Origin: a virus | Direction: 5' to 3' (one strand) | Virus record (IMG/VR): IMGVR_UViG_3300015264_000002 | Location: 1,210 to 65,209 of that record | DNA: 64,000 nucleotides | Shown: positions 1-64,000 of the stretch, one piece after another | Layout of the letters: each line of letters opens with the position of its first letter | Position numbering within the stretch: position 1 is the first letter of the stretch | The notes under the pieces: generated by a model | Told to the model about the DNA's origin: nothing | What the model saw: only the letters and a program-made list of their open reading frames with translations | Databases searched by the model: none | Program-made: the position numbers and the translations under genes

Positions 1-576
1 CTGCGCGGCGCAGTGCAGGGCATGCTCACCGTGCAGGCACTCGCGCCCGACGCCGACCAGGTCGCCGTGCCGGCCGACGACGTGCGGACCTGGGCCGCGG
101 CGCGCGCGGCCGAGCTGGTCGGCAAGCGCGTGTTGCCCGACGGGTCGGTGATCGACAACCCCGACGCCGAGTATGCGATCACCGACACCACGCGCGACAT
201 GCTGCGCGCCGCGATCGCCGGCGTGTTCCAGGATGGCACCGACAAGGCCACGTTCACCGCCGAGCTCGAGGCCAGCTACGCATTCAGCGAGGACCGCGCG
301 GACCTGATCGCGCGGACGGAGATCAGCAACGCGCTGGTGGGCGGCAATATGGCCGGCTGGCGCGCCAGCGGCGTGGTGACGGGCAAGGAATGGGTGCTGT
401 CCGACCTGCACGCGGTGGCGGACGAGTGCGACGACAACGCGGCAGCGGGCGTGATCGGCATTGACGAGGTGTTCCCCAGCGGCGACGACCAGCCGGGGGC
501 GCACCCAAAATGTGAGTGCGACCTGATCCCCCACGTGGGGGACGATACGGCCGCCACGGGCGGCGAGGAGGGGTAG
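1..576 (+). CDS. Head morphogenesis protein (SPP1 gp7/Mu gpF-like), 5'-truncated
   Basis: RADLIARTE...GKEW...C..N...HPKCECDL motif typical of gp7/F proteins; frame open from window start. Confidence 0.85.
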   Translation: MRGAVQGMLTVQALAPDADQVAVPADDVRTWAAARAAELVGKRVLPDGSVIDNPDAEYAITDTTRDMLRAAIAGVFQDGTDKATFTAELEASYAFSEDRADLIARTEISNALVGGNMAGWRASGVVTGKEWVLSDLHAVADECDDNAAAGVIGIDEVFPSGDDQPGAHPKCECDLIPHVGDDTAATGGEEG

Positions 577-581
577 CAACC

Positions 582-950
582 ATGGCGAAGCGCAGGGGCA
601 GCAGGTGGGGGCGGGTGCTGGTGCTCGACCTGGCGCTGGTGCTGGGCGGTGCGGCGATCGCGTCCGCGTGGCCGCTCGTGTCGGCCGGCCACGGGTCGGT
701 CAGCCAGCGGCCGTCGTGCACGGTGGCGATCCGCGGGCTGTCCTACAGCGCGCGCGACTGCAAGGCCGTCGACTGCAGCAAGGGCCACGGCACCTGGCAG
801 TGCGACCAGGTGTGCACGGCGACCGGCTGGGTGTCGGGGCTCTGCGTGTCGAGCGCGGGCGTGGTGAGTCTCAATCCGACCACAACCACGACGACCGCGG
901 CGCCGACGACCACGGTGACCACGACCTCGTCGACGACGACCACGACCTAG
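582..950 (+). CDS. Secreted/membrane-anchored Cys-rich protein with Thr-rich tail
   Basis: ATG 582; basic N-terminus plus hydrophobic helix; 6 Cys; C-terminal TTTTTTAAPTTTVTTTSSTTTTT. Confidence 0.7.
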   Translation: MAKRRGSRWGRVLVLDLALVLGGAAIASAWPLVSAGHGSVSQRPSCTVAIRGLSYSARDCKAVDCSKGHGTWQCDQVCTATGWVSGLCVSSAGVVSLNPTTTTTTAAPTTTVTTTSSTTTTT

Positions 951-1032
951 CCGCAGGCGGGTCTGCGGGCGCTCGCAGGGGGCGCGTGATAGGGGAGACA
1001 CCGGAGCAGCAGCCGCGGGGAGCGGGGAGGGT

Positions 1033-1476
1033 GTGACGATGGGGTGGATGCGGACAGCGCGACGGGCGGCAGTGCTGGCGCTCGGCGCACTCGGGCTCAG
1101 CGCCGGCATGGTGCGTGCCGGCGCCTTCCCGGTGATCACGCAGCCGCCGGCCAACGGCGCGGCCGGGGATTACGAGATCATCAACGGCAGCTGTGCCGTG
1201 CCGCCGTGCGAGGGCGGATCGTTCTCGCTCATGGCCAGCGACAGCCCGGTGCTGCTAACCGATTGCACCGGTACGTGCCGGGTCACGCTGGTATGTCGGC
1301 CGCCCCACTTCCAGCACGATATCCTCGTGGCCGACTCGGGCACGCTCACCGACGCCGTCGGGGCGCCGGTGCCGATCCTGACGGCCTGCCCTTACTTGTT
1401 CCGGCGGATCACCATCTGCACGGCGGGCACCTGCAAGGTGCGCGCGCGCGTGCTCGAGATCCGGGGGAACTGGTAG
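1033..1476 (+). CDS. Secreted Cys-rich protein
   Basis: Signal-peptide-like N-terminus ([20 protein letters not shown]); multiple Cys; GGGGAG upstream. Confidence 0.7.
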
Positions 1477-1478
1477 CC

Positions 1479-3308
1479 ATGCGGCCGCGCACGACGCTCG
1501 CTCTGGCGCTGGTCCTCGGGCTCGGGCTGTTCGCGCTACGGCTGGCGACGGATCTGGGCCAGTCGGACAGCGAGGCGCAGTACAATCGCAACGCGGGGGG
1601 CAGCGGGGGCAATGGTCCGACCGGGCCGACGGGGCCGACCGGCGCCACCGGCGCGACGGGACCTACTGGCGCGACCGGGGGCGCGGGCGCCACGGGCCCA
1701 ACCGGACCCACCGGCCCGACGGGGAGCACGGGGGCGACGGGACCGACAGGCCCCGGATTGCTAACGACCCCATTCGCGACCCCCTTCGGGCCGGCACAGG
1801 TGGCGACCTCCGCGATGGTGGGCGGCGAACTCTGCGTCTGCCAGTTGGGGGTAACGCCGCCGCACGCCGGGATCGACAGGGTTGGGCTGGCCATGTCTCA
1901 GGTGGGGGGCGGCACCGTCAGCGAGGTTGGCGTGTTCTCCCTCAGCGGCGCGACGCGCTATGTGCGGGCCTCGCTGCGGCCCGTCCCGATCGGCGACGGC
2001 GGCCCCGCGGTGCTTGCAGCGATGGCCCCGGTAGGCGTCGGGACGGACGGGAGCGGCAACCTCTACATCGCGGACGTTGCGCTGAACGGCATCCGTCGCG
2101 TGGATCACGCAACCCAGACCATCACGAGCATCGCGGGACAGCCACCCACCTCGGGCTTTGCCGGGGATGGCGGCGTGGCGACGAGCGCCTTGCTGAGGAC
2201 CCCGACGGACATTGACCACGATGGCAGCGATTTTTACCTGGTCGATCAGCAGAAGCTCGTCCGGAAGATCGATGGGGGCACGGGCATCATCACGACGGTG
2301 GCGGGCGACCTCGCGGCGAGCGACTGCACAGGCGTCGGCGGCCCGGCAACGAGTGCTGGTCTCGAACTGATCGAGGACGTGGCTCGCGATAATACGACGG
2401 GCGACCTCTACATCGGCGGCCAGGGGTGCCACGTCGTCTATCGAGTGGACGGCACGACCGGCACGTTGACCACGGTCGCGGGGACGGGGACGGGCGGCTG
2501 TACCGGCGATGGGGGACTCGCCACGGCGGCGCAACTGAGCACGCCCTGGGGGGTGATGTTCGCGGCCAACGGGGATATCTATGTGGTCGATCCGGGCTGC
2601 CACGGTGTCCGGCGGATCGACCACACGACCGGCATCATTGCGGCCTTTGCGGGCACGGGGACGGCGGGGAACAGCGGCGACGGCGGGCTGGCAACACTGG
2701 CGCAGCTGGACGTCCCGTATGCGATCGGTCGGAACAGCGTGGGGGATATCGGGATTATCGACGCAGCCGCCGCGGTCCTCCGTCTCGTCGACCACACGAC
2801 GGGCATCATCACCACCCTTGCAGGCACGGGCACGGCCGGATTCTCCGGTGATGGCGGAGCCGCCACGGCGGCGCAACTGACGAGCCCGCAGTATGTGACC
2901 TTCGACAGCGCGGACAACGTGTTCATCGCGGACTTCGGCAACCACCGCGTCCGGCGGATCGACCAGGGAACGGGCATCATCACCACGGTGGCCGGGAGCG
3001 GGCTCAGCGATCCCTTCGGGAGCGGGCTGACGGTCGCCAACCTCGACGCCTCGGCCCCCGTGCCCGGGGGCCCGATCTGGTGGTGCGAAGGCGGCGACGC
3101 GCCCGGCGGGACGCTGGCGAGTCCGCAAGGCGACCAAATCGGCCGCGCGTCGCCGCAGCTAGGGCCGCCGACGGCCTACTTCACGGCGAGCTGCCCTGGC
3201 GGCACGATGCCGGCGACGATCACGCCCCCGAGTCCACTCACGCTGAGCAATATCGACGCGCTGTCCCAGGTGCTTCCCCCTGCGATCAGCTTCATCCGCG
3301 TGCCCTGA
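1479..3308 (+). CDS. Signal peptide + collagen-like + NHL-repeat (teneurin-like beta-propeller) protein
   Basis: ATG 1479; about 15 G-X-T triplets at 1614-1754; repeated GDGGxATxAxL..P..+.D..G.+YIAD..N..+R++D..TG.ITT+AG units. Confidence 0.85.
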
Positions 3309-3354
3309 CGAGAGCCGCTGACCCACGCCGACGCGCCCCCACGACGAGCAGGAT

Positions 3355-3582
3355 ATGAGGGTAAGCCAAGGGCCGTGCGAGACTACGCTGACCGAGAGGT
3401 TTGCTAATCCCGACTGCCGATGTGCGACGTACCCCGGAAATCTCGGACCCTGCGCGGCGTACGAGCGCGGGGGCAGCGGGCGTTGTGTCTACTGCGACCA
3501 CGATGCTGACTGTCACGAGCAGCTTGGGCGGATGACCCCCACTACACAGACTCCCCGCACGGGGTTCCGGCCACCGGGGTGA
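3355..3582 (+). CDS. Small Cys-rich hypothetical protein
   Basis: CxC, CxxC and HxxxCH motifs; fills gap in the operon. Confidence 0.5.
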   Translation: MRVSQGPCETTLTERFANPDCRCATYPGNLGPCAAYERGGSGRCVYCDHDADCHEQLGRMTPTTQTPRTGFRPPG

Positions 3583-3586
3583 TCCC

Positions 3587-4024
3587 GTGCCGGACGGGAC
3601 CCTACCGGCCAGCCTGACCAAGCACTGCCCGGGCTGCGCACAGCGTGGTCGCGTCGCTGACGTCCCCCTGTCCGCCTTCGGCGCCGACAAGCGCAGCCGC
3701 GACGGCCTGCAGGTCCGGTGCCGCCGCTGCCGGAACGAGTCCCATGCCACCCGTCAGCGCGGCGCGCGCGAGGACCAGGTGCTGGCCCGCCTCCCGCCGG
3801 AGGAACGCCTGCGCGTCGCGCGGCTGCGCGAGCAGCGCGACGAGCTGCTGCTGGCGCTCCTCGGGCTCGAGCACCGGGTGAGCCAGCTGGAGGCCGCGCG
3901 CGGCCCCAGCCCCTTCGCCGGCGGCGTGTCTGACGTTCCCCTGGACCCGCACCTGCGCCGGGTCGAGCGCGCGCGGCGCGCCGAGGCCGACACCGGGGGC
4001 GAGCCGGCGCTGTTGAAGGGCTGA
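3587..4024 (+). CDS. Zn-finger protein (KxCxxC...F.AD.R.RDGLQ..CxxC) with coiled coil
   Basis: Motif resembles the N-terminal zinc module of phage HNH/endonuclease VII proteins; no nuclease core seen. Confidence 0.6.
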   Translation: MPDGTLPASLTKHCPGCAQRGRVADVPLSAFGADKRSRDGLQVRCRRCRNESHATRQRGAREDQVLARLPPEERLRVARLREQRDELLLALLGLEHRVSQLEAARGPSPFAGGVSDVPLDPHLRRVERARRAEADTGGEPALLKG

Positions 4025-4029
4025 CCGGG

Positions 4030-4278
4030 GTGCCGATCCCCCCGGGCGTCTATCCCTGCCAGCTGGCCGCCGCCCAGCTGGGGGCAGCGCCGGCAGCGCC
4101 GGCCACCCCGCCACCGGCCCGCGGGCACTTGATCACCAGCCGCCCGCTGCGCCCCGGCGACGCGTCCGCCCACCTGGTGGCCGTCCTGCGGCGCTTCTCG
4201 CCCGCCGATCAGCAGGCGATCGTCCACGACGTGCTGGCCGCGCTGCGCCCGGGCTGGGTGCAGGACCGCCGCGGCTAG
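4030..4278 (+). CDS. Hypothetical protein
   Basis: Tightly packed ORF in + operon. Confidence 0.4.
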   Translation: MPIPPGVYPCQLAAAQLGAAPAAPATPPPARGHLITSRPLRPGDASAHLVAVLRRFSPADQQAIVHDVLAALRPGWVQDRRG

Positions 4279-4345
4279 CCGCGCCCGCGGCCCGGTGCGT
4301 CGTCCGTGCCGGTTTGCGGCACTGCCACGCATCACAGCAAGGCAC

Positions 4346-6508
4346 GTGGCCAGAGTGTCCACCGCTGTCAGCGCCGATACCGTCCTGGCTGACGCCGCGG
4401 CGGCCGCACGCGCGGCCCTGGCCGCCGCGGCACCGCCCCTGCGCCTCTTCATCCCGCTCACCAAGGTCGACCTGGTCAAGCGGGAGGTGTGGGGGATCGC
4501 GGCCGAGGAGCGGACGGACAAGTCGAAGCGCGAGAAGATGGACTATGCGTCGAGCAAGCCCTTCTTCCAGGCGTGGTCGGACGGTCTCGCCGCCGTCACG
4601 GGCGGCATGTCGCTCGGCAACGTGCGGGCCATGCACCAGCCGATCGCCGCCGGCCGCCTGATCAGCCTGCTCTTCGACGACGCCAACAAGCAGGTCCACG
4701 TCGGGGCGCATATCGTCGACGACGCCGAGTGGAACAAGTGCGCGCAGTGGGTCTACACCGGCTTTTCCGTCGGCGGCTCGTACGCCGCGCGCTGGGCCGA
4801 CCCCGACGAGCTCGGGGTGGTCTGCTACACCGCCAACCCCTGCGAAATCTCGCTCGTCGACAACCCACAGATGTGGGGCGCCAACTTCACCGTGGTCAAA
4901 GCGGACGGTGCCACCGAGCTGCGCAAGTTTGCGAGCGCGCCGGCCGAGCGGCTGGCCGAGCTGATCAAGGGGTACGCCGACGGCATCCCCACCAGCCAGC
5001 TGGCACAGTCGATCGCGCACCATATCGACACGGCCAAGTACAACGCGACGCACGCGGCGTCGCATGCCGAGGCGGCGGTCACGACCGTGACGGAGCTCGA
5101 GGACCTGGCGCGCGCCGCGATCCCCGCGGTCAGCGCGCACCTGGCGGCGCTCGACGCCGCCCGCACGGCCGGGGCAACCGCCGTGGGGAAGGGGGCGGGC
5201 AGCATGCGCACCGCAGCGACCGCGACCGACCTGTACAAGGGCGGCGACGGCAGCGGCGACTACGGCACGGCCGACGAGGCGGGCTATGCCGACCCGGGGT
5301 ACCAGGACGACAAAAAGCCGCGGTACCCGCTGAAGGAGGGGGGTAAGCTCTCCCCGAAGCGGATCCGGGCGGCGTTCAGCTACATCAACAAGCCGACCAA
5401 CGCCGCCAAGTACTCGACCAAGCAGGCGGCCGCGATCAAGGGCAAGATCGTGCGGGCCTGGAAGGCCGCGATCGACGCGGACGGGCCGCCGAGCGCGCAG
5501 AAGCTGGCGGCGGTGTACCCGCACAACGCCGCGGTACTCGCCAAGGTCGCGCACACGGGCGGCCTGATCAAGACCCTGTGGGACGTCGGCCGGCTGGCCG
5601 AGATCCTGCAATCGCTCGACTGGATGTGCGAGTCCCTGGAGGCCGAGGCGGACAGGGAGAAGGACGACAGCCCCGTGCCCGGCGCGCTCGCCGCGATCAT
5701 CCAGGCCCTCGGCAACGTGCTGGTGGTGATGACGGCCGAGGAGGTGAGCGAGCTCGACGCCTTCGACGACGACGAGGTGGCCGAGGGTGTCGCCACGGCC
5801 GCCGGGCTGTTCGGCACGCTGCGCAAGGTCGACGCGTACAAGGGCATGCGGAAGCGCGTGCAGAAGGTCCACGACATGAGCATCGAGATGGGCGCGGCGT
5901 GCGCGTCCATGGACAAGGTCGCAACTGCCGCGGCGGGTGCCGCCGCGCCTACACGGTTGGAGGTGGAGGACATGGACGAGGCGGGCCTGGCGAAGGCAAT
6001 GGGCGCGCTGCTGGGTGGCCCCGACGGGCTGCTGACCAAGGCCGTCAATGACGGTCTGACGGCAGTGGTCAAGCCGCAGCTGGATGCGCTGACCAAGGCG
6101 CAGACGGATCAGGCGGCGGTCGTGACGGCGCTGGCAGCGACGGTGACGGCGCAGGGGACGCTGCTCGAGAAGGTCGCGGGCAGGCCGGCCGATCCGGGCG
6201 CGGCACCGCACACCGGCGCGGCGCCGGTGGTCACGGTCGACAAGCCGGCCGAGGTGGCGGCCAATGCGGGCGCCGCGGCGGCGGCCGCGCTGACGGTGGT
6301 ACCGACGCGCAAGTCGGCGCGCGAGCTGGCCAAGATGAGCGCGCAGGAGCGCGACGACTACGGCATGGACCTGCTCAAGGGCAAGTTCACCGGCTGCGAC
6401 GGGCCCGGCATGCCCGGCCGCGGCGCGATGAAGCACGAGGGGCCGCTACCGCTGATGGGCCGCCAGGGCCCGGGCGGGATCGCCACCCCGGGCGTGGGGG
6501 CCATCTAG
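4346..6508 (+). CDS. Prohead maturation protease/scaffold fusion
   Basis: LFIPLTKVD...VWGIA...GNVRAMHQ...YTGFSVGG protease-like domain; YADPGYQDDKKPRYP..RAAFSYINK module; Ala-rich helical C-terminus; directly upstream of capsid gene; start GTG 4346 or 4355. Confidence 0.75.
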   Translation: MARVSTAVSADTVLADAAAAARAALAAAAPPLRLFIPLTKVDLVKREVWGIAAEERTDKSKREKMDYASSKPFFQAWSDGLAAVTGGMSLGNVRAMHQPIAAGRLISLLFDDANKQVHVGAHIVDDAEWNKCAQWVYTGFSVGGSYAARWADPDELGVVCYTANPCEISLVDNPQMWGANFTVVKADGATELRKFASAPAERLAELIKGYADGIPTSQLAQSIAHHIDTAKYNATHAASHAEAAVTTVTELEDLARAAIPAVSAHLAALDAARTAGATAVGKGAGSMRTAATATDLYKGGDGSGDYGTADEAGYADPGYQDDKKPRYPLKEGGKLSPKRIRAAFSYINKPTNAAKYSTKQAAAIKGKIVRAWKAAIDADGPPSAQKLAAVYPHNAAVLAKVAHTGGLIKTLWDVGRLAEILQSLDWMCESLEAEADREKDDSPVPGALAAIIQALGNVLVVMTAEEVSELDAFDDDEVAEGVATAAGLFGTLRKVDAYKGMRKRVQKVHDMSIEMGAACASMDKVATAAAGAAAPTRLEVEDMDEAGLAKAMGALLGGPDGLLTKAVNDGLTAVVKPQLDALTKAQTDQAAVVTALAATVTAQGTLLEKVAGRPADPGAAPHTGAAPVVTVDKPAEVAANAGAAAAAALTVVPTRKSARELAKMSAQERDDYGMDLLKGKFTGCDGPGMPGRGAMKHEGPLPLMGRQGPGGIATPGVGAI

Positions 6509-6625
6509 GGGCACAGGAACCTAGGATCTAGGTCGCTAGGCGCTAGCGACCGCGGCAGCATCGACACACGCGACACGACAGCGCCGCTGCATTGGGCAGG
6601 GGCGGAGGAGGAGGAGGCGGGGACC

Positions 6626-8161
6626 ATGGCAATGCAACCGGCGCTGGATCCACAGATCCGCCAGCTACAGGCACTGCTGGCGACGCTGCCGCCCGACGTA
6701 CTGGCCAAGGCCACGTACGGGCTGAGCGGGAGCCCTGTCACGGGGCTGACGTACTACGACCTGGAGGAAGAGGCCAAGGTGTTCGTGCCCGAGATCACGC
6801 CGCTGGTCGGCCTGATCCCGCGCGTCAAGGGCAAGGGCGGCACGGCCACCAACTGGCAGGTGATCACGGCCCTCAATAGCGACCGTCTGCCCATGGGCGT
6901 CGCGGAGGGGGCACGCGGCGGGGTCATGGACATCCAGACCAGCCGGCAAACGGCGCCGTACGCCACCATCGGGATCGAGTCCAGCCTGACGTTCGAGCAG
7001 GACCTGGCCGCGATGGGATTCGAGGACATGAAGGCCCTCTCGACCCGCAACCTGCTGCAGGTCGCGCGGATCGGGGAGGAGGCCCTCGACGTCGGCGGCA
7101 ACCTCGACGTGGTGCTCGGCACCACGCCCACGGTCGCGGGCACGCCCAGCAACACCGGCGGCACGCTGACCAACGCCCACGGCGCCTACCACGTGCGCTG
7201 CGTCGCCCTGACGCTGCAGGCGTGGCGGCGCGCGACCATGGTGAAGGGCGTCCCCGTCCAGCACACCTACACGCTCGGCAACGGGGTGTCGCAGACGGTC
7301 AACGGCGGCGCCGCCAAGGTATCCGCCGATGCCACGGTCACGATCGCGGCCGGCACCACCGGCAGCGCCGACCTGATCGTCACCGCCGTGCCGGGTGCCG
7401 TCGCCTATGCATGGTTCGCCGGCGACAACGCGACCACGACCTGCCTCCTGTTCGCCATCACGACGGTCAACGAGGTGCTGCTGACCGATCCCCCCGGCGC
7501 GATCATCGCCGCGTCCGGCTTCGCCACCGCGGTCGGGACCAACTTCGACACCGACCGGTCGACCAATGACCTGGTCTACAACGGCCTGATCAGCATTATC
7601 AGCAAGGCCGGCAGCGGCAGCTACGTGAAGTCCCTCGACAACACGAAGCTGACGAGCGACGGCGCCGCGGGGTGCGTCGAGGTGAACACGCTGCTGCGCA
7701 CCATGTGGGACACCGTCAAGGTGACGCCGACCATCATGCTCATGAACGCCCAGGAACTGGTCGATCTGAGCGACCTGGTCGTCAAGAACGGCGGCGCCCC
7801 GATCATCCGCATGCAGATGGACGCCAACTCGAGCACGCCCGGCATGGCCACGATCACCGCCGGAACCGTGGTCGGGTTCTACCTCAACAAGACGGCCCAG
7901 GGCGGCGGGCAGATCCTCAAGGTGATCCTGCACCCCGACATTCCGCCCGGCATGATCCTCTTCTACAGCGAGCGGATCAGCTACCCGGTCCCCGGCGTGG
8001 TCAACATCATCCAGGTGAAGACGCAGGAGGAGTGGCGGCAGATCGAGTGGCCGCTGGTGACCCGTGAGCACCAGTACGGCGTCTACGCCCGGCAGGTGCT
8101 GCAGTGCTACTACCCGCCGGCGTTCGCCATGCTCTACAACATCGCCCCGCAGGCATCGTAA
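6626..8161 (+). CDS. Major capsid protein
   Basis: GLTYYDLE..AK...P..TPL...IPRV.G.GG.ATNW..IT motif; very strong RBS GGAGGAGGAGGAGG; position after protease. Confidence 0.85.
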   Translation: MAMQPALDPQIRQLQALLATLPPDVLAKATYGLSGSPVTGLTYYDLEEEAKVFVPEITPLVGLIPRVKGKGGTATNWQVITALNSDRLPMGVAEGARGGVMDIQTSRQTAPYATIGIESSLTFEQDLAAMGFEDMKALSTRNLLQVARIGEEALDVGGNLDVVLGTTPTVAGTPSNTGGTLTNAHGAYHVRCVALTLQAWRRATMVKGVPVQHTYTLGNGVSQTVNGGAAKVSADATVTIAAGTTGSADLIVTAVPGAVAYAWFAGDNATTTCLLFAITTVNEVLLTDPPGAIIAASGFATAVGTNFDTDRSTNDLVYNGLISIISKAGSGSYVKSLDNTKLTSDGAAGCVEVNTLLRTMWDTVKVTPTIMLMNAQELVDLSDLVVKNGGAPIIRMQMDANSSTPGMATITAGTVVGFYLNKTAQGGGQILKVILHPDIPPGMILFYSERISYPVPGVVNIIQVKTQEEWRQIEWPLVTREHQYGVYARQVLQCYYPPAFAMLYNIAPQAS

Positions 8162-8177
8162 CGGGGCAAGCAAGCTA

Positions 8178-8214
8178 GCCGGCCCGCGCCGCGCCCACGG
8201 CGGCGCGGGCCGGC
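8178..8214 (+). terminator. Perfect 15-bp GC hairpin after capsid gene
   Basis: GCCGGCCCGCGCCGC-7 nt-GCGGCGCGGGCCGGC; no U-tract, so it may be a stabiliser or attenuator. Confidence 0.55.
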
Positions 8215-8238
8215 GGTAGCAGGAAGGACACCCCCACC

Positions 8239-8649
8239 ATGGGCCGTTTCCGTCTCCCCCGCGGTATCACCCACCTGGTCGCCGGCGGCGTCGAGTACCT
8301 GCCGGACGACTACGGCGAGCTGGACCTGCCCGAACATCTGCACGCGATCGCCAAGCGGCTGCGGCTGCTGCCGGTCGGCGCCCGCGTGACCCCGGCCCCG
8401 GCACCCCCGGCGCCCGACGGCGACCAGGGCGGGGACGGTGGGGCACCGGCGGGTACGGACGGCGACGCGGCTGCGGGCGGGGTGGCCACCGAGGGCGCGG
8501 GCGGCGCACCTGACGACGCGACTGCGGGCGACGCGGCGACAGAGGGCGCCGGCGCGGCACCTGACGACGCGACTGCGAGCGACGTGGCCACCGAGGGCGC
8601 GGGCGGGGAGGCCCCCGCCGCAAAGGGTAAGGGGAGCAAGCGGAAGTAG
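8239..8649 (+). CDS. Small head-associated protein with acidic Ala/Gly repeats
   Basis: RBS AGGAAGGA; position between capsid and adaptor genes. Confidence 0.65.
   Translation: MGRFRLPRGITHLVAGGVEYLPDDYGELDLPEHLHAIAKRLRLLPVGARVTPAPAPPAPDGDQGGDGGAPAGTDGDAAAGGVATEGAGGAPDDATAGDAATEGAGAAPDDATASDVATEGAGGEAPAAKGKGSKRK
8464..8610 (+). repeat. About three tandem 51-bp repeats (DAxAGxxATEGAGxAPD)
   Basis: Units start at 8464, 8515 and 8566. Confidence 0.85.
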
Positions 8650-8651
8650 GC

Positions 8652-9293
8652 ATGCCCGGGGCAGGCGACACCTTCTGCACGCCCGAGGCGGTGCAGGCGT
8701 ACCTGGCGGCGGGCGGGCTGGTCACCAGCGACCTGGTCGAGCTCGGCAACCTCGTGCGCCGCTGCACCGGCATGGGGTGCGACGCCATGGGGCTGCCGCC
8801 CCGGCAGGACGGCAAGCCGCGCACGCCGTACCTGGACACGTACGTCGAGCGGTACAACGGCGGCGGGGGCTACAAGCTGCTGCTGCAGCAGTACCCGGTC
8901 GCCAGTGTCGAGCAGCTGATCGTCGACGGCAAGGTGATCCCGGGGGCACCCGACACCGCGCCGCTGTCCGCCGGCTTCGTCGTCGACGGTGCCCTCGGCG
9001 TCGTCGGCCTCCGCGGCGCCGCGAGCTTCGGGTTCGGCTACCCGTGGCGCTTCACCAAGGGCCTGCAGAACGTCGAGGTGCACTACACGGCCGGGCTGCC
9101 AGAGGGCGACCCGATCGTCGACGGGCTCGAGGCGGCGTGCGTCGAGCACGCGGCGCTCGCCTGGAAGCGCATCCCCCGCACCGGGCTCAAGTCCGAATCC
9201 TTCGACAAGGCCACCACGGCCTACATCACCGCCGCCATGCCCGACACCGCGGCGGCCTTCTACCGGTCCCGCCGCCGCCGGGTGTTCATATGA
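8652..9293 (+). CDS. Head-tail adaptor/connector
   Basis: YPVASVEQL.VDG..IP, F.KG.QNVEVHYTAG, ACVE..A..WKR...G..SESF motifs. Confidence 0.8.
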   Translation: MPGAGDTFCTPEAVQAYLAAGGLVTSDLVELGNLVRRCTGMGCDAMGLPPRQDGKPRTPYLDTYVERYNGGGGYKLLLQQYPVASVEQLIVDGKVIPGAPDTAPLSAGFVVDGALGVVGLRGAASFGFGYPWRFTKGLQNVEVHYTAGLPEGDPIVDGLEAACVEHAALAWKRIPRTGLKSESFDKATTAYITAAMPDTAAAFYRSRRRRVFI

Positions 9294-9847
9294 GCGACCA
9301 GGTGACGGGCGTTGTCGTCGGCACCCAGGCCGTCGTCGAGCGATTCGACGCGACCGCCCCGCGCGTCTACGGCCGCGTGGTGCGCACCATGCGGCAGTTC
9401 ATGATCCGCCTGCAGGGGTACGTGAAGGGCGCCAAGCTGTCGGGCCAGGTGCTGCACGTGCGCACCGGGCACCTGCGCGCGTCGATCGCCCAGCGCGTCG
9501 ACCTGCAGGGCGACACGATCATCGGCGCCGTCGGGATCTTCGAGGGCCCGACGCTGCCCTACGGGCGCGCGCACGAGTACGGCTTCGACGGCGTCGTGTG
9601 GGTGCGGGAGCACCTGCGGAAGATCGCCGCCAAGCGGCGCAGCGGGACGTTCCTGCGATACGGGGATTTCGAGCTCGCGCAGCTGGAGTCGGAGGGCGGC
9701 CGGTCGCTGGTGCGCGGGCACACCATGCACATGCACGTCAGCGAGCGGTCCTTCCTGCGCAGCGCCTTCGGGGAGATGAAGGACGCGATCCTGGCGCTCT
9801 TGCGGGACGACATTGCCGGCGCGGTCGAGAGGTATCAGGGTGCATGA
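9290..9847 (+). CDS. Neck/tail completion protein (HK97 gp10-like)
   Basis: LSGQVLHVRTGHLRASI...YGRAHEYG...RSFLRSA motif; ATGA overlap. Confidence 0.8.
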   Translation: MSDQVTGVVVGTQAVVERFDATAPRVYGRVVRTMRQFMIRLQGYVKGAKLSGQVLHVRTGHLRASIAQRVDLQGDTIIGAVGIFEGPTLPYGRAHEYGFDGVVWVREHLRKIAAKRRSGTFLRYGDFELAQLESEGGRSLVRGHTMHMHVSERSFLRSAFGEMKDAILALLRDDIAGAVERYQGA

Positions 9848-10302
9848 GCCGCGCGGCGGTGTATGGGGCCTGGCAGACGCTGCTGGCGCAGGCGGCCGAC
9901 TTCAAGGTGGTCGAGCCGCGCGTCCGGCCGTGGACCAAGGTGGACGCGGTCGCGGAGATGCCGTACCTGGGCGCCACGATCGGGCTCGAGCGTCCGCAGT
10001 ACCTCGGGCGCAACAACCTGCCGGTGGCCTGGTCGCTGCAGCCGGTGGCGACCATCTACGTGGCGGTGCTCGACCCGCGGGCGGGCACAGCGCGCGACGC
10101 GCTGTGCGCCGTGCTCGACAAGCTCGAGCTGGTGCTGCGCCAGGGCGTCGGCGCCGGCAAGCAGCAGGACCTGGGGCTGGCCACGGTGCAGTGGGTCAAG
10201 ATCGACGGGGACATTATTACCGACGAGGGCAGTCTCAAGGACGGCCAGCTGGCTGCGGCCAGCGTGCCGTTTGAAATCAAGGTCTCGGGGAACGCGATCT
10301 AG
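9844..10302 (+). CDS. Tail terminator-like protein
   Basis: Size, position before tail tube gene, ATGA coupling. Confidence 0.7.
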   Translation: MSRAAVYGAWQTLLAQAADFKVVEPRVRPWTKVDAVAEMPYLGATIGLERPQYLGRNNLPVAWSLQPVATIYVAVLDPRAGTARDALCAVLDKLELVLRQGVGAGKQQDLGLATVQWVKIDGDIITDEGSLKDGQLAAASVPFEIKVSGNAI

Positions 10303-10380
10303 CAACTAAGCTCGGGCATTGCCGGGGCGTCATGGGGGCGCCCGGTTTAGCACACACAGCGGTGGGGAGGAGGCGGGAGG

Positions 10381-11145
10381 ATGCAACACTTTTTCGGGTC
10401 GGGCGCCATGATCGTGACGCCCACGCAGGTGGCCAACGCGACGCCGATCCGGCTCGCGGTCATGCAGGAGATCAGCACGGACTTCTCCTTCAACGTGAAG
10501 GAGCTGCACGGCCAGAAGTCGTTTGCGGTGGCGATCGGCCGCGGCTTCGGCAAGATCACGGGCACGGCCAAGTCGGCCAACCTGTCGGCGCGCGCGCTGG
10601 CGGGCATGATGTTCAACCCGACCACGGCGCCCAGCACCACGCAGGTGCGGCTGGCCGAGGACGAGACGGCGACGCCCGTCGGCGCCAGCTACACGGTGAT
10701 CCACACCACCGGCATGAAGGACCTGGGCGTGGTCAACAATGTCACCGGCATCCAGATGGACAAGGTGACCGTCACGCCGACCGCCGACACGCAGTACGAG
10801 GTCAACGAGGGGACCGGCACCTACACCTTCAATGCCGGGTTCGTCGACCAGGTGCAGGTGTCCTACACCTACACGTCGGTCATCGCGAGCGCGTCCACCT
10901 TCTCCATCGACAACCAGGTCATGGGGAGCGCGCCGTTCTTCAAGGCGGTGCTGGGCGGCCTGTACAACCAGGACCAGTCGGACGGCACGACGGCGCCGAA
11001 GCACTGGGCGCTGATCCTCAACCGGTGCCTGGGCAGCAAGTGGAATTTCCAGACCAAGCAGGAGGACTTCGTGGTGCCGCAGTTCGACTTCTCCTGCTTC
11101 GCGGACGTGTCGGGGATCATCGGCACGATCAGCTTCGAGGAGTAG
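10381..11145 (+). CDS. Major tail tube protein
   Basis: FGSG...P....QE+S.DFSF..KEL.GQ..FAVA+GRG.GK+TG.AK motif; strong RBS. Confidence 0.85.
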   Translation: MQHFFGSGAMIVTPTQVANATPIRLAVMQEISTDFSFNVKELHGQKSFAVAIGRGFGKITGTAKSANLSARALAGMMFNPTTAPSTTQVRLAEDETATPVGASYTVIHTTGMKDLGVVNNVTGIQMDKVTVTPTADTQYEVNEGTGTYTFNAGFVDQVQVSYTYTSVIASASTFSIDNQVMGSAPFFKAVLGGLYNQDQSDGTTAPKHWALILNRCLGSKWNFQTKQEDFVVPQFDFSCFADVSGIIGTISFEE

Positions 11146-11245
11146 TAGCGCGGCCGCGCAGGCTTAGCGCCGAGCGACACACAGGGACGCTGCACGAGCC
11201 GCAGCCCGGGGCGGAGGGAACGCCGGGCGGGGAGGAGCACACACC

Positions 11246-11599
11246 ATGCCCGCAACCGCAGCTGTCAAGATCACCGCCACCGTCACGGGGCTCCGCGACG
11301 GCGGCCAGCTCACCATCGGGCCGCTCACGCCGGCCGCCACGCCGGTGCTGTCGCGCACCGATCCGCTCGACCTGGCGAGCGGCAGCAACGCGATCACCCC
11401 GCCAGTGGGGGCCAAGGTCTGCATCTTCGTGCCGCCATCGGCCAACACGCAGACCATCACGCTCAAGGGCGTCACCGGCGACACCGGCGTGCCGCTCTCC
11501 AAGACGCAGCCGCAGTGCATCGCCCTCGACGGCAGCGGGGCGGCGTTCGATCTGACGACCGGCGGCACGATCGCGGGCTGCTGCATCCAGTTCCTCTAG
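11246..11599 (+). CDS. Small beta-rich virion/tail-associated protein
   Basis: RBS GGGGAGGAG; located in tail operon. Confidence 0.6.
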   Translation: MPATAAVKITATVTGLRDGGQLTIGPLTPAATPVLSRTDPLDLASGSNAITPPVGAKVCIFVPPSANTQTITLKGVTGDTGVPLSKTQPQCIALDGSGAAFDLTTGGTIAGCCIQFL

Positions 11600-11683
11600 G
11601 CCGTTCAACCCCGGCACGCCGCGGCGGCCCCAGCACCCGCCGCGGCGTGACCGCGTACCCGATCCACAGCAGAGGAGACCCCC

Positions 11684-12268
11684 ATGGACGCGATCCCATC
11701 CCCCGCGCCCACCGCGGCCCCGACCGCGACGCCGCCGGCTGTCAGCACGGCCGACGACGTCGCGGCCGCGGCGGCCGCCCAAGCGCCCGACGCCTGCCCG
11801 GCGTGCGAGGGCTGCCGGCGCAAGCTGGTCCGCCCCCGCTACGAGGGCCAGCGGATCCGCATGCGTGACGGCCTGACGTACACCTGCCCGCCGCTCACCA
11901 TGCGGGAGGTCCGGCAGAACCGCGAGCTGCTGCACAAGCTGACGGTGACCGAGCAGATGGTCAGCAAGACGCTGGCCGACCGCGGCGTGCAGGCGAGCGA
12001 CATTAGCGCGGCCGCCATGGACGACGAGTACGCGCAGGGCGTGTGCCAACTCGCCTGGGTGGCCTTCCGCCACAACTACCCCGACCTGACGTACGCGATC
12101 GTCGATCCGGCTACCGGCGCCGTCGAGGAGGTCCTGCGCGGCGTCGACGCGCTGCTGGGACTGGTCGACGCGCGCACGATCCGCCAGCTGGCCCACGCGA
12201 TATGGGCGCAGAGCGGGTACGGTGAGAACGGGGCGCCGCGGGGGGAAGCGGGGCGGGTCGGCGGGTGA
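11684..12268 (+). CDS. Tail assembly chaperone (gpG-like)
   Basis: Between tail tube and tape measure genes; overlaps a second ORF at a G6 run. Confidence 0.7.
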   Translation: MDAIPSPAPTAAPTATPPAVSTADDVAAAAAAQAPDACPACEGCRRKLVRPRYEGQRIRMRDGLTYTCPPLTMREVRQNRELLHKLTVTEQMVSKTLADRGVQASDISAAAMDDEYAQGVCQLAWVAFRHNYPDLTYAIVDPATGAVEEVLRGVDALLGLVDARTIRQLAHAIWAQSGYGENGAPRGEAGRVGG

Positions 12269-12587
12269 GGCGCTGACGTGGGACGACGTCTACGCAATCC
12301 TGTGCATCAACACCGGCTGGCCGCCGTCGGTTGTCGACGGGCTACGCTGGCCGGCGGTGCGCGCGCTCTTGAAGCAGTGGCGGCTGGCGCCGCCGCCGCA
12401 TGTCAGCCTGGCCGCGCTCACCAACTACAAGCCGCCCCCCGACCCGCAGCAGGCCGCCGTCCCGACGCTCCGCCGGTCCGACATTCTCGCCATGTTCGGT
12501 GGCACCAGCAGCGGCAAGGAGTTCCAGGTGACCACCCGCTGGGCCGACGACCCGGTGATCAAGGCGGCGTTTGCGCCGCCCGACTAA
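12240..12587 (+). CDS. Tail assembly chaperone frameshift extension (gpT-like)
   Basis: W.D.YA.L...TGW....VD.L.WP...AL..QW...PP motif; reached from the upstream frame by -2/+1 shift at GGGGGGAAG (12240-12248). Confidence 0.65.
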   Translation, partial: GGKRGGSAGEALTWDDVYAILCINTGWPPSVVDGLRWPAVRALLKQWRLAPPPHVSLAALTNYKPPPDPQQAAVPTLRRSDILAMFGGTSSGKEFQVTTRWADDPVIKAAFAPPD

Positions 12588-12626
12588 CTAACCAGCGCGC
12601 GGATAACTAGCCCCTAGGCACTACTT

Positions 12627-15600
12627 ATGGCCACCGGTGACGTTGCCGAGCTGAAAGTCCTGATCAGCGCCGAGCTCGGCCAGCTGCGGGCGATCATGCA
12701 GCAGGGCCGGTCGGAGGTGTCGGGCGCCAGCCAGGAGATGGCCCACGCGCTGCGCGGGCTGCAGTCCGAGTCGGCCGCCAGCATGCGCGGGCTGCAGGAC
12801 GAAGTGCGCGGGGGCGTCGCCGGCGTCACCGGCATCATGCGCACCCTGTACGGGTCGATCGGCGGCCTGTTCGCCGGCCTGGGGATCCGGGAGGCGCTGT
12901 CCGAGATCACCAGCGGCACGCAGGCGTTTGCCTTCGACGTCGAGGAGCTGGCGCGCCGGCTCGGCGTCACGACGGAGGAGGCCAGCGCCTGGATCGCGGC
13001 CGAGCGGCTGGCGGGCGTCGAGTCGGGCGCCATGGACCGCGTGCTGCAGGGCCTGCTGCGCACGATCGACACGAACAGCGCGGCGCTGACGCGCAACCAG
13101 GTGGCGTTCAAGGACGCCGCCGGCGCCGTCCTGCCCCTCGACCAGGTGCTGCTCAACGCCGTGACCCGCTACAACCAGCTGTCGGCCGGCGCGCAGCAGG
13201 GGCTCTTTGCCGTCGAGGTGTTCCACCGCGGCCTGGCGGGCATGACCGAGGTGCAGCGGCTGGCCGAGAACCTGGCGGCCGGCAAGCAGGCGGTCGAGGA
13301 CCTGGGGCTGTCGTTGACGGGCGACGGCGTCGTGTCGGCCCGTGCGTTCGAGTCCGAGATCGCGCTCGGGCGGCTCGCGCTCCTGGGCGCGGCCGAGGCC
13401 GCGTCGGCCGGGCTCAAGCCGGCGATCGCGGACCTGGTGGCCGACGTCGTCCGGCTCGCCAAAGAGGGCAAGCTGCGCGAGTGGGGCGAGGAGGCCGGGG
13501 TTGCGCTCCGCAACCTGGTCAATGCGATCGGCCAGCTGACGGCCTGGCTGACGACGCACGAGCATGCCGTCGGCCTGGTCGTGCAGGCGTATATCGCCTA
13601 CCGCGCGGCGCTGGTCGGCGTCGCGGCCGCCACCGCCAGCGTCGCGGCGTACACGGTGGTGAGCGAGGGCCTGGCGATCGTCGCCCGGTTGGCGCAGGCC
13701 GCCACGGCGGGGCTGTACGGCACGGTCAGCAGCGTGGAGGCGCTGACGTGGGCGCTGGGTGGCCTCGGCGCGGCCGAGGCGGTGGTCACGGGCGGCCTGT
13801 CGATCCTGCTGGGGATCCTGACGGGCGGCGCGGCGCTCTGGCTGACGCACAAGGCCGGCGCCGACCTGTTCCGGTCGGCACTCTCCCAGCTGGCGACGCA
13901 GGCGCAGCAGACGAGCGATCGGCTGCGCGACATTTACGTGCGCGCGGCCGACGCGGCGGTCGAGGCCGCGCGGGTGCACGGCACGTCCAGCCAGGAGTAT
14001 GTCGACGCGCTCGAGCGGCAGACGGCGGCGCACGCCAAGCTGGACGCCGCGCTCCGCGCACAGGTCGACGTCGCCAAGACCGAGTACGAGCGCGACAGCG
14101 CGGCCTTCGCGCTCGAGACGGCCAAGAAGGCCAGGGACCAGGCGTGGCTCGACGCCGGGATCAACGCCTTTTACGCGCTGCTGGGGATCGGCGCCCGGGA
14201 ATACGCGGCCGACAGCGACGCGTACGTGGCCGCCCGCACGCGCATGGTGGCGGCGCAGAAGGCGCTGCAGGACGCCGAGGACGACGTCAAGCGGAAGAAG
14301 ACGGCGGCCGAGCTGGTGGGCACGACCGGCACGGGCAGCGCCGTGCCCGATCCGACCAAGGCGGCACAGAAGGCGTACGACGAGCTGAAGGCGCTCGAGG
14401 AAAAGGACCTCGCCAACTTCCAGCACAACGAGGAGAAGCGGCTCGAGATCGTCCAGCTGTACACGGCGCAGATCATGGCCATCCGCGGCCTCGATCCCAA
14501 GGCGGCCAACGAGCAGTACAAGCTGCTGGCGGCGACGACGGAGCAGGCGGAGACGCAGCGCACGGCGCTGATCACTGCCGGCAGCCAGGCGACGCTGCGC
14601 GCGCGCACGGCCGAGATCGACGCCGAGATGGACCTGGTGAAGGAGCAGGCCAAGCACGACGAGATCGACCGCACGGACGAGCTGACGCAGCTGCAGACGC
14701 TGCTGGCCGAGAAATACACGCTGCGCCAGGCGGAGCTCGAGCGCGAGCTGGTCCTGCAGGCGGGCGGCGCGGAGCGGCTGGCGGCGCTGCGGGCCGCCCT
14801 CGCCCAGGTGACGCCGGGATCGGCCGAGGAAGCGCAGGTGATCCTCGACCTCAACGTGCGGAACCCCGACGCCTTCCAGAAGGTCCTGCAACAGCTACGC
14901 GACCTGGGGCCGGAGGCGGCCAAGGCGGCCGCGGCGCTCGAGCGCGAGATCGACCCCGTGGGCCACCACATGGAGCAGCAGGCCCAGGAGATCCGCGGCG
15001 CCTTCGACGCCGTGTTCGGCAGCCTCGACAGCGGCTTTAAGGGGGTCGTCCAGGGCATCCTGCAGGGCACGCAGACGGTCAGCGAGGCCATGCGGAAGCT
15101 GGAAAGCGACGTTGCTAGCCAGGGCATCAGCATGGCCGCGTCGTTCCTGCTGAAGGTGCTCGAGATGCAGGCGCTGCGCGTCGCCGCCGAGGTGACAGGC
15201 AACGCGGCGATCCTGGCGAGCGACAAGCTGACGGCCACCGACCGGATCGCCCTCGCCGTCGGTGACCAGGTGCTCGAGCTGACCGGGCTCAAGGCCACGC
15301 AGGCGGCGAAGGACGCGCTGCGCTTCCCCGAGCTCGCCAAGGACGCCGCGCTGTACAACGCCAAGGCCGCGGCCGCGGTGGCCGGCGAGGCGCGCGAGGT
15401 GGCGGCGACGACCGCCGGCGAGCACACCAAAACGGCGGTCACCACGGCGGGCGAGACGCTGCGATCGCGGGTCGCGCAGCAGGGCGTGCTCGGTGCCCTC
15501 GCCAGCTACGTGCTGGAGGAGCTGGGGTTCGTCAAGAAAGAGACGACCAAGACGGTGGTCAAGGCCACCAGCGACCAGCTGCAGGTCGCGTCGACGCAGG

Positions 15601-18600
15601 TCGCCGCCACGGAGAAGGGCGCGATCGAGGCGGCGGAGACGGAAAAGAGCCTGCTCCGCTCCGCGATCGACGCGGCGGGCAAGGCGTACAGCGCCCTGGC
15701 CGGCGTCTACATCATTGGCCCGATCCTGGGCGCGGCTGCCGCCGCGGCCACGTTCGCGGCCGTCCTCGCCCTCGGTGCCGGGATCGCCGCCGAGGGCGGC
15801 GCGACGAGTGTCGGCACCGCCGGCACGATCGGCGCCGGCGCCGGGCCGCAGGCCACCACGCTGGCGACGCCCGTGGCCGACATGATCCGCGGGCTGGACG
15901 ACGGCAGCCCCGCGGCGCCGTCGCTGGCCGCCGCGGGCGCGATCATGGAGGTGGGGCCGCAGGCCGGCGTGCACACCTTGCCGATTGGCGCCATGGTCGT
16001 GCCGGCCGCCCTGACAGGGCCCGTGCGCGCCCTGGCCCGCGGCGCTGCCGGCAGCACGCAGCGGGGACTGGCGGCCGGGGCGGGCGTCGCGGCGCTGCTG
16101 CACCCGGGCGAGATCGTGGTGGCGCCGGGGCCGGCGGCGATCCTGCGCGCGATCGCCAGCGGGGCCACGGGTGGTGCGACCCGCGCGGGCATGGCCGGCG
16201 CGCTCCGCGGTGCGCCGTCCTACGCGGCCGCGGGCGGCCTGACGGAGGTAGGGGGCCCCGGCACCGTCCGCGACGCCGGTGGCCGCCTGGCCGCCCTGGG
16301 GACGCCTGGGAGCCGCGCGCGCGCCGTGGCAGCACCTGGTCCCCTGGGTACGTCGCCGCGCACGGCCCTGGCCCCTGACGTGCCGATCACCGGTGCCGAC
16401 GCCACGGACGAGGCAAGTGCCTTGGCCCTTGGAATAGTCCAGCGGCAACCACCGGCCGCAGCAGGGGAATCGCCGGTCAGTGGACGACGCCCCGCGGGCG
16501 CGGGTGAAAGTAGGCCGGGCACGCCGGGCGCACGAGAGCTCGCACTCGCGACAACGCCAGGCGCGACGGACACCGCCGGGCCAGCCGCACTCGCCGCGGC
16601 AGGCGGCCTGACCGAGGTGGAGGCTGCCGGTGCACCGGCAGGTACGACGGCACCAACGCCTCGGCCGGCGGCGACGCTGGTCATACCGGCCGCGCAGGAG
16701 GCTGTTCGTGCGCCTGATTCGGTAACAGGGGCGGGGTCTCCGGTCACCGCCCGTCGACAGGCTGCGCCGGCCCTGGTCGTGCCGGCCGCCGCGATCCCCG
16801 GTGCTGGTGGCGGGCAGCGGGGGCTAGCTGCCGGTGCACCTGATGAGGGACTGGCAGCGCCGACGTCGACGACCCTGGCGACCCCCGTGGGTCGCGGCGT
16901 GCCGGGATACGCCGCGGCGGCCGGCCTGACGGACGCCGGCGGCAGCGACGCACTACCTGGGGGACGTTTGCCGGAGCGCCCGGGACTTTCACCCAATCTT
17001 GCCCAGGCGCCGGTGACGGGGGGCCGGCCTGGCAGCCGACAAGGTGGCGACCACGCAGGGGAAATGGCGGCCAGACAGGACGCCGGTATTTCGCCCATCA
17101 TATCCCTAGATGCCGGGTCGACCGCTGCACAGGCGGGCGCCGCGATCGCGGCGACGGCCGGTATAGACGACGTGGGGGCGGCCGGGGTGCCCGAGGGGAC
17201 GGCCGCGCCGACGTCGTCGACGCTAGCAACGCCGGTCGCGGACACGCGTCAGCCGGCCGCGTCGGGCATTGTGGTGCCAGCCGCCCTGGCCCGCAGGGCT
17301 ATTGGCAGCAGGCGGGACGTCGTGAACCGCGCGCGTGAGGGTACGCCTGGGGGTGCCCCCGACAGCGGGGCGACGACCACGGCGCCGGGCGGCGCTGCGA
17401 TCGCGGCCGCTGCCGGTACGACCGACGTGGGGGAGGCCGGTGCGCCTCGCAGGGCGGTTACGACGACGCCGGCCACGACGCTGGCAGCCCCGGTCGCGGA
17501 CGCGGATCGTCAGCCTGCGCCTGGCCTAGTCGTGCCGGTAGCCCCGGCCCACGGCGCGACCGGCGGCGCCAGGCAGGGCGGCGCGGACACTGCCGGCGCC
17601 GCGATCGCGGCCGCTGCGGGCATGACCGAGGTCGAGGAGGCCGGTGCGCCCGCAGGCACGGCGGCACCGACGCGGACCACGTTGGCGGTGCCGGTGGCCG
17701 ACACGATCCGACAGTGGGCCGCGTCGGGCATGGTGGTGCCGGCCCTGGCCGCCCCCGGCGCCGTGCGCGCCGTCGGGCCGCGGCCGCTGATCACGACCCT
17801 GGCGCCGGGCCAGATGGTCGTCCCCGCGGCGCTGGCACCGCTGGTCCACGTCCTGGCAACCGGCGCGACGGGCGGCAGCCGGCCGGCGGCGATCGCCACG
17901 GTGCCCGGGGCGGCCACGGCCGCCCCGCCGGCACCGGGTGGCCCCGGCCTGGTCGCAGCGGCGTCGCCTGCACCTCGCCAGGCTGCTGCGGGGGGCCTCA
18001 CCGCAACCGGTGCCGGCGTGCCGGCCCTGGTGCACCCGGGCGAGGTGATCGTCGACACGACCCCGGCCGAGGTGCTGCGGCAGGCAGCGACCGGTGCGAC
18101 AGGCGGTGCGACCCGACGCGGCATGGTCGGGCTGGTGACAGGTGCGGGCGTTGGTACGGAGCCGCCCCCCGAGGCTGTGCTGGTGGGGGATGGGAGGAGT
18201 GGGGGCGGCTCCCTACGAGCGCCTGCGGGGCCGCAGGTCAGCGCGTTCAGCGGCGCGGCGGCGATCACGGGCGAGATGATGATGCTGTCGGCGGCCGGCG
18301 GCCTGACCAGCGCGCCGGGCAGCATGACGGCGTCGACGGCCGGCGCAGCGCGCGTGTCGGCGGCCGGCGGCCTGACCACCGCTGCGGCCGGCGCCCTGCC
18401 GGCGCAGCGCCGGGATGCCCCGGCATCTACCAGCGGCGAGGCGCCGACGGTCGATGGCACAATCGGGCCCGCTGCTCAGTATGAGAAGACCACCACGCCG
18501 GCGGTGTCGGCCGCCGGCGGCCTGACGGCAGCCGCCGGTCCCATGACCGGCGGCATGGTGAGCGCGGCCGAGGGGCTGACCACCGCAGCGATCGTGCGCG

Positions 18601-19481
18601 GCGGCGGCCCTGGCAGTGGCACCGCGCCGGTCACCGGCGGCCCGACGGGTGCCGACCTGGGCGCCGCAGGTGGGGGCACGACGCCCGGCGGCAGTGCGGC
18701 GCTCGGCGGCGGCGGTCACCCGGGGCGCGACGCCGCAACGGTCGAGCACAAGGGTGCGGTCAAGCACGAGGTGGAGCATAAGGCGTCGGGCCTGACGCCG
18801 CCCAATATGTCGGTGACCGGCTTCGCCGGCGGTGGGGGCGGCAGCAAGGTCCAGCCGGTGAGCGTCGTCTCCGCCCCGGCCGTGGTGGGCACCACGGTAC
18901 GCGGCGGCACGGTCACGGCCAATATCACCACGCCCGTGCAGACGACGCCGGCCGGCAACGAGCCGTTGCCGGTGACCGACCAGGGCGGCGTCAAGCAGGT
19001 GCTGGTGCAGAACATCCCCCTGCGCGTTGCCTTCACCGCCACCCAGGTCATGGCCAGCGTCGCCACGTCGATCGCGCCCTTCGGGATCGGCGTCGTGATC
19101 GGCGCCGGCTTCGGCATGATCAACGCCGCGCGCGGCGGCGCCGACGTGCCCGCGGACATGCTGGCCCAGCTGCACGGCGGCGAGCTCGTGCTGCCCGCCG
19201 ACCTGTCGACCGGCTTCCGCGACCTGGTCCGCCACCCCGACGCGCGGCCCGCGGTCGTGCGGATCGAGGAGTCGCCGGCGACGACCGTCGCCCGGGCCGC
19301 CGCGGCGGCGCGCGCGCGCGAGGACGGGAGCGCCGGCGGCGACAAGTATTACGTGCAGGTCGACTACCGCACACACAGCGTGCCCGAGGAGGAGGCGTTC
19401 CTCGAGCGTCACAGCCGCTTCATGGGCAAGCTGCTTGCGCGCGAGCTGCGCCTGACCCAGGGCGGAACGCGGCGGGCGTAG
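12627..19481 (+). CDS. Tape measure protein with about 1100-aa low-complexity expansion
   Basis: Helical Ala-rich 2284-aa ORF after chaperones; C-terminal ARGG.DVP.DM.AQLH.GE.VLP motif. Confidence 0.9.
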   Translation: MATGDVAELKVLISAELGQLRAIMQQGRSEVSGASQEMAHALRGLQSESAASMRGLQDEVRGGVAGVTGIMRTLYGSIGGLFAGLGIREALSEITSGTQAFAFDVEELARRLGVTTEEASAWIAAERLAGVESGAMDRVLQGLLRTIDTNSAALTRNQVAFKDAAGAVLPLDQVLLNAVTRYNQLSAGAQQGLFAVEVFHRGLAGMTEVQRLAENLAAGKQAVEDLGLSLTGDGVVSARAFESEIALGRLALLGAAEAASAGLKPAIADLVADVVRLAKEGKLREWGEEAGVALRNLVNAIGQLTAWLTTHEHAVGLVVQAYIAYRAALVGVAAATASVAAYTVVSEGLAIVARLAQAATAGLYGTVSSVEALTWALGGLGAAEAVVTGGLSILLGILTGGAALWLTHKAGADLFRSALSQLATQAQQTSDRLRDIYVRAADAAVEAARVHGTSSQEYVDALERQTAAHAKLDAALRAQVDVAKTEYERDSAAFALETAKKARDQAWLDAGINAFYALLGIGAREYAADSDAYVAARTRMVAAQKALQDAEDDVKRKKTAAELVGTTGTGSAVPDPTKAAQKAYDELKALEEKDLANFQHNEEKRLEIVQLYTAQIMAIRGLDPKAANEQYKLLAATTEQAETQRTALITAGSQATLRARTAEIDAEMDLVKEQAKHDEIDRTDELTQLQTLLAEKYTLRQAELERELVLQAGGAERLAALRAALAQVTPGSAEEAQVILDLNVRNPDAFQKVLQQLRDLGPEAAKAAAALEREIDPVGHHMEQQAQEIRGAFDAVFGSLDSGFKGVVQGILQGTQTVSEAMRKLESDVASQGISMAASFLLKVLEMQALRVAAEVTGNAAILASDKLTATDRIALAVGDQVLELTGLKATQAAKDALRFPELAKDAALYNAKAAAAVAGEAREVAATTAGEHTKTAVTTAGETLRSRVAQQGVLGALASYVLEELGFVKKETTKTVVKATSDQLQVASTQVAATEKGAIEAAETEKSLLRSAIDAAGKAYSALAGVYIIGPILGAAAAAATFAAVLALGAGIAAEGGATSVGTAGTIGAGAGPQATTLATPVADMIRGLDDGSPAAPSLAAAGAIMEVGPQAGVHTLPIGAMVVPAALTGPVRALARGAAGSTQRGLAAGAGVAALLHPGEIVVAPGPAAILRAIASGATGGATRAGMAGALRGAPSYAAAGGLTEVGGPGTVRDAGGRLAALGTPGSRARAVAAPGPLGTSPRTALAPDVPITGADATDEASALALGIVQRQPPAAAGESPVSGRRPAGAGESRPGTPGARELALATTPGATDTAGPAALAAAGGLTEVEAAGAPAGTTAPTPRPAATLVIPAAQEAVRAPDSVTGAGSPVTARRQAAPALVVPAAAIPGAGGGQRGLAAGAPDEGLAAPTSTTLATPVGRGVPGYAAAAGLTDAGGSDALPGGRLPERPGLSPNLAQAPVTGGRPGSRQGGDHAGEMAARQDAGISPIISLDAGSTAAQAGAAIAATAGIDDVGAAGVPEGTAAPTSSTLATPVADTRQPAASGIVVPAALARRAIGSRRDVVNRAREGTPGGAPDSGATTTAPGGAAIAAAAGTTDVGEAGAPRRAVTTTPATTLAAPVADADRQPAPGLVVPVAPAHGATGGARQGGADTAGAAIAAAAGMTEVEEAGAPAGTAAPTRTTLAVPVADTIRQWAASGMVVPALAAPGAVRAVGPRPLITTLAPGQMVVPAALAPLVHVLATGATGGSRPAAIATVPGAATAAPPAPGGPGLVAAASPAPRQAAAGGLTATGAGVPALVHPGEVIVDTTPAEVLRQAATGATGGATRRGMVGLVTGAGVGTEPPPEAVLVGDGRSGGGSLRAPAGPQVSAFSGAAAITGEMMMLSAAGGLTSAPGSMTASTAGAARVSAAGGLTTAAAGALPAQRRDAPASTSGEAPTVDGTIGPAAQYEKTTTPAVSAAGGLTAAAGPMTGGMVSAAEGLTTAAIVRGGGPGSGTAPVTGGPTGADLGAAGGGTTPGGSAALGGGGHPGRDAATVEHKGAVKHEVEHKASGLTPPNMSVTGFAGGGGGSKVQPVSVVSAPAVVGTTVRGGTVTANITTPVQTTPAGNEPLPVTDQGGVKQVLVQNIPLRVAFTATQVMASVATSIAPFGIGVVIGAGFGMINAARGGADVPADMLAQLHGGELVLPADLSTGFRDLVRHPDARPAVVRIEESPATTVARAAAAARAREDGSAGGDKYYVQVDYRTHSVPEEEAFLERHSRFMGKLLARELRLTQGGTRRA

Positions 19482-19483
19482 CC

Positions 19484-20158
19484 ATGGCGATCAGCACCAC
19501 CCCCGTGTTCCCGATCACGGACGCCACGAGCCCCTGGCTGTGGCGCGGGATCGACTGGCAAATCGTCATGACGCCCGAGCACATGACGGAGCGGCAGCGC
19601 ACAGTGACGTCGCGCGAGGCGCGGACGGCCCGGTGGCCACACCCGCTGTGGCACTACAAGCTCAAGTGGACGGTCCTCGAGGACGACCCCAGCCAGCCGC
19701 GGAACGCGGCGCTGGCGTACCCGGCGGACGAGCTGCAGACGCTGGTCGATTTCATCCTGCTGGTGCGCGGCGGCTTCCGCCCCTTCTTCTTGAACGTGCC
19801 ACACGACCAGGCCGTACTGGCGCAGGTGATCATGTCCGCCACGCCGGCGGGCAACACCGACTACGAGATGCTGCGGGCGTTCAAGCCGGGCGGCGTCCCG
19901 ACGCCCGTCGGCGGCGTCAACGAGGATGCGCCGTTTGCCGTCCGCGTCAACGGGGCGACGGTGATCGCGCAGCTGAACACGCCGCTCGACGGCTGGATCC
20001 GGCTCGACCTGCCCCCGCCCGAGGGGAGCGTGCTCGACGCCGACTTCGGCTACTACCACAAGGTCACGCTGGCCAAGGACGTCGCGGACTTCGAGGCGAT
20101 CCAATACAACCTGTGGCAGCTGGCGACGGCCCTCGAGTTCGTCACCGCCCCGCCCTGA
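19484..20158 (+). CDS. Distal tail protein (DUF2460/GTA-like)
   Basis: P..MT.RQ..VT.RE.R...W..PLW...L.W..L...DF....RG....F...P.D pattern; follows tape measure gene. Confidence 0.75.
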   Translation: MAISTTPVFPITDATSPWLWRGIDWQIVMTPEHMTERQRTVTSREARTARWPHPLWHYKLKWTVLEDDPSQPRNAALAYPADELQTLVDFILLVRGGFRPFFLNVPHDQAVLAQVIMSATPAGNTDYEMLRAFKPGGVPTPVGGVNEDAPFAVRVNGATVIAQLNTPLDGWIRLDLPPPEGSVLDADFGYYHKVTLAKDVADFEAIQYNLWQLATALEFVTAPP

Positions 20159-20162
20159 TCGC

Positions 20163-21260
20163 ATGCGGGCCGCGCGCAACGGGGTGCTCGACACCACGGC
20201 CGCGCTCGACGCCTTCCTGCAGGCGGCGACGACGACCGAGTGGGTCATGGTCGACCTGTACCGGGTCGAGCTGGTCAACCTCGGCGCCGGGCTGTTCCCG
20301 GTCACCGACAGCGCGCGCGGTCTGGTGCTGCTGTGGGCCGACTATCCGTACGCCGTCCCGTTCGAGGGGCTGACCTACCTGGGCGGCCTGCCGATCGCCG
20401 GGCAGCCCGCCAGCTTCGTCACCGACAGCCATGGCCGGATCGCCGGGGGTCCGCGGATCACGCGCGGCGATCGCAAGGAGGGGATCGGCGTCGACGTCGC
20501 CACGCTTGAGCTCACGATCCACCTGGACGGCACCGAGGAGCTGCCGCCTGCTGACGGGCTCGACGCCACCCCGCGGATCGGGCTGGCCGAGGCGATCGCC
20601 ATGGGGCTGTTTGAGGGCGCCTACGTCAGCGTGCGGCGGTTGCACATGCCCGACCACCCGGTATGGCCGCTGACGCCCGACTCGTTCGACCTCCACCTGG
20701 GCGCTGTCGATCTGTTCACTGGCCAGGTGATCGACAGCAAGGTGTCGCAGACGGTCGCCACGCTGGCGGTGCACAGCCACACGGAGCGGCACAGCCTCGG
20801 GCTGCCGCGCAACCTGGTGCAGCCACAGTGCCCCAACACGCTGTACGACCCCATGTGCGGCGCGTCGCGTACCGGCGTGCAGCCCGTGTTCCTGATCCCG
20901 TTCCAGGCCGTTGGCACGATCGCCGCCGTGACCGACCTCGCCAACATCGTCGTGGACATTACGGGGGCCTTCGGACCGCCGCCCGATACCTGGTTTACCC
21001 TGGGCACGGCGCAGCTCACCGCCGGCGTGCTCGCCGGCTACGCCAGCACGATCCGCGCCCACCTCGACACGTACCCGACTGCCACGCTGCAGCTGCTGGG
21101 GCGGCTGCCGCGGTCGCCTGCGGTGGGCGACGCGATCGTGCTGCAGGCGGGGTGCAAGAAGGACGTGCCCGACTGCTTCCAGAAGTTCGGCCGCTTCCAG
21201 TCGGCCGTGCAGGGGTTCCGCGGCTTCGTAGACGTCCCCGCTCCGGACTCCGCGATATGA
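20163..21260 (+). CDS. Baseplate hub/tail tip protein (DUF2163/BR0599-like, Cys motif)
   Basis: PRNL.QP.C...LYD..CG and C-terminal GCKK...DC..KF.....FRGF..VP. Confidence 0.8.
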   Translation: MRAARNGVLDTTAALDAFLQAATTTEWVMVDLYRVELVNLGAGLFPVTDSARGLVLLWADYPYAVPFEGLTYLGGLPIAGQPASFVTDSHGRIAGGPRITRGDRKEGIGVDVATLELTIHLDGTEELPPADGLDATPRIGLAEAIAMGLFEGAYVSVRRLHMPDHPVWPLTPDSFDLHLGAVDLFTGQVIDSKVSQTVATLAVHSHTERHSLGLPRNLVQPQCPNTLYDPMCGASRTGVQPVFLIPFQAVGTIAAVTDLANIVVDITGAFGPPPDTWFTLGTAQLTAGVLAGYASTIRAHLDTYPTATLQLLGRLPRSPAVGDAIVLQAGCKKDVPDCFQKFGRFQSAVQGFRGFVDVPAPDSAI

Positions 21261-21787
21261 CGACGCTGCTGCCTGTGCCCCTGGCGCTGCAGGTGCGGGC
21301 GTTGGCCGCGGGCGCCACGCCCGCGCAGCTCCGGGTGATCGCAGAGGCCGCGACGTGGCTCGGCACGCCGTTCGTCCCCGAAGCAGCGAAGCGCGGCGTC
21401 GGCGTCGATTGCCTCATGCTGCCGATCCGTGTGTACGCGGCGACGGGCAACGGACCCGAGCTTGACCCGAGGCCGTACGGGAAGGGCTGGTACAGAGGTG
21501 CGGCCCGCTATCGCCGCACGCTGCGCCGCCATGCCACGCTCTGGACCGCGGACGCGCCGCCACCGCCGGCGGCGCTCGTCCTGTTCAAGCTGACGACCGC
21601 GACCGCCACGGACGGCGCGCACGGCGGGATCGTCGTCGCCTGGCCGGTGATCATCCATGCCCACCCCGGCTTCGGCGTGATCGTCAGCCGCGCCGACGAC
21701 GACGACCTGCGCGGGGACTTCCGCGAGGCGTGGGTGCCGCACGGGCTCGCGCCGGCGGCGACTATAGTAGGCGGGGAGGCCCACTAA
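21257..21787 (+). CDS. NlpC/P60 tail-associated peptidase
   Basis: A..WLGTPF......GVGVDC and AHGGI..W..IIHA; ATGA overlap. Confidence 0.85.
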   Translation: MTTLLPVPLALQVRALAAGATPAQLRVIAEAATWLGTPFVPEAAKRGVGVDCLMLPIRVYAATGNGPELDPRPYGKGWYRGAARYRRTLRRHATLWTADAPPPPAALVLFKLTTATATDGAHGGIVVAWPVIIHAHPGFGVIVSRADDDDLRGDFREAWVPHGLAPAATIVGGEAH

Positions 21788-21788
21788 C

Positions 21789-24029
21789 GTGGGCATGAAG
21801 GGCGGGAAGCCGCCGTCGGCGGCGCAGCCCCAGGCGATCAAGTCGCTGCGCCTGCAGTCGTCCAGCTGGGGGCAGGCGATCCCGCTGGCGTACGGCGAGA
21901 ACCGCCTGGCCGGCAACATCATCTTTACCGGCTACTTCCTGGCGATCGCGCAGCCGTCGGGGTTGCCGTCGGGTGGCAAGATCGGTGGCCGCCAGGCGTT
22001 CGTCACCTACGTGTACACGGTCAGCTGGATCATGGTGCTGAGCGAGGGGCCGCTGGACGCCGGGACGTTCCCCGCCGACATTGGTGGCCCGCTGGTCCCG
22101 GCGTCGGGGGTCGAGCGGTTCAACATCGGGCTTGCCCGTCCCGGGAACCAGGTGATCTCCGTTGACGGCAGCGGGGCGCAGCACAAGCAGCCCGTCGCGG
22201 GCGTCGACCCGGGGGCGTGGAAGGCCAAGCGGGTGCGGCCGGTCGGCAAGGCCGTCCACGGCTTCGCCAACCCCGTGAAGCTCCACGACTGGACCGGCAC
22301 GCGCGTCTATATCCGCCCCGCGGGAACGGCCGTCACGCCGTACGCCATGGCCGACGCCTTCAAAAACCACGTCAACCACGGCGTCCCGCAGCCGCAGCAC
22401 ACCACGTACGTGTCCGACCACGGGGAGAATTACGAAGGGTACGCCACGATCACGGAGCAGAACGAGGACCTGGGCAGCAACGCGTCGATCCCCAACTGGA
22501 ACTGGCCCGAGCGGTCGCTGTGCCAGTACCGCGACGTGTACGGGGCCGCGGCCGACGGGATCGGCAGCGACGGCGCGGGCAACATTTACGATGCCGACCC
22601 GGCGTGTATCAGCCGCGACCTGCACGCCAACTTGAAACACGGCGGCGGCTGGGAGCGGCCGCAGCTGCGCGCGTACCTGCCGGGCTGGCCCTATACGTGG
22701 GGGGCGGGCCTGGCGGCCGACGTGGTGCCGCCCGAGTCATGGTCGGCCTGGTGCCGTGCCGCCGACATTCTGATCAGCCCCATTTACGACGCCCAGCGCA
22801 AGCACGCGGACATCCTGACCGACCTGTGCGCGATCACCACCTGCGCGCCGGTGTGGACGCCCACCGGCTTGAAGGTGATCCCATACGCGCAGGACGCGAT
22901 CACGTCGACGCGGACGGGCGTGACCTACACGCCCAGCACCGACCGCCTGTACACCGGCCCCGGGGCATGCGTCGCCGTCCGGTACCACTTGAAGCCCGGC
23001 GACTTCCTGCCCGGCAAGGACCGCGACCCGGTGCAGGTCGAGCGGAAATCGGCGGTGCCCGATCACGGCACGGTCGGCCGCTACAACGACCTGCGGATCG
23101 AGTACGTGGACCGCCTCAACGCCTACGCGACGACCATCGCGCAGGTCAAGGACGAGGCGAGCATCGGCCAGGTCGGGCTGCTCAGCAAGGACCCCGACAC
23201 GTACCACGAGATTTGCGACGGCGCGCTGGCGACCGGCGTGGCGACACGCAACCTGGCGCGCCTGGTCACCGACCGCAACGTCTACCACTTCAGCCTGGGC
23301 TGGCGCTTCCACATGGCCGAGTGCATGGACGTGCTCGGGATCCCCGGCAGCGTGCTCGGCCTGGCCATCGACGAAATCCTGGTGCGCGTCACCAACATTG
23401 CCGAGGACAAGTCGGGCAAACTCGACTTCGACGCCGAGGAGTATGCGGTGATCGGGGCGGGGCCGCCGCCGACCGTGGTACCGCCGGCGGTCACGGCGGT
23501 GGGCGACGAGGGGCCGCACGTGATCTGTGGGGCGACGTCGCCCGGGACCATCCAGGACCCCGACAGCATCAACAATACGACGAAGAACTACGACCTGCAC
23601 GGGCTCAACACGGATGACGACCTGTCAGCGGGCGGCATCGCTATTAACGCATTCAGTCCCGGCGTGCCGGGCGCCGTCCCGCTAGTCGCCCCCACGGGGG
23701 TGCTGATCACCCGCTGGCGTATCCGTTTCATGGTGTCCGAGTTCGTGGCCGCTGGCTACATCCCCGGTGAGAACGCCCAATACAGTCTCCACCGCTTCCG
23801 CTTCACGGTGAACGGCGAATCGCGGCCAGAGTTTGAGGTGTTTTTCAACGACCGGCTGGGCGGTGCGATCAAGACTGTGGACGCGATCCTCTTCGTGCCG
23901 GCAGGTGCGCGCGTGGGGATTGAGGTCCGGTATTTTTACGAGAACGGCACCGCGATCCCGGATTTTACGGAGAATGCAAACATGATGGGGACCATCGCCA
24001 CATGGCAGATCGTCTGTGAGGCGGCCTAA
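21789..24029 (+). CDS. Central tail tip/host-specificity protein (GTA gp15/J-like, N-terminal and phage-tail_3 parts)
   Basis: Q.S.WGQAIPLAYG.NRL.GN+I...F; N...IEY.DR.N.Y....Q..D..SI...GL; alternative C-terminal domain. Confidence 0.8.
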   Translation: MGMKGGKPPSAAQPQAIKSLRLQSSSWGQAIPLAYGENRLAGNIIFTGYFLAIAQPSGLPSGGKIGGRQAFVTYVYTVSWIMVLSEGPLDAGTFPADIGGPLVPASGVERFNIGLARPGNQVISVDGSGAQHKQPVAGVDPGAWKAKRVRPVGKAVHGFANPVKLHDWTGTRVYIRPAGTAVTPYAMADAFKNHVNHGVPQPQHTTYVSDHGENYEGYATITEQNEDLGSNASIPNWNWPERSLCQYRDVYGAAADGIGSDGAGNIYDADPACISRDLHANLKHGGGWERPQLRAYLPGWPYTWGAGLAADVVPPESWSAWCRAADILISPIYDAQRKHADILTDLCAITTCAPVWTPTGLKVIPYAQDAITSTRTGVTYTPSTDRLYTGPGACVAVRYHLKPGDFLPGKDRDPVQVERKSAVPDHGTVGRYNDLRIEYVDRLNAYATTIAQVKDEASIGQVGLLSKDPDTYHEICDGALATGVATRNLARLVTDRNVYHFSLGWRFHMAECMDVLGIPGSVLGLAIDEILVRVTNIAEDKSGKLDFDAEEYAVIGAGPPPTVVPPAVTAVGDEGPHVICGATSPGTIQDPDSINNTTKNYDLHGLNTDDDLSAGGIAINAFSPGVPGAVPLVAPTGVLITRWRIRFMVSEFVAAGYIPGENAQYSLHRFRFTVNGESRPEFEVFFNDRLGGAIKTVDAILFVPAGARVGIEVRYFYENGTAIPDFTENANMMGTIATWQIVCEAA

Positions 24030-24032
24030 CGG

Positions 24033-24998
24033 GTGCTGCTCTTCCGCCCAGGCTTCGACCGTGTCGCCCCGCCCGGATACTATGGCGGCGCCGGCTTTGC
24101 GGACGACTTCGCTGCCATGATCGCAGGGGTGTACGCGGGCCATTTCCCCTTCGACGTCCTGATCAACGGGTACAGCGGGTATTACTATCCGCAGTTCGGC
24201 TCAGCGTCCACGTTCAACCTCCGGGTGGGTGGGATCGACGTGCCCGACTCTAGCCTGATCCTTGGGACGTCTGCGGGTAGTGGCGGCCTGGTCAGGCTCG
24301 CCAATCCCGCCCCGCTCCCTGGCGTCACGCCGGCGAACGTTGACGGCGCCTCGCTTATTGCCATCGTCACAACGGACCCCGGCAGCGGCATTTGCAACGC
24401 CGTCCTGGATTACACGGCCGCCAGTGCGGCGGACCTGGGTAAACAGGTCATGGGCATCGGACACAAGATCCTCGCTGACACCGGCAGCGTTGGGGCCTTC
24501 TCGGGCTTCTTCAGCGCCATCAGCAACTCGCAGCTGGTGTCGTCGATCGTGCAGGGCACTACCGGGAGCCCTATCAACACCCGGTCCATCTACTTCGGGC
24601 TCTCCTACGAGGACGTGTTTGGCGACCGCTCCCCGGGGACGCTTGAGGACGTGCGCGTGCTGGCAGCACAGTATTGGCCCCTCGCCGGCACCTTCTCCGA
24701 CTTCCTGCTCGTGATCCATAGCGTGGGGGGGGCTGACGGGCATTACCGCTTCGGGTTCCGGAAAAACGGCGTGACCGTGCTCACGCTCGAGTGCACTGCG
24801 AACGGGGATCGCGTTATCAGCCCCGTCGGCGCGACCACCGTGGACGTCAACGAGGGCGACCGCGTGTGCTGGCTGTGCGAGGCCGTCGACGGCGGCGCCG
24901 TCCAGCTAGATGCCGAACTCATCTGGGCGTTCCGGGCAGGCGAACAGTCGGTCGGGCCGGCCTTTGGTGATGCCGGCGTAGGGGGAGGGGGACTATGA
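24033..24998 (+). CDS. Putative receptor-binding/tail-associated protein
   Basis: C-terminal P.AGT.SD..V.......FRKNG....V.V.EGD.V beta-sandwich pattern; more A/T-ending codons. Confidence 0.55.
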   Translation: MLLFRPGFDRVAPPGYYGGAGFADDFAAMIAGVYAGHFPFDVLINGYSGYYYPQFGSASTFNLRVGGIDVPDSSLILGTSAGSGGLVRLANPAPLPGVTPANVDGASLIAIVTTDPGSGICNAVLDYTAASAADLGKQVMGIGHKILADTGSVGAFSGFFSAISNSQLVSSIVQGTTGSPINTRSIYFGLSYEDVFGDRSPGTLEDVRVLAAQYWPLAGTFSDFLLVIHSVGGADGHYRFGFRKNGVTVLTLECTANGDRVISPVGATTVDVNEGDRVCWLCEAVDGGAVQLDAELIWAFRAGEQSVGPAFGDAGVGGGGL

Positions 24999-25558
24999 GA
25001 CGACTCTTGATGGTGGTGGTGTTGCTGGCGTGCACCGCGCTTGCGCGGGCGCAGTGCGACCCGTTCGTGAGCCCGGGCACGACGCTCGGCTGCGGGCTCT
25101 ATCTCGCCAACTGCAACGAGTGTGCGTGCACGCAGATGCAGGGGAACATCAATCTCCTCTGCACGAGCATGGCGAAGTGGAACGCGAAACACGTCCACCG
25201 GCTCACGTGGTTCTTCTCGGGGACGCCCACAGCTGGCGTACAGGCCACCCGCGAGATCGTCCCCGACGGGCTCACCAACTGCGCGATCACCGCGAGCGAG
25301 ATCACCGCGAACACGACCGCCTCCAGCTCCTCGACGTGGAATATCCAGCGTTGTACGGCCAACTTCCCGAATCAATGCACGTCCACGGCCAACGTGGCGG
25401 GCAGTAACAATACGCTCGGGTCCAGCACGCAGACAGCCTTTGGCACGGTTACCACGAGCACGATCACGGCGGACGACATTTTCAAGATCAACCTCGTCAC
25501 GGTCGGCACCTCGCTGGCCAACGTGACCGTTGCCCTGACCTTTGCGTGCGACAACTGA
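24995..25558 (+). CDS. Signal-peptide Cys-rich protein
   Basis: MRRLLMVVVLLACTALARA-Q classic Sec signal; 8+ Cys. Confidence 0.7.
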   Translation: MRRLLMVVVLLACTALARAQCDPFVSPGTTLGCGLYLANCNECACTQMQGNINLLCTSMAKWNAKHVHRLTWFFSGTPTAGVQATREIVPDGLTNCAITASEITANTTASSSSTWNIQRCTANFPNQCTSTANVAGSNNTLGSSTQTAFGTVTTSTITADDIFKINLVTVGTSLANVTVALTFACDN

Positions 25559-25562
25559 CCGC

Positions 25563-25838
25563 ATGCCACGCCCCGCGCCGTACGGCCCGCCCCTCGTCTA
25601 TCCCCTGGCCCAGGCCGTGGCCGACGGTCATGCGCAGCCGTTCCCTACCTGGCAGGCCGCCCACCAGGGCCCGGGCCACGCGATCACCGCGACGGCCATG
25701 GACGTGACACCGGCGGTGTACCGTGGCGCTATGCTGCACGACTGTACCTGTGGCGCCCGCTATGCCGTGCTGGGGCCGCTGGTGGGGCTGCTGCGGGAGC
25801 GTCGGGCGGCGGCTCCGGGGCGTCGGGGCCCGTCGTGA
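25563..25838 (+). CDS. Hypothetical protein
   Basis: ATG 25563; coupled by GTGA overlap to next gene. Confidence 0.45.
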   Translation: MPRPAPYGPPLVYPLAQAVADGHAQPFPTWQAAHQGPGHAITATAMDVTPAVYRGAMLHDCTCGARYAVLGPLVGLLRERRAAAPGRRGPS

Positions 25839-26566
25839 TCGTCGGCGGCGGCTGCCAGGTCACCGACACGCCCGCGGGCGCGTGCCGGCCCCCGGTGATC
25901 TTCGAGCCGGCCGCGGGCCTGGCGGACGCGCCCGAGCTGTGGGTGGCGACGTCGGGGCCGCCCCACAGCTGGGGCGGCGTCCACGTGTTCTTCGGCCGCA
26001 CCGACGAGGACGACTACCAGCACGTGGGCACGATCGCGCGCGGGATCGTGCACGGCGTGCTGCTAGACCCGCTGCCGGGTCTCCGGGCCAGTGCCCGGCG
26101 CGAGCACGTGGGGATCACCGTGCAGGTCGCCGTGCACGACCGCGGGCAGCTGCTGTCGTGCACGCCGGCGCAGGCCCGCGGCGGCCGGTACCTGCTCTAC
26201 GTCGGCCGCGGGAACCAGTACGAGGTGCTGGCGTACACCGGCGCCGAGCTCGTCGATCTGAGCGGTGACGCGCACGTCTATGCCCTCAACGGGTACCTCT
26301 GGCGCGACGTGTACGGCACCTGGACGACGCCGGCCGGTGCCGTCCGGCCGCATGCCGCCGGCGCCGACGTCGTGCTGCTCGGCCCCCGCGTGCTGCACCT
26401 CGAGTACCCCCGGTGGCTGGTCGACCGGGTCGGCTATTTCAAGTTCGCCAACTTGAACCCGTTTGCCGAGGGCATGGCACCGCTGGCCGACGTGCCCGCG
26501 ATCCCCGTGCGGATCACGGGCCGGTACCTGCGCGACCGGCGCAGGTTTACGGGGCAAGTGGATTAG
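25835..26566 (+). CDS. Stand-alone C-terminal domain of GTA gp15 (Rcc01698-like) tail hub
   Basis: PVIFEP..L...ELWVA.SG...WGG.HV...D.Y..+G.I...G.L...L...YE...Y..A.L...Y.L...L.R..YGT....H.AGA...YFKF...NPF...LADV pattern. Confidence 0.7.
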   Translation: MIVGGGCQVTDTPAGACRPPVIFEPAAGLADAPELWVATSGPPHSWGGVHVFFGRTDEDDYQHVGTIARGIVHGVLLDPLPGLRASARREHVGITVQVAVHDRGQLLSCTPAQARGGRYLLYVGRGNQYEVLAYTGAELVDLSGDAHVYALNGYLWRDVYGTWTTPAGAVRPHAAGADVVLLGPRVLHLEYPRWLVDRVGYFKFANLNPFAEGMAPLADVPAIPVRITGRYLRDRRRFTGQVD

Positions 26567-26633
26567 CGTACACCGGGGCGCGGAACAGGTAAGGGGACAC
26601 CGCCGGGGCGCCCGGCGGTAGCTGGGGGGCGGT

Positions 26634-26870
26634 GTGGTGGGAGGACGGCGGCACCTGGTAGTAACCACGCGGCTGCTGCTCCTGGCCCTGATCGTCAGTG
26701 GCCCCGCCCTGGTGTGCGAGAATCGGGATGGTGGCCCGATCCGCTGCTTCCGGCTGTCACCGCACGCTCGTTACGACCTGGATAGGCTGCCGGTCTGGCC
26801 CCGCGGGCCAGCCCCCGCAGCCGCGACCCCGGCGAGCGCGCCCGTCCCCGGCGCTGAGGCGGGCCGGTAG
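26634..26870 (+). CDS. Small membrane/secreted protein
   Basis: Hydrophobic LLLLALIVSG segment; start uncertain. Confidence 0.35.
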   Translation: MVGGRRHLVVTTRLLLLALIVSGPALVCENRDGGPIRCFRLSPHARYDLDRLPVWPRGPAPAAATPASAPVPGAEAGR

Positions 26871-27241
26871 TGGACGCCAGCACGATCGCCGGCCTGGTCG
26901 TCAGCGGCGTGCTGACGGCGCTCCTCGTCGCCGTCCTCCGCAGCGGCACCGTGCGGGGGGCTGAGCAACGGGCGCAGCATGCGGAAAACAGCGGCCGGCT
27001 GCAGGAGAATAGCCAGCAGCTGCAAGCGATCGTCGACGACATCCGGGCGATCAACGGCCGCGTGCGGGCGACCGAGACGTCGGGCGCGGCGGACGTGACC
27101 GATCTGCGGGCGCACATTGAACTCGACCGCGAGGTACGGCGCCTGACGGAAGCGGCCGCGGTGCAGCTGCGCCAGGACGTCAACGACCTGCGCGCCGACG
27201 TGAAGGCGTTGCTGACGCGCGTCCGGGGGCGGCAGCAATGA
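26870..27241 (+). CDS. Membrane-anchored coiled-coil lysis protein (holin-associated or i-spanin-like)
   Basis: N-terminal TM helix, coiled coil, INGRVR motif; coupled to endolysin gene. Confidence 0.55.
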   Translation: MDASTIAGLVVSGVLTALLVAVLRSGTVRGAEQRAQHAENSGRLQENSQQLQAIVDDIRAINGRVRATETSGAADVTDLRAHIELDREVRRLTEAAAVQLRQDVNDLRADVKALLTRVRGRQQ

Positions 27242-27783
27242 CCCCCGCGGAGCAAGTCGTGTGCGATCGCGTGCTCGCCTGGCGTCCACTGGTCGCCGCC
27301 GTCGTGCCCAAGCTGGACGTGTGGCTGCTGCTCGGCCTGATCGCGCAGGAGTCGCAGGGCGATCCGTGGTGCTGGCGGTACGAGCCCGGCTTCTGGTCGA
27401 TCCACAAGCGGGCGATCCTGGCCGAGATCACGCAGGCCGGGCACGCCGCGTGGCTGCCGCACGGGCGGCTGACGCCCGAGGACTTCGACGCCGCCTGCGA
27501 TCGCCGCGCCGCCCTGCTGGCGGCCAGCTACGGACTGTGTCAGCTGCTGCTGTCGACGGCGCTCGAGCTGGGCGCGGCCGTCACGTACCCGGTGCAGCTG
27601 TGTGATCCGACGCTCAACCTGCAGCTGGGCGCGCGCAAGCTGACGGCGTGCTTCCGGCCGATCGGCACCGACACCGAGCCGATCGTGGCGGCGCTGCTGC
27701 GCTACAACGGCGGCGCCGACGCGACCTATCCGACGCACGTGCTCGCCTGGCGCGACCTACTGATCACGGCGGGGCGCACGTGA
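27238..27783 (+). CDS. Endolysin, lytic transglycosylase (SLT)
   Basis: LI.QES catalytic motif, SYGLCQL, DP..NL.LGA..L, YNGG. Confidence 0.9.
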   Translation: MTPAEQVVCDRVLAWRPLVAAVVPKLDVWLLLGLIAQESQGDPWCWRYEPGFWSIHKRAILAEITQAGHAAWLPHGRLTPEDFDAACDRRAALLAASYGLCQLLLSTALELGAAVTYPVQLCDPTLNLQLGARKLTACFRPIGTDTEPIVAALLRYNGGADATYPTHVLAWRDLLITAGRT

Positions 27784-28022
27784 GCACCGAGGTGGGCGTG
27801 ACGGAGACGGAGGAGGCGCTGGCCGTCAGCAATGAGTCGACGGACCTGCTCGCGCTCTTCACCTTCGTCAGCCACGCCGCTGCCCAGGTGGTGGCGGGCC
27901 ACCGGCTGGCGGCCGACAGCGGGACGCCGTACGACACGGCGCCGGGCGACGACCTGCTGGCGGACCTGGACGCCTACCGGCGCGCGCGCGCAGCGGGTAT
28001 CGCGCACCACGGGGCGGCCTGA
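27780..28022 (+). CDS. Hypothetical protein
   Basis: GTGA overlap with endolysin stop. Confidence 0.5.
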   Translation: MSTEVGVTETEEALAVSNESTDLLALFTFVSHAAAQVVAGHRLAADSGTPYDTAPGDDLLADLDAYRRARAAGIAHHGAA

Positions 28023-28164
28023 TGCGTGCAGTGGCGGTCGCCCTGGCGGTGCGGCGCTGGTGGCTACGGCTAGTACAGGGACGACGGGATCAGGGCACGC
28101 GCAGCGGCCGTCGCTGCGCCCAGCCGCGCTGGCGAGGCTGCAGCGCGCGAAGGAGGGGAGCGAC

Positions 28165-28449
28165 ATGAGCAAGGCAGCAGTGGTGGCGGTGTTGGTAGGT
28201 GCGCTCGCGCTCGCCGGCTGCGGGGTCACGGGCCCCAAGGTCCGGTTCGCCCCGTCGGGTGACGGCATCGCCCAGGCGCAAGGGCCGGGGGTCGACGGCA
28301 ACCTGTCGGACCCCGACGGCGTGGTGGTGGCCAGCGGGTCGTTCTATCTCAACCCCGCGGCCGCGGTGTCCCTGGTGCTGACCTACCTGGGCGACCTGCT
28401 CGACCTGGGGGGCGGCCGGAGTAACCCCGCGCCGACACCGGGCAAGTAG
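28165..28449 (+). CDS. Lipoprotein (spanin candidate)
   Basis: RBS AGGAGG; MSK + hydrophobic + LAGC lipobox. Confidence 0.7.
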   Translation: MSKAAVVAVLVGALALAGCGVTGPKVRFAPSGDGIAQAQGPGVDGNLSDPDGVVVASGSFYLNPAAAVSLVLTYLGDLLDLGGGRSNPAPTPGK

Positions 28450-28455
28450 GGCCGG

Positions 28456-28743
28456 GTGGCCGATCAGGACGTACCGCCAGGGGCCGCCGTGCCCCTGGCG
28501 GTCGAGGATCCGCGGTGCGGGTGCGAGCTGCAGTTGCGGCGCGAGCGCGCGCTGTCCGTGGCGCTGTGGCTGGCTATCGTCTGCGTCGGCGCGGTCGCCG
28601 TCTCCGCCATCTGGTCGTACCCCAAGTGGGAGGGCGGGGTGGTGCAGGCCGTCACGATCCTAGGCGCCGTGATCAGCGGCATCATGACCGGCAAGTACGC
28701 GGTCATGTCGCCCACGGGGAACGGGAACGGCAAGCCGCACTAG
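28456..28743 (+). CDS. Holin candidate (2 TM)
   Basis: Two hydrophobic helices, 95 aa, in lysis cassette. Confidence 0.55.
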   Translation: MADQDVPPGAAVPLAVEDPRCGCELQLRRERALSVALWLAIVCVGAVAVSAIWSYPKWEGGVVQAVTILGAVISGIMTGKYAVMSPTGNGNGKPH

Positions 28744-28756
28744 GCGGCCCACCACC

Positions 28757-29005
28757 ATGATCGTCGACCCGCCCGGCGCCCCGCGCCTGCCACCACCGCG
28801 ACCGTACGGGGCGACGGCGGCGGTGATCCGCGCGCTGCGCAAGGAGCTCGGGCTGACGCAGGAGCGGTTTGCCGGCGAGGCGGGCGTGACGGTGTCCACG
28901 ATCAACCGCTGGGAGGGCGGCCTCGCGCGGCCGAGTCAAGCCTGCCGGCTGCTGATCGACCTGGCCGCGGGACGGCACCACCTCCGCGTCGTCTGGCCCG
29001 TATGA
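28757..29005 (+). CDS. XRE/Cro-C1 HTH protein
   Basis: IRALRKELGLTQERFAGEAGVTVSTINRWEGG..RP. Confidence 0.85.
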   Translation: MIVDPPGAPRLPPPRPYGATAAVIRALRKELGLTQERFAGEAGVTVSTINRWEGGLARPSQACRLLIDLAAGRHHLRVVWPV

Positions 29006-29325
29006 GCTTCCTCGGCAGCCTGGTGGACGCGGTGGAGATCGGGGCGGCGCAGGCCCACGGGGTCGCCGCGGCCGTCGCGGCGCTGAAGGCCAGCGACGGC
29101 AATCCCCTGCTGGCGACCCGCGCCTACTGCACGGCGATCGGCCTGGGTGACGCGCCCGCGGCCGAGCTTGAGGCGGGGCTGCGGTGGGGGGTCGAGCGGC
29201 TGGCCACCGCCACGGCGATCGCCGCCGACGTCGTGCAGGTCGTCGGCAACCTCGGCTACCAGCTCGGCCACGTCAGGGCCGTGCTGCAGGGCTGGCTGGC
29301 CGAGGCGGCTAGTCCCCAGGCATAG
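29002..29325 (+). CDS. Hypothetical protein
   Basis: ATGA-coupled last ORF of + arm. Confidence 0.55.
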   Translation: MSFLGSLVDAVEIGAAQAHGVAAAVAALKASDGNPLLATRAYCTAIGLGDAPAAELEAGLRWGVERLATATAIAADVVQVVGNLGYQLGHVRAVLQGWLAEAASPQA

Positions 29326-29330
29326 GACTG

Positions 29331-29361
29331 CTAATAAAATAAGCGCCGCCCGGCCACGGCG
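29331..29361 (-). terminator. Intrinsic terminator for leftward arm
   Basis: Minus strand CGCCG-loop-CGGCG followed by CTTATTTTATTAG, at the junction of convergent arms. Confidence 0.55.
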
Positions 29362-29369
29362 GGACGTAA

Positions 29370-29933
29370 CTACCGGCGACGCCTCGGCTTCTGTGCTGCG
29401 CCCCGCCGCGGGCGTTTCCGTGACCCCCTGCGCGCCGCCGCGCGCCGGTCGCGCATGTACGCACGCGACCACTCGCGGTGGCAGCGCATGCACCGCCGCC
29501 GCCCGTCGGCGTCCCGCCGGACGTTCTTGCCCCGCAGCAGGTGCCCGGCCTTGCACCGCAGCTTGCGGGCGTTGACCGCCCACGGGCTCTTGCCCTGTAG
29601 CGCCAGCGCCGCCCGACTGACGGGCACGTGGTGCCATGGGTTTACGCACGGCCGGTTGCGGCACGTCGGGCGCAGCAGCGGGCGATCGGCGGCGAGTACT
29701 CCCCGCAGCAGCCGGTACGCCAGCTGCGCGGCCGACACCTCACGGCCCTCGCCGCGCAGGTAAAAGAACCCGTAAGACCCGCGGCTGCGGGCGCGGCCGC
29801 CGAGCCACAGCCAGCAGGCGCGACGGATCCCTGGTGGCGACGTCGCGCCGCCGCGGCCGCCGGCGATCGCCACCTGGGACCAGAAGCGCGCGGCGTCGTC
29901 GGCACCGAGCAGCGGTGTCACGCGGGCGGACAT
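29370..29933 (-). CDS. Degenerate HNH-family protein with C-terminal Zn ribbon
   Basis: RFW..V....CWLW.G..YG.F..C.N..CVNP.H..V and C.AGH.L...N....G.R.C..C; catalytic His and Asn replaced. Confidence 0.75.
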   Translation of the reverse strand: MSARVTPLLGADDAARFWSQVAIAGGRGGATSPPGIRRACWLWLGGRARSRGSYGFFYLRGEGREVSAAQLAYRLLRGVLAADRPLLRPTCRNRPCVNPWHHVPVSRAALALQGKSPWAVNARKLRCKAGHLLRGKNVRRDADGRRRCMRCHREWSRAYMRDRRAAARRGSRKRPRRGAAQKPRRRR

Positions 29934-30061
29934 GGACCTGGCCGGGCCAGCAGGCGGCGGCACGCCGCGCACCGGACGGGGGGGGTGCCGATCGCGTACG
30001 GTGTCAGCGCGCCGCAATGGCAACGGACGAGCCGCCAGCCGTTGCCGAGCTCGAGGATCAC
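29918..30061 (-). CDS. Small Zn-ribbon protein
   Basis: CHCG...CAAC; GTGA overlap. Confidence 0.4.
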   Translation of the reverse strand: MILELGNGWRLVRCHCGALTPYAIGTPPVRCAACRRLLARPGPCPPA

Positions 30062-30297
30062 CGCGCCGGCGGCAGGCACCGGTCCCCCGGGATCGCGGGG
30101 TGCACGGTAGACGCGCGGGCCGTGGTCGCGGTGTCGCATGTGGCGTGGGCATGGCGGAGACGGGCACGCCAGTGTACCACCACCGCCCGCAGGTACCGTG
30201 TCGCCGCGCGTTGCCCCAGGGCGTGCGTCAGCGTCGCGCCGACGACTGCGCCCACCAGGACGCCGACCAGGAAGGGCCAGCTCTGCGGGCATGTCAT
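30058..30297 (-). CDS. Small membrane protein
   Basis: PFLVGVLVGAVVGA TM; ATGA overlap with parB stop. Confidence 0.5.
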   Translation of the reverse strand: MTCPQSWPFLVGVLVGAVVGATLTHALGQRAATRYLRAVVVHWRARLRHAHATCDTATTARASTVHPAIPGDRCLPPAR

Positions 30298-32267
30298 GCC
30301 GCCGCCCCGGCCTTGCGCAGGTCGGCCACGCTGTCCGGCCCGGTGTACGGCCGCTTGTGCTTCTTCGCCAGCCGCGCGTCGCGCTGCCCGGCCGTCGTCA
30401 CGCACCGCGCCGTCGTGCACACCGATCGGCCCAGGGCCTTGTAACGCGGGTCCCAGCTACAGCCGCCCGGGCAGGCGCGGGCCTCCGTGCACCCGCAACA
30501 CTCGCAGCCGTGCAGCTTGTGCACGACGGCGGCCGCCTTCGCCGCCGCACGCGCGCGGGCTGCCTTCCCCTTGCCCTTCTCCCGCGCCGCCCGGGCCTGC
30601 GTGGCGGCCTCCTTCCGCACCGCCGCGCGCACCTTGACCACGTCGACCCGGTACTGCTTGGCGACGGTCGCCAGGGTCAGCGCCCGCTCGACGCTGTCGC
30701 CGCGCCCCTCCCCCTCGCGCGACAGCACTGCCTCGACCAGCAGCTGCGCCAGCGCGGGGCCGTCCATGCCGGTGATCCGCTTGCCGAGGACGTCGCGCCA
30801 CTCCGGCTGGCGCTCGCCCTTCTTCAGCGCCGGCGCCCACCCATGGCTGCGCACCAGGTCCTTGTGCCGGTCGTGCCACATCTCCCGCACCATGCCGAGC
30901 GCCACCAGCCGCAGCGTCTTGACGTCCGCCAGGCTGTGCACCTTGGCGACGACCGTGCGCACGATCGCCGTGCGTGCCTGTGCCGCCAGCAGCGACTGCT
31001 GACGGGCCTGCCGCGCCTCGGCGGCCGCGTGGCCGCCGGCGCCCCGGGTTGCGCGCGCGTCGTGGACCTCGCACCGGCCCGGCCGCGTGCACACGGTGAT
31101 CGCGTCCCCGATCTTGTGCTCGCCCGCCCAGCCCGACACCACCACCCCGGGCCGTGTGTGCGCGCACCGCTTCGTCCCGGCGGGGCGCCACGCCTTGGTC
31201 GTCAGCGGGTGCGGATCGCGCTGCCGGTCCTCCCGGTCCAGCTCGTAATTGGTCGTCAGGGCGACGGCGTCGGGCCCGGCGTCGGCCAACGCCCGCGCCA
31301 CGTGGGCCTCCTGCTTGCCGCGGTAGCACGCGCGGTCGGTGCACACGTCCTTGGCGCGGACGTCGGGGAACAGGTCGGGCTGGTTGCCCGTGCGTTTGGG
31401 GCACGTCGTGCACGCGCCGGCCGCGGGCACCAGCCCTATCTCTTTGGGATCAAACGGCGCGCGGGCGAGCTCGAGGTGCATGGTCGCGTCCAGCCAATGC
31501 GTGAAGTCCCGCACGCTGCGCGACGTCGGGGCCGTCTTGCCCTCCTGCAGCCGACGGTCGAGCAAGTACTCCGCCAGCGCCGTCTCCTGGTCGGCTGCCT
31601 GCAGCCGAGCGAGCGGCAGGGCGTGCCCTAGGGTCAGCCGCCCTGCGACGTACGCCTTGCGCGCCGCCGGCGTCAGCTGCAGCAGCGACAGGCGCTGCCG
31701 CACGTAGGCGACCCGCTTGCCGATCCGCGCCGCCAGGCCGTCGACGTCGTACAGCTTGCGGTCGAGGAGCGCCTGCAGCCCGATCGCCTCGAGCAGCGGG
31801 TGCACGTCAGCCCGCTGCAGGTTCTCGGTCAACTGCGCCTCCGCCACCTGGTCGTCGGTCATGTCGCGCACGACGCACGGCACGGTCGCCAGGCCCGCGG
31901 CCTGTGCTGCTAGCCAGCGCCGCTCCCCGGCCACGATCTCGTACGTGCCCCCGCCGCGGAGCCGCACCAGCAGCGGCTGCAGCACCCCCTGCGTGCGCAC
32001 GCTCTCGGTCAGGCCCGCCAGGTCCTCGGCGCTGTAGAGCGCGCGACGCTCGGCATTGAGCGCCGACGGCACGAGCCCGGTCAGCCCCACGTTGCAGACC
32101 TCCACTGGTCCGAGCTCGGCCGGCGCCACCGCCGGCTCCGCCGTCTGTCGCTTCGCCATGTCATCCCCCTCGTGCGGCGCGATCGCGTCGCGCCGCTGCT
32201 GTGTCTGCCACCGTGAGAGCCCGGCCAGTTGTTGCGCCAGGCCATCCCAATCCACACCATCGCTCAT
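30294..32267 (-). CDS. parB: ParB/RepB/Spo0J-family protein, long form
   Basis: L..SV...GVLQPLLVR...YEIVAGERRW.AA..AGL..VP..V...EN+QR.D+HP..EA; C-terminal CxxCP..TGN..DLF and extra Cys modules; alternative start 32159. Confidence 0.85.
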   Translation of the reverse strand: MSDGVDWDGLAQQLAGLSRWQTQQRRDAIAPHEGDDMAKRQTAEPAVAPAELGPVEVCNVGLTGLVPSALNAERRALYSAEDLAGLTESVRTQGVLQPLLVRLRGGGTYEIVAGERRWLAAQAAGLATVPCVVRDMTDDQVAEAQLTENLQRADVHPLLEAIGLQALLDRKLYDVDGLAARIGKRVAYVRQRLSLLQLTPAARKAYVAGRLTLGHALPLARLQAADQETALAEYLLDRRLQEGKTAPTSRSVRDFTHWLDATMHLELARAPFDPKEIGLVPAAGACTTCPKRTGNQPDLFPDVRAKDVCTDRACYRGKQEAHVARALADAGPDAVALTTNYELDREDRQRDPHPLTTKAWRPAGTKRCAHTRPGVVVSGWAGEHKIGDAITVCTRPGRCEVHDARATRGAGGHAAAEARQARQQSLLAAQARTAIVRTVVAKVHSLADVKTLRLVALGMVREMWHDRHKDLVRSHGWAPALKKGERQPEWRDVLGKRITGMDGPALAQLLVEAVLSREGEGRGDSVERALTLATVAKQYRVDVVKVRAAVRKEAATQARAAREKGKGKAARARAAAKAAAVVHKLHGCECCGCTEARACPGGCSWDPRYKALGRSVCTTARCVTTAGQRDARLAKKHKRPYTGPDSVADLRKAGAAA

Positions 32268-32905
32268 CGCTGCGGGTCCAGCTCAGCCAGCGCCGCCGCG
32301 CGCGCCCGGTTGAGCCGCACCATGGCCTCGTGGGTCCCCGCCGCCGCGTCGGGGTGCAGGCCCTTGGCCTGCTCCCGATACGCCTGCTCGACGTCGGCCA
32401 GCGTGATCGCGCGCGGGAACACCGCGCGCCAGTCGACGTCGTCGGGCGCGGGCAGTGCCAGGTAGCCGGTAAATGCCTGCTCGACCGTACCGACGCCCCA
32501 CCGCTCGATCCCGCGGAGCGCGGCGATGTGCGCGGCGATCGCCGCGACGTTGTCTGCCACGCGCCGCCAGCGATCGCAGGGCAGGCAGTACGGCCGGCCG
32601 CGCAGCTGGAAGTAGACGGCGACACCGGGGTCGGCGGGCGCGCGCCCGTCGCTGTACGGCAGCCCGTCGCGGCGGGTGGGGACGTTGGTCGACACGACCA
32701 GGCGCGTGGCGGCAAAGCGCCGCAGCTCCTCCTGCAGCCGCGTGATCGCGTCGGCCAGCGACAGCTCCTGCGTCCGGCGATAGGCCGTCCCGCCGGCCGT
32801 GATCGGGACGTGCACCTGCTTGCCGAAGGCCGCCACCTGGCGGTCGCCACGGTGCCGCGGCACCGTACGCGGCCACGTCAGCGGATAGGCGGCCGGGTCC
32901 GTCAC
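32264..32905 (-). CDS. Phage J-domain (DnaJ-like) protein
   Basis: YPL.WP...V+STN+P.R.DG.P....P.DPGVAVYF...CD.W..V.DN..AI...RG+ERWG and C-terminal HPD...LN.A. Confidence 0.85.
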   Translation of the reverse strand: MTDPAAYPLTWPRTVPRHRGDRQVAAFGKQVHVPITAGGTAYRRTQELSLADAITRLQEELRRFAATRLVVSTNVPTRRDGLPYSDGRAPADPGVAVYFQLRGRPYCLPCDRWRRVADNVAAIAAHIAALRGIERWGVGTVEQAFTGYLALPAPDDVDWRAVFPRAITLADVEQAYREQAKGLHPDAAAGTHEAMVRLNRARAAALAELDPQR

Positions 32906-35109
32906 TCGACCACTACCTGGCCGTCCTCGACCAGCAGGCGCACGTCCGCGCCCTCCCACACCGCCGGCGTGTGCGACACCAGCACGACCTGGTGGAAGTG
33001 CCCGCGCTCGCGCGCGCGCCGCAGCATGGCCAGGTACAGCTGCGCGTGCGACGGCGACAGCGCGCTCCCGGTTTCGTCTCGCCAGAGCGTTTGGAATGCG
33101 TACCCGCTGCGGCGCGCGTTATCTAGCCCGAAGCCGAGCCGTAGGGCCTCCTCGATGATCGTCTGCTCGCCGCCGCACCCCTGGCGCATCTCGCGCCCGT
33201 CGTCCGTCAGGATCCGGGCCTCGAATACCTCCATGACGCCCCCGCGGTCCTTCTCCACCTGCGTCTGCAGGTCGAGCGCAAAGCGGCCGCCGTAGCAGGT
33301 CGCCAGCAGGTCGTTGGCCAGCTCGCTGACGCTCGGGCCGGCCTGGTCGAGCTCGACCGCCTGCACGCCGTCCCGGCCGCAATCGCGCTCGAGCACGCGC
33401 CAATCAGACGCGGTGGCGATCAACGTCGCCTCCTGCCCGCGCAGCAGCGTCGCGGCCGTGCAGGCGTCGCCCAGGGCGGCGAGACGACCACGCAGCGTAT
33501 CGCGGGTGGACACGTGGCCCGCGTGCACCGCGCGCCCGTCGTCCACCGCGCGCCGCCACACCCGTAGGCTCTCGTCCGCCTGGTTCAGCGCGACGCGCCA
33601 GGTGCCGACGTCGGGCTCGACGAGTGGGGCCTCGGCCGCCGCTGCCTCCGCCGCGGCCAGCTGTGGCAGCAGCGCCGCCCGCGTCGCCTCGGCCGTCGCC
33701 AGGCCCGGCGCCCGCGCAACGTCCGCGGCCAGCCGTGTCCGCTGCCCCTCCGCCTGCCCGATCGCGTCGTCGACGGCGACCAGGTCGCCCTGTGCCTGAT
33801 CCAGCGCCGTGCGCGCGGCCTGCGCGGCCACCCGGGCGTCCCGGCCCGCGGCAATGACCCGGGCCAGCTCGCCGTCGATCCGGTCGACGTCCTCCTGTCC
33901 CGTCGTGGTCGCCAGCGCGTCCTTGGTCAGCGGGCACCGCCGACACAGCGGGTTGGCGGGCTCCTCCAGCTGGTTGACCAGCTCGAGCCGCCGCACGGCC
34001 TCGGCCGCCACCCGCGCGCGCGTGCGCTCCAGGTCCGCCTTGACCCGCTCATGGTCCGCCCGCAGGGCATCCAGGCGCGCGTCCGCTGTGGCCCGTGCCG
34101 CCACCAAGGGGGCGACCCGCGCCTGCAGGTCGGTCGCGCGGCCCCGCAGGCCGGGCAACGCGTCGGCCAGCTGCGCGTCCTGGGCAATGGCCCCACGGAT
34201 CCGATCGGCGCCGGCGCGCACCGCGTCCACCTGGTCAAGCTCCGCCTGCAGCCGGCCGCGGTCGACCTGTGCGGCCCGCACCCGGGTGACCACCGCCCGG
34301 TTGCGCTCCTGTACCGCCGCCAGCTCGCGCTCCGCCTCCTGCAGGGCCGCCCGCGCCTGCGCCTGCAGCTGCTCGTGACTGGCGACCTGCGCCTGCGCGT
34401 CGGCCATGGCGCCCTCCGCCGTCGCCACGGCCTGCGTGGCCGCGTCCAGCCGCGCCTGCGTGTCGGTGACGTCCGCCGCCCGCCGCTCGGCCTCGACCAG
34501 CTGCCGTCGCACGTCCGCCAGCTCGCGCGCGAGCTGCTCCGCCTCCTTCCCCGACCTGACCGACCACGCCTGCCAGCGTTCGGCGCCCAGCATGGCCATG
34601 ACCATGTCCTTGCGCTCGCGCGGGGGCAGGCCGAAGAACGACAGCGGCGCAAAGCGGCTCTGCTGCGTCGCGTACACGCTGGCGTAGGCCAGGCGCGCAG
34701 GGGGCAGCAGGGCCGCGATCGCCGCGTGGTAGTCCTTGACCCCCGGCCCGGCCAGTGGCGTCAGCTGCTCCCCGTCGACCAGCGACAGGTACGCCTCCGT
34801 TTTGCCGCGGCCGCCGCCGTACTGCGGGTCAGCCTGCCACAGGGCGCGGTAGGTGCGGCCGGCCAGCGTGAACGTCTGCGACAGCTGGGCGTCGCGCACG
34901 CCGGGGGCCACCATGCCGGCAAAGCTGTCGTTTCTCATCGGGAATTCCCCGTACGCCCAGCCCGGGAAGCTACATTCCAAGAGCGTCGTTTTCCCCGCGC
35001 GGTTGTCGCCGCGCACGGCGATAATCCCGGGGCCGAGTGCCGACCAGTCGACGGTCGTCCTGGTGCGGTAGACGCCTAGCCCTTGGATGATGGTCTGACC
35101 GAGGATCAT
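32902..35109 (-). CDS. sbcC: SbcC/Rad50-like SMC ATPase
   Basis: Walker A GDNRAGKT, coiled coils with CRRC hook, CGGEQ signature, WRDE Walker B, LVSH. Confidence 0.9.
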   Translation of the reverse strand: MILGQTIIQGLGVYRTRTTVDWSALGPGIIAVRGDNRAGKTTLLECSFPGWAYGEFPMRNDSFAGMVAPGVRDAQLSQTFTLAGRTYRALWQADPQYGGGRGKTEAYLSLVDGEQLTPLAGPGVKDYHAAIAALLPPARLAYASVYATQQSRFAPLSFFGLPPRERKDMVMAMLGAERWQAWSVRSGKEAEQLARELADVRRQLVEAERRAADVTDTQARLDAATQAVATAEGAMADAQAQVASHEQLQAQARAALQEAERELAAVQERNRAVVTRVRAAQVDRGRLQAELDQVDAVRAGADRIRGAIAQDAQLADALPGLRGRATDLQARVAPLVAARATADARLDALRADHERVKADLERTRARVAAEAVRRLELVNQLEEPANPLCRRCPLTKDALATTTGQEDVDRIDGELARVIAAGRDARVAAQAARTALDQAQGDLVAVDDAIGQAEGQRTRLAADVARAPGLATAEATRAALLPQLAAAEAAAAEAPLVEPDVGTWRVALNQADESLRVWRRAVDDGRAVHAGHVSTRDTLRGRLAALGDACTAATLLRGQEATLIATASDWRVLERDCGRDGVQAVELDQAGPSVSELANDLLATCYGGRFALDLQTQVEKDRGGVMEVFEARILTDDGREMRQGCGGEQTIIEEALRLGFGLDNARRSGYAFQTLWRDETGSALSPSHAQLYLAMLRRARERGHFHQVVLVSHTPAVWEGADVRLLVEDGQVVVE

Positions 35110-35594
35110 AGGTGCCTCCAGGTGCGCCCGTGTCGCAGATCGCAGATCGTCGCCGGGGTCACGTGATGCTGCCGCGCCAGAACGCTCGTCCGCTCGGTCG
35201 AAGCGCGGATCGCCAGCGCCCGTGCGGTCGTTAGGCGGGCCGCGCCCCCGTCCTCGCCGCGTGCGGTGCGGCGGCGACCCTTCCGGGCCATGTCCTCGTT
35301 GTTGTCGGCCTTCGTCCCCGGGAACACGTGGTGTGGGTTGCAGCAGCCCGGGACGTCGCACGTGTGAAGTCCGCACATGCCCGCCGGCATCGGCAGACGG
35401 TGCCCCAGCTCCCAGGCAATCACGTGCGCGCGTGTGCACCAGCGCCGGCCATCCCGCGAGACGTAGAACAGCCCATAGCCGTCGCGGTCTGTCTGACCCA
35501 TCCAGGGCCAGCAGTCGTCGGGGGTACCGACGGCGACCTTGTCCCACAACCGGGCGAGGAAGTCCTGCGACATGAACCGGCCGCTAGCGGACAT
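35106..35594 (-). CDS. HNH endonuclease (intact) with C-terminal HTH
   Basis: CWPW.G..GYG...RAH..AW...LHTCD.P.CCNPHH...GT.ADNNED. Confidence 0.9.
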   Translation of the reverse strand: MSASGRFMSQDFLARLWDKVAVGTPDDCWPWMGQTDRDGYGLFYVSRDGRRWCTRAHVIAWELGHRLPMPAGMCGLHTCDVPGCCNPHHVFPGTKADNNEDMARKGRRRTARGEDGGAARLTTARALAIRASTERTSVLARQHHVTPATICDLRHGRTWRHL

Positions 35595-35603
35595 ACGGGT
35601 GTC

Positions 35604-35807
35604 TTACGCGCGTTGGCGCCGGCGGGCAAGCAGGTACTCCCGACACGCCGCCGTGATCAGGGCCCCCACTCGCACGCTGTCGTGCGCGGCCTGCTCGCGG
35701 AGACGCTGGCGGAGGGCTGGTCGCACGCGGACCAGCAGCCACGCCCACCCGCCGTACTGGCGTCGGGGCGGGTGACGGAAGGGGAACGCGTAGCGACGCA
35801 GCGTCAC
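35604..35807 (-). CDS. Small ribbon-helix-helix-like protein
   Basis: LLVRV.P.L.QRL.E.A....V...I..A..EYL. Confidence 0.45.
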   Translation of the reverse strand: MTLRRYAFPFRHPPRRQYGGWAWLLVRVRPALRQRLREQAAHDSVRVGALITAACREYLLARRRQRA

Positions 35808-36004
35808 CGGTGGCACTCGCGCGGATCGTGCCAGGTCGCCGGTGCTGCCCCGCACCGTACGCCGTGCACGAGCGCCGTCCCGTTGCCGAGGAACACCTGT
35901 AGATCCGCCGCGCCCGTCGTGTCCTCGCCCGCGACGCAGATGGCGGCAAAGCAGGCGCCGCTCGCATCGGCGTAGTGCACGATCCGACCGACGGTGAGCT
36001 TCAT
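35804..36004 (-). CDS. Conserved small phage protein (TVGRIVHY family)
   Basis: MKLTVGRIVHY...AAI...L.VF...W..P. Confidence 0.7.
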   Translation of the reverse strand: MKLTVGRIVHYADASGACFAAICVAGEDTTGAADLQVFLGNGTALVHGVRCGAAPATWHDPRECHR

Positions 36005-37284
36005 GATCCCCCCGCCTGGAGCGTCTCGAGCTTCCGCAGGCACCGCGCCTGTTGCCCGGCGTCGGGCGCGCGCGCACCTAGCAGCTGCCAAAACAGCCGC
36101 AGCTTCTCCGCCGGGTCGCCGGCCGTCGACCAGGCCACGCTGGCGTCGACCGTCGCCGGCGGCGGGGTGCGCAAGGTGTCGTCACCCGCGCCCATCGCGG
36201 GTGGGGTATCCCCGTCGCCGGCGACGGCAACCTGCACGCCGGTCAGCCGGCTGCGCGTGCGCGGGATCGGCGTGCGCTCGACCACCACGGCGGCCGCGCC
36301 ACAGCTGTCGATCGCCCAGCTTGTCAGCAGCGCCGTCGACGGCACACTGTCCGCCTCCTCCTCATGGTAGCGCGCGCGCACCCGCACCTCCGCCCCGGCG
36401 ATCCCCTGCCAGCGATCGCCGCCGGCGTCCAGCTGCTCGATCAACGACGGCCCCGGGTGCAGGTCGACGTCGACGGTCAGCAGCCGCCGCGCCGGCGTCG
36501 GGCGAAAGGTCACGACGGGCGGCTGTCCGGCGACGACGTCGGCCAGCAGGTAGCCCTTGACGTCGGGCTCGCCGTGATTCTGCGCTGTCGGGCTGCCAGC
36601 AAACCAGCCGCGGACGCCGACCTGCTGGAACTTGTGGATGTGCGAGCAGAGCGCGACGTCAACGCCGAGCTCGTCCAGGTCGTGCGGCGCTAGTTCGATC
36701 TCCCGCCCCAGCATGACCTCCCCGCCGCCCGTCACGCTGCCGCCGACGTTGCCATGGAACAGCAGGACCGTGGGCACGCCGCGCGCGCGCCAGTCCGCGG
36801 CGTCCAGCCGCCACGCCGTCAGCAGCGTGCGCAGGTGCGTCTCCATCTCGACCTTTTGGTCGGCCACCGCGCCGCCACTGCCCGCCCCGACCAACCACCG
36901 CTTGCTCGGATACGGCAGGCAGTAGACGCGCACGGGCCCGGCGGCCGTGTCGAGCTCGAGCACGTCGGGCTGGGTCACGGCGTGGATCGGATAGCGGCCC
37001 GCCAGCCGCCCGTATATCTCCAGGTCGCCCGGGTACTCGTGGTTGCCCTCGATCACGACCACGGGCGCGTGGGCGGCCATCATCTGCAGCGTGCGCGCGT
37101 TCGCGTTCCGCTCGGCCGGCTCCGCCTTGTGCGGCACCGTCGTGCCCGCCAGGTCGCCCCCGACTGTCCACAGGTGCACGCCCTGGCGCATGCCGTCGTC
37201 GGCAACGTAGCCAAGCACCAACAGCTGCGTCTCCCAGCGGGGGCCGACCGTCGTGTGCCAGTCGCCCGAGTGTCCAATCCTCAT
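36001..37284 (-). CDS. sbcD: SbcD/Mre11 metallophosphoesterase nuclease
   Basis: HSGDWH, GGDL, EGNHE, LFHG, SHIH motifs. Confidence 0.9.
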   Translation of the reverse strand: MRIGHSGDWHTTVGPRWETQLLVLGYVADDGMRQGVHLWTVGGDLAGTTVPHKAEPAERNANARTLQMMAAHAPVVVIEGNHEYPGDLEIYGRLAGRYPIHAVTQPDVLELDTAAGPVRVYCLPYPSKRWLVGAGSGGAVADQKVEMETHLRTLLTAWRLDAADWRARGVPTVLLFHGNVGGSVTGGGEVMLGREIELAPHDLDELGVDVALCSHIHKFQQVGVRGWFAGSPTAQNHGEPDVKGYLLADVVAGQPPVVTFRPTPARRLLTVDVDLHPGPSLIEQLDAGGDRWQGIAGAEVRVRARYHEEEADSVPSTALLTSWAIDSCGAAAVVVERTPIPRTRSRLTGVQVAVAGDGDTPPAMGAGDDTLRTPPPATVDASVAWSTAGDPAEKLRLFWQLLGARAPDAGQQARCLRKLETLQAGGS

Positions 37285-37499
37285 GCCGTCCCCCTGCGCC
37301 CGCGCCGCTGCTTGGCGATCGCGCGGGTGGCATACTCGTAGAATACCCGGAGGAAGGTGCCAGGCGGCTGGTCGCGGCCGCGTTCCATGGCCTGATAGAC
37401 CACCCGGCGACTGACACTGCACCACCGCGCGGCCGCGCTGACGCTGACGCCAGCCTCCAACTGCTCCAACAAGAGCGCCACTGTCGTCTCCGTCAGCAC
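37281..37499 (-). CDS. HTH DNA-binding protein
   Basis: LEAGVSVSAAARWCSVSRRVVY; paralog of 38906-39256. Confidence 0.7.
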   Translation of the reverse strand: MLTETTVALLLEQLEAGVSVSAAARWCSVSRRVVYQAMERGRDQPPGTFLRVFYEYATRAIAKQRRGRRGTA

Positions 37500-37506
37500 A
37501 ACGGCG

Positions 37507-37734
37507 TCATGGGCGCGCCCCCAGCCAGCTCCGCAGCCGCCGCAGCGCCCGGTGGTAGACCGTGTGCACGCGGGCCTGGCTGACCCCCATGACCGCGCCT
37601 ACCTCGTGCTGGGCAAGCCCGACGACGACGACCAGCAGCAGCACCTTCCGCTCCCGCTCGGGCAACCGCGCCACGGCCGCCGCGACGTCGACCACGCGCG
37701 GGTCCGTGGCGTCCGCGGTTGCCTGCCCTACCAT
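37507..37734 (-). CDS. Sigma-70 region 4 domain protein
   Basis: VA.LPERERKVL.L....GL.Q.EVG..MGVS..RV.....RAL.RLR. Confidence 0.8.
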   Translation of the reverse strand: MVGQATADATDPRVVDVAAAVARLPERERKVLLLVVVVGLAQHEVGAVMGVSQARVHTVYHRALRRLRSWLGARP

Positions 37735-37837
37735 CGCCGGTCGGCCGGGCGGCGCGTCAGCCGCGCACGCGCGCGTACCAGACGCCACCCGGCCATGAGG
37801 CACGCCAGGCCAGCGACGACCACCGTGTCCCGCAACG

Positions 37838-38095
37838 TCATGCCGTGGTGGTGCTGTCCGGCGTCGCGGCCGGGCCCTGTGCGGCGGCGCCGGCGCCCGG
37901 ATAGGTCGGCCCGTCGACCAGCTGGTGGGCGCGGGGGTCCCAGCGCACCGCGGTGTATGGGCGGTCGCCGTCCACGTGTGCCCAGCACCGCAGCGCACCG
38001 TCCTGCCGATACCCGGCGGGCTGCCGGCACTGCCGCCCGCGCCGGCCGTTGCCCGTCGCCTGCCGCTCGCACGTCGGTCGTCCTGTCGTCGTCAT
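37838..38095 (-). CDS. Small Cys/His protein
   Basis: C...QC...CWAH; RBS AAGGAGGG. Confidence 0.5.
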   Translation of the reverse strand: MTTTGRPTCERQATGNGRRGRQCRQPAGYRQDGALRCWAHVDGDRPYTAVRWDPRAHQLVDGPTYPGAGAAAQGPAATPDSTTTA

Positions 38096-38120
38096 GGGAT
38101 CACCCTCCTTTGGTGGGGAA

Positions 38121-38468
38121 TTACGCCTTTGGCTCCCTTCGCCGGAGCACGTCGATGTAGCGCCAGCATTCCTCGAGCTCGGCGGCGAACCGAGCCGCCT
38201 GTTCCCGGAACACATTGACCTTTTGCCCAAGGTCGATGCCGCTATTGACGGCCTCGGAGCGCGTCCCGTCGGGCTCGTCGAACCAGCCCCACAGGAGATC
38301 GCTGTGCATCCGAAGCACCTCGGTGGTCTCGTTCGGCAAAACGGGGGTCATGCTCTCCCGCCGCTTATAGCCAGCCCAAAGAGCCGTCACTTCGTCCATG
38401 CGCTTCTGGAGGTAGTTGCTGAGGGCTTCTTGGTCGGTTGGTTGTCGGTCAGACATGGTGTGTGTCAT
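38121..38468 (-). CDS. Lower-GC hypothetical protein (moron-like)
   Basis: Many A/T-ending codons; own TTGACG-17-TGTATG promoter candidate at 38466-38494. Confidence 0.65.
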   Translation of the reverse strand: MTHTMSDRQPTDQEALSNYLQKRMDEVTALWAGYKRRESMTPVLPNETTEVLRMHSDLLWGWFDEPDGTRSEAVNSGIDLGQKVNVFREQAARFAAELEECWRYIDVLRRREPKA

Positions 38469-38500
38469 ACACCTGGTACACGGCTCCCCGTCAAGTGGGC

Positions 38501-38818
38501 CTACCAGCGCCGCTCCCGGTCCTGGGTGCGCAGCATCCGTGACCGCTTGGCCTCGATCATGGCCATGACCACGGGCAGGTCCTCGGCCTCAAACGCCACC
38601 TGCATGCTGCGCTCGCCTTCCGTCTCCGTGAGGCGCAGCCACAGCAGCGGCGCCCCCGGGTCGCGCAGGTCCTCGATCAGGCACAACTCCATGTGATCGG
38701 TGCGCAGCGCGATCGGTCGCGCGTGCGGCGCCTCGGCCTCCGGCGCCGTGGGGAAGCGCGCGCGCTGATTGGCATGCGTCTCCGCACGGGTCGGGGGCAT
38801 CGGTCGGTCCTCAGCCAT
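38501..38818 (-). CDS. Hypothetical protein
   Basis: RBS GGAAGGAG; typical codon use. Confidence 0.6.
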   Translation of the reverse strand: MAEDRPMPPTRAETHANQRARFPTAPEAEAPHARPIALRTDHMELCLIEDLRDPGAPLLWLRLTETEGERSMQVAFEAEDLPVVMAMIEAKRSRMLRTQDRERRW

Positions 38819-38905
38819 CTCGTCTCCTTCCGTGGTGCGCCTCCTGTTTGGTTGAGGCGCGGTCGCTGTCCGCCCCGCGCTGTAGCACTCGGCGCGCGGC
38901 CCTGC

Positions 38906-39256
38906 CTAGCCCGGTCGCTCCCGCGTCTGCGCGCGCGCCCGCCCCGCGCGGGCGGCCAGGGCGACGCGATCGCCGCCGCGCCACGGTCCCAGGGTACGCG
39001 TCAGGGCCGCGGTCGCGGCGGCCCCCCACACGCGCAGGTAGCCGCCGGGGGGTTGCTGACGGCCGCGGGCCATGGCCAGGTACAGGGCCTGACGGCTGAC
39101 CCCGACGGCGCGCGCGGCCGCGCTGACCGTCCCCCCCGCCTCCAGCCGCCGCAGCACGGCGGCCAGGACGGTCGGCGTCAGCTTCTGCGCCTCCCGTGGC
39201 TGCGCATCACGCAGGCCCGCGGGGCGCCCGCGCCCGTTGCCGTTGCCCTGGGCCAC
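38906..39256 (-). CDS. HTH DNA-binding protein
   Basis: LEAGGTVSAAARAVGVSRQALY; paralog of 37281-37499. Confidence 0.65.
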   Translation of the reverse strand: MAQGNGNGRGRPAGLRDAQPREAQKLTPTVLAAVLRRLEAGGTVSAAARAVGVSRQALYLAMARGRQQPPGGYLRVWGAAATAALTRTLGPWRGGDRVALAARAGRARAQTRERPG

Positions 39257-39267
39257 CTGGCGGCCCC

Positions 39268-40557
39268 CTACGAGCGGAACGGGTCGTCAGGATCGGTGCT
39301 GCCGCCGGCCTCTGTGGTGGCTGGCGGTGGTGGGGCGGGGTGCCGATCGGTGTCGGCCCGCGGGCCGGCCAGGGCGCGCCGTGCGCCCGTCGCCCTGTCC
39401 GCGATCGCGCGGGCAAACTCCTGCTTCATCACGGGATCGTCGGTCGCGCCGGTGAACACAAGGGACGCGACAACGAACGGCTTTTGAATGTCGCCGCGGC
39501 CGTACAGGCCCTTGATGAAGCCGACACGGCGGGCGACGGCGTTCTGCGCCAGCGACTCGCACGTGCGGTGGATATGCACGCGCTGCTGGGTCAGCCGGGC
39601 CGTACTGCGGGCCCGCGCCTGTGGGGTGCCGTCGCGCAGGTCGAGCACTGCCGAGTCCTCGGCGCTGACGTCGCGGCCGTCGAGGGTCGGGAAGGTCCCG
39701 CGCTTGCGCACGTGGCAAAACAGCGGATCGTGCGCGTCGTCCAGCCGCTCCGTCTCCCACGACACGCCCGCGGCCGTGGTGATCTTCTCGAGCCCGATCT
39801 TCGACAGCCCGTACTGATCGGGCTTGCGGTCGTCGCGGTAGACGTCGGCCCCAATCGGGTCGCCCTGCGCATCCAGGCGCGCGTCGACGGCGACGGGGCG
39901 GAAGCTGACGGCGTAGCCGGGCGGGATGAAATCGACGTCGCGCACGGGGATACACAGGTTGTACTTGTCGCGGGCGCGGTCGAAGGCCGCCAGGGCTTTC
40001 AGCACGCTGGGCACGTCGGTGTACAGCTTGCGCTCGACCACCTCGGGCAGCTGCGGCGCCGCGGCCGCGGGCGGCAGGGGCGACATCGGTCGCTCGGCCG
40101 TTGTGGTCGGCGGCGCGGTCGTCGTCGCCGGGTCGGGCGTCGGGGCCTTGGTCGCCGCCTGCGGTCCCGGGGTGGCGGCCGCCGCGCCCAGCGGCAGCTG
40201 CGGGTCGGATCGCGTGGCTGCGGCGCCGTTGCCGAGGGCGGCGTCGAAGAGGGCGAGCAGCTGCGGGTGCGTCAGCCGGTCGTCGGCCTGCACGAAGGTC
40301 AGGCCGTGCAGCCGCTGGGCCGCCGCCTGCAGGGCCTGGCCCGCAGCCGCGATCGTGGCCTCGCTGGCGCCGGTGGCGAGCAGCGCGCCGTAGGCCGAGC
40401 GGCGGGCAGCCGTCGGGCTGGTGGCGTCGCACTCCTCGCCCCGCGCGTCGACGGCGACGACGCCGTGGCACAGCTGGTCGGGGGTGCGGATCAGCAGGCG
40501 CGCGGACGTCAGCGCCAGGCGCACCGCTTCGTTGGGGCCGTTGCGATCAGTCGTCAT
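39268..40557 (-). CDS. Two-domain protein: DUF6197-like N-domain + putative DNA single-strand annealing domain
   Basis: N: A.D.RG..C...SP.A.R.S.YGAL...THPQLL.LFD.AL; C: LSKIGLEKI..AAGVSW..RLDD..DP...DLRDG...R.HI....ES.A.N...KPFVV; upstream of sbcD/sbcC. Confidence 0.5.
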   Translation of the reverse strand: MTTDRNGPNEAVRLALTSARLLIRTPDQLCHGVVAVDARGEECDATSPTAARRSAYGALLATGASEATIAAAGQALQAAAQRLHGLTFVQADDRLTHPQLLALFDAALGNGAAATRSDPQLPLGAAAATPGPQAATKAPTPDPATTTAPPTTTAERPMSPLPPAAAAPQLPEVVERKLYTDVPSVLKALAAFDRARDKYNLCIPVRDVDFIPPGYAVSFRPVAVDARLDAQGDPIGADVYRDDRKPDQYGLSKIGLEKITTAAGVSWETERLDDAHDPLFCHVRKRGTFPTLDGRDVSAEDSAVLDLRDGTPQARARSTARLTQQRVHIHRTCESLAQNAVARRVGFIKGLYGRGDIQKPFVVASLVFTGATDDPVMKQEFARAIADRATGARRALAGPRADTDRHPAPPPPATTEAGGSTDPDDPFRS

Positions 40558-40813
40558 GGTGGGGTCGCTCCTCGTCTGCTTCTGCTAGGGGCCGGTGCGG
40601 GCGCACCTGCCGGTTGATAGCCATGTCGACCCGGGCGTCCACCAGGTCGATCAGCGCCTCGATCAGATCGCCGCGGGTGACGCCGACGGCGTCATTCATG
40701 CCCGGTCGCGGCCGCAGGCCGCGCTCGCGCTTGGCGTCCTGGTACTCCTCGGCCGCGTCAATCACGGCCGCGACCAGGCGGTATGTCTGCAAATCGCGCT
40801 CGAGATTAGCCAT
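40547..40813 (-). CDS. Hypothetical helical protein
   Basis: RBS GGAGG; overlaps start of next gene. Confidence 0.55.
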   Translation of the reverse strand: MANLERDLQTYRLVAAVIDAAEEYQDAKRERGLRPRPGMNDAVGVTRGDLIEALIDLVDARVDMAINRQVRPHRPLAEADEERPHHDD

Positions 40814-41052
40814 GCGTCGTGTCCTCCGGGCCCCGTGCGGGGCGCCCGCGTCGCGTAAATGTCGCCAGGTACGTGCCTGGCGCGCCCCACCACCCCACCG
40901 CCCACAGGTCCAGCACCGCGCCCGGATCAGTGGCGACCCGGCGGCTGGCCACCGCGGTCGCCGTCTCGCACCGTCGCCAGCCGCGGCCCCATGATCGCCA
41001 GCCACGGGGCTGCTGGCCGGGCCTGCACAGGTGATACCGCATGCGCACCCGT

Positions 41053-41081
41053 GTTACACACCCGCTGCCCGCTGCTGTCAA
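41053..41081 (-). promoter_or_regulatory. Leftward sigma70-like promoter
   Basis: TTGACA-17 bp-TGTAAC on minus strand. Confidence 0.5.
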
Positions 41082-41284
41082 GCAAAGTTCGGCCACCGGG
41101 TCACGCCTTATGGGTATAGCGGCAGCCGGTGGGGGGGAGTACACGGGCACGCTAAGGCGCGACCCGCCCATGACCACTCCCCTGTAACCCCCCGGGCGGT
41201 CGCCCGTGTCGGGCCGCATACGCGCGCGGACCCTGCCTTGCACGGCCAGCCGCCCGGGGGTAACCGCTGACCTTGTACGACTGC

Positions 41285-41320
41285 GACGGGCCTGGCAGGC
41301 GTCCACCTGCCAGGCCCGTC
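41285..41320. terminator. Perfect 15-bp hairpin
   Basis: GACGGGCCTGGCAGG-6 nt-CCTGCCAGGCCCGTC downstream of the 41386-42860 leftward ORFs. Confidence 0.5.
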
Positions 41321-41385
41321 CTTGTGACCGGCTCACTGCCCCTGCTACCCGCCGACCCCTACCCACAGCCCTGCACCCCTGCCGG

Positions 41386-41670
41386 TCAAGTCCATGCCCC
41401 GAGGCTGGCCACGAATCCCATCGCGTGCGTCAACGTCCGCCACGCCAGGCCGCGCTCGGGGTGCCCCTGCAGGGCGCCGGTGCGCACCATGGCCCCGCGC
41501 GGGTCGTACAGCGCCCATGGCCAGTTCGCGGTCGGGTGCCCACAGTGCTCCAGCCGCCAGCCGTCGACGTGCACCCAGCGCGCCCGCAGGCTGATCCACG
41601 GGCGCGGATCGACGCGGCGCCAGCCCAGGCGCGTTGCGGCCTTGTGCGTCATGCGCAGCCGCACGCTCAT
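41386..41670 (-). CDS. Conserved phage hypothetical protein (GWRLEHCGHPTA.WP)
   Basis: Trp-rich motif; ATGA coupling. Confidence 0.6.
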   Translation of the reverse strand: MSVRLRMTHKAATRLGWRRVDPRPWISLRARWVHVDGWRLEHCGHPTANWPWALYDPRGAMVRTGALQGHPERGLAWRTLTHAMGFVASLGAWT

Positions 41671-41960
41671 GCGATCGCCGGCAGCCGCCGCGGGCGGATC
41701 CGCTGCGGCTCGTCGCCGGGGGGCGGGATGCAGCCGCGGTGGATATATACCGTCTCCGCGTTGCGCCAGCTGGTGCCGCGATCGCGCACCCGCACCACCA
41801 GGCCGGCCCGGTTGCCGTGGCTGCAGCCGGTGACACGGCCACCGCAGCGCAGGCAAGGCAGGTCGGCCACGCAGTCGTCGGCCATGCGGTGCACCTCGTA
41901 CGCCTCGCGTGCCGTCGGGTCGGGCAGCAGCCAGGTGATCCGGGCCGCGGTCGTCGTCAT
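41667..41960 (-). CDS. Zn-ribbon hypothetical protein
   Basis: CLRCG...H.GC; coupled ORF. Confidence 0.55.
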   Translation of the reverse strand: MTTTAARITWLLPDPTAREAYEVHRMADDCVADLPCLRCGGRVTGCSHGNRAGLVVRVRDRGTSWRNAETVYIHRGCIPPPGDEPQRIRPRRLPAIA

Positions 41961-42193
41961 GGTGTGCTGCCTTTCCCGCGGGCGTTGACCGCGTCCACGA
42001 TCAGGTGGGCGATCTTGCGCGCGCGCTCCGTCTCTCGCGCCTCCCGCTCGGGCCCCCCGGTGTGGAAGCGGACGAACACGCCCGCGATCGCGTCGGTGTC
42101 CTGCGGGTCCTCGGGGCGGATGATCACCATGCGGTCGTACACGTTGCTGACGACCCAGGGGGGCGGTGGGAGTGGCGCCCTGCCGGCCTTCAT
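41957..42193 (-). CDS. Hypothetical protein
   Basis: PPPW...A..I..AVN pattern; coupled. Confidence 0.55.
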   Translation of the reverse strand: MKAGRAPLPPPPWVVSNVYDRMVIIRPEDPQDTDAIAGVFVRFHTGGPEREARETERARKIAHLIVDAVNARGKGSTP

Positions 42194-42378
42194 GTCCGCT
42201 CGCCCCCCTTGTCGGGCCCCGACTCGGGCCCGGTCGCGCCGCCGTCGGCCACGACGCGGAAGGCGATCCCCGGCCACGCCTGCGCGAACGTCGTGCGCAT
42301 GCGGTCGGCCTCCCCCTGCGTCGGGTAGCGATCGACCAGGTGCCACCCCAGCGGCGCGTTGGCCTCGAGCCGGTACAT
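42190..42378 (-). CDS. Hypothetical protein
   Basis: TGATG overlap; coupled. Confidence 0.5.
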   Translation of the reverse strand: MYRLEANAPLGWHLVDRYPTQGEADRMRTTFAQAWPGIAFRVVADGGATGPESGPDKGGERT

Positions 42379-42860
42379 CAGCAGGTTGCCGTGGCCGTAC
42401 ACAGCACCACGTGCACGGCGTTGATCAGCCTGGCCGCGGTCACCGTCAGCTGCTGCGCGTAGCCGCTCGCCACCACGGCGACGGTGGTGGCGATCGACAG
42501 GCCGATCAGGACGGTCAGCACGCCGTGGCCGCCCTCGTCGTCGCGCAGCTGGCGACTGCAGCCGGGGCAGGCGTCGCCGTCCCGCGACGTCCGCTCCGGT
42601 GGTGTCGGCTCGCCGCACACCAGGCACGGCGCGTGCTCGGCCTCGTCCCCCAGGCGCAGCACCTCGGCGTCCACGTCCCCGCGATCGACGCCGCACGCGG
42701 TGCACAGTGCCGCCACCTCCGCGTCGGCCTGCCGGTCGTGCGCCGGCCCGCTGTACTCCCCGCCGTCGACATACTCGTCCACCGCGGCCGCCTGTACGTG
42801 CTCCGCGTAGATCGCCATGGCGCGCACCGCCACGTCGTGCACCCTGTTGGTCGTCGTCAT
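42378..42860 (-). CDS. Hypothetical protein with CxxC pairs and C-terminal TM
   Basis: RBS GGGAGG before ATG 42860; first gene of leftward arm. Confidence 0.55.
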   Translation of the reverse strand: MTTTNRVHDVAVRAMAIYAEHVQAAAVDEYVDGGEYSGPAHDRQADAEVAALCTACGVDRGDVDAEVLRLGDEAEHAPCLVCGEPTPPERTSRDGDACPGCSRQLRDDEGGHGVLTVLIGLSIATTVAVVASGYAQQLTVTAARLINAVHVVLCTATATC

Positions 42861-42928
42861 TGCGTCACGCCTCCCGTCGCCCCCGGCGACAGCTGCGGGC
42901 ACCGCTGTGTAGTCCGTCATGGGACCCC

Positions 42929-43043
42929 GTTAGACACCCGTCCCCTGTGTGCTGTCAAGTGAAATAATCGCGCAGTGAAGTCACGGCCTTGGCCGTGGCT
43001 GACCCCCCACCCCTTGACGACACCTACGCGCCTCGCCTACAAG
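42929..43043. promoter_or_regulatory. Divergent promoter/operator region
   Basis: Minus TTGACA-18-TCTAAC (42929-42958); palindrome CACGGCC-TT-GGCCGTG (42982-42997); plus TTGACG-18-TACAAG (43014-43043). Confidence 0.55.
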
Positions 43044-43056
43044 CGGCCGCTTCGTC

Positions 43057-43341
43057 ATGGGCACGCCGCCGCGCACCGGGACCGCCTTCCAGCAGTGGCT
43101 GCGGGTCGCACGGGCGCTGCGGCGGCTGACGGTGGCGGAGGCGGCGGCGAGCCTGGGGGTATGCGCGGCCAGCTGGGCGTTGTGGGAGCGCGGGCAGGTG
43201 CCGCACCTCGAGCAGCTGGATCGGCTGGCGCGCTGGGATGGTAGCACGACGCTGCTCGCGCTGCTGCGCATGACCCGACGGCCGGCGCGCGTGCCGCGGC
43301 GACCCACACAGCGACCGCAGGAGGTCGGCGCCAGGCGGTAG
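43057..43341 (+). CDS. Cro-like XRE HTH protein
   Basis: LRVAR..R.LTV.EAA..LGV...SW..WERG..P. Confidence 0.8.
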   Translation: MGTPPRTGTAFQQWLRVARALRRLTVAEAAASLGVCAASWALWERGQVPHLEQLDRLARWDGSTTLLALLRMTRRPARVPRRPTQRPQEVGARR

Positions 43342-43421
43342 CAGGTGGGGCAGGGGGGTGTGGCAGTGGCGGAGCCGAGCAGGGGCAGGGATGGACAGGG
43401 CGACGCGCTCGGGCGCCGAGG

Positions 43422-43940
43422 GTGAGTCTCTCCGCGACGCGCTGGGCCTGGCACACGACGGTGGCGGCGACGGCCAAGCTGGTCCTGCTCTGCCTCGCTG
43501 AGCATGCGCGCAAGCCGGATGGCGTCGCGTGGCCGAGCGAGCGGCGGATCATGACCCTGACCGGCCTGAGCGAGCGGAGCGTGCGGCGCGCGTTGCGGGC
43601 GTGTGAGGTTGCCAGGGTCCTACACCGGATCAGCGGGGGCGCCCGGCGCGGTGACGTGCCCCGCTACCAGCTACACGTACCGGCGGGCGGTTATCCACAG
43701 GGCGCGCAGCGGGTGGCCGAAGGGGGCCAATTTGGCCAGGAAGGGGGCCACGTTGGCCGCAGGAAGGGGGCCACGCTGGCCCCCCGAACCAGAAGATCTT
43801 TGAACCGTAAGGAACCTGCAGCTACGCCAGAACAGCAGGAGCGGGCCGCGGCAGTGCTGCGGGCGATCGGGCAGAGCCTGACAGCGAAGGCCAGCAAGGG
43901 GGCCGCGTCCGTGGCATGCCCAGGCAAGGGGGGCGATTGA
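43422..43940 (+). CDS. Replication initiator (winged HTH, lambda O-like organisation)
   Basis: AKLVLL.LA.HA..DG.AWPS..RI...TGLSERSVRRAL..L/C; internal iterons. Confidence 0.8.
   Translation: MSLSATRWAWHTTVAATAKLVLLCLAEHARKPDGVAWPSERRIMTLTGLSERSVRRALRACEVARVLHRISGGARRGDVPRYQLHVPAGGYPQGAQRVAEGGQFGQEGGHVGRRKGATLAPRTRRSLNRKEPAATPEQQERAAAVLRAIGQSLTAKASKGAASVACPGKGGD
43691..43781 (+). promoter_or_regulatory. Replication origin: DnaA box + three 19-bp iterons
   Basis: TTATCCACA at 43691-43699; GAAGGGGGCCAnnnTGGCC at 43719, 43740 and 43763. Confidence 0.75.
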
Positions 43941-44125
43941 TGGCAGACCAGACGACCCATGGCGGGTGCTTCGCCTGCGGCGACCCGCACACGCCGGTGC
44001 TGTACAGCACCAGCAATCCGCGCAAGATCGCGCGCGCGCTCGCGGCTGCCGGCCGCCAGGGCGTCAAGCTAGGGGCGCCGAGCGTCGCCCTGTGCGCGCC
44101 GTGCTTCGGGCCCGAGGAGCGGTAG
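43940..44125 (+). CDS. Small Zn-finger protein
   Basis: CFACG...CAPC; TGATG coupling. Confidence 0.55.
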   Translation: MADQTTHGGCFACGDPHTPVLYSTSNPRKIARALAAAGRQGVKLGAPSVALCAPCFGPEER

Positions 44126-44335
44126 CCATCTCCACTTCGTACAACCGACGACGCGGCGGCGCCGCGCGCGCGTCGCAGACGCAGGACGGCCACCGCGGCC
44201 GTCCGCACCTCAAGGCGCACCGCCGCGCGCTGCTGCCGCTCGACCTGGTCAAGGACCGCCTGGACCTCGAGCGGTTCACGTGGCGGCGCGCGGGGTACCT
44301 GTGGGCGCAGCCGCCGCGTCGGCCCGGGTGATCAC

Positions 44336-44581
44336 GTGCACTGTCGGATCATCGGCAACGCGATCGTGTGCACCAGCGGGCGCCGGCGTACCGTGCCGTG
44401 CGCGATCGACGACTGCGGTGCGCCCAGCGGCTGGCAGTGCGATCGCGTGATCAGCGCCCCGGGCCAGCCCCGACGCACCTGCGATCGGCACCTGTGCGCC
44501 CGGCACACGAAGCCGCGGCTCGGCCGCCGCCACTACTGCCCACCGTGCGCGCGCGCCGCCGACGAGCTCGGGGAGGAGTAG
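44336..44581 (+). CDS. Cys-rich phage Zn-finger protein
   Basis: C...CG....QCD...TCD..LC..H....YCPPC. Confidence 0.7.
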   Translation: MHCRIIGNAIVCTSGRRRTVPCAIDDCGAPSGWQCDRVISAPGQPRRTCDRHLCARHTKPRLGRRHYCPPCARAADELGEE

Positions 44582-44779
44582 GTGAGCGGCGTGGAAATGG
44601 CGGTCAGCCGCGCGGCCTTGACCTTCTCGGCTGTGCTCTTCCTTGGCCTGTTCGTGATCATGTCGCGCGATACCAGCAAGTTCGTGTCCGATCACAGCCA
44701 CGCCCTCGTGGCGCTGGTGATGGGCGCAGCGCTGCTTGCTGTCGTGGTCGCCATGGGCGGGTGGCCCCATGGCGGCTAG
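44582..44779 (+). CDS. Small 2-TM membrane protein
   Basis: Two hydrophobic helices. Confidence 0.55.
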   Translation: MSGVEMAVSRAALTFSAVLFLGLFVIMSRDTSKFVSDHSHALVALVMGAALLAVVVAMGGWPHGG

Positions 44780-45656
44780 GCGTCCGCGCCGTGGCTGGCG
44801 TGGTGGCGTGCGCACCGGACGGCGCGCGCTCGCGGGCAGCGGCTGGGTGGGCGACGAGCACGCAGAGGCCGTGGCGTTCACCGAGTGGAAGGCCGCGCAG
44901 CTGCTGACCCTGCCGACGTCGCCGCTGCGGCTGCTGCACGCGATCCCCATGGGCGGTTTCCGCGGCCGTCGCAGCGCCGGCCGGGTGTGGGCCGAGGGTG
45001 CGGTCGCTGGCGTCAGCGACTACGCCTGGCCCGTCGCGCGGCGCGACTACCACGGCCTGTACCTCGAGCTGAAATCCCTGCGCCTGGACAAGGCCGGGCA
45101 CCTGGCCGCCGCGCTCGCCACGTCCCAGGCGCAGTGGCTGGCCGACGTGACGGCGGAGAGCTACTGCGCCAACGTGTGCTACGGCGCCGACGCCGCGCGC
45201 GCGTGTGTGCGCTGGTACCTCGGCATGGCGCGCGACGACGTGGAGCGGGAGTACCACGTGCGGCAGACCGTGACGCTCGACGCGGCCGGCCGGCCCGTGT
45301 GGTTCGACTGGCGACCGACGGCAACGGGAGACGCCGCGACGGCGGCGGAAGGAGGGGACCATGGCGACGAAGAAGGACCGGGCGACGGAAGCGGGGCCGA
45401 CGCGCCCCGCACGCGGCGCACCCGAGCGCATCTTCGCGCGCGAGACGCGCGAGCTGCCGGTCAAGCTGACGGCGGCCGAGCTGCAGGCACGCGGGGCGCT
45501 GATCGGGCAGAAGATGGGGATCCTGCTGCGGATCGAGCTGCAGGCGGCCGCGGCCAAGGACCATTACAAGGCCGAGGCGACGCGGACGCGCAAGGAGATC
45601 GAGCAGCTGGGCGAGGTGCTCGAGAAGGGCACGGAGGTGCGCGAGGTCGAGTGTGA
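44769..45656 (+). CDS. VRR-NUC domain nuclease
   Basis: EH.E......W......L.HAIP.GG.R....G.....EG..AGVSD......YHGLY+ELK...SQ..W...Y...VCYG. Confidence 0.8.
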   Translation: MAARRPRRGWRGGVRTGRRALAGSGWVGDEHAEAVAFTEWKAAQLLTLPTSPLRLLHAIPMGGFRGRRSAGRVWAEGAVAGVSDYAWPVARRDYHGLYLELKSLRLDKAGHLAAALATSQAQWLADVTAESYCANVCYGADAARACVRWYLGMARDDVEREYHVRQTVTLDAAGRPVWFDWRPTATGDAATAAEGGDHGDEEGPGDGSGADAPRTRRTRAHLRARDARAAGQADGGRAAGTRGADRAEDGDPAADRAAGGRGQGPLQGRGDADAQGDRAAGRGAREGHGGARGRV

Positions 45657-45861
45657 AGTGGTGCTCAACTGGCACGACGCCACGCGCGACACGCGCCGCA
45701 CCGACACGGGCGACGTCGTCGACAGCCGCGCGCTGTCCCCGAAGGAGCGGCAACAAGAGCTGTTCCGGCAAGGACCCGGCGGCCGCAAGGGCAAGCGCGG
45801 GCAGACGCCGCCAGCCGACGCCGCACCGGCGGCCGCGGGCGACGACCGCCCTGCCACGTGA
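45361..45861 (+). CDS. Conserved phage coiled-coil protein
   Basis: LPVKLT..EL...G.E.REVEC...RTDTG.VV.SR....ERQ..LF; RBS GGAGG. Confidence 0.75.
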   Translation: MATKKDRATEAGPTRPARGAPERIFARETRELPVKLTAAELQARGALIGQKMGILLRIELQAAAAKDHYKAEATRTRKEIEQLGEVLEKGTEVREVECEVVLNWHDATRDTRRTDTGDVVDSRALSPKERQQELFRQGPGGRKGKRGQTPPADAAPAAAGDDRPAT

Positions 45862-45977
45862 TCTTGGGAGCCGATCACGTGGCAGGGCGGGCTGGTAAGG
45901 GCAGTGGGGCCGACGGCGTCTCACCGGGCGCCGGCGGTCCCGAGGCGGGCAGTCCGCGTCAGGGGGCAGTAGAGCAC

Positions 45978-46754
45978 ATGCGCGGGCGTGCGGCTAGCCA
46001 CGGACGTCGGCGGCGGGCGCCGGCGCTACGCGACCGGGTCGTGGCCTTCCGTCGCGTGCGGGCGGCCGACGTCCTGGTCAACCCCGCCAACTACCGGCGG
46101 CACCCGGAGGAGCAGCGGGAGGCGCTGCGCGCGGTGCTGCGCGAGGTGGGGTTTGCGGGTGCCCTGCTGGTGCGCCGCGATCGCCGCGGGCGGCTGGTGC
46201 TGATCGACGGGCAGATGCGCCGCGACGACAACCCCGACGCGCTACTGCCTACGCTGGTCACGGACCTGACGGCGCGCGAGGCGGAGCTGCTGCTGGCAAC
46301 GTACGACCCGCTGGGCGCCATGGCCCGGCGGGACGAGGGGCAGCTGCGGGCGCTGCTGGCCCGGGTGCGGACGGACGAGGCGGCGCTGCGCGTGCTGCTG
46401 GATCGCCTGGCGTCGGGCTCGAGCGCAACGCCGGCGGCTGCGATCCCGGCCGGCCCGTCGCTGGCCGACCGCTTCCTGGTCCCGCCCTTCACCGTGCTGG
46501 ACGCGCGCCAGGGATACTGGCAGGAGCGCAAGCGGCAATGGCTGGCCCTGGGGATCCGGTCGGAGATCGGGCGCGGGGGCGAGGCGGCGTCAGCGTTCAA
46601 GACCGCCGGGGATCAGCCGACGCGGCAGCTGATGCGTGGCCGGGGCGGCAAGCGGGCGGCGTTCCACGGGCCAGGCCGCCGCGATACGATCAGCCAGGAG
46701 ATGGCCAAGCGCGGGGGCCGGCGTGGCGCCGATCAGCCGCTGGTGCCGTCGTGA
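45978..46754 (+). CDS. ParB-like N-domain + N-terminal segment of DNA methyltransferase
   Basis: NP.NYR.HP..Q..AL...L.EVG.....LIDG..R; L.DRF.VPPF.VLDARQGYWQ.RKRQW..LGI.SE.GR. Confidence 0.75.
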   Translation: MRGRAASHGRRRRAPALRDRVVAFRRVRAADVLVNPANYRRHPEEQREALRAVLREVGFAGALLVRRDRRGRLVLIDGQMRRDDNPDALLPTLVTDLTAREAELLLATYDPLGAMARRDEGQLRALLARVRTDEAALRVLLDRLASGSSATPAAAIPAGPSLADRFLVPPFTVLDARQGYWQERKRQWLALGIRSEIGRGGEAASAFKTAGDQPTRQLMRGRGGKRAAFHGPGRRDTISQEMAKRGGRRGADQPLVPS

Positions 46755-46981
46755 CGGTAGCGGGCGCGCAGCGCGGCGATCCCCGCGGTGACCGCCGCCA
46801 GGGGATCGCGGCCAACCTGGGCGTAGAAGCGCGGGTGCACCAGCGCCTCGTGCCCGCGCACGATCGCGTCGCGGTGCGGGCCGAGGCGCGGGAAGCGGGC
46901 GGCCAGGGCGAGCGCCCGCGGCCAGTCGCCGGCGGCCATGTAGGCGTGCAGCTGGTCGATCTTGCGGGGCGGGGTGGCCAT
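46733..46981 (-). CDS. Conserved small phage protein on antisense strand
   Basis: K...L..M..GDW..AL..AA.FPRLG....AI.RGH.A..HP.FY.Q+G.DP.....GI.AL..RY; RBS GGGAG. Confidence 0.7.
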   Translation of the reverse strand: MATPPRKIDQLHAYMAAGDWPRALALAARFPRLGPHRDAIVRGHEALVHPRFYAQVGRDPLAAVTAGIAALRARYRHDGTSG

Positions 46982-47867
46982 GGCTGACAAGCTCCCTACC
47001 AAGTCTCGTGGGCGGGCGTCGAGGGGCAAACAGCGACCGCCCCGCGCGATCAGCGGCGGCGGCTACGGCAAGCGCAGCAGCTTCCTGTTCCGCACCGACG
47101 ACGGCTACGCCGCTGGCGAGGACGCGCAGGTGGCCGGCACCGGTACCAGCATCTTCGACCCGGTCCTGTGCGAGCTCGTCTATCGCTGGTTCTGTCCGCC
47201 CGGGGGCCTGGTACTGGATCCCCTGGCGGGCGGTAGCGTGCGCGGGATCGTCGCGTCGCGCCTGGGCCGCCGGTACGTCGTGATCGAGCTGCGGGCCGAG
47301 CAGGTGCGGGCCAACGACGCACAGGCCAAGGCCATGTGCGGCGCGCCGCTGCCGCGCTGGCAGGTGGGCGACGCGCGCGACTTCCGTGCGGACGGCCCCG
47401 GGGACCTCAGCGCCGTCGCCGCCGACCTGGTGTTTACCTGCCCGCCGTACGCGGACCTGGAGGTGTACAGCGACGACCCGCGCGACCTGTCGACCATGCC
47501 GTACGACGCCTTCCGCGCCGCCTGGGCGGGGATCGTGGCGCAGTCGGTGGCGGCGCTGCGCGCCGATCGCTTCGCTGTCGTCGTCGTGGGCGACGTCCGC
47601 GCGCCGGGCGGCCAGTATCGGGCGTTCCCCTGGCACACCGTGGCGGCATTCGAGGCCGCGGGCGCGGCGCTCTACAACGAGGCGGTGCTGGTCACGGCCG
47701 TGGGGTCGCTGCCCGTGCGCACGGCGAAGCCGTTTGTCGGGAGCCGCAAGCTGGGCAAGACGCACCAGAACTGCCTAGTGTTCATCAAGGGCAGCCCGAC
47801 ACGCGCGACGGAGGCCTGCGGGGCGGTCGACGTGGCCGACGTGCTCGCCGGCGTGGCGTCGCCATGA
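46980..47867 (+). CDS. DNA amino-methyltransferase (N4-C/N6-A) catalytic part
   Basis: TSIFDPVLCEL.YRWF.P, DPLAGGSVRG (motif I), FTCPPY (motif IV), HQN.LVF.KG. Confidence 0.85.
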   Translation: MADKLPTKSRGRASRGKQRPPRAISGGGYGKRSSFLFRTDDGYAAGEDAQVAGTGTSIFDPVLCELVYRWFCPPGGLVLDPLAGGSVRGIVASRLGRRYVVIELRAEQVRANDAQAKAMCGAPLPRWQVGDARDFRADGPGDLSAVAADLVFTCPPYADLEVYSDDPRDLSTMPYDAFRAAWAGIVAQSVAALRADRFAVVVVGDVRAPGGQYRAFPWHTVAAFEAAGAALYNEAVLVTAVGSLPVRTAKPFVGSRKLGKTHQNCLVFIKGSPTRATEACGAVDVADVLAGVASP

Positions 47868-49286
47868 CGTCGACCGATCGCCAGCGCGACGCGCTGGGCG
47901 CGCAGGGCCGTGTGGGGTGTATAGAACCGGAAGGGGAGGGAACGACGCGATGCTGACGACACCAGTGCTGGGTCCGATCACAAGCCATGGGCGCCCGACG
48001 CTCTTGTGGTCCGCCGCCCCGGGGGCGGCCGGCTACCTGATCGAGCGCGCATACGGCTGGGGTCCGTTCAAGGCGATCGCCTACGTGGCGGCGCCGCTGA
48101 CGTCCTACATCGACAACCAGCAGGACGGCAGCAACGGGTTCGTCCGCGTCGGCCACAATCGGTACCGCCTCCGCGCGGTAGCGGCCGACGGCCAGGGCAA
48201 CTCGCCACCGTCAAGCTGGGTGGACGCGGCCTACGGGACGACGACGCCGCTAGCGGCGCGCCGGCTGCTGGCCGCCACCGCCAACCGGCTGGTGATCGTC
48301 GATCCGGAGGCGGGGACTATCCTGGGCGCGACGCCGCCCGATGCGGTGTTCGCGGGCGCGGCGGCGATCGTCGTGGTCGGCACGCGGGCGTACGTGCGGG
48401 CTAACGGGCGCCTCCTGGTCGTCAACGTCACCAACCCGGCTGCACCGGTGCTCACCGCGGTCCTGGTCGATGCGCGCCTGGCCGAGGTGGGGGACGGCCC
48501 GGGCGAGCGCGACGGCGGCCAGTCGCTGCTGGCCTGGTCGCCGTCCCGCCTCCTCGTGTCCTGCTTCCTCGCGGGCACGCTCCTGTCTATCGACGTGAGC
48601 GATCCGACGCGGCCGCGCGTCGCCGGCGAGATCGCGCCCGGCGGCGTGGTCAACTTCGTCTCGGGCCAGCCGCTATGTCTGGCGCGCCTCGATGCGACGC
48701 GCGTGCTGTGGCCGGGGAACGCCAATCCGCACGTACCCGTGGTGGACGTGACGGACCCCGACGCGCCCGCCCTGACGAACGCCTGGGGGTCGTGCGTCCT
48801 GCACATGGGCGAGGGCCCGTGCGCCCTCGTGGTCGACGGGCGACGCGCGATCGTCGCCGTCGACGTCGGCGGCCTCTGCCTCTTCGACCTTGCGGACCCC
48901 GCGCAGCCGGTGTGCGTGGGCGCGTTGCCCGTGCCGGCGATGACCATCACGCCGACGCTTGCGTATGACCCGAGCTACGGCCAGGTGGTGGCCGTCTGCC
49001 CGGGACCGGACGCCGGTGCGGCCGCGCCCGCGCAGCTCGTTCTCCTTGACGTGACGGTGTCGGCTAGCCCGCGGCTCGTCAGGACGGTGCCGCTGGTTGC
49101 GCGCGCCGCCGCGGTCGTCCTCCTCGACCGGCGGGCGGTCGTCCTCGAGGAGGGCGCCGTGGTTGCGTTCGACCTCGACCAGCCCGACCAGCCACCGCGC
49201 ACCGTGGCGGACGCACAGCTGGTCGGCGCCGGCGCGCTGGCCGTGGCGTCGCCGTGATACTGACCGATCGCCAGCGCGACGCCCTG
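47852..49286 (+). repeat. 45-bp imperfect direct repeats (47852-47896 and 49242-49286) flanking one gene
   Basis: 39/45 identical; perfect 21-nt core GACCGATCGCCAGCGCGACGC. Confidence 0.85.
47950..49257 (+). CDS. FnIII-like + LVIVD-type beta-propeller protein
   Basis: L.W.A..GA.GY.IER...SY.D....YR+RAV; repeated LL.VDVSDP..P units; RBS GGGGAGGG. Confidence 0.75.
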   Translation: MLTTPVLGPITSHGRPTLLWSAAPGAAGYLIERAYGWGPFKAIAYVAAPLTSYIDNQQDGSNGFVRVGHNRYRLRAVAADGQGNSPPSSWVDAAYGTTTPLAARRLLAATANRLVIVDPEAGTILGATPPDAVFAGAAAIVVVGTRAYVRANGRLLVVNVTNPAAPVLTAVLVDARLAEVGDGPGERDGGQSLLAWSPSRLLVSCFLAGTLLSIDVSDPTRPRVAGEIAPGGVVNFVSGQPLCLARLDATRVLWPGNANPHVPVVDVTDPDAPALTNAWGSCVLHMGEGPCALVVDGRRAIVAVDVGGLCLFDLADPAQPVCVGALPVPAMTITPTLAYDPSYGQVVAVCPGPDAGAAAPAQLVLLDVTVSASPRLVRTVPLVARAAAVVLLDRRAVVLEEGAVVAFDLDQPDQPPRTVADAQLVGAGALAVASP

Positions 49287-49490
49287 CACAGGCTGGCGCT
49301 AGCCGCGCACCTGGCCGTCAAGGTGTACGATCACCACGAGCCGGACCCGTACGAGGCCGCGGCCATGGCAGCAGCGGGCCCCGACGAGACGGACGGCATG
49401 TTGTCGACCTTGCTGGCGGATCCCATGGACGAGCTCGGCCTGGCGCTGGCGGAGCTGCGCGCCACCTTCGGGCCCCTCGTGGTGCCATGA
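49254..49490 (+). CDS. Hypothetical protein
   Basis: GTGA coupling. Confidence 0.55.
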   Translation: MILTDRQRDALHRLALAAHLAVKVYDHHEPDPYEAAAMAAAGPDETDGMLSTLLADPMDELGLALAELRATFGPLVVP

Positions 49491-49750
49491 ATCCCCTGGC
49501 GGCGCCCACCTGCGCGTGCGGTACGCCGGAGTGCACGGCAGACGCGGTCACGCTGTGCGGGCAGCAGCGGGTGACCGGCAGCTGGTGTGGCCGCCCGGTG
49601 TGCCGGCAGCACGCGCGGGTGCTCGGGCGGCTGCTCGAGGAGCACACGGCGACGGACTACGGGGCCGTGCCGGTCGGGCGCTACCGCTTTGTGCACGACG
49701 GCGTGGCGTGCACGCGGTGCGCCGACGCGCGCACGCAGCAGGCGGCGTGA
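49487..49750 (+). CDS. Cys-rich Zn-finger protein
   Basis: C.C...C...LC...C..P+C..H...C..C. Confidence 0.6.
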   Translation: MNPLAAPTCACGTPECTADAVTLCGQQRVTGSWCGRPVCRQHARVLGRLLEEHTATDYGAVPVGRYRFVHDGVACTRCADARTQQAA

Positions 49751-49974
49751 ACACGGCGGCCGCCGACAGCCGCGGGCGGCGCTGGTACGTGCGCGTGCCG
49801 CTGCGCAGCTGGGATCGGCAGCGCGAGCTGATCCGGGCGCTGTGGCTGGCCGCCTGGTCGCCGGTGCCCGACCCGCAGGCGCTCCGCCGGATCGCCAACG
49901 ACCTGGACAAGGCGTACAGCGTCGACGGGCTCGCGCCCGGTGAGGCGATCATCCTGGACGACGGCCGTCCGTGA
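49747..49974 (+). CDS. Hypothetical protein
   Basis: GTGA coupling. Confidence 0.5.
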   Translation: MNTAAADSRGRRWYVRVPLRSWDRQRELIRALWLAAWSPVPDPQALRRIANDLDKAYSVDGLAPGEAIILDDGRP

Positions 49975-50073
49975 CCGCCATGTCGGTGGCCGGCGGGAAG
50001 GTGTAAGTAGGCGCGCAGGTGGCAGGGGCGGCACGTGGGGTGTCGCGGGATGGACGGGGTGGTGGTGGCTGGG

Positions 50074-51093
50074 ATGGAGACGCTGTTTCGACGCCCCGAC
50101 CGGATCGACGCCAAGCTGAACGTCTGCACGGTCCTGTTTAACAGCGTGCGGTACCGGGCGCGGTGGAAGCTGACCGAGGACTTCATCCGGCAGGTCGAGC
50201 GCCACCACAACGCGCGCGTGTGTGTGGCCGAGGTCGCCTTCGGGGAACGGGAGTTCGTGATCGCCAGCGCCACCGACCCGTACCACCTGCGCCTGCGCAC
50301 CTGTCACGAGCTGTTTTTCAAAGAGAACGCCCTCAACCTGCTGTTTGCCCGGGTCATGGCGGCGGACCCCGAGGCGGAGTACTTCGCCTGGGTCGACGCC
50401 GACACGCATCTTGCGCGCTACGATTGGGTGGACGAGGCAATCCACCAGCTGCAGCACCACCCGGTGGTGCAGCTGTGGTCGGAAATGCAGGACCTGACGG
50501 ACGAGCACGAGGTGCTGGCGACCGGACCGAGCTTCGTGCAGACCTGGCAGGAGGGTCGCAAGGGCGAGCCCGGGTGTCACGGGGCGCCGGGCCGTCAACA
50601 CCTGGGGCCGACCGGCCTCGGCTGGGCCGCGATCCGCGCGTGGATCGAGGGCGTTGGTGGCCTGCTCGACGTGTGCGTGGTCGGCTCGTGCGACTGGTGG
50701 ATGGGCTACGCGCTGATCGGCCGGCTCGAGGCCGCGCTCGCCGCGACCGGGAACCACCCCGGGCGCAAGGGGCGCGGTACCTACCACCCGGACTATGTCA
50801 AGGCGATCTGCGAGTGGGAGCGCCGGACGCGGTTGACGCAGTGGAAGGAGCGGCCGCTACAAGGCAACATCGGCCTGGTCAAGGGCCTGGCGCTCCACTA
50901 CTTCCACGGGCCCAAGGCCGACCGGCGCTACCAGGACCGCGAGCAAATTTTCATCCGCCACCAGTTCAACCCGCTGACCGACCTCAAGCGTGACGTCCAG
51001 GGGCTGTGGCAGCTGACGGCCGACAAACCGGAGATGCGCCGCGACCTGCAGCGGTACTATCGGGGACGCAACGAGGACGCGCCGACGCGCTGA
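50074..51093 (+). CDS. GT-A fold glycosyltransferase-like protein
   Basis: V.F.N..RY..R.KL...F...E+AFG...LR.R....F.KEN.+N...AW+DAD...QLWS...G..WA..R.....GGL.D...GS.D..M. Confidence 0.7.
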   Translation: METLFRRPDRIDAKLNVCTVLFNSVRYRARWKLTEDFIRQVERHHNARVCVAEVAFGEREFVIASATDPYHLRLRTCHELFFKENALNLLFARVMAADPEAEYFAWVDADTHLARYDWVDEAIHQLQHHPVVQLWSEMQDLTDEHEVLATGPSFVQTWQEGRKGEPGCHGAPGRQHLGPTGLGWAAIRAWIEGVGGLLDVCVVGSCDWWMGYALIGRLEAALAATGNHPGRKGRGTYHPDYVKAICEWERRTRLTQWKERPLQGNIGLVKGLALHYFHGPKADRRYQDREQIFIRHQFNPLTDLKRDVQGLWQLTADKPEMRRDLQRYYRGRNEDAPTR

Positions 51094-51746
51094 TGGCGGG
51101 CGCACCACGTAGCAGTGCACCACCGCGACGGCGCCGGCGACGTCGTCGGCCGCCACGACAGGCGGCGCCGGCGCAGCGCAATCGGCCCGTGGGCGAGCAC
51201 GCGCGCAAGCTGCAACGCCGCGTGCAGGCGCTCGACCTGTACCTGCACGGCCTGTCGTTCACCGGCGTGCACGACGCCCTGGCGTTGCAGGGCGTGCGCG
51301 TCGATCGCTCGACCGTCGTCCGCGACATTACCGATGCCCTGGGCGAGCTGGCGGAGCTCGACGTGCGCTACCGTGAGCAGGTGCGACAGGAGCTGGTGGA
51401 GAAGGCGCGCCTGCTGTGGAAATGGCTCGAGCCGCGCGCGTCGGTGGGCGATCCGCGGGCGATCCTGGCGGGCGAGCGCGTGCTGGGGCGGCTGCAGAAG
51501 CTGACGGGGGCGTACCCGCCGGGCCTGCCCGACGTGCCGGGGCTCGCGGACGTGGCCGGCCCGGCGCGCGTGGTGTCGGGCGACGTCCTGGTGTACTTCG
51601 AGGCGGACCTGTCGCACTGGCCGACGGCGGCCGCGCAGCAGGTGATCGAGACGACGGCGGTGCCGGCGGCCCCGCGGCCGGCGGCGGGGGGAGGGGGCTA
51701 TGCGGAAGCGGGATCAGGTGCGGCGGGCGCGGCGCAGTCGGCGTAG
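51093..51746 (+). CDS. terS: Terminase small subunit
   Basis: RRVQAL.L...G.S...+...L.....TV..D+..AL...R.EL.....LW......GDPRAI...R+....KL.G; upstream of terL. Confidence 0.7.
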   Translation: MAGAPRSSAPPRRRRRRRRPPRQAAPAQRNRPVGEHARKLQRRVQALDLYLHGLSFTGVHDALALQGVRVDRSTVVRDITDALGELAELDVRYREQVRQELVEKARLLWKWLEPRASVGDPRAILAGERVLGRLQKLTGAYPPGLPDVPGLADVAGPARVVSGDVLVYFEADLSHWPTAAAQQVIETTAVPAAPRPAAGGGGYAEAGSGAAGAAQSA

Positions 51747-51771
51747 GCGGTCACCGGGCCCCTGGGGCGGC

Positions 51772-51915
51772 GTGCGGCTGGTGCTGCCCCGTACCCAGGA
51801 CGCCGACGGCCGGGAGCTGGGGCCGGTGATCGTGGGCGACGGCGCCTGCGTCTACCTGCGCCAGGTGGTGGGGGAGGAGCTGGCCGCGCTGCTGGACGGG
51901 CTGGCCACCGGGTAG
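51772..51915 (+). CDS. Small ORF in same frame as terL, ending at TAG
   Basis: GTG 51772 to TAG 51913-51915. Confidence 0.4.
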   Translation: MRLVLPRTQDADGRELGPVIVGDGACVYLRQVVGEELAALLDGLATG

Positions 51916-51918
51916 CAG

Positions 51919-53412
51919 CTGGCCACCGCCCCGGTCGACGCCGGCGCCGGGCAGCGCGTCGTCCGCTTCCGCTTCCTGCCCAAGCAACGCGAGTTCATTG
52001 AGGACGCGCACGCCGAGCTGCTGTACAGCGGGGCGTTCGGCGCCGGCAAGTCGTACAGCATCTGCGCCAAGGCGATCGCGCTCGCCACCGTCTACCCCGG
52101 CACCACGATTGGCCTGTGCCGCAAGCGCCTGACCCAGCTGCGCAGCACGACCATGCGCACGTTTTTCGAGGAGGTGTGTCAGCCCGAGCTGATCCGGTGG
52201 TACCGCAAGAGCGAGCGCGTCGTCGCCCTCAAGTCCGGCCCGGCGCTGCGCCCCGGCGGCTGCGCGTGCCAGTCGCGGCTCGGCTGTCGCGCCTGCACGG
52301 CCTACGTGTTCTTTTTCGGCCTGACCAACGACCGCGGCCACTCGTTCAATATCCGCAGCCTCAACCTGGGCGCGTGCGGCGTGGACGAGGCAATCGAGCT
52401 GACGGAGAACGAGTGGCTGGAGATCCAGGGGCGGCTGCGGGAGCGGCACTGCGCGCTGCACCAGGTGTTTGGCGCGACCAACCCGGGCAGCCGCGGGCAC
52501 TGGCTGTACCAGCGCATGTGGATCAACGCCGACCCGCAGGTGCAGCATGTCGTGCAGACCTCCACGCTCGACAATCCGCACCTGCCGCCCAGCTACGTCG
52601 CGCTGATCAGCCGGTACAAGGGCCGGTATTACGAGCGGTACGTGCAGGGCAAGTGGGTCGGCTTCGACGGCCTCGTGTACGACGTGTACGACCCGCTGGT
52701 GCACGAGCTCACGTGGGAGCAGTTCGCAGCCCGCAAGGGCTGGGGCAACGGCTACCAGACGACCCCGGGCGTCTATGCGATCCCGCCCAAGTGGACGCGC
52801 CTCGGCGGCTGCGACTTCGGCTTTACCAACCCCTTCGTGTTCCAGTGGTGGGCCGAGTCGCCCGACGCGGAGTACTTCATGTACCGCGAGATTTACCACA
52901 CGCGGCGGCTGGTCGAAGATCACGCGCGCGACATTGTCCGGCTGTCGCGGGGCGAGCCGGCGCGGCTGAACAGCTGGGCGGATCACGATGCCGAGGACGC
53001 CGCGACGTTGCGCCGCTACGGCGTCAACACCATGCCCGCCAACAAGGACGTGGCCAACGGGATACAGACGGTCTACAACCTGCTGCGGCCCGACGACGCG
53101 ACCGGCCGCCCGCGCGCGTACTTCCTGCGCGACGCCCTGGTGGAGGAGGACCCGGCGCTGGCGGGCGACCAGGAGCGCCGGCACCCGGTACGCACCACGG
53201 AGGAGTACCAGGTGTACAAGTACCTGCCGGGGACGGAGACGCGCAGCGCGAAGGAGGAGCCGGCCAAGGTCGACGACCACGGCTGCGACACCACCCGGTA
53301 CGTGCTACACAGCCACCTGGTCGGCGGCGCTAACGCGGGGCTGCTGCGGTACATGGAGGCGGAGGCCAAGAAGCGGCTGGCCGAGCGCGCGCGGGCGCAG
53401 CGTGGCTACTGA
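51919..53412 (+). CDS. terL: Terminase large subunit (PBSX/Terminase_3-like); non-canonical start
   Basis: FLPKQ.EF, Walker A GAFGAGKS, GVDEA Walker B, GATNP, G.W.GF.G.VY, GCDFGF.NP, DH.CD.TRY; no ATG/GTG/TTG in frame between 51916 and Walker A. Confidence 0.9.
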   Translation: MATAPVDAGAGQRVVRFRFLPKQREFIEDAHAELLYSGAFGAGKSYSICAKAIALATVYPGTTIGLCRKRLTQLRSTTMRTFFEEVCQPELIRWYRKSERVVALKSGPALRPGGCACQSRLGCRACTAYVFFFGLTNDRGHSFNIRSLNLGACGVDEAIELTENEWLEIQGRLRERHCALHQVFGATNPGSRGHWLYQRMWINADPQVQHVVQTSTLDNPHLPPSYVALISRYKGRYYERYVQGKWVGFDGLVYDVYDPLVHELTWEQFAARKGWGNGYQTTPGVYAIPPKWTRLGGCDFGFTNPFVFQWWAESPDAEYFMYREIYHTRRLVEDHARDIVRLSRGEPARLNSWADHDAEDAATLRRYGVNTMPANKDVANGIQTVYNLLRPDDATGRPRAYFLRDALVEEDPALAGDQERRHPVRTTEEYQVYKYLPGTETRSAKEEPAKVDDHGCDTTRYVLHSHLVGGANAGLLRYMEAEAKKRLAERARAQRGY

Positions 53413-53725
53413 GTTCACGTTCCAGTGCACGATCTGCGGCCACGTGTACACCGTGGTGGCCAGCCACCTCGCGGCCTGCCCGCGGTGTGATCCCGGGCAC
53501 CAGGGCCCCGCGCGGCTGGCGCCGTTTTGGGGCGAGCTGCAGGTGGGGCTGCTGCGGGCGCTGCTGCACCTGCACGTCCCGTGCACGTACGCCGGTGTCC
53601 GCGGATCACCGCCGGCGGTGCCGTTCTTTGCCTTCGGGCTGTGCACGCTGCCGCAGGACGCGTCGCTGTCCGGGGCCGTGTGGACCAACCAGCTGCTGTG
53701 GCGCGGCGCCTGGTGGGCCGGGTGA
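53402..53725 (+). CDS. Zn-ribbon protein
   Basis: CTICG...CPRC. Confidence 0.55.
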   Translation: MATEFTFQCTICGHVYTVVASHLAACPRCDPGHQGPARLAPFWGELQVGLLRALLHLHVPCTYAGVRGSPPAVPFFAFGLCTLPQDASLSGAVWTNQLLWRGAWWAG

Positions 53726-54051
53726 GCGCCGACGGCGACGCGCCGCTGGGCCTATGCAACGCGATGGTCACCCGCACGGTGGACGGCGCCCTCTTCGTGC
53801 GCACCTTGATCCCCGCCGCCGACGGGACGCCCGTCCGCTGTGAGCAGGCGTCGATCGGCAGCCGCAGCGTGCGCGTGTACCGGGCCGGCGACGTGATCAT
53901 GGCCGCCCTGACCGCGGGCGACACGGGTGCGTGGCGCACGACGACGTACTGCCGCGCGCACCTGGACCTGCTCGACCACGGCTATCCGGTGCACGCCTAC
54001 GCGTACCTGCCGCCCGACCGCGGTTTGACACCTACCCCCAGGCAGGGCTAG
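53722..54051 (+). CDS. Hypothetical protein
   Basis: GTGA coupling. Confidence 0.5.
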   Translation: MSADGDAPLGLCNAMVTRTVDGALFVRTLIPAADGTPVRCEQASIGSRSVRVYRAGDVIMAALTAGDTGAWRTTTYCRAHLDLLDHGYPVHAYAYLPPDRGLTPTPRQG

Positions 54052-54399
54052 TCACGCGCCCCATGCGGCTGGGTGGTGTGGGCGGCTTCGTCGGTGGCTT
54101 CCTCGACCGCCTGCTGTTCGGCCTCGGCCGGCGCGGTGCCAACCAGCGCCAGCGCACCTGGCGCAGCGGCGGGGCGGAGCACCGGTGGCGGGCGTGCGAC
54201 GAGCGGCGCAAGAGCCGCCAGCGCGCGCAGCGGCGCGCGCACCGGGCCACCACGCGCGCCCTCAAGGCGCGCTGCGCGGGGTCGCGATGAGGGGGTGGAG
54301 CGTGACCGACCTCAAGATCATCTGGGGATACCTCGCTGGGTGTCTCTGTACCTACGTGCTCTGCGCGATCTTCCCACCGCCGTGGGGCCGCCGGCGCCC

Positions 54400-54909
54400 G
54401 TGAGCGAACCCGTGATTATCGGCCTGCCGGTCGTCGGTGCGCTCCGTGCCGTGCTGCGCGCGCCCGAGATGCAGGACGACGCGCCCCTGTACGTGCTTGA
54501 CGAGAACGCCGAGGCGCGGCCGGTCCTCGGGGCGCAGCTGGGCGTCCCCAGCGGCTGCGTGTACCTGTACGTGGGGCCGCCCGCGCCCGTCCAGGTCGAC
54601 ACAGCCGCGTGGCTGCACCAGCATAACGCCAACGTCGAGTACGTGGCGCGGGACGACACGCACGAGGGCCCCGCCGTAACGGTCACCGTGCGGGCCGGGC
54701 CGGCCGCACGGCGGTGCAGCGTCAAGGCGTCTGACCTGGACGCCGCGGTGCGGGTGCTGGCGCGCGAGGTGCGGGAGCAGGAGCGGGGGCAACGCGTGCT
54801 GCTGGAGCTGCGCCAGCTGCTGCGCGCGGGCGACGTCCCGGCGGCGCTGAACTTCCTGACGCTGGCGCTCGGGGAGGCGGAGGCGCCGCCCGGAGAGGCG
54901 GCGACATGA
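54400..54909 (+). CDS. Hypothetical protein
   Basis: GTGA and ATGA coupling on both sides. Confidence 0.55.
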   Translation: MSEPVIIGLPVVGALRAVLRAPEMQDDAPLYVLDENAEARPVLGAQLGVPSGCVYLYVGPPAPVQVDTAAWLHQHNANVEYVARDDTHEGPAVTVTVRAGPAARRCSVKASDLDAAVRVLAREVREQERGQRVLLELRQLLRAGDVPAALNFLTLALGEAEAPPGEAAT

Positions 54910-55244
54910 GGCGGCGGGTGCATCCGCTGGCGACCGTGCCCTGCTACCGCTGCGGCGCGGCCATGCTGTGGGCGACGACCAAGGCGGGCAAGCTGATGCC
55001 GATCGACGCGGCGCCGTTTCGGCGCGACGACTTGGTGCCCACGGGGCGCTGGCGGCTCGAGCTCGTCGGCGGGGTGCTGTACGTGCACCACGACGTCGCC
55101 GCGATCGACGCGCCCGACGTGTACACCTCGCACTTCGCCACCTGCCCCGGCTACCTGACGCCCGGGCAGATCACGCTGCTCGAGCCCGCCCTGCAGGCGC
55201 GCATTGCGGCGCACGCGGCGGCACAGCAGCAGGCCCGCGCATGA
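54906..55244 (+). CDS. Conserved phage Zn-binding protein
   Basis: C.RCGA.M.WA.T..GK.MPID...Y.SHFATCP. Confidence 0.75.
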   Translation: MRRRVHPLATVPCYRCGAAMLWATTKAGKLMPIDAAPFRRDDLVPTGRWRLELVGGVLYVHHDVAAIDAPDVYTSHFATCPGYLTPGQITLLEPALQARIAAHAAAQQQARA

Positions 55245-57902
55245 TCGTCAGCCCCGTGCTCGCCGCCGCGCTCGCCGCGCTGGTGCTCGCCGTGGCCGCC
55301 GCCGGGCTGCTGCGCCGCATGCTCATACAAGAACAGCGGATCGGCCGCCTACTCGGCATGCTCAAGACGGCCACCCAGGCACTGCATGCCCTCGGCTACC
55401 ACGCGGACCCGTTCCCCACCTGCACCGTCGGCCTGTGCACGGCGACGCGCGAGGAGCTGATACGGCCGTCGTGACGTCGCTGGCCGCCGTGCGCACCGAG
55501 CTGGCGCACTTCCTCGCCGCCGACGGGACGACCGACGCGCTGCTGCAGCAGGTCGCCGCCGGGGCGGTAGCCGATCGCGGGGCAGCGGCCGTGCACCTGA
55601 CCGAGCGGGCCAAGGCGGCCGACGCGATCGCGGACGGCCTGCACGCCCAGGCTCCTGACGACACGACCGCGGCGGCCATGGGGCTGCTGGCGTCCGCGCT
55701 GGCGCTGGCCTACGGGACGCTGGCCGTGCTGCTGGTGGAGCGGGGGGCTGGGACATGAGCCGCGAGGCGCCAATGCCGACGTGGAACCAGACCCCGGGAG
55801 AGGCACCCGAGCAGCGGGCCAAGCGCCTGCTGTACGCGCGCGTCGATCCCGTGCACGCGCCGTGCGCGCAGCTGCTGGGCGAAACCCTGGCGACGCTCGA
55901 CGGGGTGCAGGGTGAGCTGGCCGATCACCAGCGCGCCTGGAGCGAGAGCGCGGCCCGCTTGCAGACCGCGCTGGCCGTCGCCGGCGCGCCGGCGACCAAG
56001 GTGGTGCGCGACAGCTACGGCAGCCGTGACACCGTGCCGTGCAGCGATGCCGAGCGCGTCGCAGCCCTCGCAGCTGAGCGCGACGCCGCACGTCAGGCCG
56101 CGCTCGCCGCTACGGCCGACGCGGACGGGGTGCGCAAGGAGCTCGAGCAGGAACGCGCGCGGTCGTGGGAGGGCTGGGAGCACCACTTCTATGACGAGGA
56201 AGCGGCAGCGCGGAGTCTACTGCCGCGCCCGCCCCACCGGCGGCGCTGATGGCCTCGCGCCCTGCCTTCTGGTTCGCTGCGTGGGTCGCCGTCGGCCTGG
56301 CGGTCAACGCGATCTGCTACGCGGGCGCGCGCCGCTTCCGGGCCGAGCGGTGGGAGGCCCTGGTGGGCAGGCTGGCCGACATACCCCCGCCCGTCGCGGC
56401 GATCGCCTTGGCGGTGATCGTGCCCGCCATGGTGCTCAGCTGGCCGCTGTATCTGAGCGCGGCCCTGCACGCTGGTCTCGCCTTCCTGCGCCGGCGACGC
56501 TGATGCAGCGCGACCAACTGCACGGCCAGGCGCCCCCGCCCGTCCCCGGCGATCCGCCGCCGATCGCGGGCCGCGCCCGCGCGATCACCGCCGCGGCCGC
56601 ACAGGGCCACGACATGGCGACCGCCTTTGGCGCCGACGGCTTGGCCGCCTGCGCGCAGTGTCGCCGCACCGTCGGCCTGGACGACGTCGAGCAGCCGGTG
56701 GGGCCGGCGCTGACGGGCCGCTGCCCGGGCCGCAACCACCCGCACCGTCTGCAGCGGCGCCGCGCACGGACAGGGGAGTACGGGCAGCCGCTGACGTGCG
56801 TCGAGCCCGGGTGCGGGTTCACGATCAGCAACGCGCAGGCGGCGCAGAACCTGGGGCTCGAGATCCTGCCGGAGCCCGATGCCTGACGAGCAGCCGCCCG
56901 ACACCGACGTCGTCGGCGCCGCGATCGCCGTCGTGCTGTCCGCGCGCATGTCCTTCCCGGGCATCGACGGCGTCATGGTCAACCTGACCGCCTGGCAGCG
57001 GCTCGTGGGGACGCTGGTCGCCTGCGGATACATCCTGGCGCCCGCACCGCCGGTCGAGCAGCCGCCGTCCGTCCCGTTCCCCCACCTGTCCACGTGCCCC
57101 GCCTGCCGGCACGAGCGCCACCGCACCGCCTGCCCGGTGCCAACCTCGCGCTGGCGTCGGTGGCTGAGCGGGCTGCCGACGTGCTCATGCACGTATTGGG
57201 ATGCGCGCTGGTCGATCGGGCCCGCTTGACGTGCCACCCCTGCGGGAGGAGAGAGGGGGCTAGGCGCGCGCAACGCGGAGGGTGTGGGGGACGTGGGGGC
57301 GGACGGCGGACGTGAGGCGACGACGTTGGCGGACACGCTGCCAGCTGACGGTCAGATCGTCCCCGTGCGGACACGTACCGGTGATGTGCGGCTGTACCAG
57401 GTGCTCAAGGGCAACCGCTTCCGGCTGACGCTCGTGCCGCTGACGGAGCGACAGGAGCTCGAGGCGCGGGCGGAGCAGGACCGGCGCCACGCGTACGCCA
57501 GGTTCCTCCTGGCGATCAGCGTCGCCGGCGCGTACGGCGTGGCCCGCGATCGCGAGGAATACCCCGACCTGGTCGCGTACGCCGACGCGACGGTGGAGGC
57601 CAACCCGGTGACGCTGCGGTTGGACGAGGCCATGCAGCACCTGCGGCCGCGGATCGCCCCGCCCGACGTTACAGCGGTCAGCGGGCCCGTGGCGCGTGCG
57701 GTCGGCTGGCTGCTGGGAGAGCGGCGTGCCTGAGCCCGACGGCGATCGCGCGGCGGCCGACGACTACGGGCCGAGCCCCGTGGCCGCCGCGCTGGTGCTG
57801 CTGCGCGAGCACGACGCGCTCGATACCTGGGTCGATCAGTGGCGCGAGGCGCACCGGATTGGCTGGGCGCTCGGCCGCCGGCTAGGGCAAGGCCATGAGT
57901 AG
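55241..57902 (+). CDS. Run of about 8 coupled small hypothetical ORFs (55241-55474, 55471-55758, 55755-56249, 56249-56503, 56503-56886, 56879-57229, 57284-57733, 57726-57902)
   Basis: Chained ATGA/GTGA/TGATG overlaps; several TM helices or Cys motifs. Confidence 0.55.
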
Positions 57903-59236
57903 GGCGGAGATCAAGCTGGGCGGGCGGCCGGCTGCTGATCGACGGCGCCGAGGTCGGCCGCGTGCTCAGCGTCACCCTCGGGCACGACATGGCCGACGCC
58001 GTTGTCAAGTACAAGGCCCCCAGCGGTGCGGTGCACATCACCAGGTGCGCGGGGTTGCGGCCCCTCGACCTGGAAGCGGCGCAGTCGGACGGTATCCTGC
58101 CCCCGTGTGACCAGCCCGCGTGCAAGGGGCACGTGCGACATAGCGACGGCACGGTCAATCCGCTGTGCATCCACGATCCCGCGCGGCGGCGGTTCGACCC
58201 CGCGGAGCTCGCCGCTGACGTCGGCCGCGTGCTCTCCCAGGTCGTACCCCGTCCGTTCCTGGTGCCCACGCGTCGTGACCCCGTTGCGCGCGCCGCAGTC
58301 GACGGCATGCTCGGCGCCGGCGTAGCTCAGGCGGTAGAGCGCGTCACTCGTAATGACGAGGCCGCCGGTTCGAGTCCGGCCGCCGGCTCGCCGGTCGGGG
58401 AGGCGCTGCAGCTGCCGCGGCCGTTCCTGCCCAAGCTGCGACCCTGGGGCGGCCCGCGTCCTATTGGCCTCGACCCATGGCGAGCGGCCTCGTCCACCCC
58501 CTGGTACGTCATGGGCACCGGAGCGACGACGCACGCGGCGTGGGAGGACTCGTGGGAGGACTACTGCCGCAGGGCCCGCGGCTTCGTGCTCGAGCAGCTG
58601 GTCCAGTTCGTCAGCTGGGCGGGCCTGCCGGAGGTGTCCCCCCACACGCACCTCGTAATCACCCTGCGTCGTGGCGAGTGGACCCACGGGGTACAGCCGC
58701 ACAGCTACCTCGCGCAGTACGACGTCGACGTGTGCACCGGATCGCGGCCCGACGGCCCCGACCGCGAGGTCTACAGCTACGGCGAAGCGGTCACCGCGTT
58801 GCACGGGGCGGCCTGGCAGGCCGTCGCCGCGGCAATCGACCGCGCGGGCCGGTCCATTGGGCCGGCCGTCGCCGTATGGTCCGAGCACCCCATCGCGTTT
58901 GCTGACGAGGTGTGCAGCGAGCAGGGAATCACCTGGTCGCCTCCGTACGGTCGCTTCCGCTGCGTCACGTGCGACCACCTGCTGGACGAGCTCGAGCTGG
59001 CGTGCCACCCGCAGGGTAAGCCGCCGGCGCTGGACGGGACGCCGGCAGCGGCGGTCTCTGCGGCGGTCGACGTCAAGCTGACGATGGAGCAGCGGACGCG
59101 CGCCGAGGACGACGTCGCCACCGTGCTGCGCTGGCGCGACGAGCACCTGGCGCTGCTGTACCAGGCCCTGCGTCGGGGCAGCTGGACGGACGACCACGCG
59201 CGCCTGGTGCTCAAAAAGGTGGGCTGGTTGCTGTGA
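57895..59236 (+). CDS. Hypothetical ORF (apparent frameshift near 57917) whose frame stays open across the tRNA
   Basis: ATG 57895 frame joins 57962 frame by removing one G; open to 59236; may in reality be two genes. Confidence 0.45.
58316..58388 (+). tRNA. trnT: tRNA-Thr(CGT), no encoded CCA
   Basis: GCCGGCG acceptor / GCTC-GAGC D arm / CGTCA-CTCGTAA-TGACG anticodon arm / GCCGG-TTCGAGT-CCGGC T arm / CGCCGGC-T. Confidence 0.95.
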
Positions 59237-62200
59237 GCATGACCGCCGCCGAGCGCACCGCGGCCAAGGCGACGATGCGTACGCACGGCATCGTCAAGAT
59301 GGTGACCCACGACCAGGCCTGCGCCATCGTGGCGCGGGCCTGCACCTGTGCTCGACCACCCATAGAGATCGGCGGCGTCAGCTTCGGCAGTCACGCGCCC
59401 ACGTGCGCCAAGCTGGCGTCAGCCGAGTGCACTTGCACGCCCGACGTGATCGTGGCCGACGACGCATGATCGCTGTGGGCGACACCGTCTCCGTCCTGGT
59501 CCGCCGGCGCTTCGCGCCGGGGCTCGAGCTGATCGTGTGCATGATCGCGGACGACGTGCGGCCCGGCTACTACGCCGTGGCGCACGCCGAGCCCGTCGAC
59601 CTGCGGCAGTGGGTCGAGGACGGGCCGCACGCACACGTCGCGGACGCCGTGGCGGCGCTCGACCGCTTCACCGCCTGGCTGTACACGGGCATCGGCGCCC
59701 CGGGGGGCACGTGGCAGTCGCCGCACGTGTGACCGCCAAGGCCGTCGCCGGTGCGACGCCGCGCCGCACGCGGACGGGCAAAGCGCGCGACGTCGTGCAG
59801 TGCAACGTGCAGCTGCCGGTCGGCGTCGACCGCGCGCTCCGCTGCTACCTGGAGCGCACGGGCGCGGCGCCGTCCGCGTGGGTCGCCAACTTGATCCGGC
59901 AGGCGCTGTGGTCGACGGGGGAGCCCGCGGTGCGCCAGCTGCTCGCGGGGCACGCCTAGCCGTGGCCGACCAGCCCACCACCCCGCCGCCGGCGGCGCTG
60001 CCGCGCATCCGTCAGGGCCAGCCGTGGCTGCTTGCCTGGTTCGCACACGCGACGTCGGCGCGTCTCGCGGGCGTGATCGCCGAGGGGACGGTGCTCTCGG
60101 GCCAGAAGCTGGTCGCCAGCATGTACGTGCGGGCCGCTGCCAACGGCCAGCGGCCGCTCGAACGCGAGGCCCCGCTGTGGGCACAGCTGGTGGGCGAGGT
60201 TGGCCCGTGGGAGACGGATCTGCCGACCGTCTACGTGACGCAACCGTGGGTGTTCGTCGTCTTCGCCCAGGTCCACAACATCATCGCTGCCCTCGCCTAC
60301 CCGTCTGACATGCTGGCGCCGCAGCTGGCGCTGGTGGCGGAGATCTTCGCGCTGCGCGGCAAGCACGAGATGGAAGCGGAGTTCGCAAAGCCGGGCGACC
60401 GCGGCGCGGGCCTGTGGGTGCCGGGCGCCGTCACGGGACACTAAAGGGGGCACGCGGATGCGCGTCTACGTGGGCGGCTTTACGGGCGACGGCCTCGGCG
60501 GCGTGAAGGAATGGGAGACGTTCCTGGCCGAGCACCGGCGCGCGCCTGAGCCGCCGGGCGCCGTGGTGCAGATCGTCGTGCACCCCGACGACATGCCGGC
60601 GCTGCTGCGCGCGGTCGTCGGGTCCCGCAATGCGATCACTGGAGAGCGGTTTGAGGTGTCCCCGCCGGCCAGTGTACCCAGCGACGTGGGCCACTACATC
60701 GACCGGGTCAGCGGCCGGCTCATCCCGGTGGTCAAGTCCGCCACGGTGCCGCGGACGCACGCACCCGCGGCCTGGTTTGATCTCGGCACGGGCCACAGTC
60801 ATGCAGGCCAGCAGGGAGGTGGTGCGCAGGCAGGTAGCTAGTCGGGACGGGGCGCTGCCCGGTCGGAGGACACACCGGGCGGCGCACCCGCAAGGGGGCT
60901 GCTACTACTAAAAGCAGCCGACGCTAGTAGCAGGTTGGGAGTTGGGTGGCGGAGGACGGGGCGGCGGTGGCGACAATCCTGCAAGAGGTCCGGTGCACAC
61001 GCTGTGGTCAGGTCCGCGCGCGCACCGAGCGGTACGCGCAGCGGATCGACGCCGACGGCGGCGCGTGGCGTGCCCTCACGCGGTGCGTCGCCCTGTTCTG
61101 CACCGTCTGGTCGCGCGCCCTGGCGTGGGGCACCTGATCCCGTGCCCTGGCGCCCCACCCACGACCGGCCGTGCGCGACCTGCGGCGCGCTGTTCACACC
61201 GACCGGCCCGCGCAGCACCCGCTGCCCGACGCACGCGCCACGTGCTGTGCGCGCGGACGTGGTGGCGGCCGAGCACGCGGACACGTGGGGGCGCGCCTGG
61301 GCCGGCGTGGCGGCCGGGATCCGACTCGCCCGTCAGCTGGCGCGCCCCGAGGAGTCGGCCATGATCGCGTACGCCGACGAGCTCTACGCCGCCCCGTGGC
61401 TGGCCGTGGCCATGCAGGCGTGGCCGGTCGACCGCCTGGTGGCGCGGCTCGAGAATCCCGCGCTGCCGTACACCGCCGTGGCGGCCTGCGCCGAGCTCGA
61501 GCGCCGCGGGCTGGGCACCTGCGGCGGCCACCGCTTCACCTTCCACGCCCGAGAGGAGACCGCCGCATGACGACGGCACGACGGACCCCACCGACAGCAC
61601 GCACGCGCGTCGGCGTCGCCTTGCCCGACGGCGCGACCGTCGAGGCGATCGGCAAGCTGCCGCCCGGCCCACTGCTGGTGCGCGTCCCCACGTCCTGGCG
61701 CCCCGACCATATTGAGCAGCTGCTGGCCCACCTGGGCGCCCGCCTCGACCGCCAGCTGATCGCCATCCCCGCCGAGTTCGGGATCGTCGAGCGCAGCGCC
61801 GTCGCGCCGGGCGGCGGCCCCGAGAGCGCCGAGGTACCCACAGGCCCGCGCTGCACGCAGGGCGATACGACGGCCGACGCGCAGCACCGCTGGCAGGTCG
61901 ACGCGGCCGCCGGCGGCTTCACGTGCCGCGGCTGCGGCTGGACGCTGACCGGCCCCGGGGCACCCGGGTTGCTCAACGATCGCGGCTGGACGGTCGAGCC
62001 GGGTGCGGCGCTGTCGCCGGCCATGGAGGTGTGGAACGCGCTCGAATGGCTGGCCGAGCACGAAGGTGCGCTCAGCTACCGCGCCGGCCATGGGTGGACG
62101 GCGCGCGTGGGGCGCAAGGACGCGACGGCCGGCGGCCTGGTCAAGGCGGTCGCCCTGTGCGGGCAGCTGATCGCGGGGGCGCCCAATGGGTGAGCACCGG

Positions 62201-62792
62201 CACGCGCTGCCCTACAAGGTGCGCCCGGGGCCGACGGCCCCACCGCACGGACGCGTGCAACCGGCCCGTGGCGCCGCGCGGGCGGCGCAGCGACGCGCGC
62301 AGTGGCCCGCACGTCGACGCCGCCGGCGGGACAATCGTCGCATGCTCCGCCAGCGGCGGGTGTCGGCCCTCTGACATGCGCTACCAGCTGGCCCGCGTCG
62401 CCCGCCGCTGCGCCTGGGCCGAGGTGGGCGCGGAGCTGTGGGTGCGCGACCTAACGGCCAACCGCCCCGTGTTGCGGTCGTGGCGGGCGGACGGACTGCC
62501 GACCGGGCGCACCGCGATCGGCGTGTGCAGGAATACGACGGGGACCGAAGCGCACACCGTGGCCGTGCCGGCCTTCGGGTGGGACGGATACCCGCTGTGG
62601 GTCACGCGCGGCGACGAGCTCGGCCTGGTCAGCCACCTGCTGGGCGAGGACGGCAAGCCGCTAATCTTCGACAGCCGGAACTTCGAGCTGCTGCCCGAGT
62701 GGGCCGACGCCGTGCCGCTGTCGGTGCTCGTGCCCCCGCTCCGTCGGCCGGCCGTCCCGTGGCCGCACTGGCGTGCCGGGGTCGCCGCCTGA
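59233..62792 (+). CDS. Run of coupled small hypothetical ORFs (59233-59469, 59466-59732, 59729-59959 RHH-like, 59962-60444, 60458-60841, 60946-61137, 61134-61570, 61567-62193, 62376-62792)
   Basis: Coupled overlaps; typical codon use; several CxxC motifs. Confidence 0.55.
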
Positions 62793-63190
62793 CGCGGCCC
62801 TGCAGCAACCCGCGCTGCCGCCGGGTGATCCGGCGCCGCCCGAGCCAGCTGCGGCGCGCGCGCAATCCGACCTGCGGCGCCCCCTGCCGCGACCTCGTCC
62901 GCGGGCTGGTCACCACCACGCCGCGGCGCGCCGGCGGCCGCACGCTGCGGGACGGCTACGCCTACGTGAAGGTGCCCCCGGGCGACCCGCTGGCGAACAG
63001 CGCGGGGTACGCGCCCGAGCACAAGGTGGTGGCCCGCAGCGTGCTCGGCCGGGCGCTGGCAGCCGACGAGCGGGTGGTGCGGACGGCCTACCGGCGGGAC
63101 GACAACGCGCCCGAGACGCTGGTGGTGACGTCGCCGCGGGGCAGCTGCCCGCTGCTCGAGCTGGCCCGGCGCGAGCGCGCGGCCAGCTAG
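62789..63190 (+). CDS. Degenerate HNH-like protein (CTG start)
   Basis: C..P.C...TC...C; GY.YVK.P.G.P.AN..GY.PEHK+V....LGR.L...E; HH motif lost; CTGA overlap. Confidence 0.6.
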   Translation: MTRPCSNPRCRRVIRRRPSQLRRARNPTCGAPCRDLVRGLVTTTPRRAGGRTLRDGYAYVKVPPGDPLANSAGYAPEHKVVARSVLGRALAADERVVRTAYRRDDNAPETLVVTSPRGSCPLLELARRERAAS

Positions 63191-63595
63191 GGGCGGGGGC
63201 CGGTTCCGGTCGGCCCCCGCCGTCGCTGATCGTCGCCCCCGGAGCCGCGCACCGTCCACGCACAACCCCCACCAGGGAAGTTGGTCGGGCACGCGGTGCT
63301 TGCACAGTGGGCCACCCTGACGGGACCACCCCGCCAGATGCTGCCCGCCCGGGGACGGCTACAGGTAAAGTCGGTCGGCCCTGTCCGTGTCAAGACGGGG
63401 GGTTGGGGCCGCGTACAGGGATAAGTGGAGCAGCCGGCGTGGCGGGCCGCCCTTGTCAAGGGTGGCGGACAGAACTACAGGGAAATCGTGCCGGCGCGGC
63501 GGGCTGCGGCCTTGCAGCACCCGCACGCATCGCGGCACTAGACCGCCCGTGGTGGGGTGGTGTGGGGTGGTGGCGGTGGGGCGGGGCGGCCTGGC

Positions 63596-64000
63596 GTGAA
63601 CGTCAACCTGCCGGCCGTCACCCACCAGCCTGCGGTCGACGTGCTGCTGCGGTCTATGGCGGCGGTGCAGGCGTGGGATCGCGCGCACCCGCCGACGGCC
63701 GCGCCGCCGTCCCTGGTCAAACGCGCGGCCCGCCGGCTGCTCGGCGTGCGGCCGCTGGATGAGTGGTACGGCCCGTCGGTCCCGATCGACGTCGTGGCGC
63801 CGCAGCCGCAGCCGGTGCGGCAGTGGGATTACCCGGTCGCGGTCAACCGGAACTGGACACCGCGGGTCGAGGCGCCGATCGACTTCTGGACGCTGCGCCA
63901 CATTGCCGACGCCTGCACGATCGCGCGCGGCGCGATCGAGACGCGCAAATCGCAGCTGGACCGCTTCACCTGGACCGTGCAGCCGCGCGACCAGGACGTC
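63596..64000 (+). CDS. Portal protein, 3'-truncated
   Basis: W.GP..PI...AP....RQWDYPV..N....PR.E..I.F.TLR.IAD....AR.AIETRK.QL.RF.W.VQPR; not in ORF track because it has no stop in the window. Confidence 0.8.
   Translation, partial: MNVNLPAVTHQPAVDVLLRSMAAVQAWDRAHPPTAAPPSLVKRAARRLLGVRPLDEWYGPSVPIDVVAPQPQPVRQWDYPVAVNRNWTPRVEAPIDFWTLRHIADACTIARGAIETRKSQLDRFTWTVQPRDQDV

Follow-up and report, generated by a model that had tools for sequence, protein, structure and literature searches.

A gene lying directly ahead of the packaging genes in a complete 65-kb phage genome of 73% GC very probably encodes a glycosyltransferase (GT) of the GT-A fold. We analysed a 64,000-nucleotide stretch of this genome, referred to here as the window. 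The gene belongs to a very large family that has clear catalytic motifs and recurs before terminase genes, and yet is covered by neither a Pfam nor a PHROG model. Its members travel as single-gene cargo, chiefly among tailed phages, and their repeated landing place is the junction of DNA-metabolism genes and terminase genes. As an overall explanation we tentatively propose a soluble GT-A enzyme whose acceptor would be a protein made by the virus.

The open frame spans 50035..51093 on the plus strand. We take the ATG at 50074 as the start (Table 1); the ATG at 50050 is an alternative that would give 347 residues, as in the public call P0001. Codon-position GC is 0.70/0.44/0.91, typical for real genes of a phage with this base composition, and the ORF at 50074-51093 is a real gene. 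A scan for promoters and terminators around it found none. The product has a pI of 7.7, which is also the family median, and lacks a hydrophobic segment (maximum Kyte-Doolittle value for a 19-residue window, 1.46).

Table 1. Coordinates of the glycosyltransferase gene, its predicted functional residues and the neighbouring features in the window.
Feature	Position	Strand	Details and basis
Glycosyltransferase gene	50074..51093	+	ATG 50074, 339 aa, ~39 kDa; ORF, coding statistics
DxD codons (D108-A-D110)	50395..50403	+	Predicted metal and NDP-sugar diphosphate site; invariant in 34-sequence alignment
D207 codon, motif GSxDWxMA	50692..50694	+	Predicted catalytic base; invariant in 34-sequence alignment
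H275-x-x-H278 (HYFHG) codons	50896..50907	+	Invariant His pair in 34-sequence alignment
TGATG overlap of GT stop and next-frame ATG	51091..51095	+	Sequence
ParB-fold / N6_N4 DNA methyltransferase module, two genes	45858..47867	+	PF01555, phrog_498, phrog_12517, phrog_15396
LVIVD-repeat beta-propeller gene	47917..49257	+	PF08309 at 3.9e-07; GC3 0.90; between methylase and GT
Putative small terminase subunit	51189..51746	+	185 aa from GTG 51189, or 217 aa from ATG 51093
TerL	51916..53412	+	phrog_2 at 4.9e-24, Terminase_3
Capsid protein	6509-8158

The assignment to the GT-A fold comes from structure. The AF2 model of the protein (pLDDT 89.1, pTM 0.90) contains a single Rossmann-like alpha/beta/alpha nucleotide-binding domain with the GT-A strand order. 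Foldseek searches of this model against the PDB gave 306 matches at E<=1e-3. Those listed at the top, among them heparosan synthase 2, GalNAc-T1/T2, chlorovirus hyaluronan synthase, K4 chondroitin polymerase and SpsA, are all GT-A glycosyltransferases. VIA-align returned 96 chains at Z>=8, with heparosan synthase, CesA, WrtF, SpsA, beta4GalT7, TarP, TarS and DPMS aligned over 180-230 residues at Z 10-13.3; TarP, TarS and the Listeria rhamnosyltransferase RmlT fall at Z 11.2-12.0. Identity to the solved enzymes is 8-17%, with TM-scores of 0.31-0.45. Sequence searches with the protein found no matching model in Pfam (E<=0.1), PHROG, NCBIfam or PADLOC and only chance matches in the PDB. The protein does not reach the gathering threshold of PF00535, and this model found nothing at E<=0.1 in all six frames of the complete phage; just 2 of 120 listed homologues have a weak precomputed match to it. 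The initial annotation had proposed a GT-A family, and the model, Foldseek and VIA-align all bear out the fold, with the DxD motif present. The best homologues are not ordinary, annotated bacterial GT2 enzymes; they form an unnamed family of ‘hypothetical proteins’.

Most of the motifs that the initial annotation had singled out are present in the protein, namely FNSVRYRARWKLTEDF, EVAFG, LRLRT..KENALN, AWVDAD, QLWS and GSCDWWM, and the family consensus ‘G.AWA’ reads GLGWAA here. The series is not a product of chance, because the same motifs are invariant columns in an alignment of 34 homologues of 37-54% identity. In the AF2 model D108-A-D110 sits between strands E103-107 and E111-113, and homologue P0186 has an intein inserted at this DxD motif. 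The family profile aligns GSxD207WxMA with IAED236YFMA of ceramide glucosyltransferase, a weak match (E 0.009). The C-terminal 120 residues contain the family-specific invariant motifs HYWHG, RxY and LRDDxRxYFxxRNED, and the invariant residues on the acceptor side include R284, Y286, R289, R322, Y328 and R332. The H275/H278 pair possibly binds a metal or a diphosphate. The QxxRW motif of processive GT2 synthases is not found in the protein, which has W248-Q-x-R251 and lacks the RW part.

From these features we infer a mechanism in which a soluble cytoplasmic enzyme would take a nucleotide-sugar, most likely from the host pool. D108 and D110 would bind a divalent metal, which in turn would hold the donor diphosphate, and D207 could serve as the general base activating the acceptor hydroxyl. 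The reaction would be inverting, of the GT2/GT21 type, a retaining/inverting call taken from the single weak profile alignment with ceramide glucosyltransferase.

The family has 3040, 1614 and 292 representatives at E<=1e-3, 1e-10 and 1e-30, respectively, nearly all of them named ‘hypothetical’, and thousands of its 50%-identity clusters occur in soil, freshwater and marine viromes. To our knowledge no member has been studied. Its main carriers are tailed phages and prophages, including T4-like phages, together with many metagenomic contigs; at least 270 loci in IMG/VR, mostly of phage size, and 121 loci in bacterial genomes contain it. When 50,697 phage records were searched by tblastn with the protein, the sole match was the Xanthomonas jumbo phage XaC1, the only cultured carrier found, in which the gene (XaC1_205) lies among hypothetical genes. 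Stand-alone chromosomal copies are found in Bryobacter and Rhodopila, where the neighbours are isocitrate dehydrogenase, histidine kinase, gamma-glutamyltranspeptidase and P450 genes and virion genes are absent nearby. Long members of the family consist of tandem copies of the GT domain (two to three per polypeptide) or contain inteins. A search for longer fusion proteins returned none, and the extra regions of P0241 and P0266 have no sequence match in the PDB. One protein (P0153) has a beta-propeller ahead of a GT domain that lacks its first strand, which suggests a gene call that is partial or chimeric; a propeller-glycosyltransferase link through this protein was considered and rejected, as it also has no similarity to the LVIVD protein of the window.

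The initial annotation had described the gene as being of giant-virus type. Giant-virus members do exist: Yasminevirus A0A5K0U7Q5 ranks second among the BFVD matches (E 3.6e-29, TM 0.82, 26% identity), and two of the 80 best IMG/VR loci come from giant-virus MAGs. Giant viruses are not, however, the centre of the family. Viral members make up 74-95% of the nearest Atlas clusters, with Uroviricota the commonest, and strong BFVD matches are limited to two entries. In an unrooted tree all giant-virus copies fall into a single small clade, which is nested within viral contigs. In the same tree the window copy groups with phage-size contigs, sister to alphaproteobacterial copies, and the IMG/VR contigs most closely related to it, at 41-49% identity, are of phage size. 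Given this phage-centred distribution and the place of the window copy among phage contigs, the label is only partly right. Acquisition by a phage of a Mimiviridae-type giant-virus glycosyltransferase would fit the rank of the Yasminevirus protein and the two MAG contigs, but is very unlikely in view of the single nested clade, the predominance of Uroviricota, the two BFVD entries and the spread of the family over so many IMG/VR and bacterial loci.

In the window the gene order is GT-terS-TerL, and the gene is indeed placed directly before the packaging genes, as had been noted. The accompanying claim that it is coupled to terS through a TGATG holds in part: the overlap exists, but translational coupling is doubtful because GC3 is 0.59 in the first 32 codons after ATG 51093 versus 0.92 in the remainder of the ORF, and because the public call for the downstream gene (P0267, 185 aa) begins at the GTG 96 nt past that ATG. 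The ATG in the TGATG is thus probably not the true start of the downstream gene. The name terS is owed only to the position ahead of TerL and a weak HTH-like match, and no homologues of the ORF were detected beyond its own cluster P0267. The Walker A motif of TerL sits upstream of the first canonical start codon. The gene does not lie next to a DNA methylase, as had been stated, since some 2.2 kb, taken up by the LVIVD propeller gene and small ORFs, separates the two; the methyltransferase module is ~2.2-3 kb upstream, and its ParB domain is uncoupled from the GT gene.

A position just upstream of terminase genes recurs among the relatives with at least four different TerL families. The arrangement is methylase...GT-terS(phrog_51)-TerL(phrog_979) at locus L043 and GT-TerL-portal at L044; at L026 a TerL (phrog_38) lies three genes downstream, and GT-TerL(phrog_2)...portal is the order in about 30 prophage-like loci of Acidobacteriaceae. 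In these acidobacterial loci the gene directly preceding the GT encodes a lipoprotein (signal peptide plus lipobox), and its identification as terS or as a ParB-like gene was rejected. The PHROG families matched most often by the 95 large neighbours in 57 non-redundant viral loci are those of TerL; a TerL lies near the GT in 8 or more of these 57, probably in about 12, the iterative HMMs having worked for phrog_2-type TerL alone. T4 gp23 lies within 6 kb in 13 of the best 80 viral loci, and a prohead protease in 7. Elsewhere the GT stands beside a DNA polymerase (L010), a primase/helicase (L007) or an HNH gene with a thymidylate-synthase-like gene (L009), DNA methyltransferase families occur among the neighbours in viral loci, and L029 has a GT2 gene overlapping the next gene. 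Clustering of the neighbours revealed no universal partner gene, no sugar-nucleotide synthesis genes were seen among the scanned neighbours, and none of ten other window proteins was found by tblastn in 80 related viral loci, the GT serving as positive control. Because the family recurrently lands at the junction of DNA-metabolism and terminase genes, the enzyme is probably made late, alongside the packaging proteins.

With respect to the acceptor, we lean weakly towards a virus-made protein, that is, towards virion glycosylation. Mycobacteriophages, chloroviruses and mimiviruses glycosylate their virions. Since giant viruses modify their own particles in this way, the giant-virus copies of the family fit a virus-made acceptor, while the tandem polypeptides and the overlapping GT2 gene of L029 fit stepwise building of a glycan. 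Counting against a virion acceptor, neither the capsid protein nor the probable tail proteins have a convincing Ser/Thr-rich terminal extension, and there is no homology to known mycobacteriophage virion glycosyltransferases, XaC1 being the one match in the phage records. The terminase-proximal site attracts cargo genes and DNA-modification genes in general, so that location by itself cannot identify the acceptor, and the single Bryobacter and Rhodopila copies among housekeeping genes argue for one that is present in ordinary cells. These fixed copies imply an acceptor in uninfected cells, as would be the case if the enzyme modified a host glycoconjugate, namely a cytoplasmic precursor of an envelope polymer or lipid, in the manner of TarP on wall teichoic acid. 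The outcome would be an altered cell surface, with superinfection exclusion or receptor masking as examples. The presence of TarP, TarS and RmlT among the structural matches, the acidobacterial lipoprotein gene ahead of the GT, which is typical conversion-type cargo, and the similarity of the tandem multi-domain forms to glycan polymerases are all consistent with such a role. We nevertheless regard it as somewhat unlikely, as the enzyme has no membrane segment, a flippase or GtrA/GtrC-type partner is absent and the scanned neighbours supply no sugar-nucleotide synthesis. Moreover, the T4-like phages and protist giant viruses that carry the family have hosts without a common envelope polymer, and yet the acceptor-side residues at the C-terminus are invariant.

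The neighbourhood also recalls DNA modification, in which the enzyme would put a sugar on phage DNA ahead of packaging, marking it against restriction, within a ParB-methylase region. Published phage DNA glycosyltransferases adjoin ParB-like proteins, methyltransferases and terminase (bioRxiv 10.1101/2023.12.21.572611; PMC13229309), a setting like that of the window, where the GT lies between the ParB/N6_N4 methylase module and the terminase, an order repeated at L043. The relatives beside replication genes or beside the HNH and thymidylate-synthase-like genes, as well as the methyltransferase families among the neighbours, point the same way, and DNA is the one substrate common to phages, giant viruses and bacteria. 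Inteins favour DNA-metabolism genes, which would fit the one found at the DxD of P0186. A DNA acceptor is unlikely all the same. Tet_JBP (PF12851), thymidylate synthase (PF00303) and TAGT (PF20691) are not found in the complete phage genome even at permissive thresholds, and without a Tet_JBP or PF00303 gene no known acceptor base can be made. The enzyme has no detectable kinship with TAGT/JGT or with the GT-B enzymes of T4, its pI, like the family median, is near neutral, and both the tandem forms and the chromosomal copies in housekeeping context speak against DNA. We judge equally unlikely a role in host take-over or counter-defence, in which the enzyme would glycosylate a conserved protein or a small molecule of the host, for instance a factor of translation or transcription or a signal derived from a nucleotide. 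Here the housekeeping contexts of the chromosomal copies count in favour, as does the fact that the GT travels alone, without conserved partners, in very different viruses and bacteria; the many invariant Arg, His and Tyr residues on the acceptor side would suit a conserved, possibly anionic acceptor. On the other hand, the protein has no match in PADLOC, and the tandem multi-domain forms fit glycan building better. Finally, a packaging-linked viral glycosyltransferase with a new target, either DNA without a hydroxymethylated base or a component of the packaging or head machinery, would explain both the independent settling of the gene ahead of four or more unrelated terminase families and its presence in phages as well as giant viruses, but seems to us improbable to a slightly greater degree. 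A virus-made protein stays our preferred, if weakly held, candidate.

Viral glycosyltransferases govern the escape of phage DNA from restriction, the immune view of virions and surface change in lysogens. Defining the acceptor of this family would annotate thousands of ‘hypothetical’ virus genes together, and would show whether terminase-proximal glycosyltransferases that have no base-hydroxylating partner target DNA or proteins. As a cultured phage, XaC1 offers an experimental entry point through its gene XaC1_205.

Among known systems, the inverting enzymes of the GT2/GT21 type (SpsA, ceramide glucosyltransferase and the heparosan and chondroitin synthase domains) share the GT-A fold with our protein at Z 12-13, and likewise have their DxD after the fourth strand. 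D236 of ceramide glucosyltransferase occupies the catalytic-base position to which D207 is weakly aligned. Two family members have weak PF00535 matches, whereas the window protein reaches no Pfam model, and it differs from these enzymes in its low identity (8-17%), the lack of a membrane domain and of QxxRW, and a C-terminus specific to the family. The virion-glycosylating enzymes of mycobacteriophages Che8 and Corndog (Freeman et al. 2023, PMC10527164) and the capsid or fibril enzymes of chloroviruses and mimiviruses are, like the predicted product here, virus-encoded soluble cytoplasmic GT-A proteins whose genes lie in or close to late or structural modules, and the present family too has members in giant viruses. 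No sequence kinship of our protein with the actinobacteriophage enzymes was found, and no Ser/Thr-rich acceptor tails are seen on the capsid or tail proteins here, although the mycobacteriophage enzymes and ours may still be analogous in function.

Glycosyltransferases of the TAGT/JGT type (PF20691) are often paired with ParB-like proteins upstream of terminase (bioRxiv 10.1101/2023.12.21.572611; PMC13229309). They share with the window protein the GT-A class fold, a site before the terminase and a ParB-fold protein in the region. However, PF20691 found no match, whether in the protein or in the six reading frames of the genome (E<=1), the phage has no member of the two base-hydroxymethylating families searched (Tet_JBP and thymidylate synthase), and the ParB domain in the window belongs to the methylase. 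TarP, a soluble GT-A enzyme encoded by a Staphylococcus aureus prophage, is a GlcNAc transferase of wall teichoic acid; it has a trimerisation domain and uses polyribitol-phosphate as acceptor. Its structure (PDB 6h1j) aligns with our model at Z 12.0 over 184 residues (rmsd 3.3, 9% identity). TarP acts on a teichoic acid, whereas the family described here spans hosts that have none.

The GT protein is predicted to be a GT-A glycosyltransferase, and at the fold level this assignment is solid, since a confident AlphaFold2 model and two structural searches agree. The model, built on an alignment of 34 homologues with 37-54% identity to the query, has a mean pLDDT of 89.1 and a pTM of 0.90. Foldseek returned at least 306 PDB matches at E<=1e-3, and all top matches listed are GT-A glycosyltransferases, including heparosan synthase 2, polypeptide GalNAc-transferases, chlorovirus hyaluronan synthase, K4 chondroitin polymerase, WrtF, beta4Gal-T and SpsA. 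VIA-align, searched independently against representatives, aligned 170-230 residues with about forty entries (Z 13.3 down to 10), mostly GT-A glycosyltransferases, joined near Z 10 by a few nucleotidyltransferases that share the fold class; this ranking is flat, so that none of the solved families is clearly the closest. The GT-A call of the initial annotation therefore holds, and most of the motif series it cited is present and forms the conserved core of a real family. The 29 invariant columns of the alignment include N23, R26, E53, K83-E84, D108, D110, H128, Q133, G181, W184-A185, D199, G204, D207, W248, H275, H278-G279, Y286, R289, Y328, R332 and E334. The protein matched none of the models of Pfam, PHROGs, NCBIfam or PADLOC, a PDB sequence search gave no match, and no hydrophobic segment was found.

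D108-x-D110 occupies the position at which GT-A enzymes bind metal and diphosphate. The family profile matches ceramide glucosyltransferase weakly (E 0.009), in an alignment that places GSxD207WxMA on IAED236YFMA and pairs R251 with the leading Arg of the enzyme's RxxRW motif. The aspartate aligned with D207, in the 'AED' of ceramide glucosyltransferase, is the catalytic base in GT2/GT21 enzymes; together with the DxD position, this suggests an inverting, metal-dependent mechanism.

The codon-position GC of the GT gene (0.70/0.44/0.91) is what real genes of this genome show. ATG 50074 corresponds exactly to the start of several homologues; the public gene call P0001 (347 aa) begins at ATG 50050. 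The initial annotation had the gene TGATG-coupled to terS and next to a DNA methylase. The TGATG is real as sequence and overlaps the GT stop, but it is probably not a coupled start, because the 32 codons after its ATG have a GC3 of 0.59 and a GC2 of 0.88, against a GC3 of 0.92 in the remainder of the downstream ORF, and because the public call for that ORF, P0267 (185 aa), starts at GTG 51189. The intervening 96 nt would encode MAGAPRSSAPPRRRRRRRRPP..., with atypical codon usage and poly-Arg in CGA/CGT codons; they may be non-coding, possibly with packaging or regulatory signals before terS, or may specify an unusual Arg-rich N-terminus. The name terS is itself putative and positional: the ORF directly precedes TerL and has weak helix-turn-helix type matches, and a homologue search detected none. 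As for the methylase, a ParB/N6_N4 module does lie upstream, but an LVIVD propeller gene and small ORFs intervene.

The start of TerL is unusual. Its Walker A motif (GAFGAGKS) lies upstream of the first ATG/GTG/TTG, at 52153; TerL (region 51700-52153) thus lacks a canonical start, and a TAG closes the frame. Before this TAG the same frame holds an ORF with a GC3 of 0.93 that may start at GTG 51772. This leaves three readings: initiation of TerL at CTG 51919, readthrough of the TAG, or a sequencing error.

Features of the window discussed in the text
Feature	Position	Strand	Remark
Major capsid protein	6509-8158		
ParB/N6_N4 methylase module	45858-47867		two genes
ORF with GT gene	50035-51093	+	ATG 50074, 339 aa
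TGATG	51091-51095		
Stretch of atypical codon usage	51093-51188		96 nt
TAG in TerL frame	51913-51915		
TerL Walker A	about 52030-52055		

The virus is a tailed phage, with genes for a head maturation protease, a major capsid protein, a head-tail adaptor, tail proteins, ParB-like and SbcCD-like proteins and a large terminase; the capsid protein is closest to those of Brevundimonas phages (40% identity; Arthrobacter phages about 28%). Its IMG/VR record is 65,643 bp long (the window being positions 1210-65209), has direct terminal repeats and an estimated completeness of 100%, and GC per 2-kb block of the window is 0.67-0.78, mostly above 0.70.

The carriers of the family and its tree indicate that it is phage-centred, with transfers to giant viruses and bacterial chromosomes. 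At least 270 IMG/VR loci carry it; the best 80 are mostly on phage-size contigs, some up to 0.5 Mb, with two giant-virus MAGs. A T4-type major capsid gene (PF07068, 1e-141) lies within 6 kb in 13 of these 80 and a prohead protease in 7, and in those T4-type phages the GT gene occupies a variable region where the structural operon ends. A tblastn search of 50,697 deposited phage genomes gave a single carrier, Xanthomonas phage XaC1 (349 kb), whose copy XaC1_205 (38% identity) is flanked by hypothetical genes. BFVD gave two strong matches only, an unnamed entry and a Yasminevirus protein (E 3.6e-29, TM 0.82, 26% identity), and viral sequences make up 74-95% of the nearest ESM-Atlas clusters, Uroviricota being the most frequent. 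Bacterial carriers, counted in one-genome-per-species collections, amount to 121 loci, mainly in Acidobacteriota, Acetobacteraceae and Planctomycetota. In a midpoint-rooted maximum-likelihood tree of 139 copies (FastTree, without clade tests), the window's protein falls among phage-size viral contigs (L003-L007, L026), beside a Rhodopila clade, the bacterial copies form several separate clades, and those of giant viruses group in a single small clade, itself nested among viral contigs. The earlier label 'giant-virus type' is thus not borne out as stated, even though Yasminevirus and MAG members exist.

Searched exhaustively with HMMER, 1.84 billion cluster representatives yielded 3040 matches at E<=1e-3, 1614 at 1e-10 and 292 at 1e-30. 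In a word-indexed search none of the listed homologues bore a functional name (named ones are 'hypothetical protein', most are nameless), and only two had a precomputed PF00535 match. Longer members mostly contain two to three tandem copies of the GT domain per polypeptide (P0124, P0125, P0129, P0142, P0242, P0241), which suggests multi-step glycan building in some viruses. P0186 (694 aa) is interrupted exactly at the DxD motif by an intein that contains a LAGLIDADG domain. P0266 (also 694 aa) has about 335 aa inserted close to the catalytic-base motif, for which neither Pfam nor PDB gave a match.

The GT gene moves as a single unit, as no relatives of the ten other window proteins searched were found in the 80 viral loci and neighbour clustering found no neighbour common to all loci; neighbours were called by a simple ORF and GC3 heuristic that may miss small genes. 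One position, directly upstream of packaging genes, nevertheless recurs. The window's order is GT, putative terS, TerL (phrog_2); L043 has GT, terS (phrog_51, 7.6e-29) and TerL (phrog_979, 3e-166), with a methylase-like gene 3.7 kb upstream; L044 has GT, TerL, portal; L026 has TerL (phrog_38) three genes downstream, and L017 a TerL fragment, then portal. Across 95 large ORFs within 3.5 kb of GT in 57 non-redundant viral loci, the commonest PHROG matches are large terminase subunits (phrog_38 six times, phrog_2 five, phrog_979 four), followed by portal proteins, DNA polymerase and head proteins. TerL is near GT in at least 8 of the 57 loci and probably in some 12, an estimate because one TerL can match several PHROG families. 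About 30 genomes of Acidobacteriaceae, Sulfotelmatobacter and Acidoferrum share the arrangement giant protein, lipoprotein, GT, TerL (phrog_2, 2.7e-28), HipA-like, DUF3037, portal (PF04860, 1.5e-50).

This acidobacterial prophage-like element (L126, L130-L162; for example L137:826-16940) keeps a constant gene order in about 30 species, with further genes after the portal, a giant protein of 1300-2100 aa and very short GT branches, and may represent either a temperate phage lineage of very wide distribution or an element that has been domesticated. Its HipA-like kinase and DUF3037 pair (L137:10725-11525, L121:11695-12504), between TerL and portal, matches candidate defence system PDC-M66 (A 6e-07, B 1e-08) and looks like defence cargo within a packaging operon. 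In Bryobacter (L083-L094, L099) the gene stands between isocitrate dehydrogenase and a histidine kinase, and in Rhodopila (L105-L136, a set that includes other Alphaproteobacteria) the Rhodopila copies come after gamma-glutamyltranspeptidase, near P450, CinA and an NtrB/NtrC-like pair. These are single chromosomal copies among ordinary housekeeping genes, conserved across species, and look like fixed, domesticated copies. The GT stop is overlapped by a PF00535 GT2 gene in L029 (6969-7673), which belongs to a 254-kb T4-like contig group and has a papain-like protease gene nearby.

What the enzyme glycosylates can be ranked only tentatively. A virus-made virion protein comes first, as a possible acceptor: the late, packaging and capsid-proximal gene positions, the giant-virus members and the tandem-domain forms are all consistent with it, but we saw no acceptor-like Ser/Thr tails on the capsid protein or the probable tail proteins, and a chromosomal copy has no particle on which to act. 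Those same copies, with the prophage and lipoprotein context, would fit a TarP-like action on host glycoconjugates, which ranks next and is doubtful, given that the hosts have unrelated envelopes and yet the acceptor-side residues are invariant.

DNA is an improbable acceptor, although the terminase-side position, the nearby ParB-methylase and the replication genes beside some relatives (DNA polymerase in L010, primase/helicase in L007) speak for it, as does an HNH and thymidylate-synthase-like protein in L009, and published phage DNA-glycosylation clusters show a similar context (bioRxiv 10.1101/2023.12.21.572611; PMC13229309). Searches of the complete genome for Tet_JBP, a thymidylate-synthase-like gene and TAGT found none, and the GT protein is related to TAGT by fold class only and is not basic (pI 7.7, near neutral, as is the family median of 7.7). 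Of the neighbours seen, only this L009 protein (L009:8865-10787, 641 aa, 1.9 kb downstream of GT) could make a modified pyrimidine; it joins an HNH endonuclease region to a thymidylate-synthase-like domain (phrog_85, 1.4e-48). Another target, such as a conserved host protein or metabolite, is as unlikely as DNA, and some of the probability is given to none of these acceptors.

The GT protein is in effect a new, unnamed family within a well-known enzyme class. Its fold and chemistry are ordinary; the interest lies in how large the unannotated family is, in its recurrence close to the terminase and in the question of its acceptor. By its predicted fold and its sequence it would work like the GT2/GT21-type inverting GT-A transferases, while it falls below the threshold of PF00535 and is not a member, is neither a processive synthase nor a TAGT, and is unrelated to the characterised mycobacteriophage glycosyltransferases.

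What the first reader, a model, noticed from the sequence alone, without database searches (positions are those of the whole stretch)
53402..63595. About 10 kb of coupled small ORFs and a tRNA separate terL from portal
Established: terL and portal are almost always adjacent. Here 10.2 kb containing about 25 short, co-oriented, translationally coupled genes (many Zn-finger or TM, one RHH), a tRNA and a structured intergenic element intervene. No gene has a recognisable enzyme family. This is a large accessory island in the packaging operon and the richest pool of unknown host-takeover or anti-defence candidates. Alternatively, the physical genome end lies here.
Basis: partly seen in the sequence, partly recalled or inferred. 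Interest (0 to 1): 0.65.

Follow-up and report, generated by a model that had tools for sequence, protein, structure and literature searches.

The report
Small-gene block between phage terminase and portal
In this high-GC phage, about 10 kb holding 26 small genes of unknown function and one tRNA really does separate the DNA-packaging enzyme gene from the portal gene, but the same layout is already described in other phages of Actinobacteria, so it is a new example and not a new kind of thing.

Summary
Observation confirmed. The window is most of a circularly assembled 65.6-kb phage contig with 72% GC. TerL ends at 53412. The portal (848 aa, portal fused to MuF) starts at 63596 and wraps round the contig end. 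Between them lie 26 + strand ORFs of 38-241 aa; 13 of the 26 junctions overlap. There is also a genuine tRNA-Thr(CGU), two terminator-like GC hairpins and a 405-nt non-coding spacer before the portal.

Almost every ORF is an orphan. One matches a PHROG of unknown function. The last is an HNH-endonuclease relative that has lost its catalytic residues.

In the TerL lineage the portal nearly always follows directly (113 of 145 loci within 400 nt, one beyond 4 kb). In the portal lineage the two genes are usually about 3 kb apart, with a pectate-lyase-like gene between them. Polewnik, with terL and portal adjacent, is an exception. So this junction is plastic.

Published Microbacterium phages, all circularly permuted, show the same architecture without sequence homology: Quhwah has 17 ORFs there and Hendrix 40 ORFs with four tRNAs elsewhere in the genome.

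Best reading: a lineage-specific accessory block, co-transcribed with terS-terL, while the head operon restarts at the portal. A physical end here could not be tested without reads. Interest is low to moderate.

This scan has noted smaller tRNA islands at this junction in other phages.

The parts
51916..53412 (+). terL (terminase large subunit); frame open from an in-frame TAG at 51913-51915; Walker A lies upstream of the first ATG (52153); possible ATT start at 51997
53402..53725 (+). ORF1, 107 aa, two CxxC pairs (zinc-ribbon-like); overlaps the terL stop by 11 nt
   Evidence: (Zn_ribbon_8 E=0.0026, below cut-off)
53698..54051 (+). ORF2, 117 aa, orphan
54063..54290 (+). ORF3, 75 aa, very basic (pI 12)
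54287..54403 (+). ORF4, 38 aa, hydrophobic (membrane-like)
54412..54909 (+). ORF5, 165 aa, orphan
54918..55244 (+). ORF6, 108 aa, phrog_5984 (unknown function); homologues in the non-structural arm of Gordonia phages
55241..55474 (+). ORF7, 77 aa, N-terminal membrane segment
55471..55758 (+). ORF8, 95 aa, C-terminal hydrophobic segment
55773..56249 (+). ORF9, 158 aa, orphan
56249..56503 (+). ORF10, 84 aa, membrane-like
56503..56886 (+). ORF11, 127 aa, two CxxC pairs
56879..57229 (+). ORF12, 116 aa, Cys-rich
57284..57733 (+). ORF13, 149 aa, orphan
57726..57902 (+). ORF14, 58 aa
57962..58315 (+). ORF15, at least 118 codons, Cys/His-rich; has no stop codon before the tRNA, and the frame stays open to 59236
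58316..58389 (+). tRNA-Thr (anticodon CGT), reads ACG, the commonest Thr codon of the phage
58511..59236 (+). ORF16, 241 aa; only its C-terminal 50-110 aa has a few distant relatives
59233..59469 (+). ORF17, 78 aa, six Cys
59466..59732 (+). ORF18, 88 aa
59729..59959 (+). ORF19, 76 aa, basic, possibly ribbon-helix-helix (unproven)
59962..60444 (+). ORF20, 160 aa, orphan
60458..60841 (+). ORF21, 127 aa; last gene of the tightly packed sub-block A
60852..60919 (+). two hairpins in the spacer (GC-rich 12-bp stem at 60852-60885, then a stem with an A/U-rich loop); terminator-like, no U tail
   Evidence: z = -3.0
60946..61137 (+). ORF22, 63 aa, two CxxC pairs; first gene of the loosely spaced sub-block B
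61247..61570 (+). ORF23, 107 aa
61567..62193 (+). ORF24, 208 aa, orphan
62376..62792 (+). ORF25, 138 aa
62825..63190 (+). ORF26, 121 aa, HNH-endonuclease relative with the catalytic His/Asn/His positions replaced
63190..63223 (+). GC-rich hairpin (14 pairs, -29 kcal/mol) starting at the stop of ORF26; the same type follows the capsid gene at 8176-8216
63359..63481 (+). three TACAGG motifs, two preceded by GTCAAG at 14-20 nt; this combination occurs nowhere else in the window; promoter-like or protein-binding repeats
63545..63590 (+). G-rich tract (four GGGG runs) just before the portal start
   Evidence: read directly
63596..64000 (+). portal gene, N-terminal 134 codons; the gene continues over the contig end
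13..576 (+). the same portal gene, C-terminal MuF-like domain

Best explanation
The 10.2 kb is a real, lineage-specific block of small non-structural accessory genes plus a tRNA. It has accumulated at the terL|portal junction, which is permissive for insertions in this phage's head-module lineage. Shown: the gene order, the 26 ORFs, the tRNA, the hairpins and the spacer. Inferred: sub-block A (53402-60841, 21 ORFs plus the tRNA, nearly all overlapping or abutting) is read from the same long rightward transcript as the upstream non-structural genes and terS-terL, using translational coupling in place of individual ribosome-binding sites. On this reading the tRNA is cut out of that transcript and supplies the ACG decoder that the phage uses heavily. 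The hairpins at 60852-60919 attenuate transcription. Sub-block B (60946-63190, five ORFs with 32-182-nt spacers between them) ends at the hairpin at 63190-63223. The virion operon then restarts at the portal from signals in the 405-nt spacer. The products (zinc-ribbon-like, small membrane, basic DNA-binder-like proteins) most likely modulate the host or phage gene expression and are dispensable for virion assembly.
For: TerL and portal identities. Coding signal and coupling. tRNA. ACG is 53-60% of Thr codons. There is no strong intergenic hairpin between 45942 and 60852, then hairpins at 60852 and 63190 of the type that follows the capsid gene. The spacer at 60842-60945 folds with z = -3.0. 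The GTCAAG-N-TACAGG pair before the portal is unique (expected 0.01). The junction is plastic in the portal lineage, with a median terL-portal gap of about 3 kb (range 0-6 kb) and different cargo. Published analogues with 17-40 small ORFs between terL and portal exist in circularly permuted phages. The only island gene with phage homologues lies in the non-structural arm of Gordonia phages. GC and Thr codon use match the rest of the genome.
Against: No expression data exist. Promoters could not be recognised. The hairpins lack U tails, so their terminator role rests on analogy with high-GC bacteria. 24 of the 26 ORFs have no relatives, so their reality rests on codon-position GC alone. No function could be assigned: Pfam, PHROGs, PDB, the Atlas and two AF2 models (pLDDT 48-55) gave nothing. 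No close relative of the whole phage was found, so the history of the block cannot be traced.
Confidence: 0.6

Rival explanations
1. The small genes are not an insertion. The terS-terL pair is the displaced element: a foreign terminase cassette (PBSX/HVTV-like type) landed in the non-structural region and replaced an ancestral terL that sat next to the portal, so the 'island' is simply the old non-structural region.
For: The head module (portal, protease, capsid) is related to Brevundimonas phage Polewnik, but TerL is not. Most portal-lineage relatives carry a Polewnik-type TerL. terS-terL sit in a hairpin-free stretch of non-structural genes (methylase, glycosyltransferase-like). A degenerate HNH relative and a 405-nt non-coding gap lie where packaging genes would be expected.
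Against: No remnant of a Polewnik-type terL was found anywhere in the genome. Two portal-lineage contigs (L250, L251) have a TerL distantly related to the window's (26%) directly next to the portal, so this pairing need not be recent. This rival concerns origin and is compatible with the best explanation for present function.
Confidence: 0.25
2. A physical genome end (cos, pac or a direct terminal repeat) lies inside the interval, most likely in the 405-nt spacer before the portal. The block would then be a terminal early region and not an internal island.
For: The spacer is the largest non-coding stretch in the region and carries unique tandem motifs and a G-rich tract. An HNH relative, a gene type often next to cos sites, abuts it. 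The nearest cultured TerL relatives (HCTV-1 group) have direct terminal repeats. A circular assembly with a 77-bp overlap cannot distinguish permuted from repeat-ended genomes.
Against: terS and terL lie 10-12 kb upstream of the spacer, whereas pac and cos sites usually lie in or next to terS (own knowledge). The HNH relative lacks its catalytic residues. Other TerL relatives are circularly permuted (HCTV-2) or are pac phages (80alpha is a distant hit; its pac status is own knowledge). The published phages with this architecture are all circularly permuted.
Confidence: 0.12
3. The arrangement is an assembly artefact: a chimera joining two phages within this interval.
For: The contig comes from a metagenome-style assembly (77-bp identical ends). 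TerL and the head module have different nearest relatives.
Against: GC content and Thr codon use are uniform across the junctions. The contig closes into one circle with a single complete set of phage functions and no duplicated modules. The protein collection records the same TerL and ORF16 proteins on two contigs, of 65,643 and 66,412 bp. Mosaicism of this sort is normal in phages.
Confidence: 0.03
4. Most of the ORFs are not genes: the interval is decaying or non-coding DNA in which high GC keeps frames open.
For: 24 of the 26 ORFs have no family match. ORF15 has no stop codon of its own. In 72% GC DNA long open frames arise by chance (one search lists 147 ORFs in 14 kb).
Against: Third-position GC of 0.85-1.0, with the second position lowest, follows one + strand frame after another with sharp switches at the predicted gene boundaries. 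Start and stop overlaps of the ATGA/GTGA type recur. Two ORFs do have family matches.
Confidence: 0.05

Closest known systems
Microbacterium phage cluster EC (e.g. Quhwah, MH271321) and related cluster EI (PMC7302621)
   Same: Siphovirus-type genome of about 53 kb and 69% GC. terS and terL are followed by 17 contiguous, co-oriented, tightly packed small ORFs of unknown function (6 kb), then a gap of about 240 nt, then the portal. There are further insertions between MuF and the protease, and glycosyltransferase genes are present; cluster EI also has ParB-like genes.
   Different: No detectable sequence similarity of TerL, portal or any island protein. The window block is larger (26 ORFs, 10.2 kb) and contains a tRNA. 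The 18-bp intergenic motif of cluster EC is not present, and I found no repeated intergenic motif apart from the pair before the portal. Genome ends are unknown here.
Microbacterium phage Hendrix (MH183162), singleton (PMC7302621)
   Same: 40 ORFs, mostly of unknown function, lie between terL and the portal (15 kb). ParB-like genes sit just upstream of the terminase, and there are tRNAs in the genome. It is circularly permuted.
   Different: It is a 97.7-kb genome with no sequence similarity to the window. Its block includes recognisable enzymes (a DNA ligase).
Portal-lineage relatives in IMG/VR and Brevundimonas phages Polewnik and Strzyga
   Same: Homologous portal-MuF, protease/scaffold and major capsid proteins (31-50% identity). 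In most metagenomic relatives terL and portal are also not adjacent.
   Different: Their intervening 2.5-6 kb holds an ORF of about 145 aa and a pectate-lyase-fold protein of 860-1000 aa, not small ORFs. In Polewnik the two genes are adjacent. Their TerL is of another type.
Arthrobacter phage cluster AL (e.g. Laroye; PMC5513430)
   Same: Canonical order of virion genes interrupted by blocks of mostly unknown genes, including five genes between terL and the portal.
   Different: The terL-portal block is much smaller and the largest insertions are elsewhere. Relatedness to the window was not tested.

Membership tests
Actinophage-type block of small ORFs between terL and portal (as in Microbacterium clusters EC, EI and Hendrix) | terL and portal co-oriented, with the canonical head gene order after the portal | tested here: met
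   The order is portal-MuF, inserted genes, protease/scaffold (4355-6508), capsid (6626-8161), tape measure:
Actinophage-type block of small ORFs between terL and portal (as in Microbacterium clusters EC, EI and Hendrix) | many contiguous, co-oriented small ORFs, mostly of unknown function, fill the interval | tested here: met
   26 ORFs of 38-241 aa, all on the + strand, 24 without any family match:
Actinophage-type block of small ORFs between terL and portal (as in Microbacterium clusters EC, EI and Hendrix) | circularly permuted, headful-packaged genome | not testable with these tools
   Only a circular assembly with a 77-bp overlap is available; there are no reads
Actinophage-type block of small ORFs between terL and portal (as in Microbacterium clusters EC, EI and Hendrix) | shared gene content with those clusters (common descent) | tested here: not met
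   tblastn of TerL, the portal and all 26 island proteins against the Quhwah and Hendrix left arms gave no hit at E<0.01. The resemblance is therefore architectural only
HNH endonuclease (packaging-associated type) | profile match to HNH endonuclease families | tested here: met
   phrog_20891 at 1.8e-10 and three further HNH PHROGs; no Pfam hit
HNH endonuclease (packaging-associated type) | catalytic H-N-H residues of the beta-beta-alpha metal finger | tested here: not met
   In the alignment with the intact homologue in L005 (VVHHKDGN..NN..NL......H...H), the window protein has VVRTAYRR..DN..TL......C...L
tRNA | cloverleaf covariance-model score above threshold and a readable anticodon | tested here: met
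   Rfam RF00005 69.6 bits against a threshold of 29; ARAGORN calls Thr (CGT)
Ribbon-helix-helix regulator (ORF19, 59729-59959) | profile match or a confident beta-alpha-alpha fold | tested here: inconclusive
   No Pfam hit; phrog_5333 at E=0.0024; the AF2 model has pLDDT 54.7 and shows two to three helices after an unstructured basic N-terminus
Physical genome terminus (cos, pac or direct terminal repeat) | fixed read starts or a coverage step at a defined position | not testable with these tools
   No reads are available. TerL relatives include both repeat-ended and permuted genomes

The most novel reading that the evidence does not exclude
The tRNA-Thr gene lies inside one uninterrupted 424-codon frame (57962-59236), and the upstream ORF15 has no stop codon of its own. 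If this is not an assembly error, cutting the tRNA out of the polycistronic RNA would leave a non-stop message for ORF15 and separate it from ORF16. tRNA maturation would then act as a switch that decides whether a fused ORF15-ORF16 protein, ORF16 alone, or a tagged and degraded ORF15 is made. Separately, the block could be the first-entering terminal region next to a packaging site in the portal-proximal spacer.
Probability: 0.08. Interest if true: 0.6.

Novelty: new member of a known kind. Interest (0 to 1): 0.3.

Why it matters
The finding adds an independent, non-homologous example to the small set of phages in which the terminase and portal genes are split by a long run of orphan genes. 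It also shows that in this portal/capsid lineage the junction is a recurrent cargo site: empty in Polewnik, a depolymerase-like gene in many metagenomic relatives, and 26 small genes here. That makes the junction a sensible place to look for accessory genes, and the block a defined set of candidates for ordinary screens in a laboratory host. It does not change what is known about packaging, and none of the genes has an assigned function yet.

Tried and rejected
Megablast of 14 kb against phage records gave no match.

Exact-pattern searches for close relatives found nothing close. TerL and portal against IMG/VR gave only relatives of 46% identity or less. A 40-nt junction probe had no hit.

tblastn of all island proteins against about 330 fetched loci gave only one hit, the HNH relative in L005.

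Pfam and PHROGs on all ORFs gave two informative hits. PDB sequence searches of three ORFs gave nothing credible. The ESM Atlas gave nothing. The exhaustive HMMER search of ORF16 gave six partial hits to its C-terminus only.

AF2 models of ORF19 and ORF5 had pLDDT 55 and 48, so no fold search was run.

The sigma-70 promoter scan found 0 sites, and its terminator matches (3 found, 2.1 expected) were at chance level. A k-mer search for a repeated intergenic motif found nothing. The fold of the whole 405-nt spacer was not significant, z = -1.0.

The tRNA flanks are not significantly structured, so there is no ornate RNA of the kind noted elsewhere in this scan.

TAG reassignment as an explanation of the in-frame TAG before TerL was rejected, because 26 genes end in TAG.

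A frameshift to give ORF15 a stop was rejected, because the codon-position GC pattern favours the same frame right up to the tRNA.


Full report
**What the window is.** The genome held for this window is a single 65,643-bp contig whose first and last 77 bases are identical. It is therefore a circular assembly of 65,566 unique bases, and the window is bases 1210-65209 of it. GC is 70-78% throughout. A codon-position GC frame plot and a simple codon-model gene call give about 85 genes:
- a + strand virion module at 1-29.3 kb;
- a - strand block at 30.3-42.9 kb with ParB, SbcC-like and SbcD-like genes;
- a + strand run from 43.9 kb to the window end, which continues over the contig junction into the virion module.

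**The two anchors.** The 419-aa ORF at 52153-53412 is a terminase large subunit. It scores on Pfam Terminase_3. Tblastn hits annotated TerLs of haloarchaeal siphoviruses (35%), Thermobifida phage P1312 and many Streptomyces phages. Homologues of 45-54% identity align from the Walker A region to the C-terminus.

Walker A lies upstream of the first ATG. The frame is open back to an in-frame TAG at 51913-51915. TAG is otherwise an ordinary stop here, ending 26 genes.

The ORF starting at 63596 runs off the contig end. On the circle it is 848 aa and ends at window 576. Its halves match Pfam Phage_portal positions 32-154 and 159-319, and the C-terminus matches Phage_Mu_F. It is 37-39% identical to the annotated portal of Brevundimonas phage Polewnik, whose protease/scaffold and capsid proteins are also homologous at 40-50%. 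TerL stop to portal start is 10,183 nt.

**What lies between.** Third-position GC of 0.85-1.0 moves from one + strand frame to the next with no - strand signal. I ORFs of 38-241 aa.
- Of the 26 junctions, counting the one with terL, 13 overlap and 7 more have gaps of 14 nt or less.
- The longer gaps flank the tRNA or lie in the last 2.3 kb.
- Three ORFs carry two CxxC pairs, five carry one, and four have a strongly hydrophobic segment.
- The tRNA-Thr(CGT) at 58316-58389 is genuine (69.6 bits). It reads ACG, which makes up 53-60% of the phage's Thr codons.
- Pfam finds nothing above threshold in any ORF.
- PHROGs places 54918-55244 in phrog_5984, of unknown function. Its only phage homologues are in Gordonia phages, where the gene sits between the lysis cassette and RecE/RecT, that is, in the non-structural arm.
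- PHROGs places the last ORF (62825-63190) in HNH endonuclease families. Aligned with an intact homologue near a related TerL (L005), its HH..N..H positions are replaced, so it is probably inactive.
- ORF16 (241 aa) has only six partial relatives among 1.84 billion representative proteins.
- PDB, Atlas and single-sequence AlphaFold runs gave nothing usable.

**Punctuation of the interval.** Strong GC-rich hairpins without U tails occur in intergenic positions after the capsid gene (8176-8216) and at a few other gene ends. In the + strand run there is none between 45942 and 60852. Then one follows ORF21 (60852-60885) and one starts at the stop of ORF26 (63190-63223).

The 104-nt spacer after ORF21 is the only spacer that folds better than shuffles (z = -3.0, two hairpins).

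The 405-nt gap before the portal is non-coding in all frames. As a whole it is not unusually structured (z = -1.0). It holds three TACAGG motifs, two of them preceded by GTCAAG at 14-20 nt. That combination occurs nowhere else in the window (expected 0.01). A G-rich tract lies next to the portal start.

I infer, without expression data, that terS-terL and sub-block A belong to one long non-structural transcription unit. On the same inference, sub-block B is a looser appendix, and the virion operon restarts at the portal.

**Is the separation unusual?** The answer depends on the lineage.
- TerL lineage: I took 145 non-redundant loci from IMG/VR, GTDB genomes and metagenomes that carry a TerL relative and at least 3 kb downstream. 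The next ORF of 330 aa or more starts within 400 nt in 113, within 2 kb in 135, and beyond 4 kb in one. Of 99 such ORFs sampled, 84 match portal families in Pfam. For this TerL type, 10 kb is an outlier.
- Portal lineage: 42 IMG/VR loci carry a portal relative together with a terL. The two genes are usually about 3 kb apart (range: adjacent to 6.1 kb). The interval holds an ORF of about 145 aa and a pectate-lyase-fold protein of 860-1000 aa. Polewnik itself has them adjacent.

The junction is therefore a variable cargo site in this head-module lineage. Its TerL partner varies as well. Most relatives have a Polewnik-type TerL, of which the window genome has no trace.

**Published precedent.** Jacobs-Sera et al. 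(PMC7302621) describe 17 contiguous ORFs between terL and portal in Microbacterium phage Quhwah (cluster EC). They report similar insertions in cluster EI and 40 ORFs in the singleton Hendrix, which also encodes four tRNAs. All of these genomes are circularly permuted. The GenBank records confirm the layouts. Arthrobacter cluster AL has a smaller version (PMC5513430). None of these shares detectable sequence with the window. The resemblance is architectural and probably convergent.

**Verdict.** The interpretation as an accessory block is reasonable, but the arrangement is a known, if uncommon, one. The claim that the block sits inside a 'packaging operon' is doubtful. The suggested roles (host takeover, anti-defence) remain guesses.

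A physical end inside the interval cannot be excluded without reads. I give it about 0.12, because terS is 12 kb upstream of the only plausible site, because the HNH relative is degenerate, and because the published analogues are permuted. TerL relatives include both repeat-ended and permuted genomes, so the enzyme type does not settle it.

Misassembly is unlikely. Composition is uniform, the circle is single and complete, and the same proteins are recorded on two contigs.

**Unexplained.** The tRNA lies inside a frame that is open for 424 codons (57962-59236). The codon-position pattern supports that same frame on both sides of the tRNA, and ORF15 has no stop before it. A 9-nt repeat (CCGTTCCTG, encoding PRPFL in the same frame) lies on both sides, 168 nt apart. 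This could be a sequence error, a scar of tRNA capture within a gene, or a real overlap of a tRNA gene with coding sequence. I could not decide between these.

Noticed in passing
window 51700-52152: TerL's Walker A and the conserved LPKQR motif lie upstream of the first ATG (52153) and downstream of an in-frame TAG (51913-51915). There is no ATG, GTG or TTG between them. In the alignment with homologues, 5 of 16 start at a Met that aligns exactly with the ATT codon at 51997-51999, so an ATT (or CTG 51919) start, or a sequence error, is likely. TAG is not reassigned, since 26 genes end in TAG.
   Followed up: partly
window 57962-59236: The tRNA-Thr gene is embedded in a single frame that stays open for 424 codons. 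The upstream ORF has no stop of its own, and a 9-nt repeat (CCGTTCCTG) flanks the tRNA, with the two copies 168 nt apart.
   Followed up: partly
window 52247-52288 (TerL residues about 111-124 counted from 51916): TerL carries a 14-residue Cys-rich insertion (GGCACQSRLGCRAC) that is absent from all 16 aligned homologues.
   Followed up: no
L259:3748-6315, L287:4819-7452, L266:3563-6586 (IMG/VR relatives of the portal): In many metagenomic phages with a related portal, a pectate-lyase-fold protein of 860-1000 aa (PF12708) sits between terL and the portal. This is an odd place for a depolymerase- or tailspike-like gene.
   Followed up: partly
window 30294-37218, minus strand: The minus-strand block encodes a 621-aa ParB (ParB_N plus HTH_ParB), an SbcC-like protein (weak AAA_23 match) and an SbcD-like metallophosphoesterase. 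Together with the ParB-methylase on the + strand, this resembles the ParB-rich left ends of Microbacterium phages Hendrix and cluster EI.
   Followed up: no
window 582-3308: Three genes, one of them a collagen/NHL-repeat protein (1479-3308), are inserted between the portal-MuF gene and the protease. This is a second interruption of the head module, as in Quhwah, which has a gene of unknown function (gene 26) between MuF and the protease.
   Followed up: partly
genome ends (outside the window; contig bases 1-77 and 65567-65643): The contig ends are 77 bp of identical sequence, which is typical of a k-mer overlap from a circularised assembly graph. The portal gene spans this junction.
   Followed up: yes
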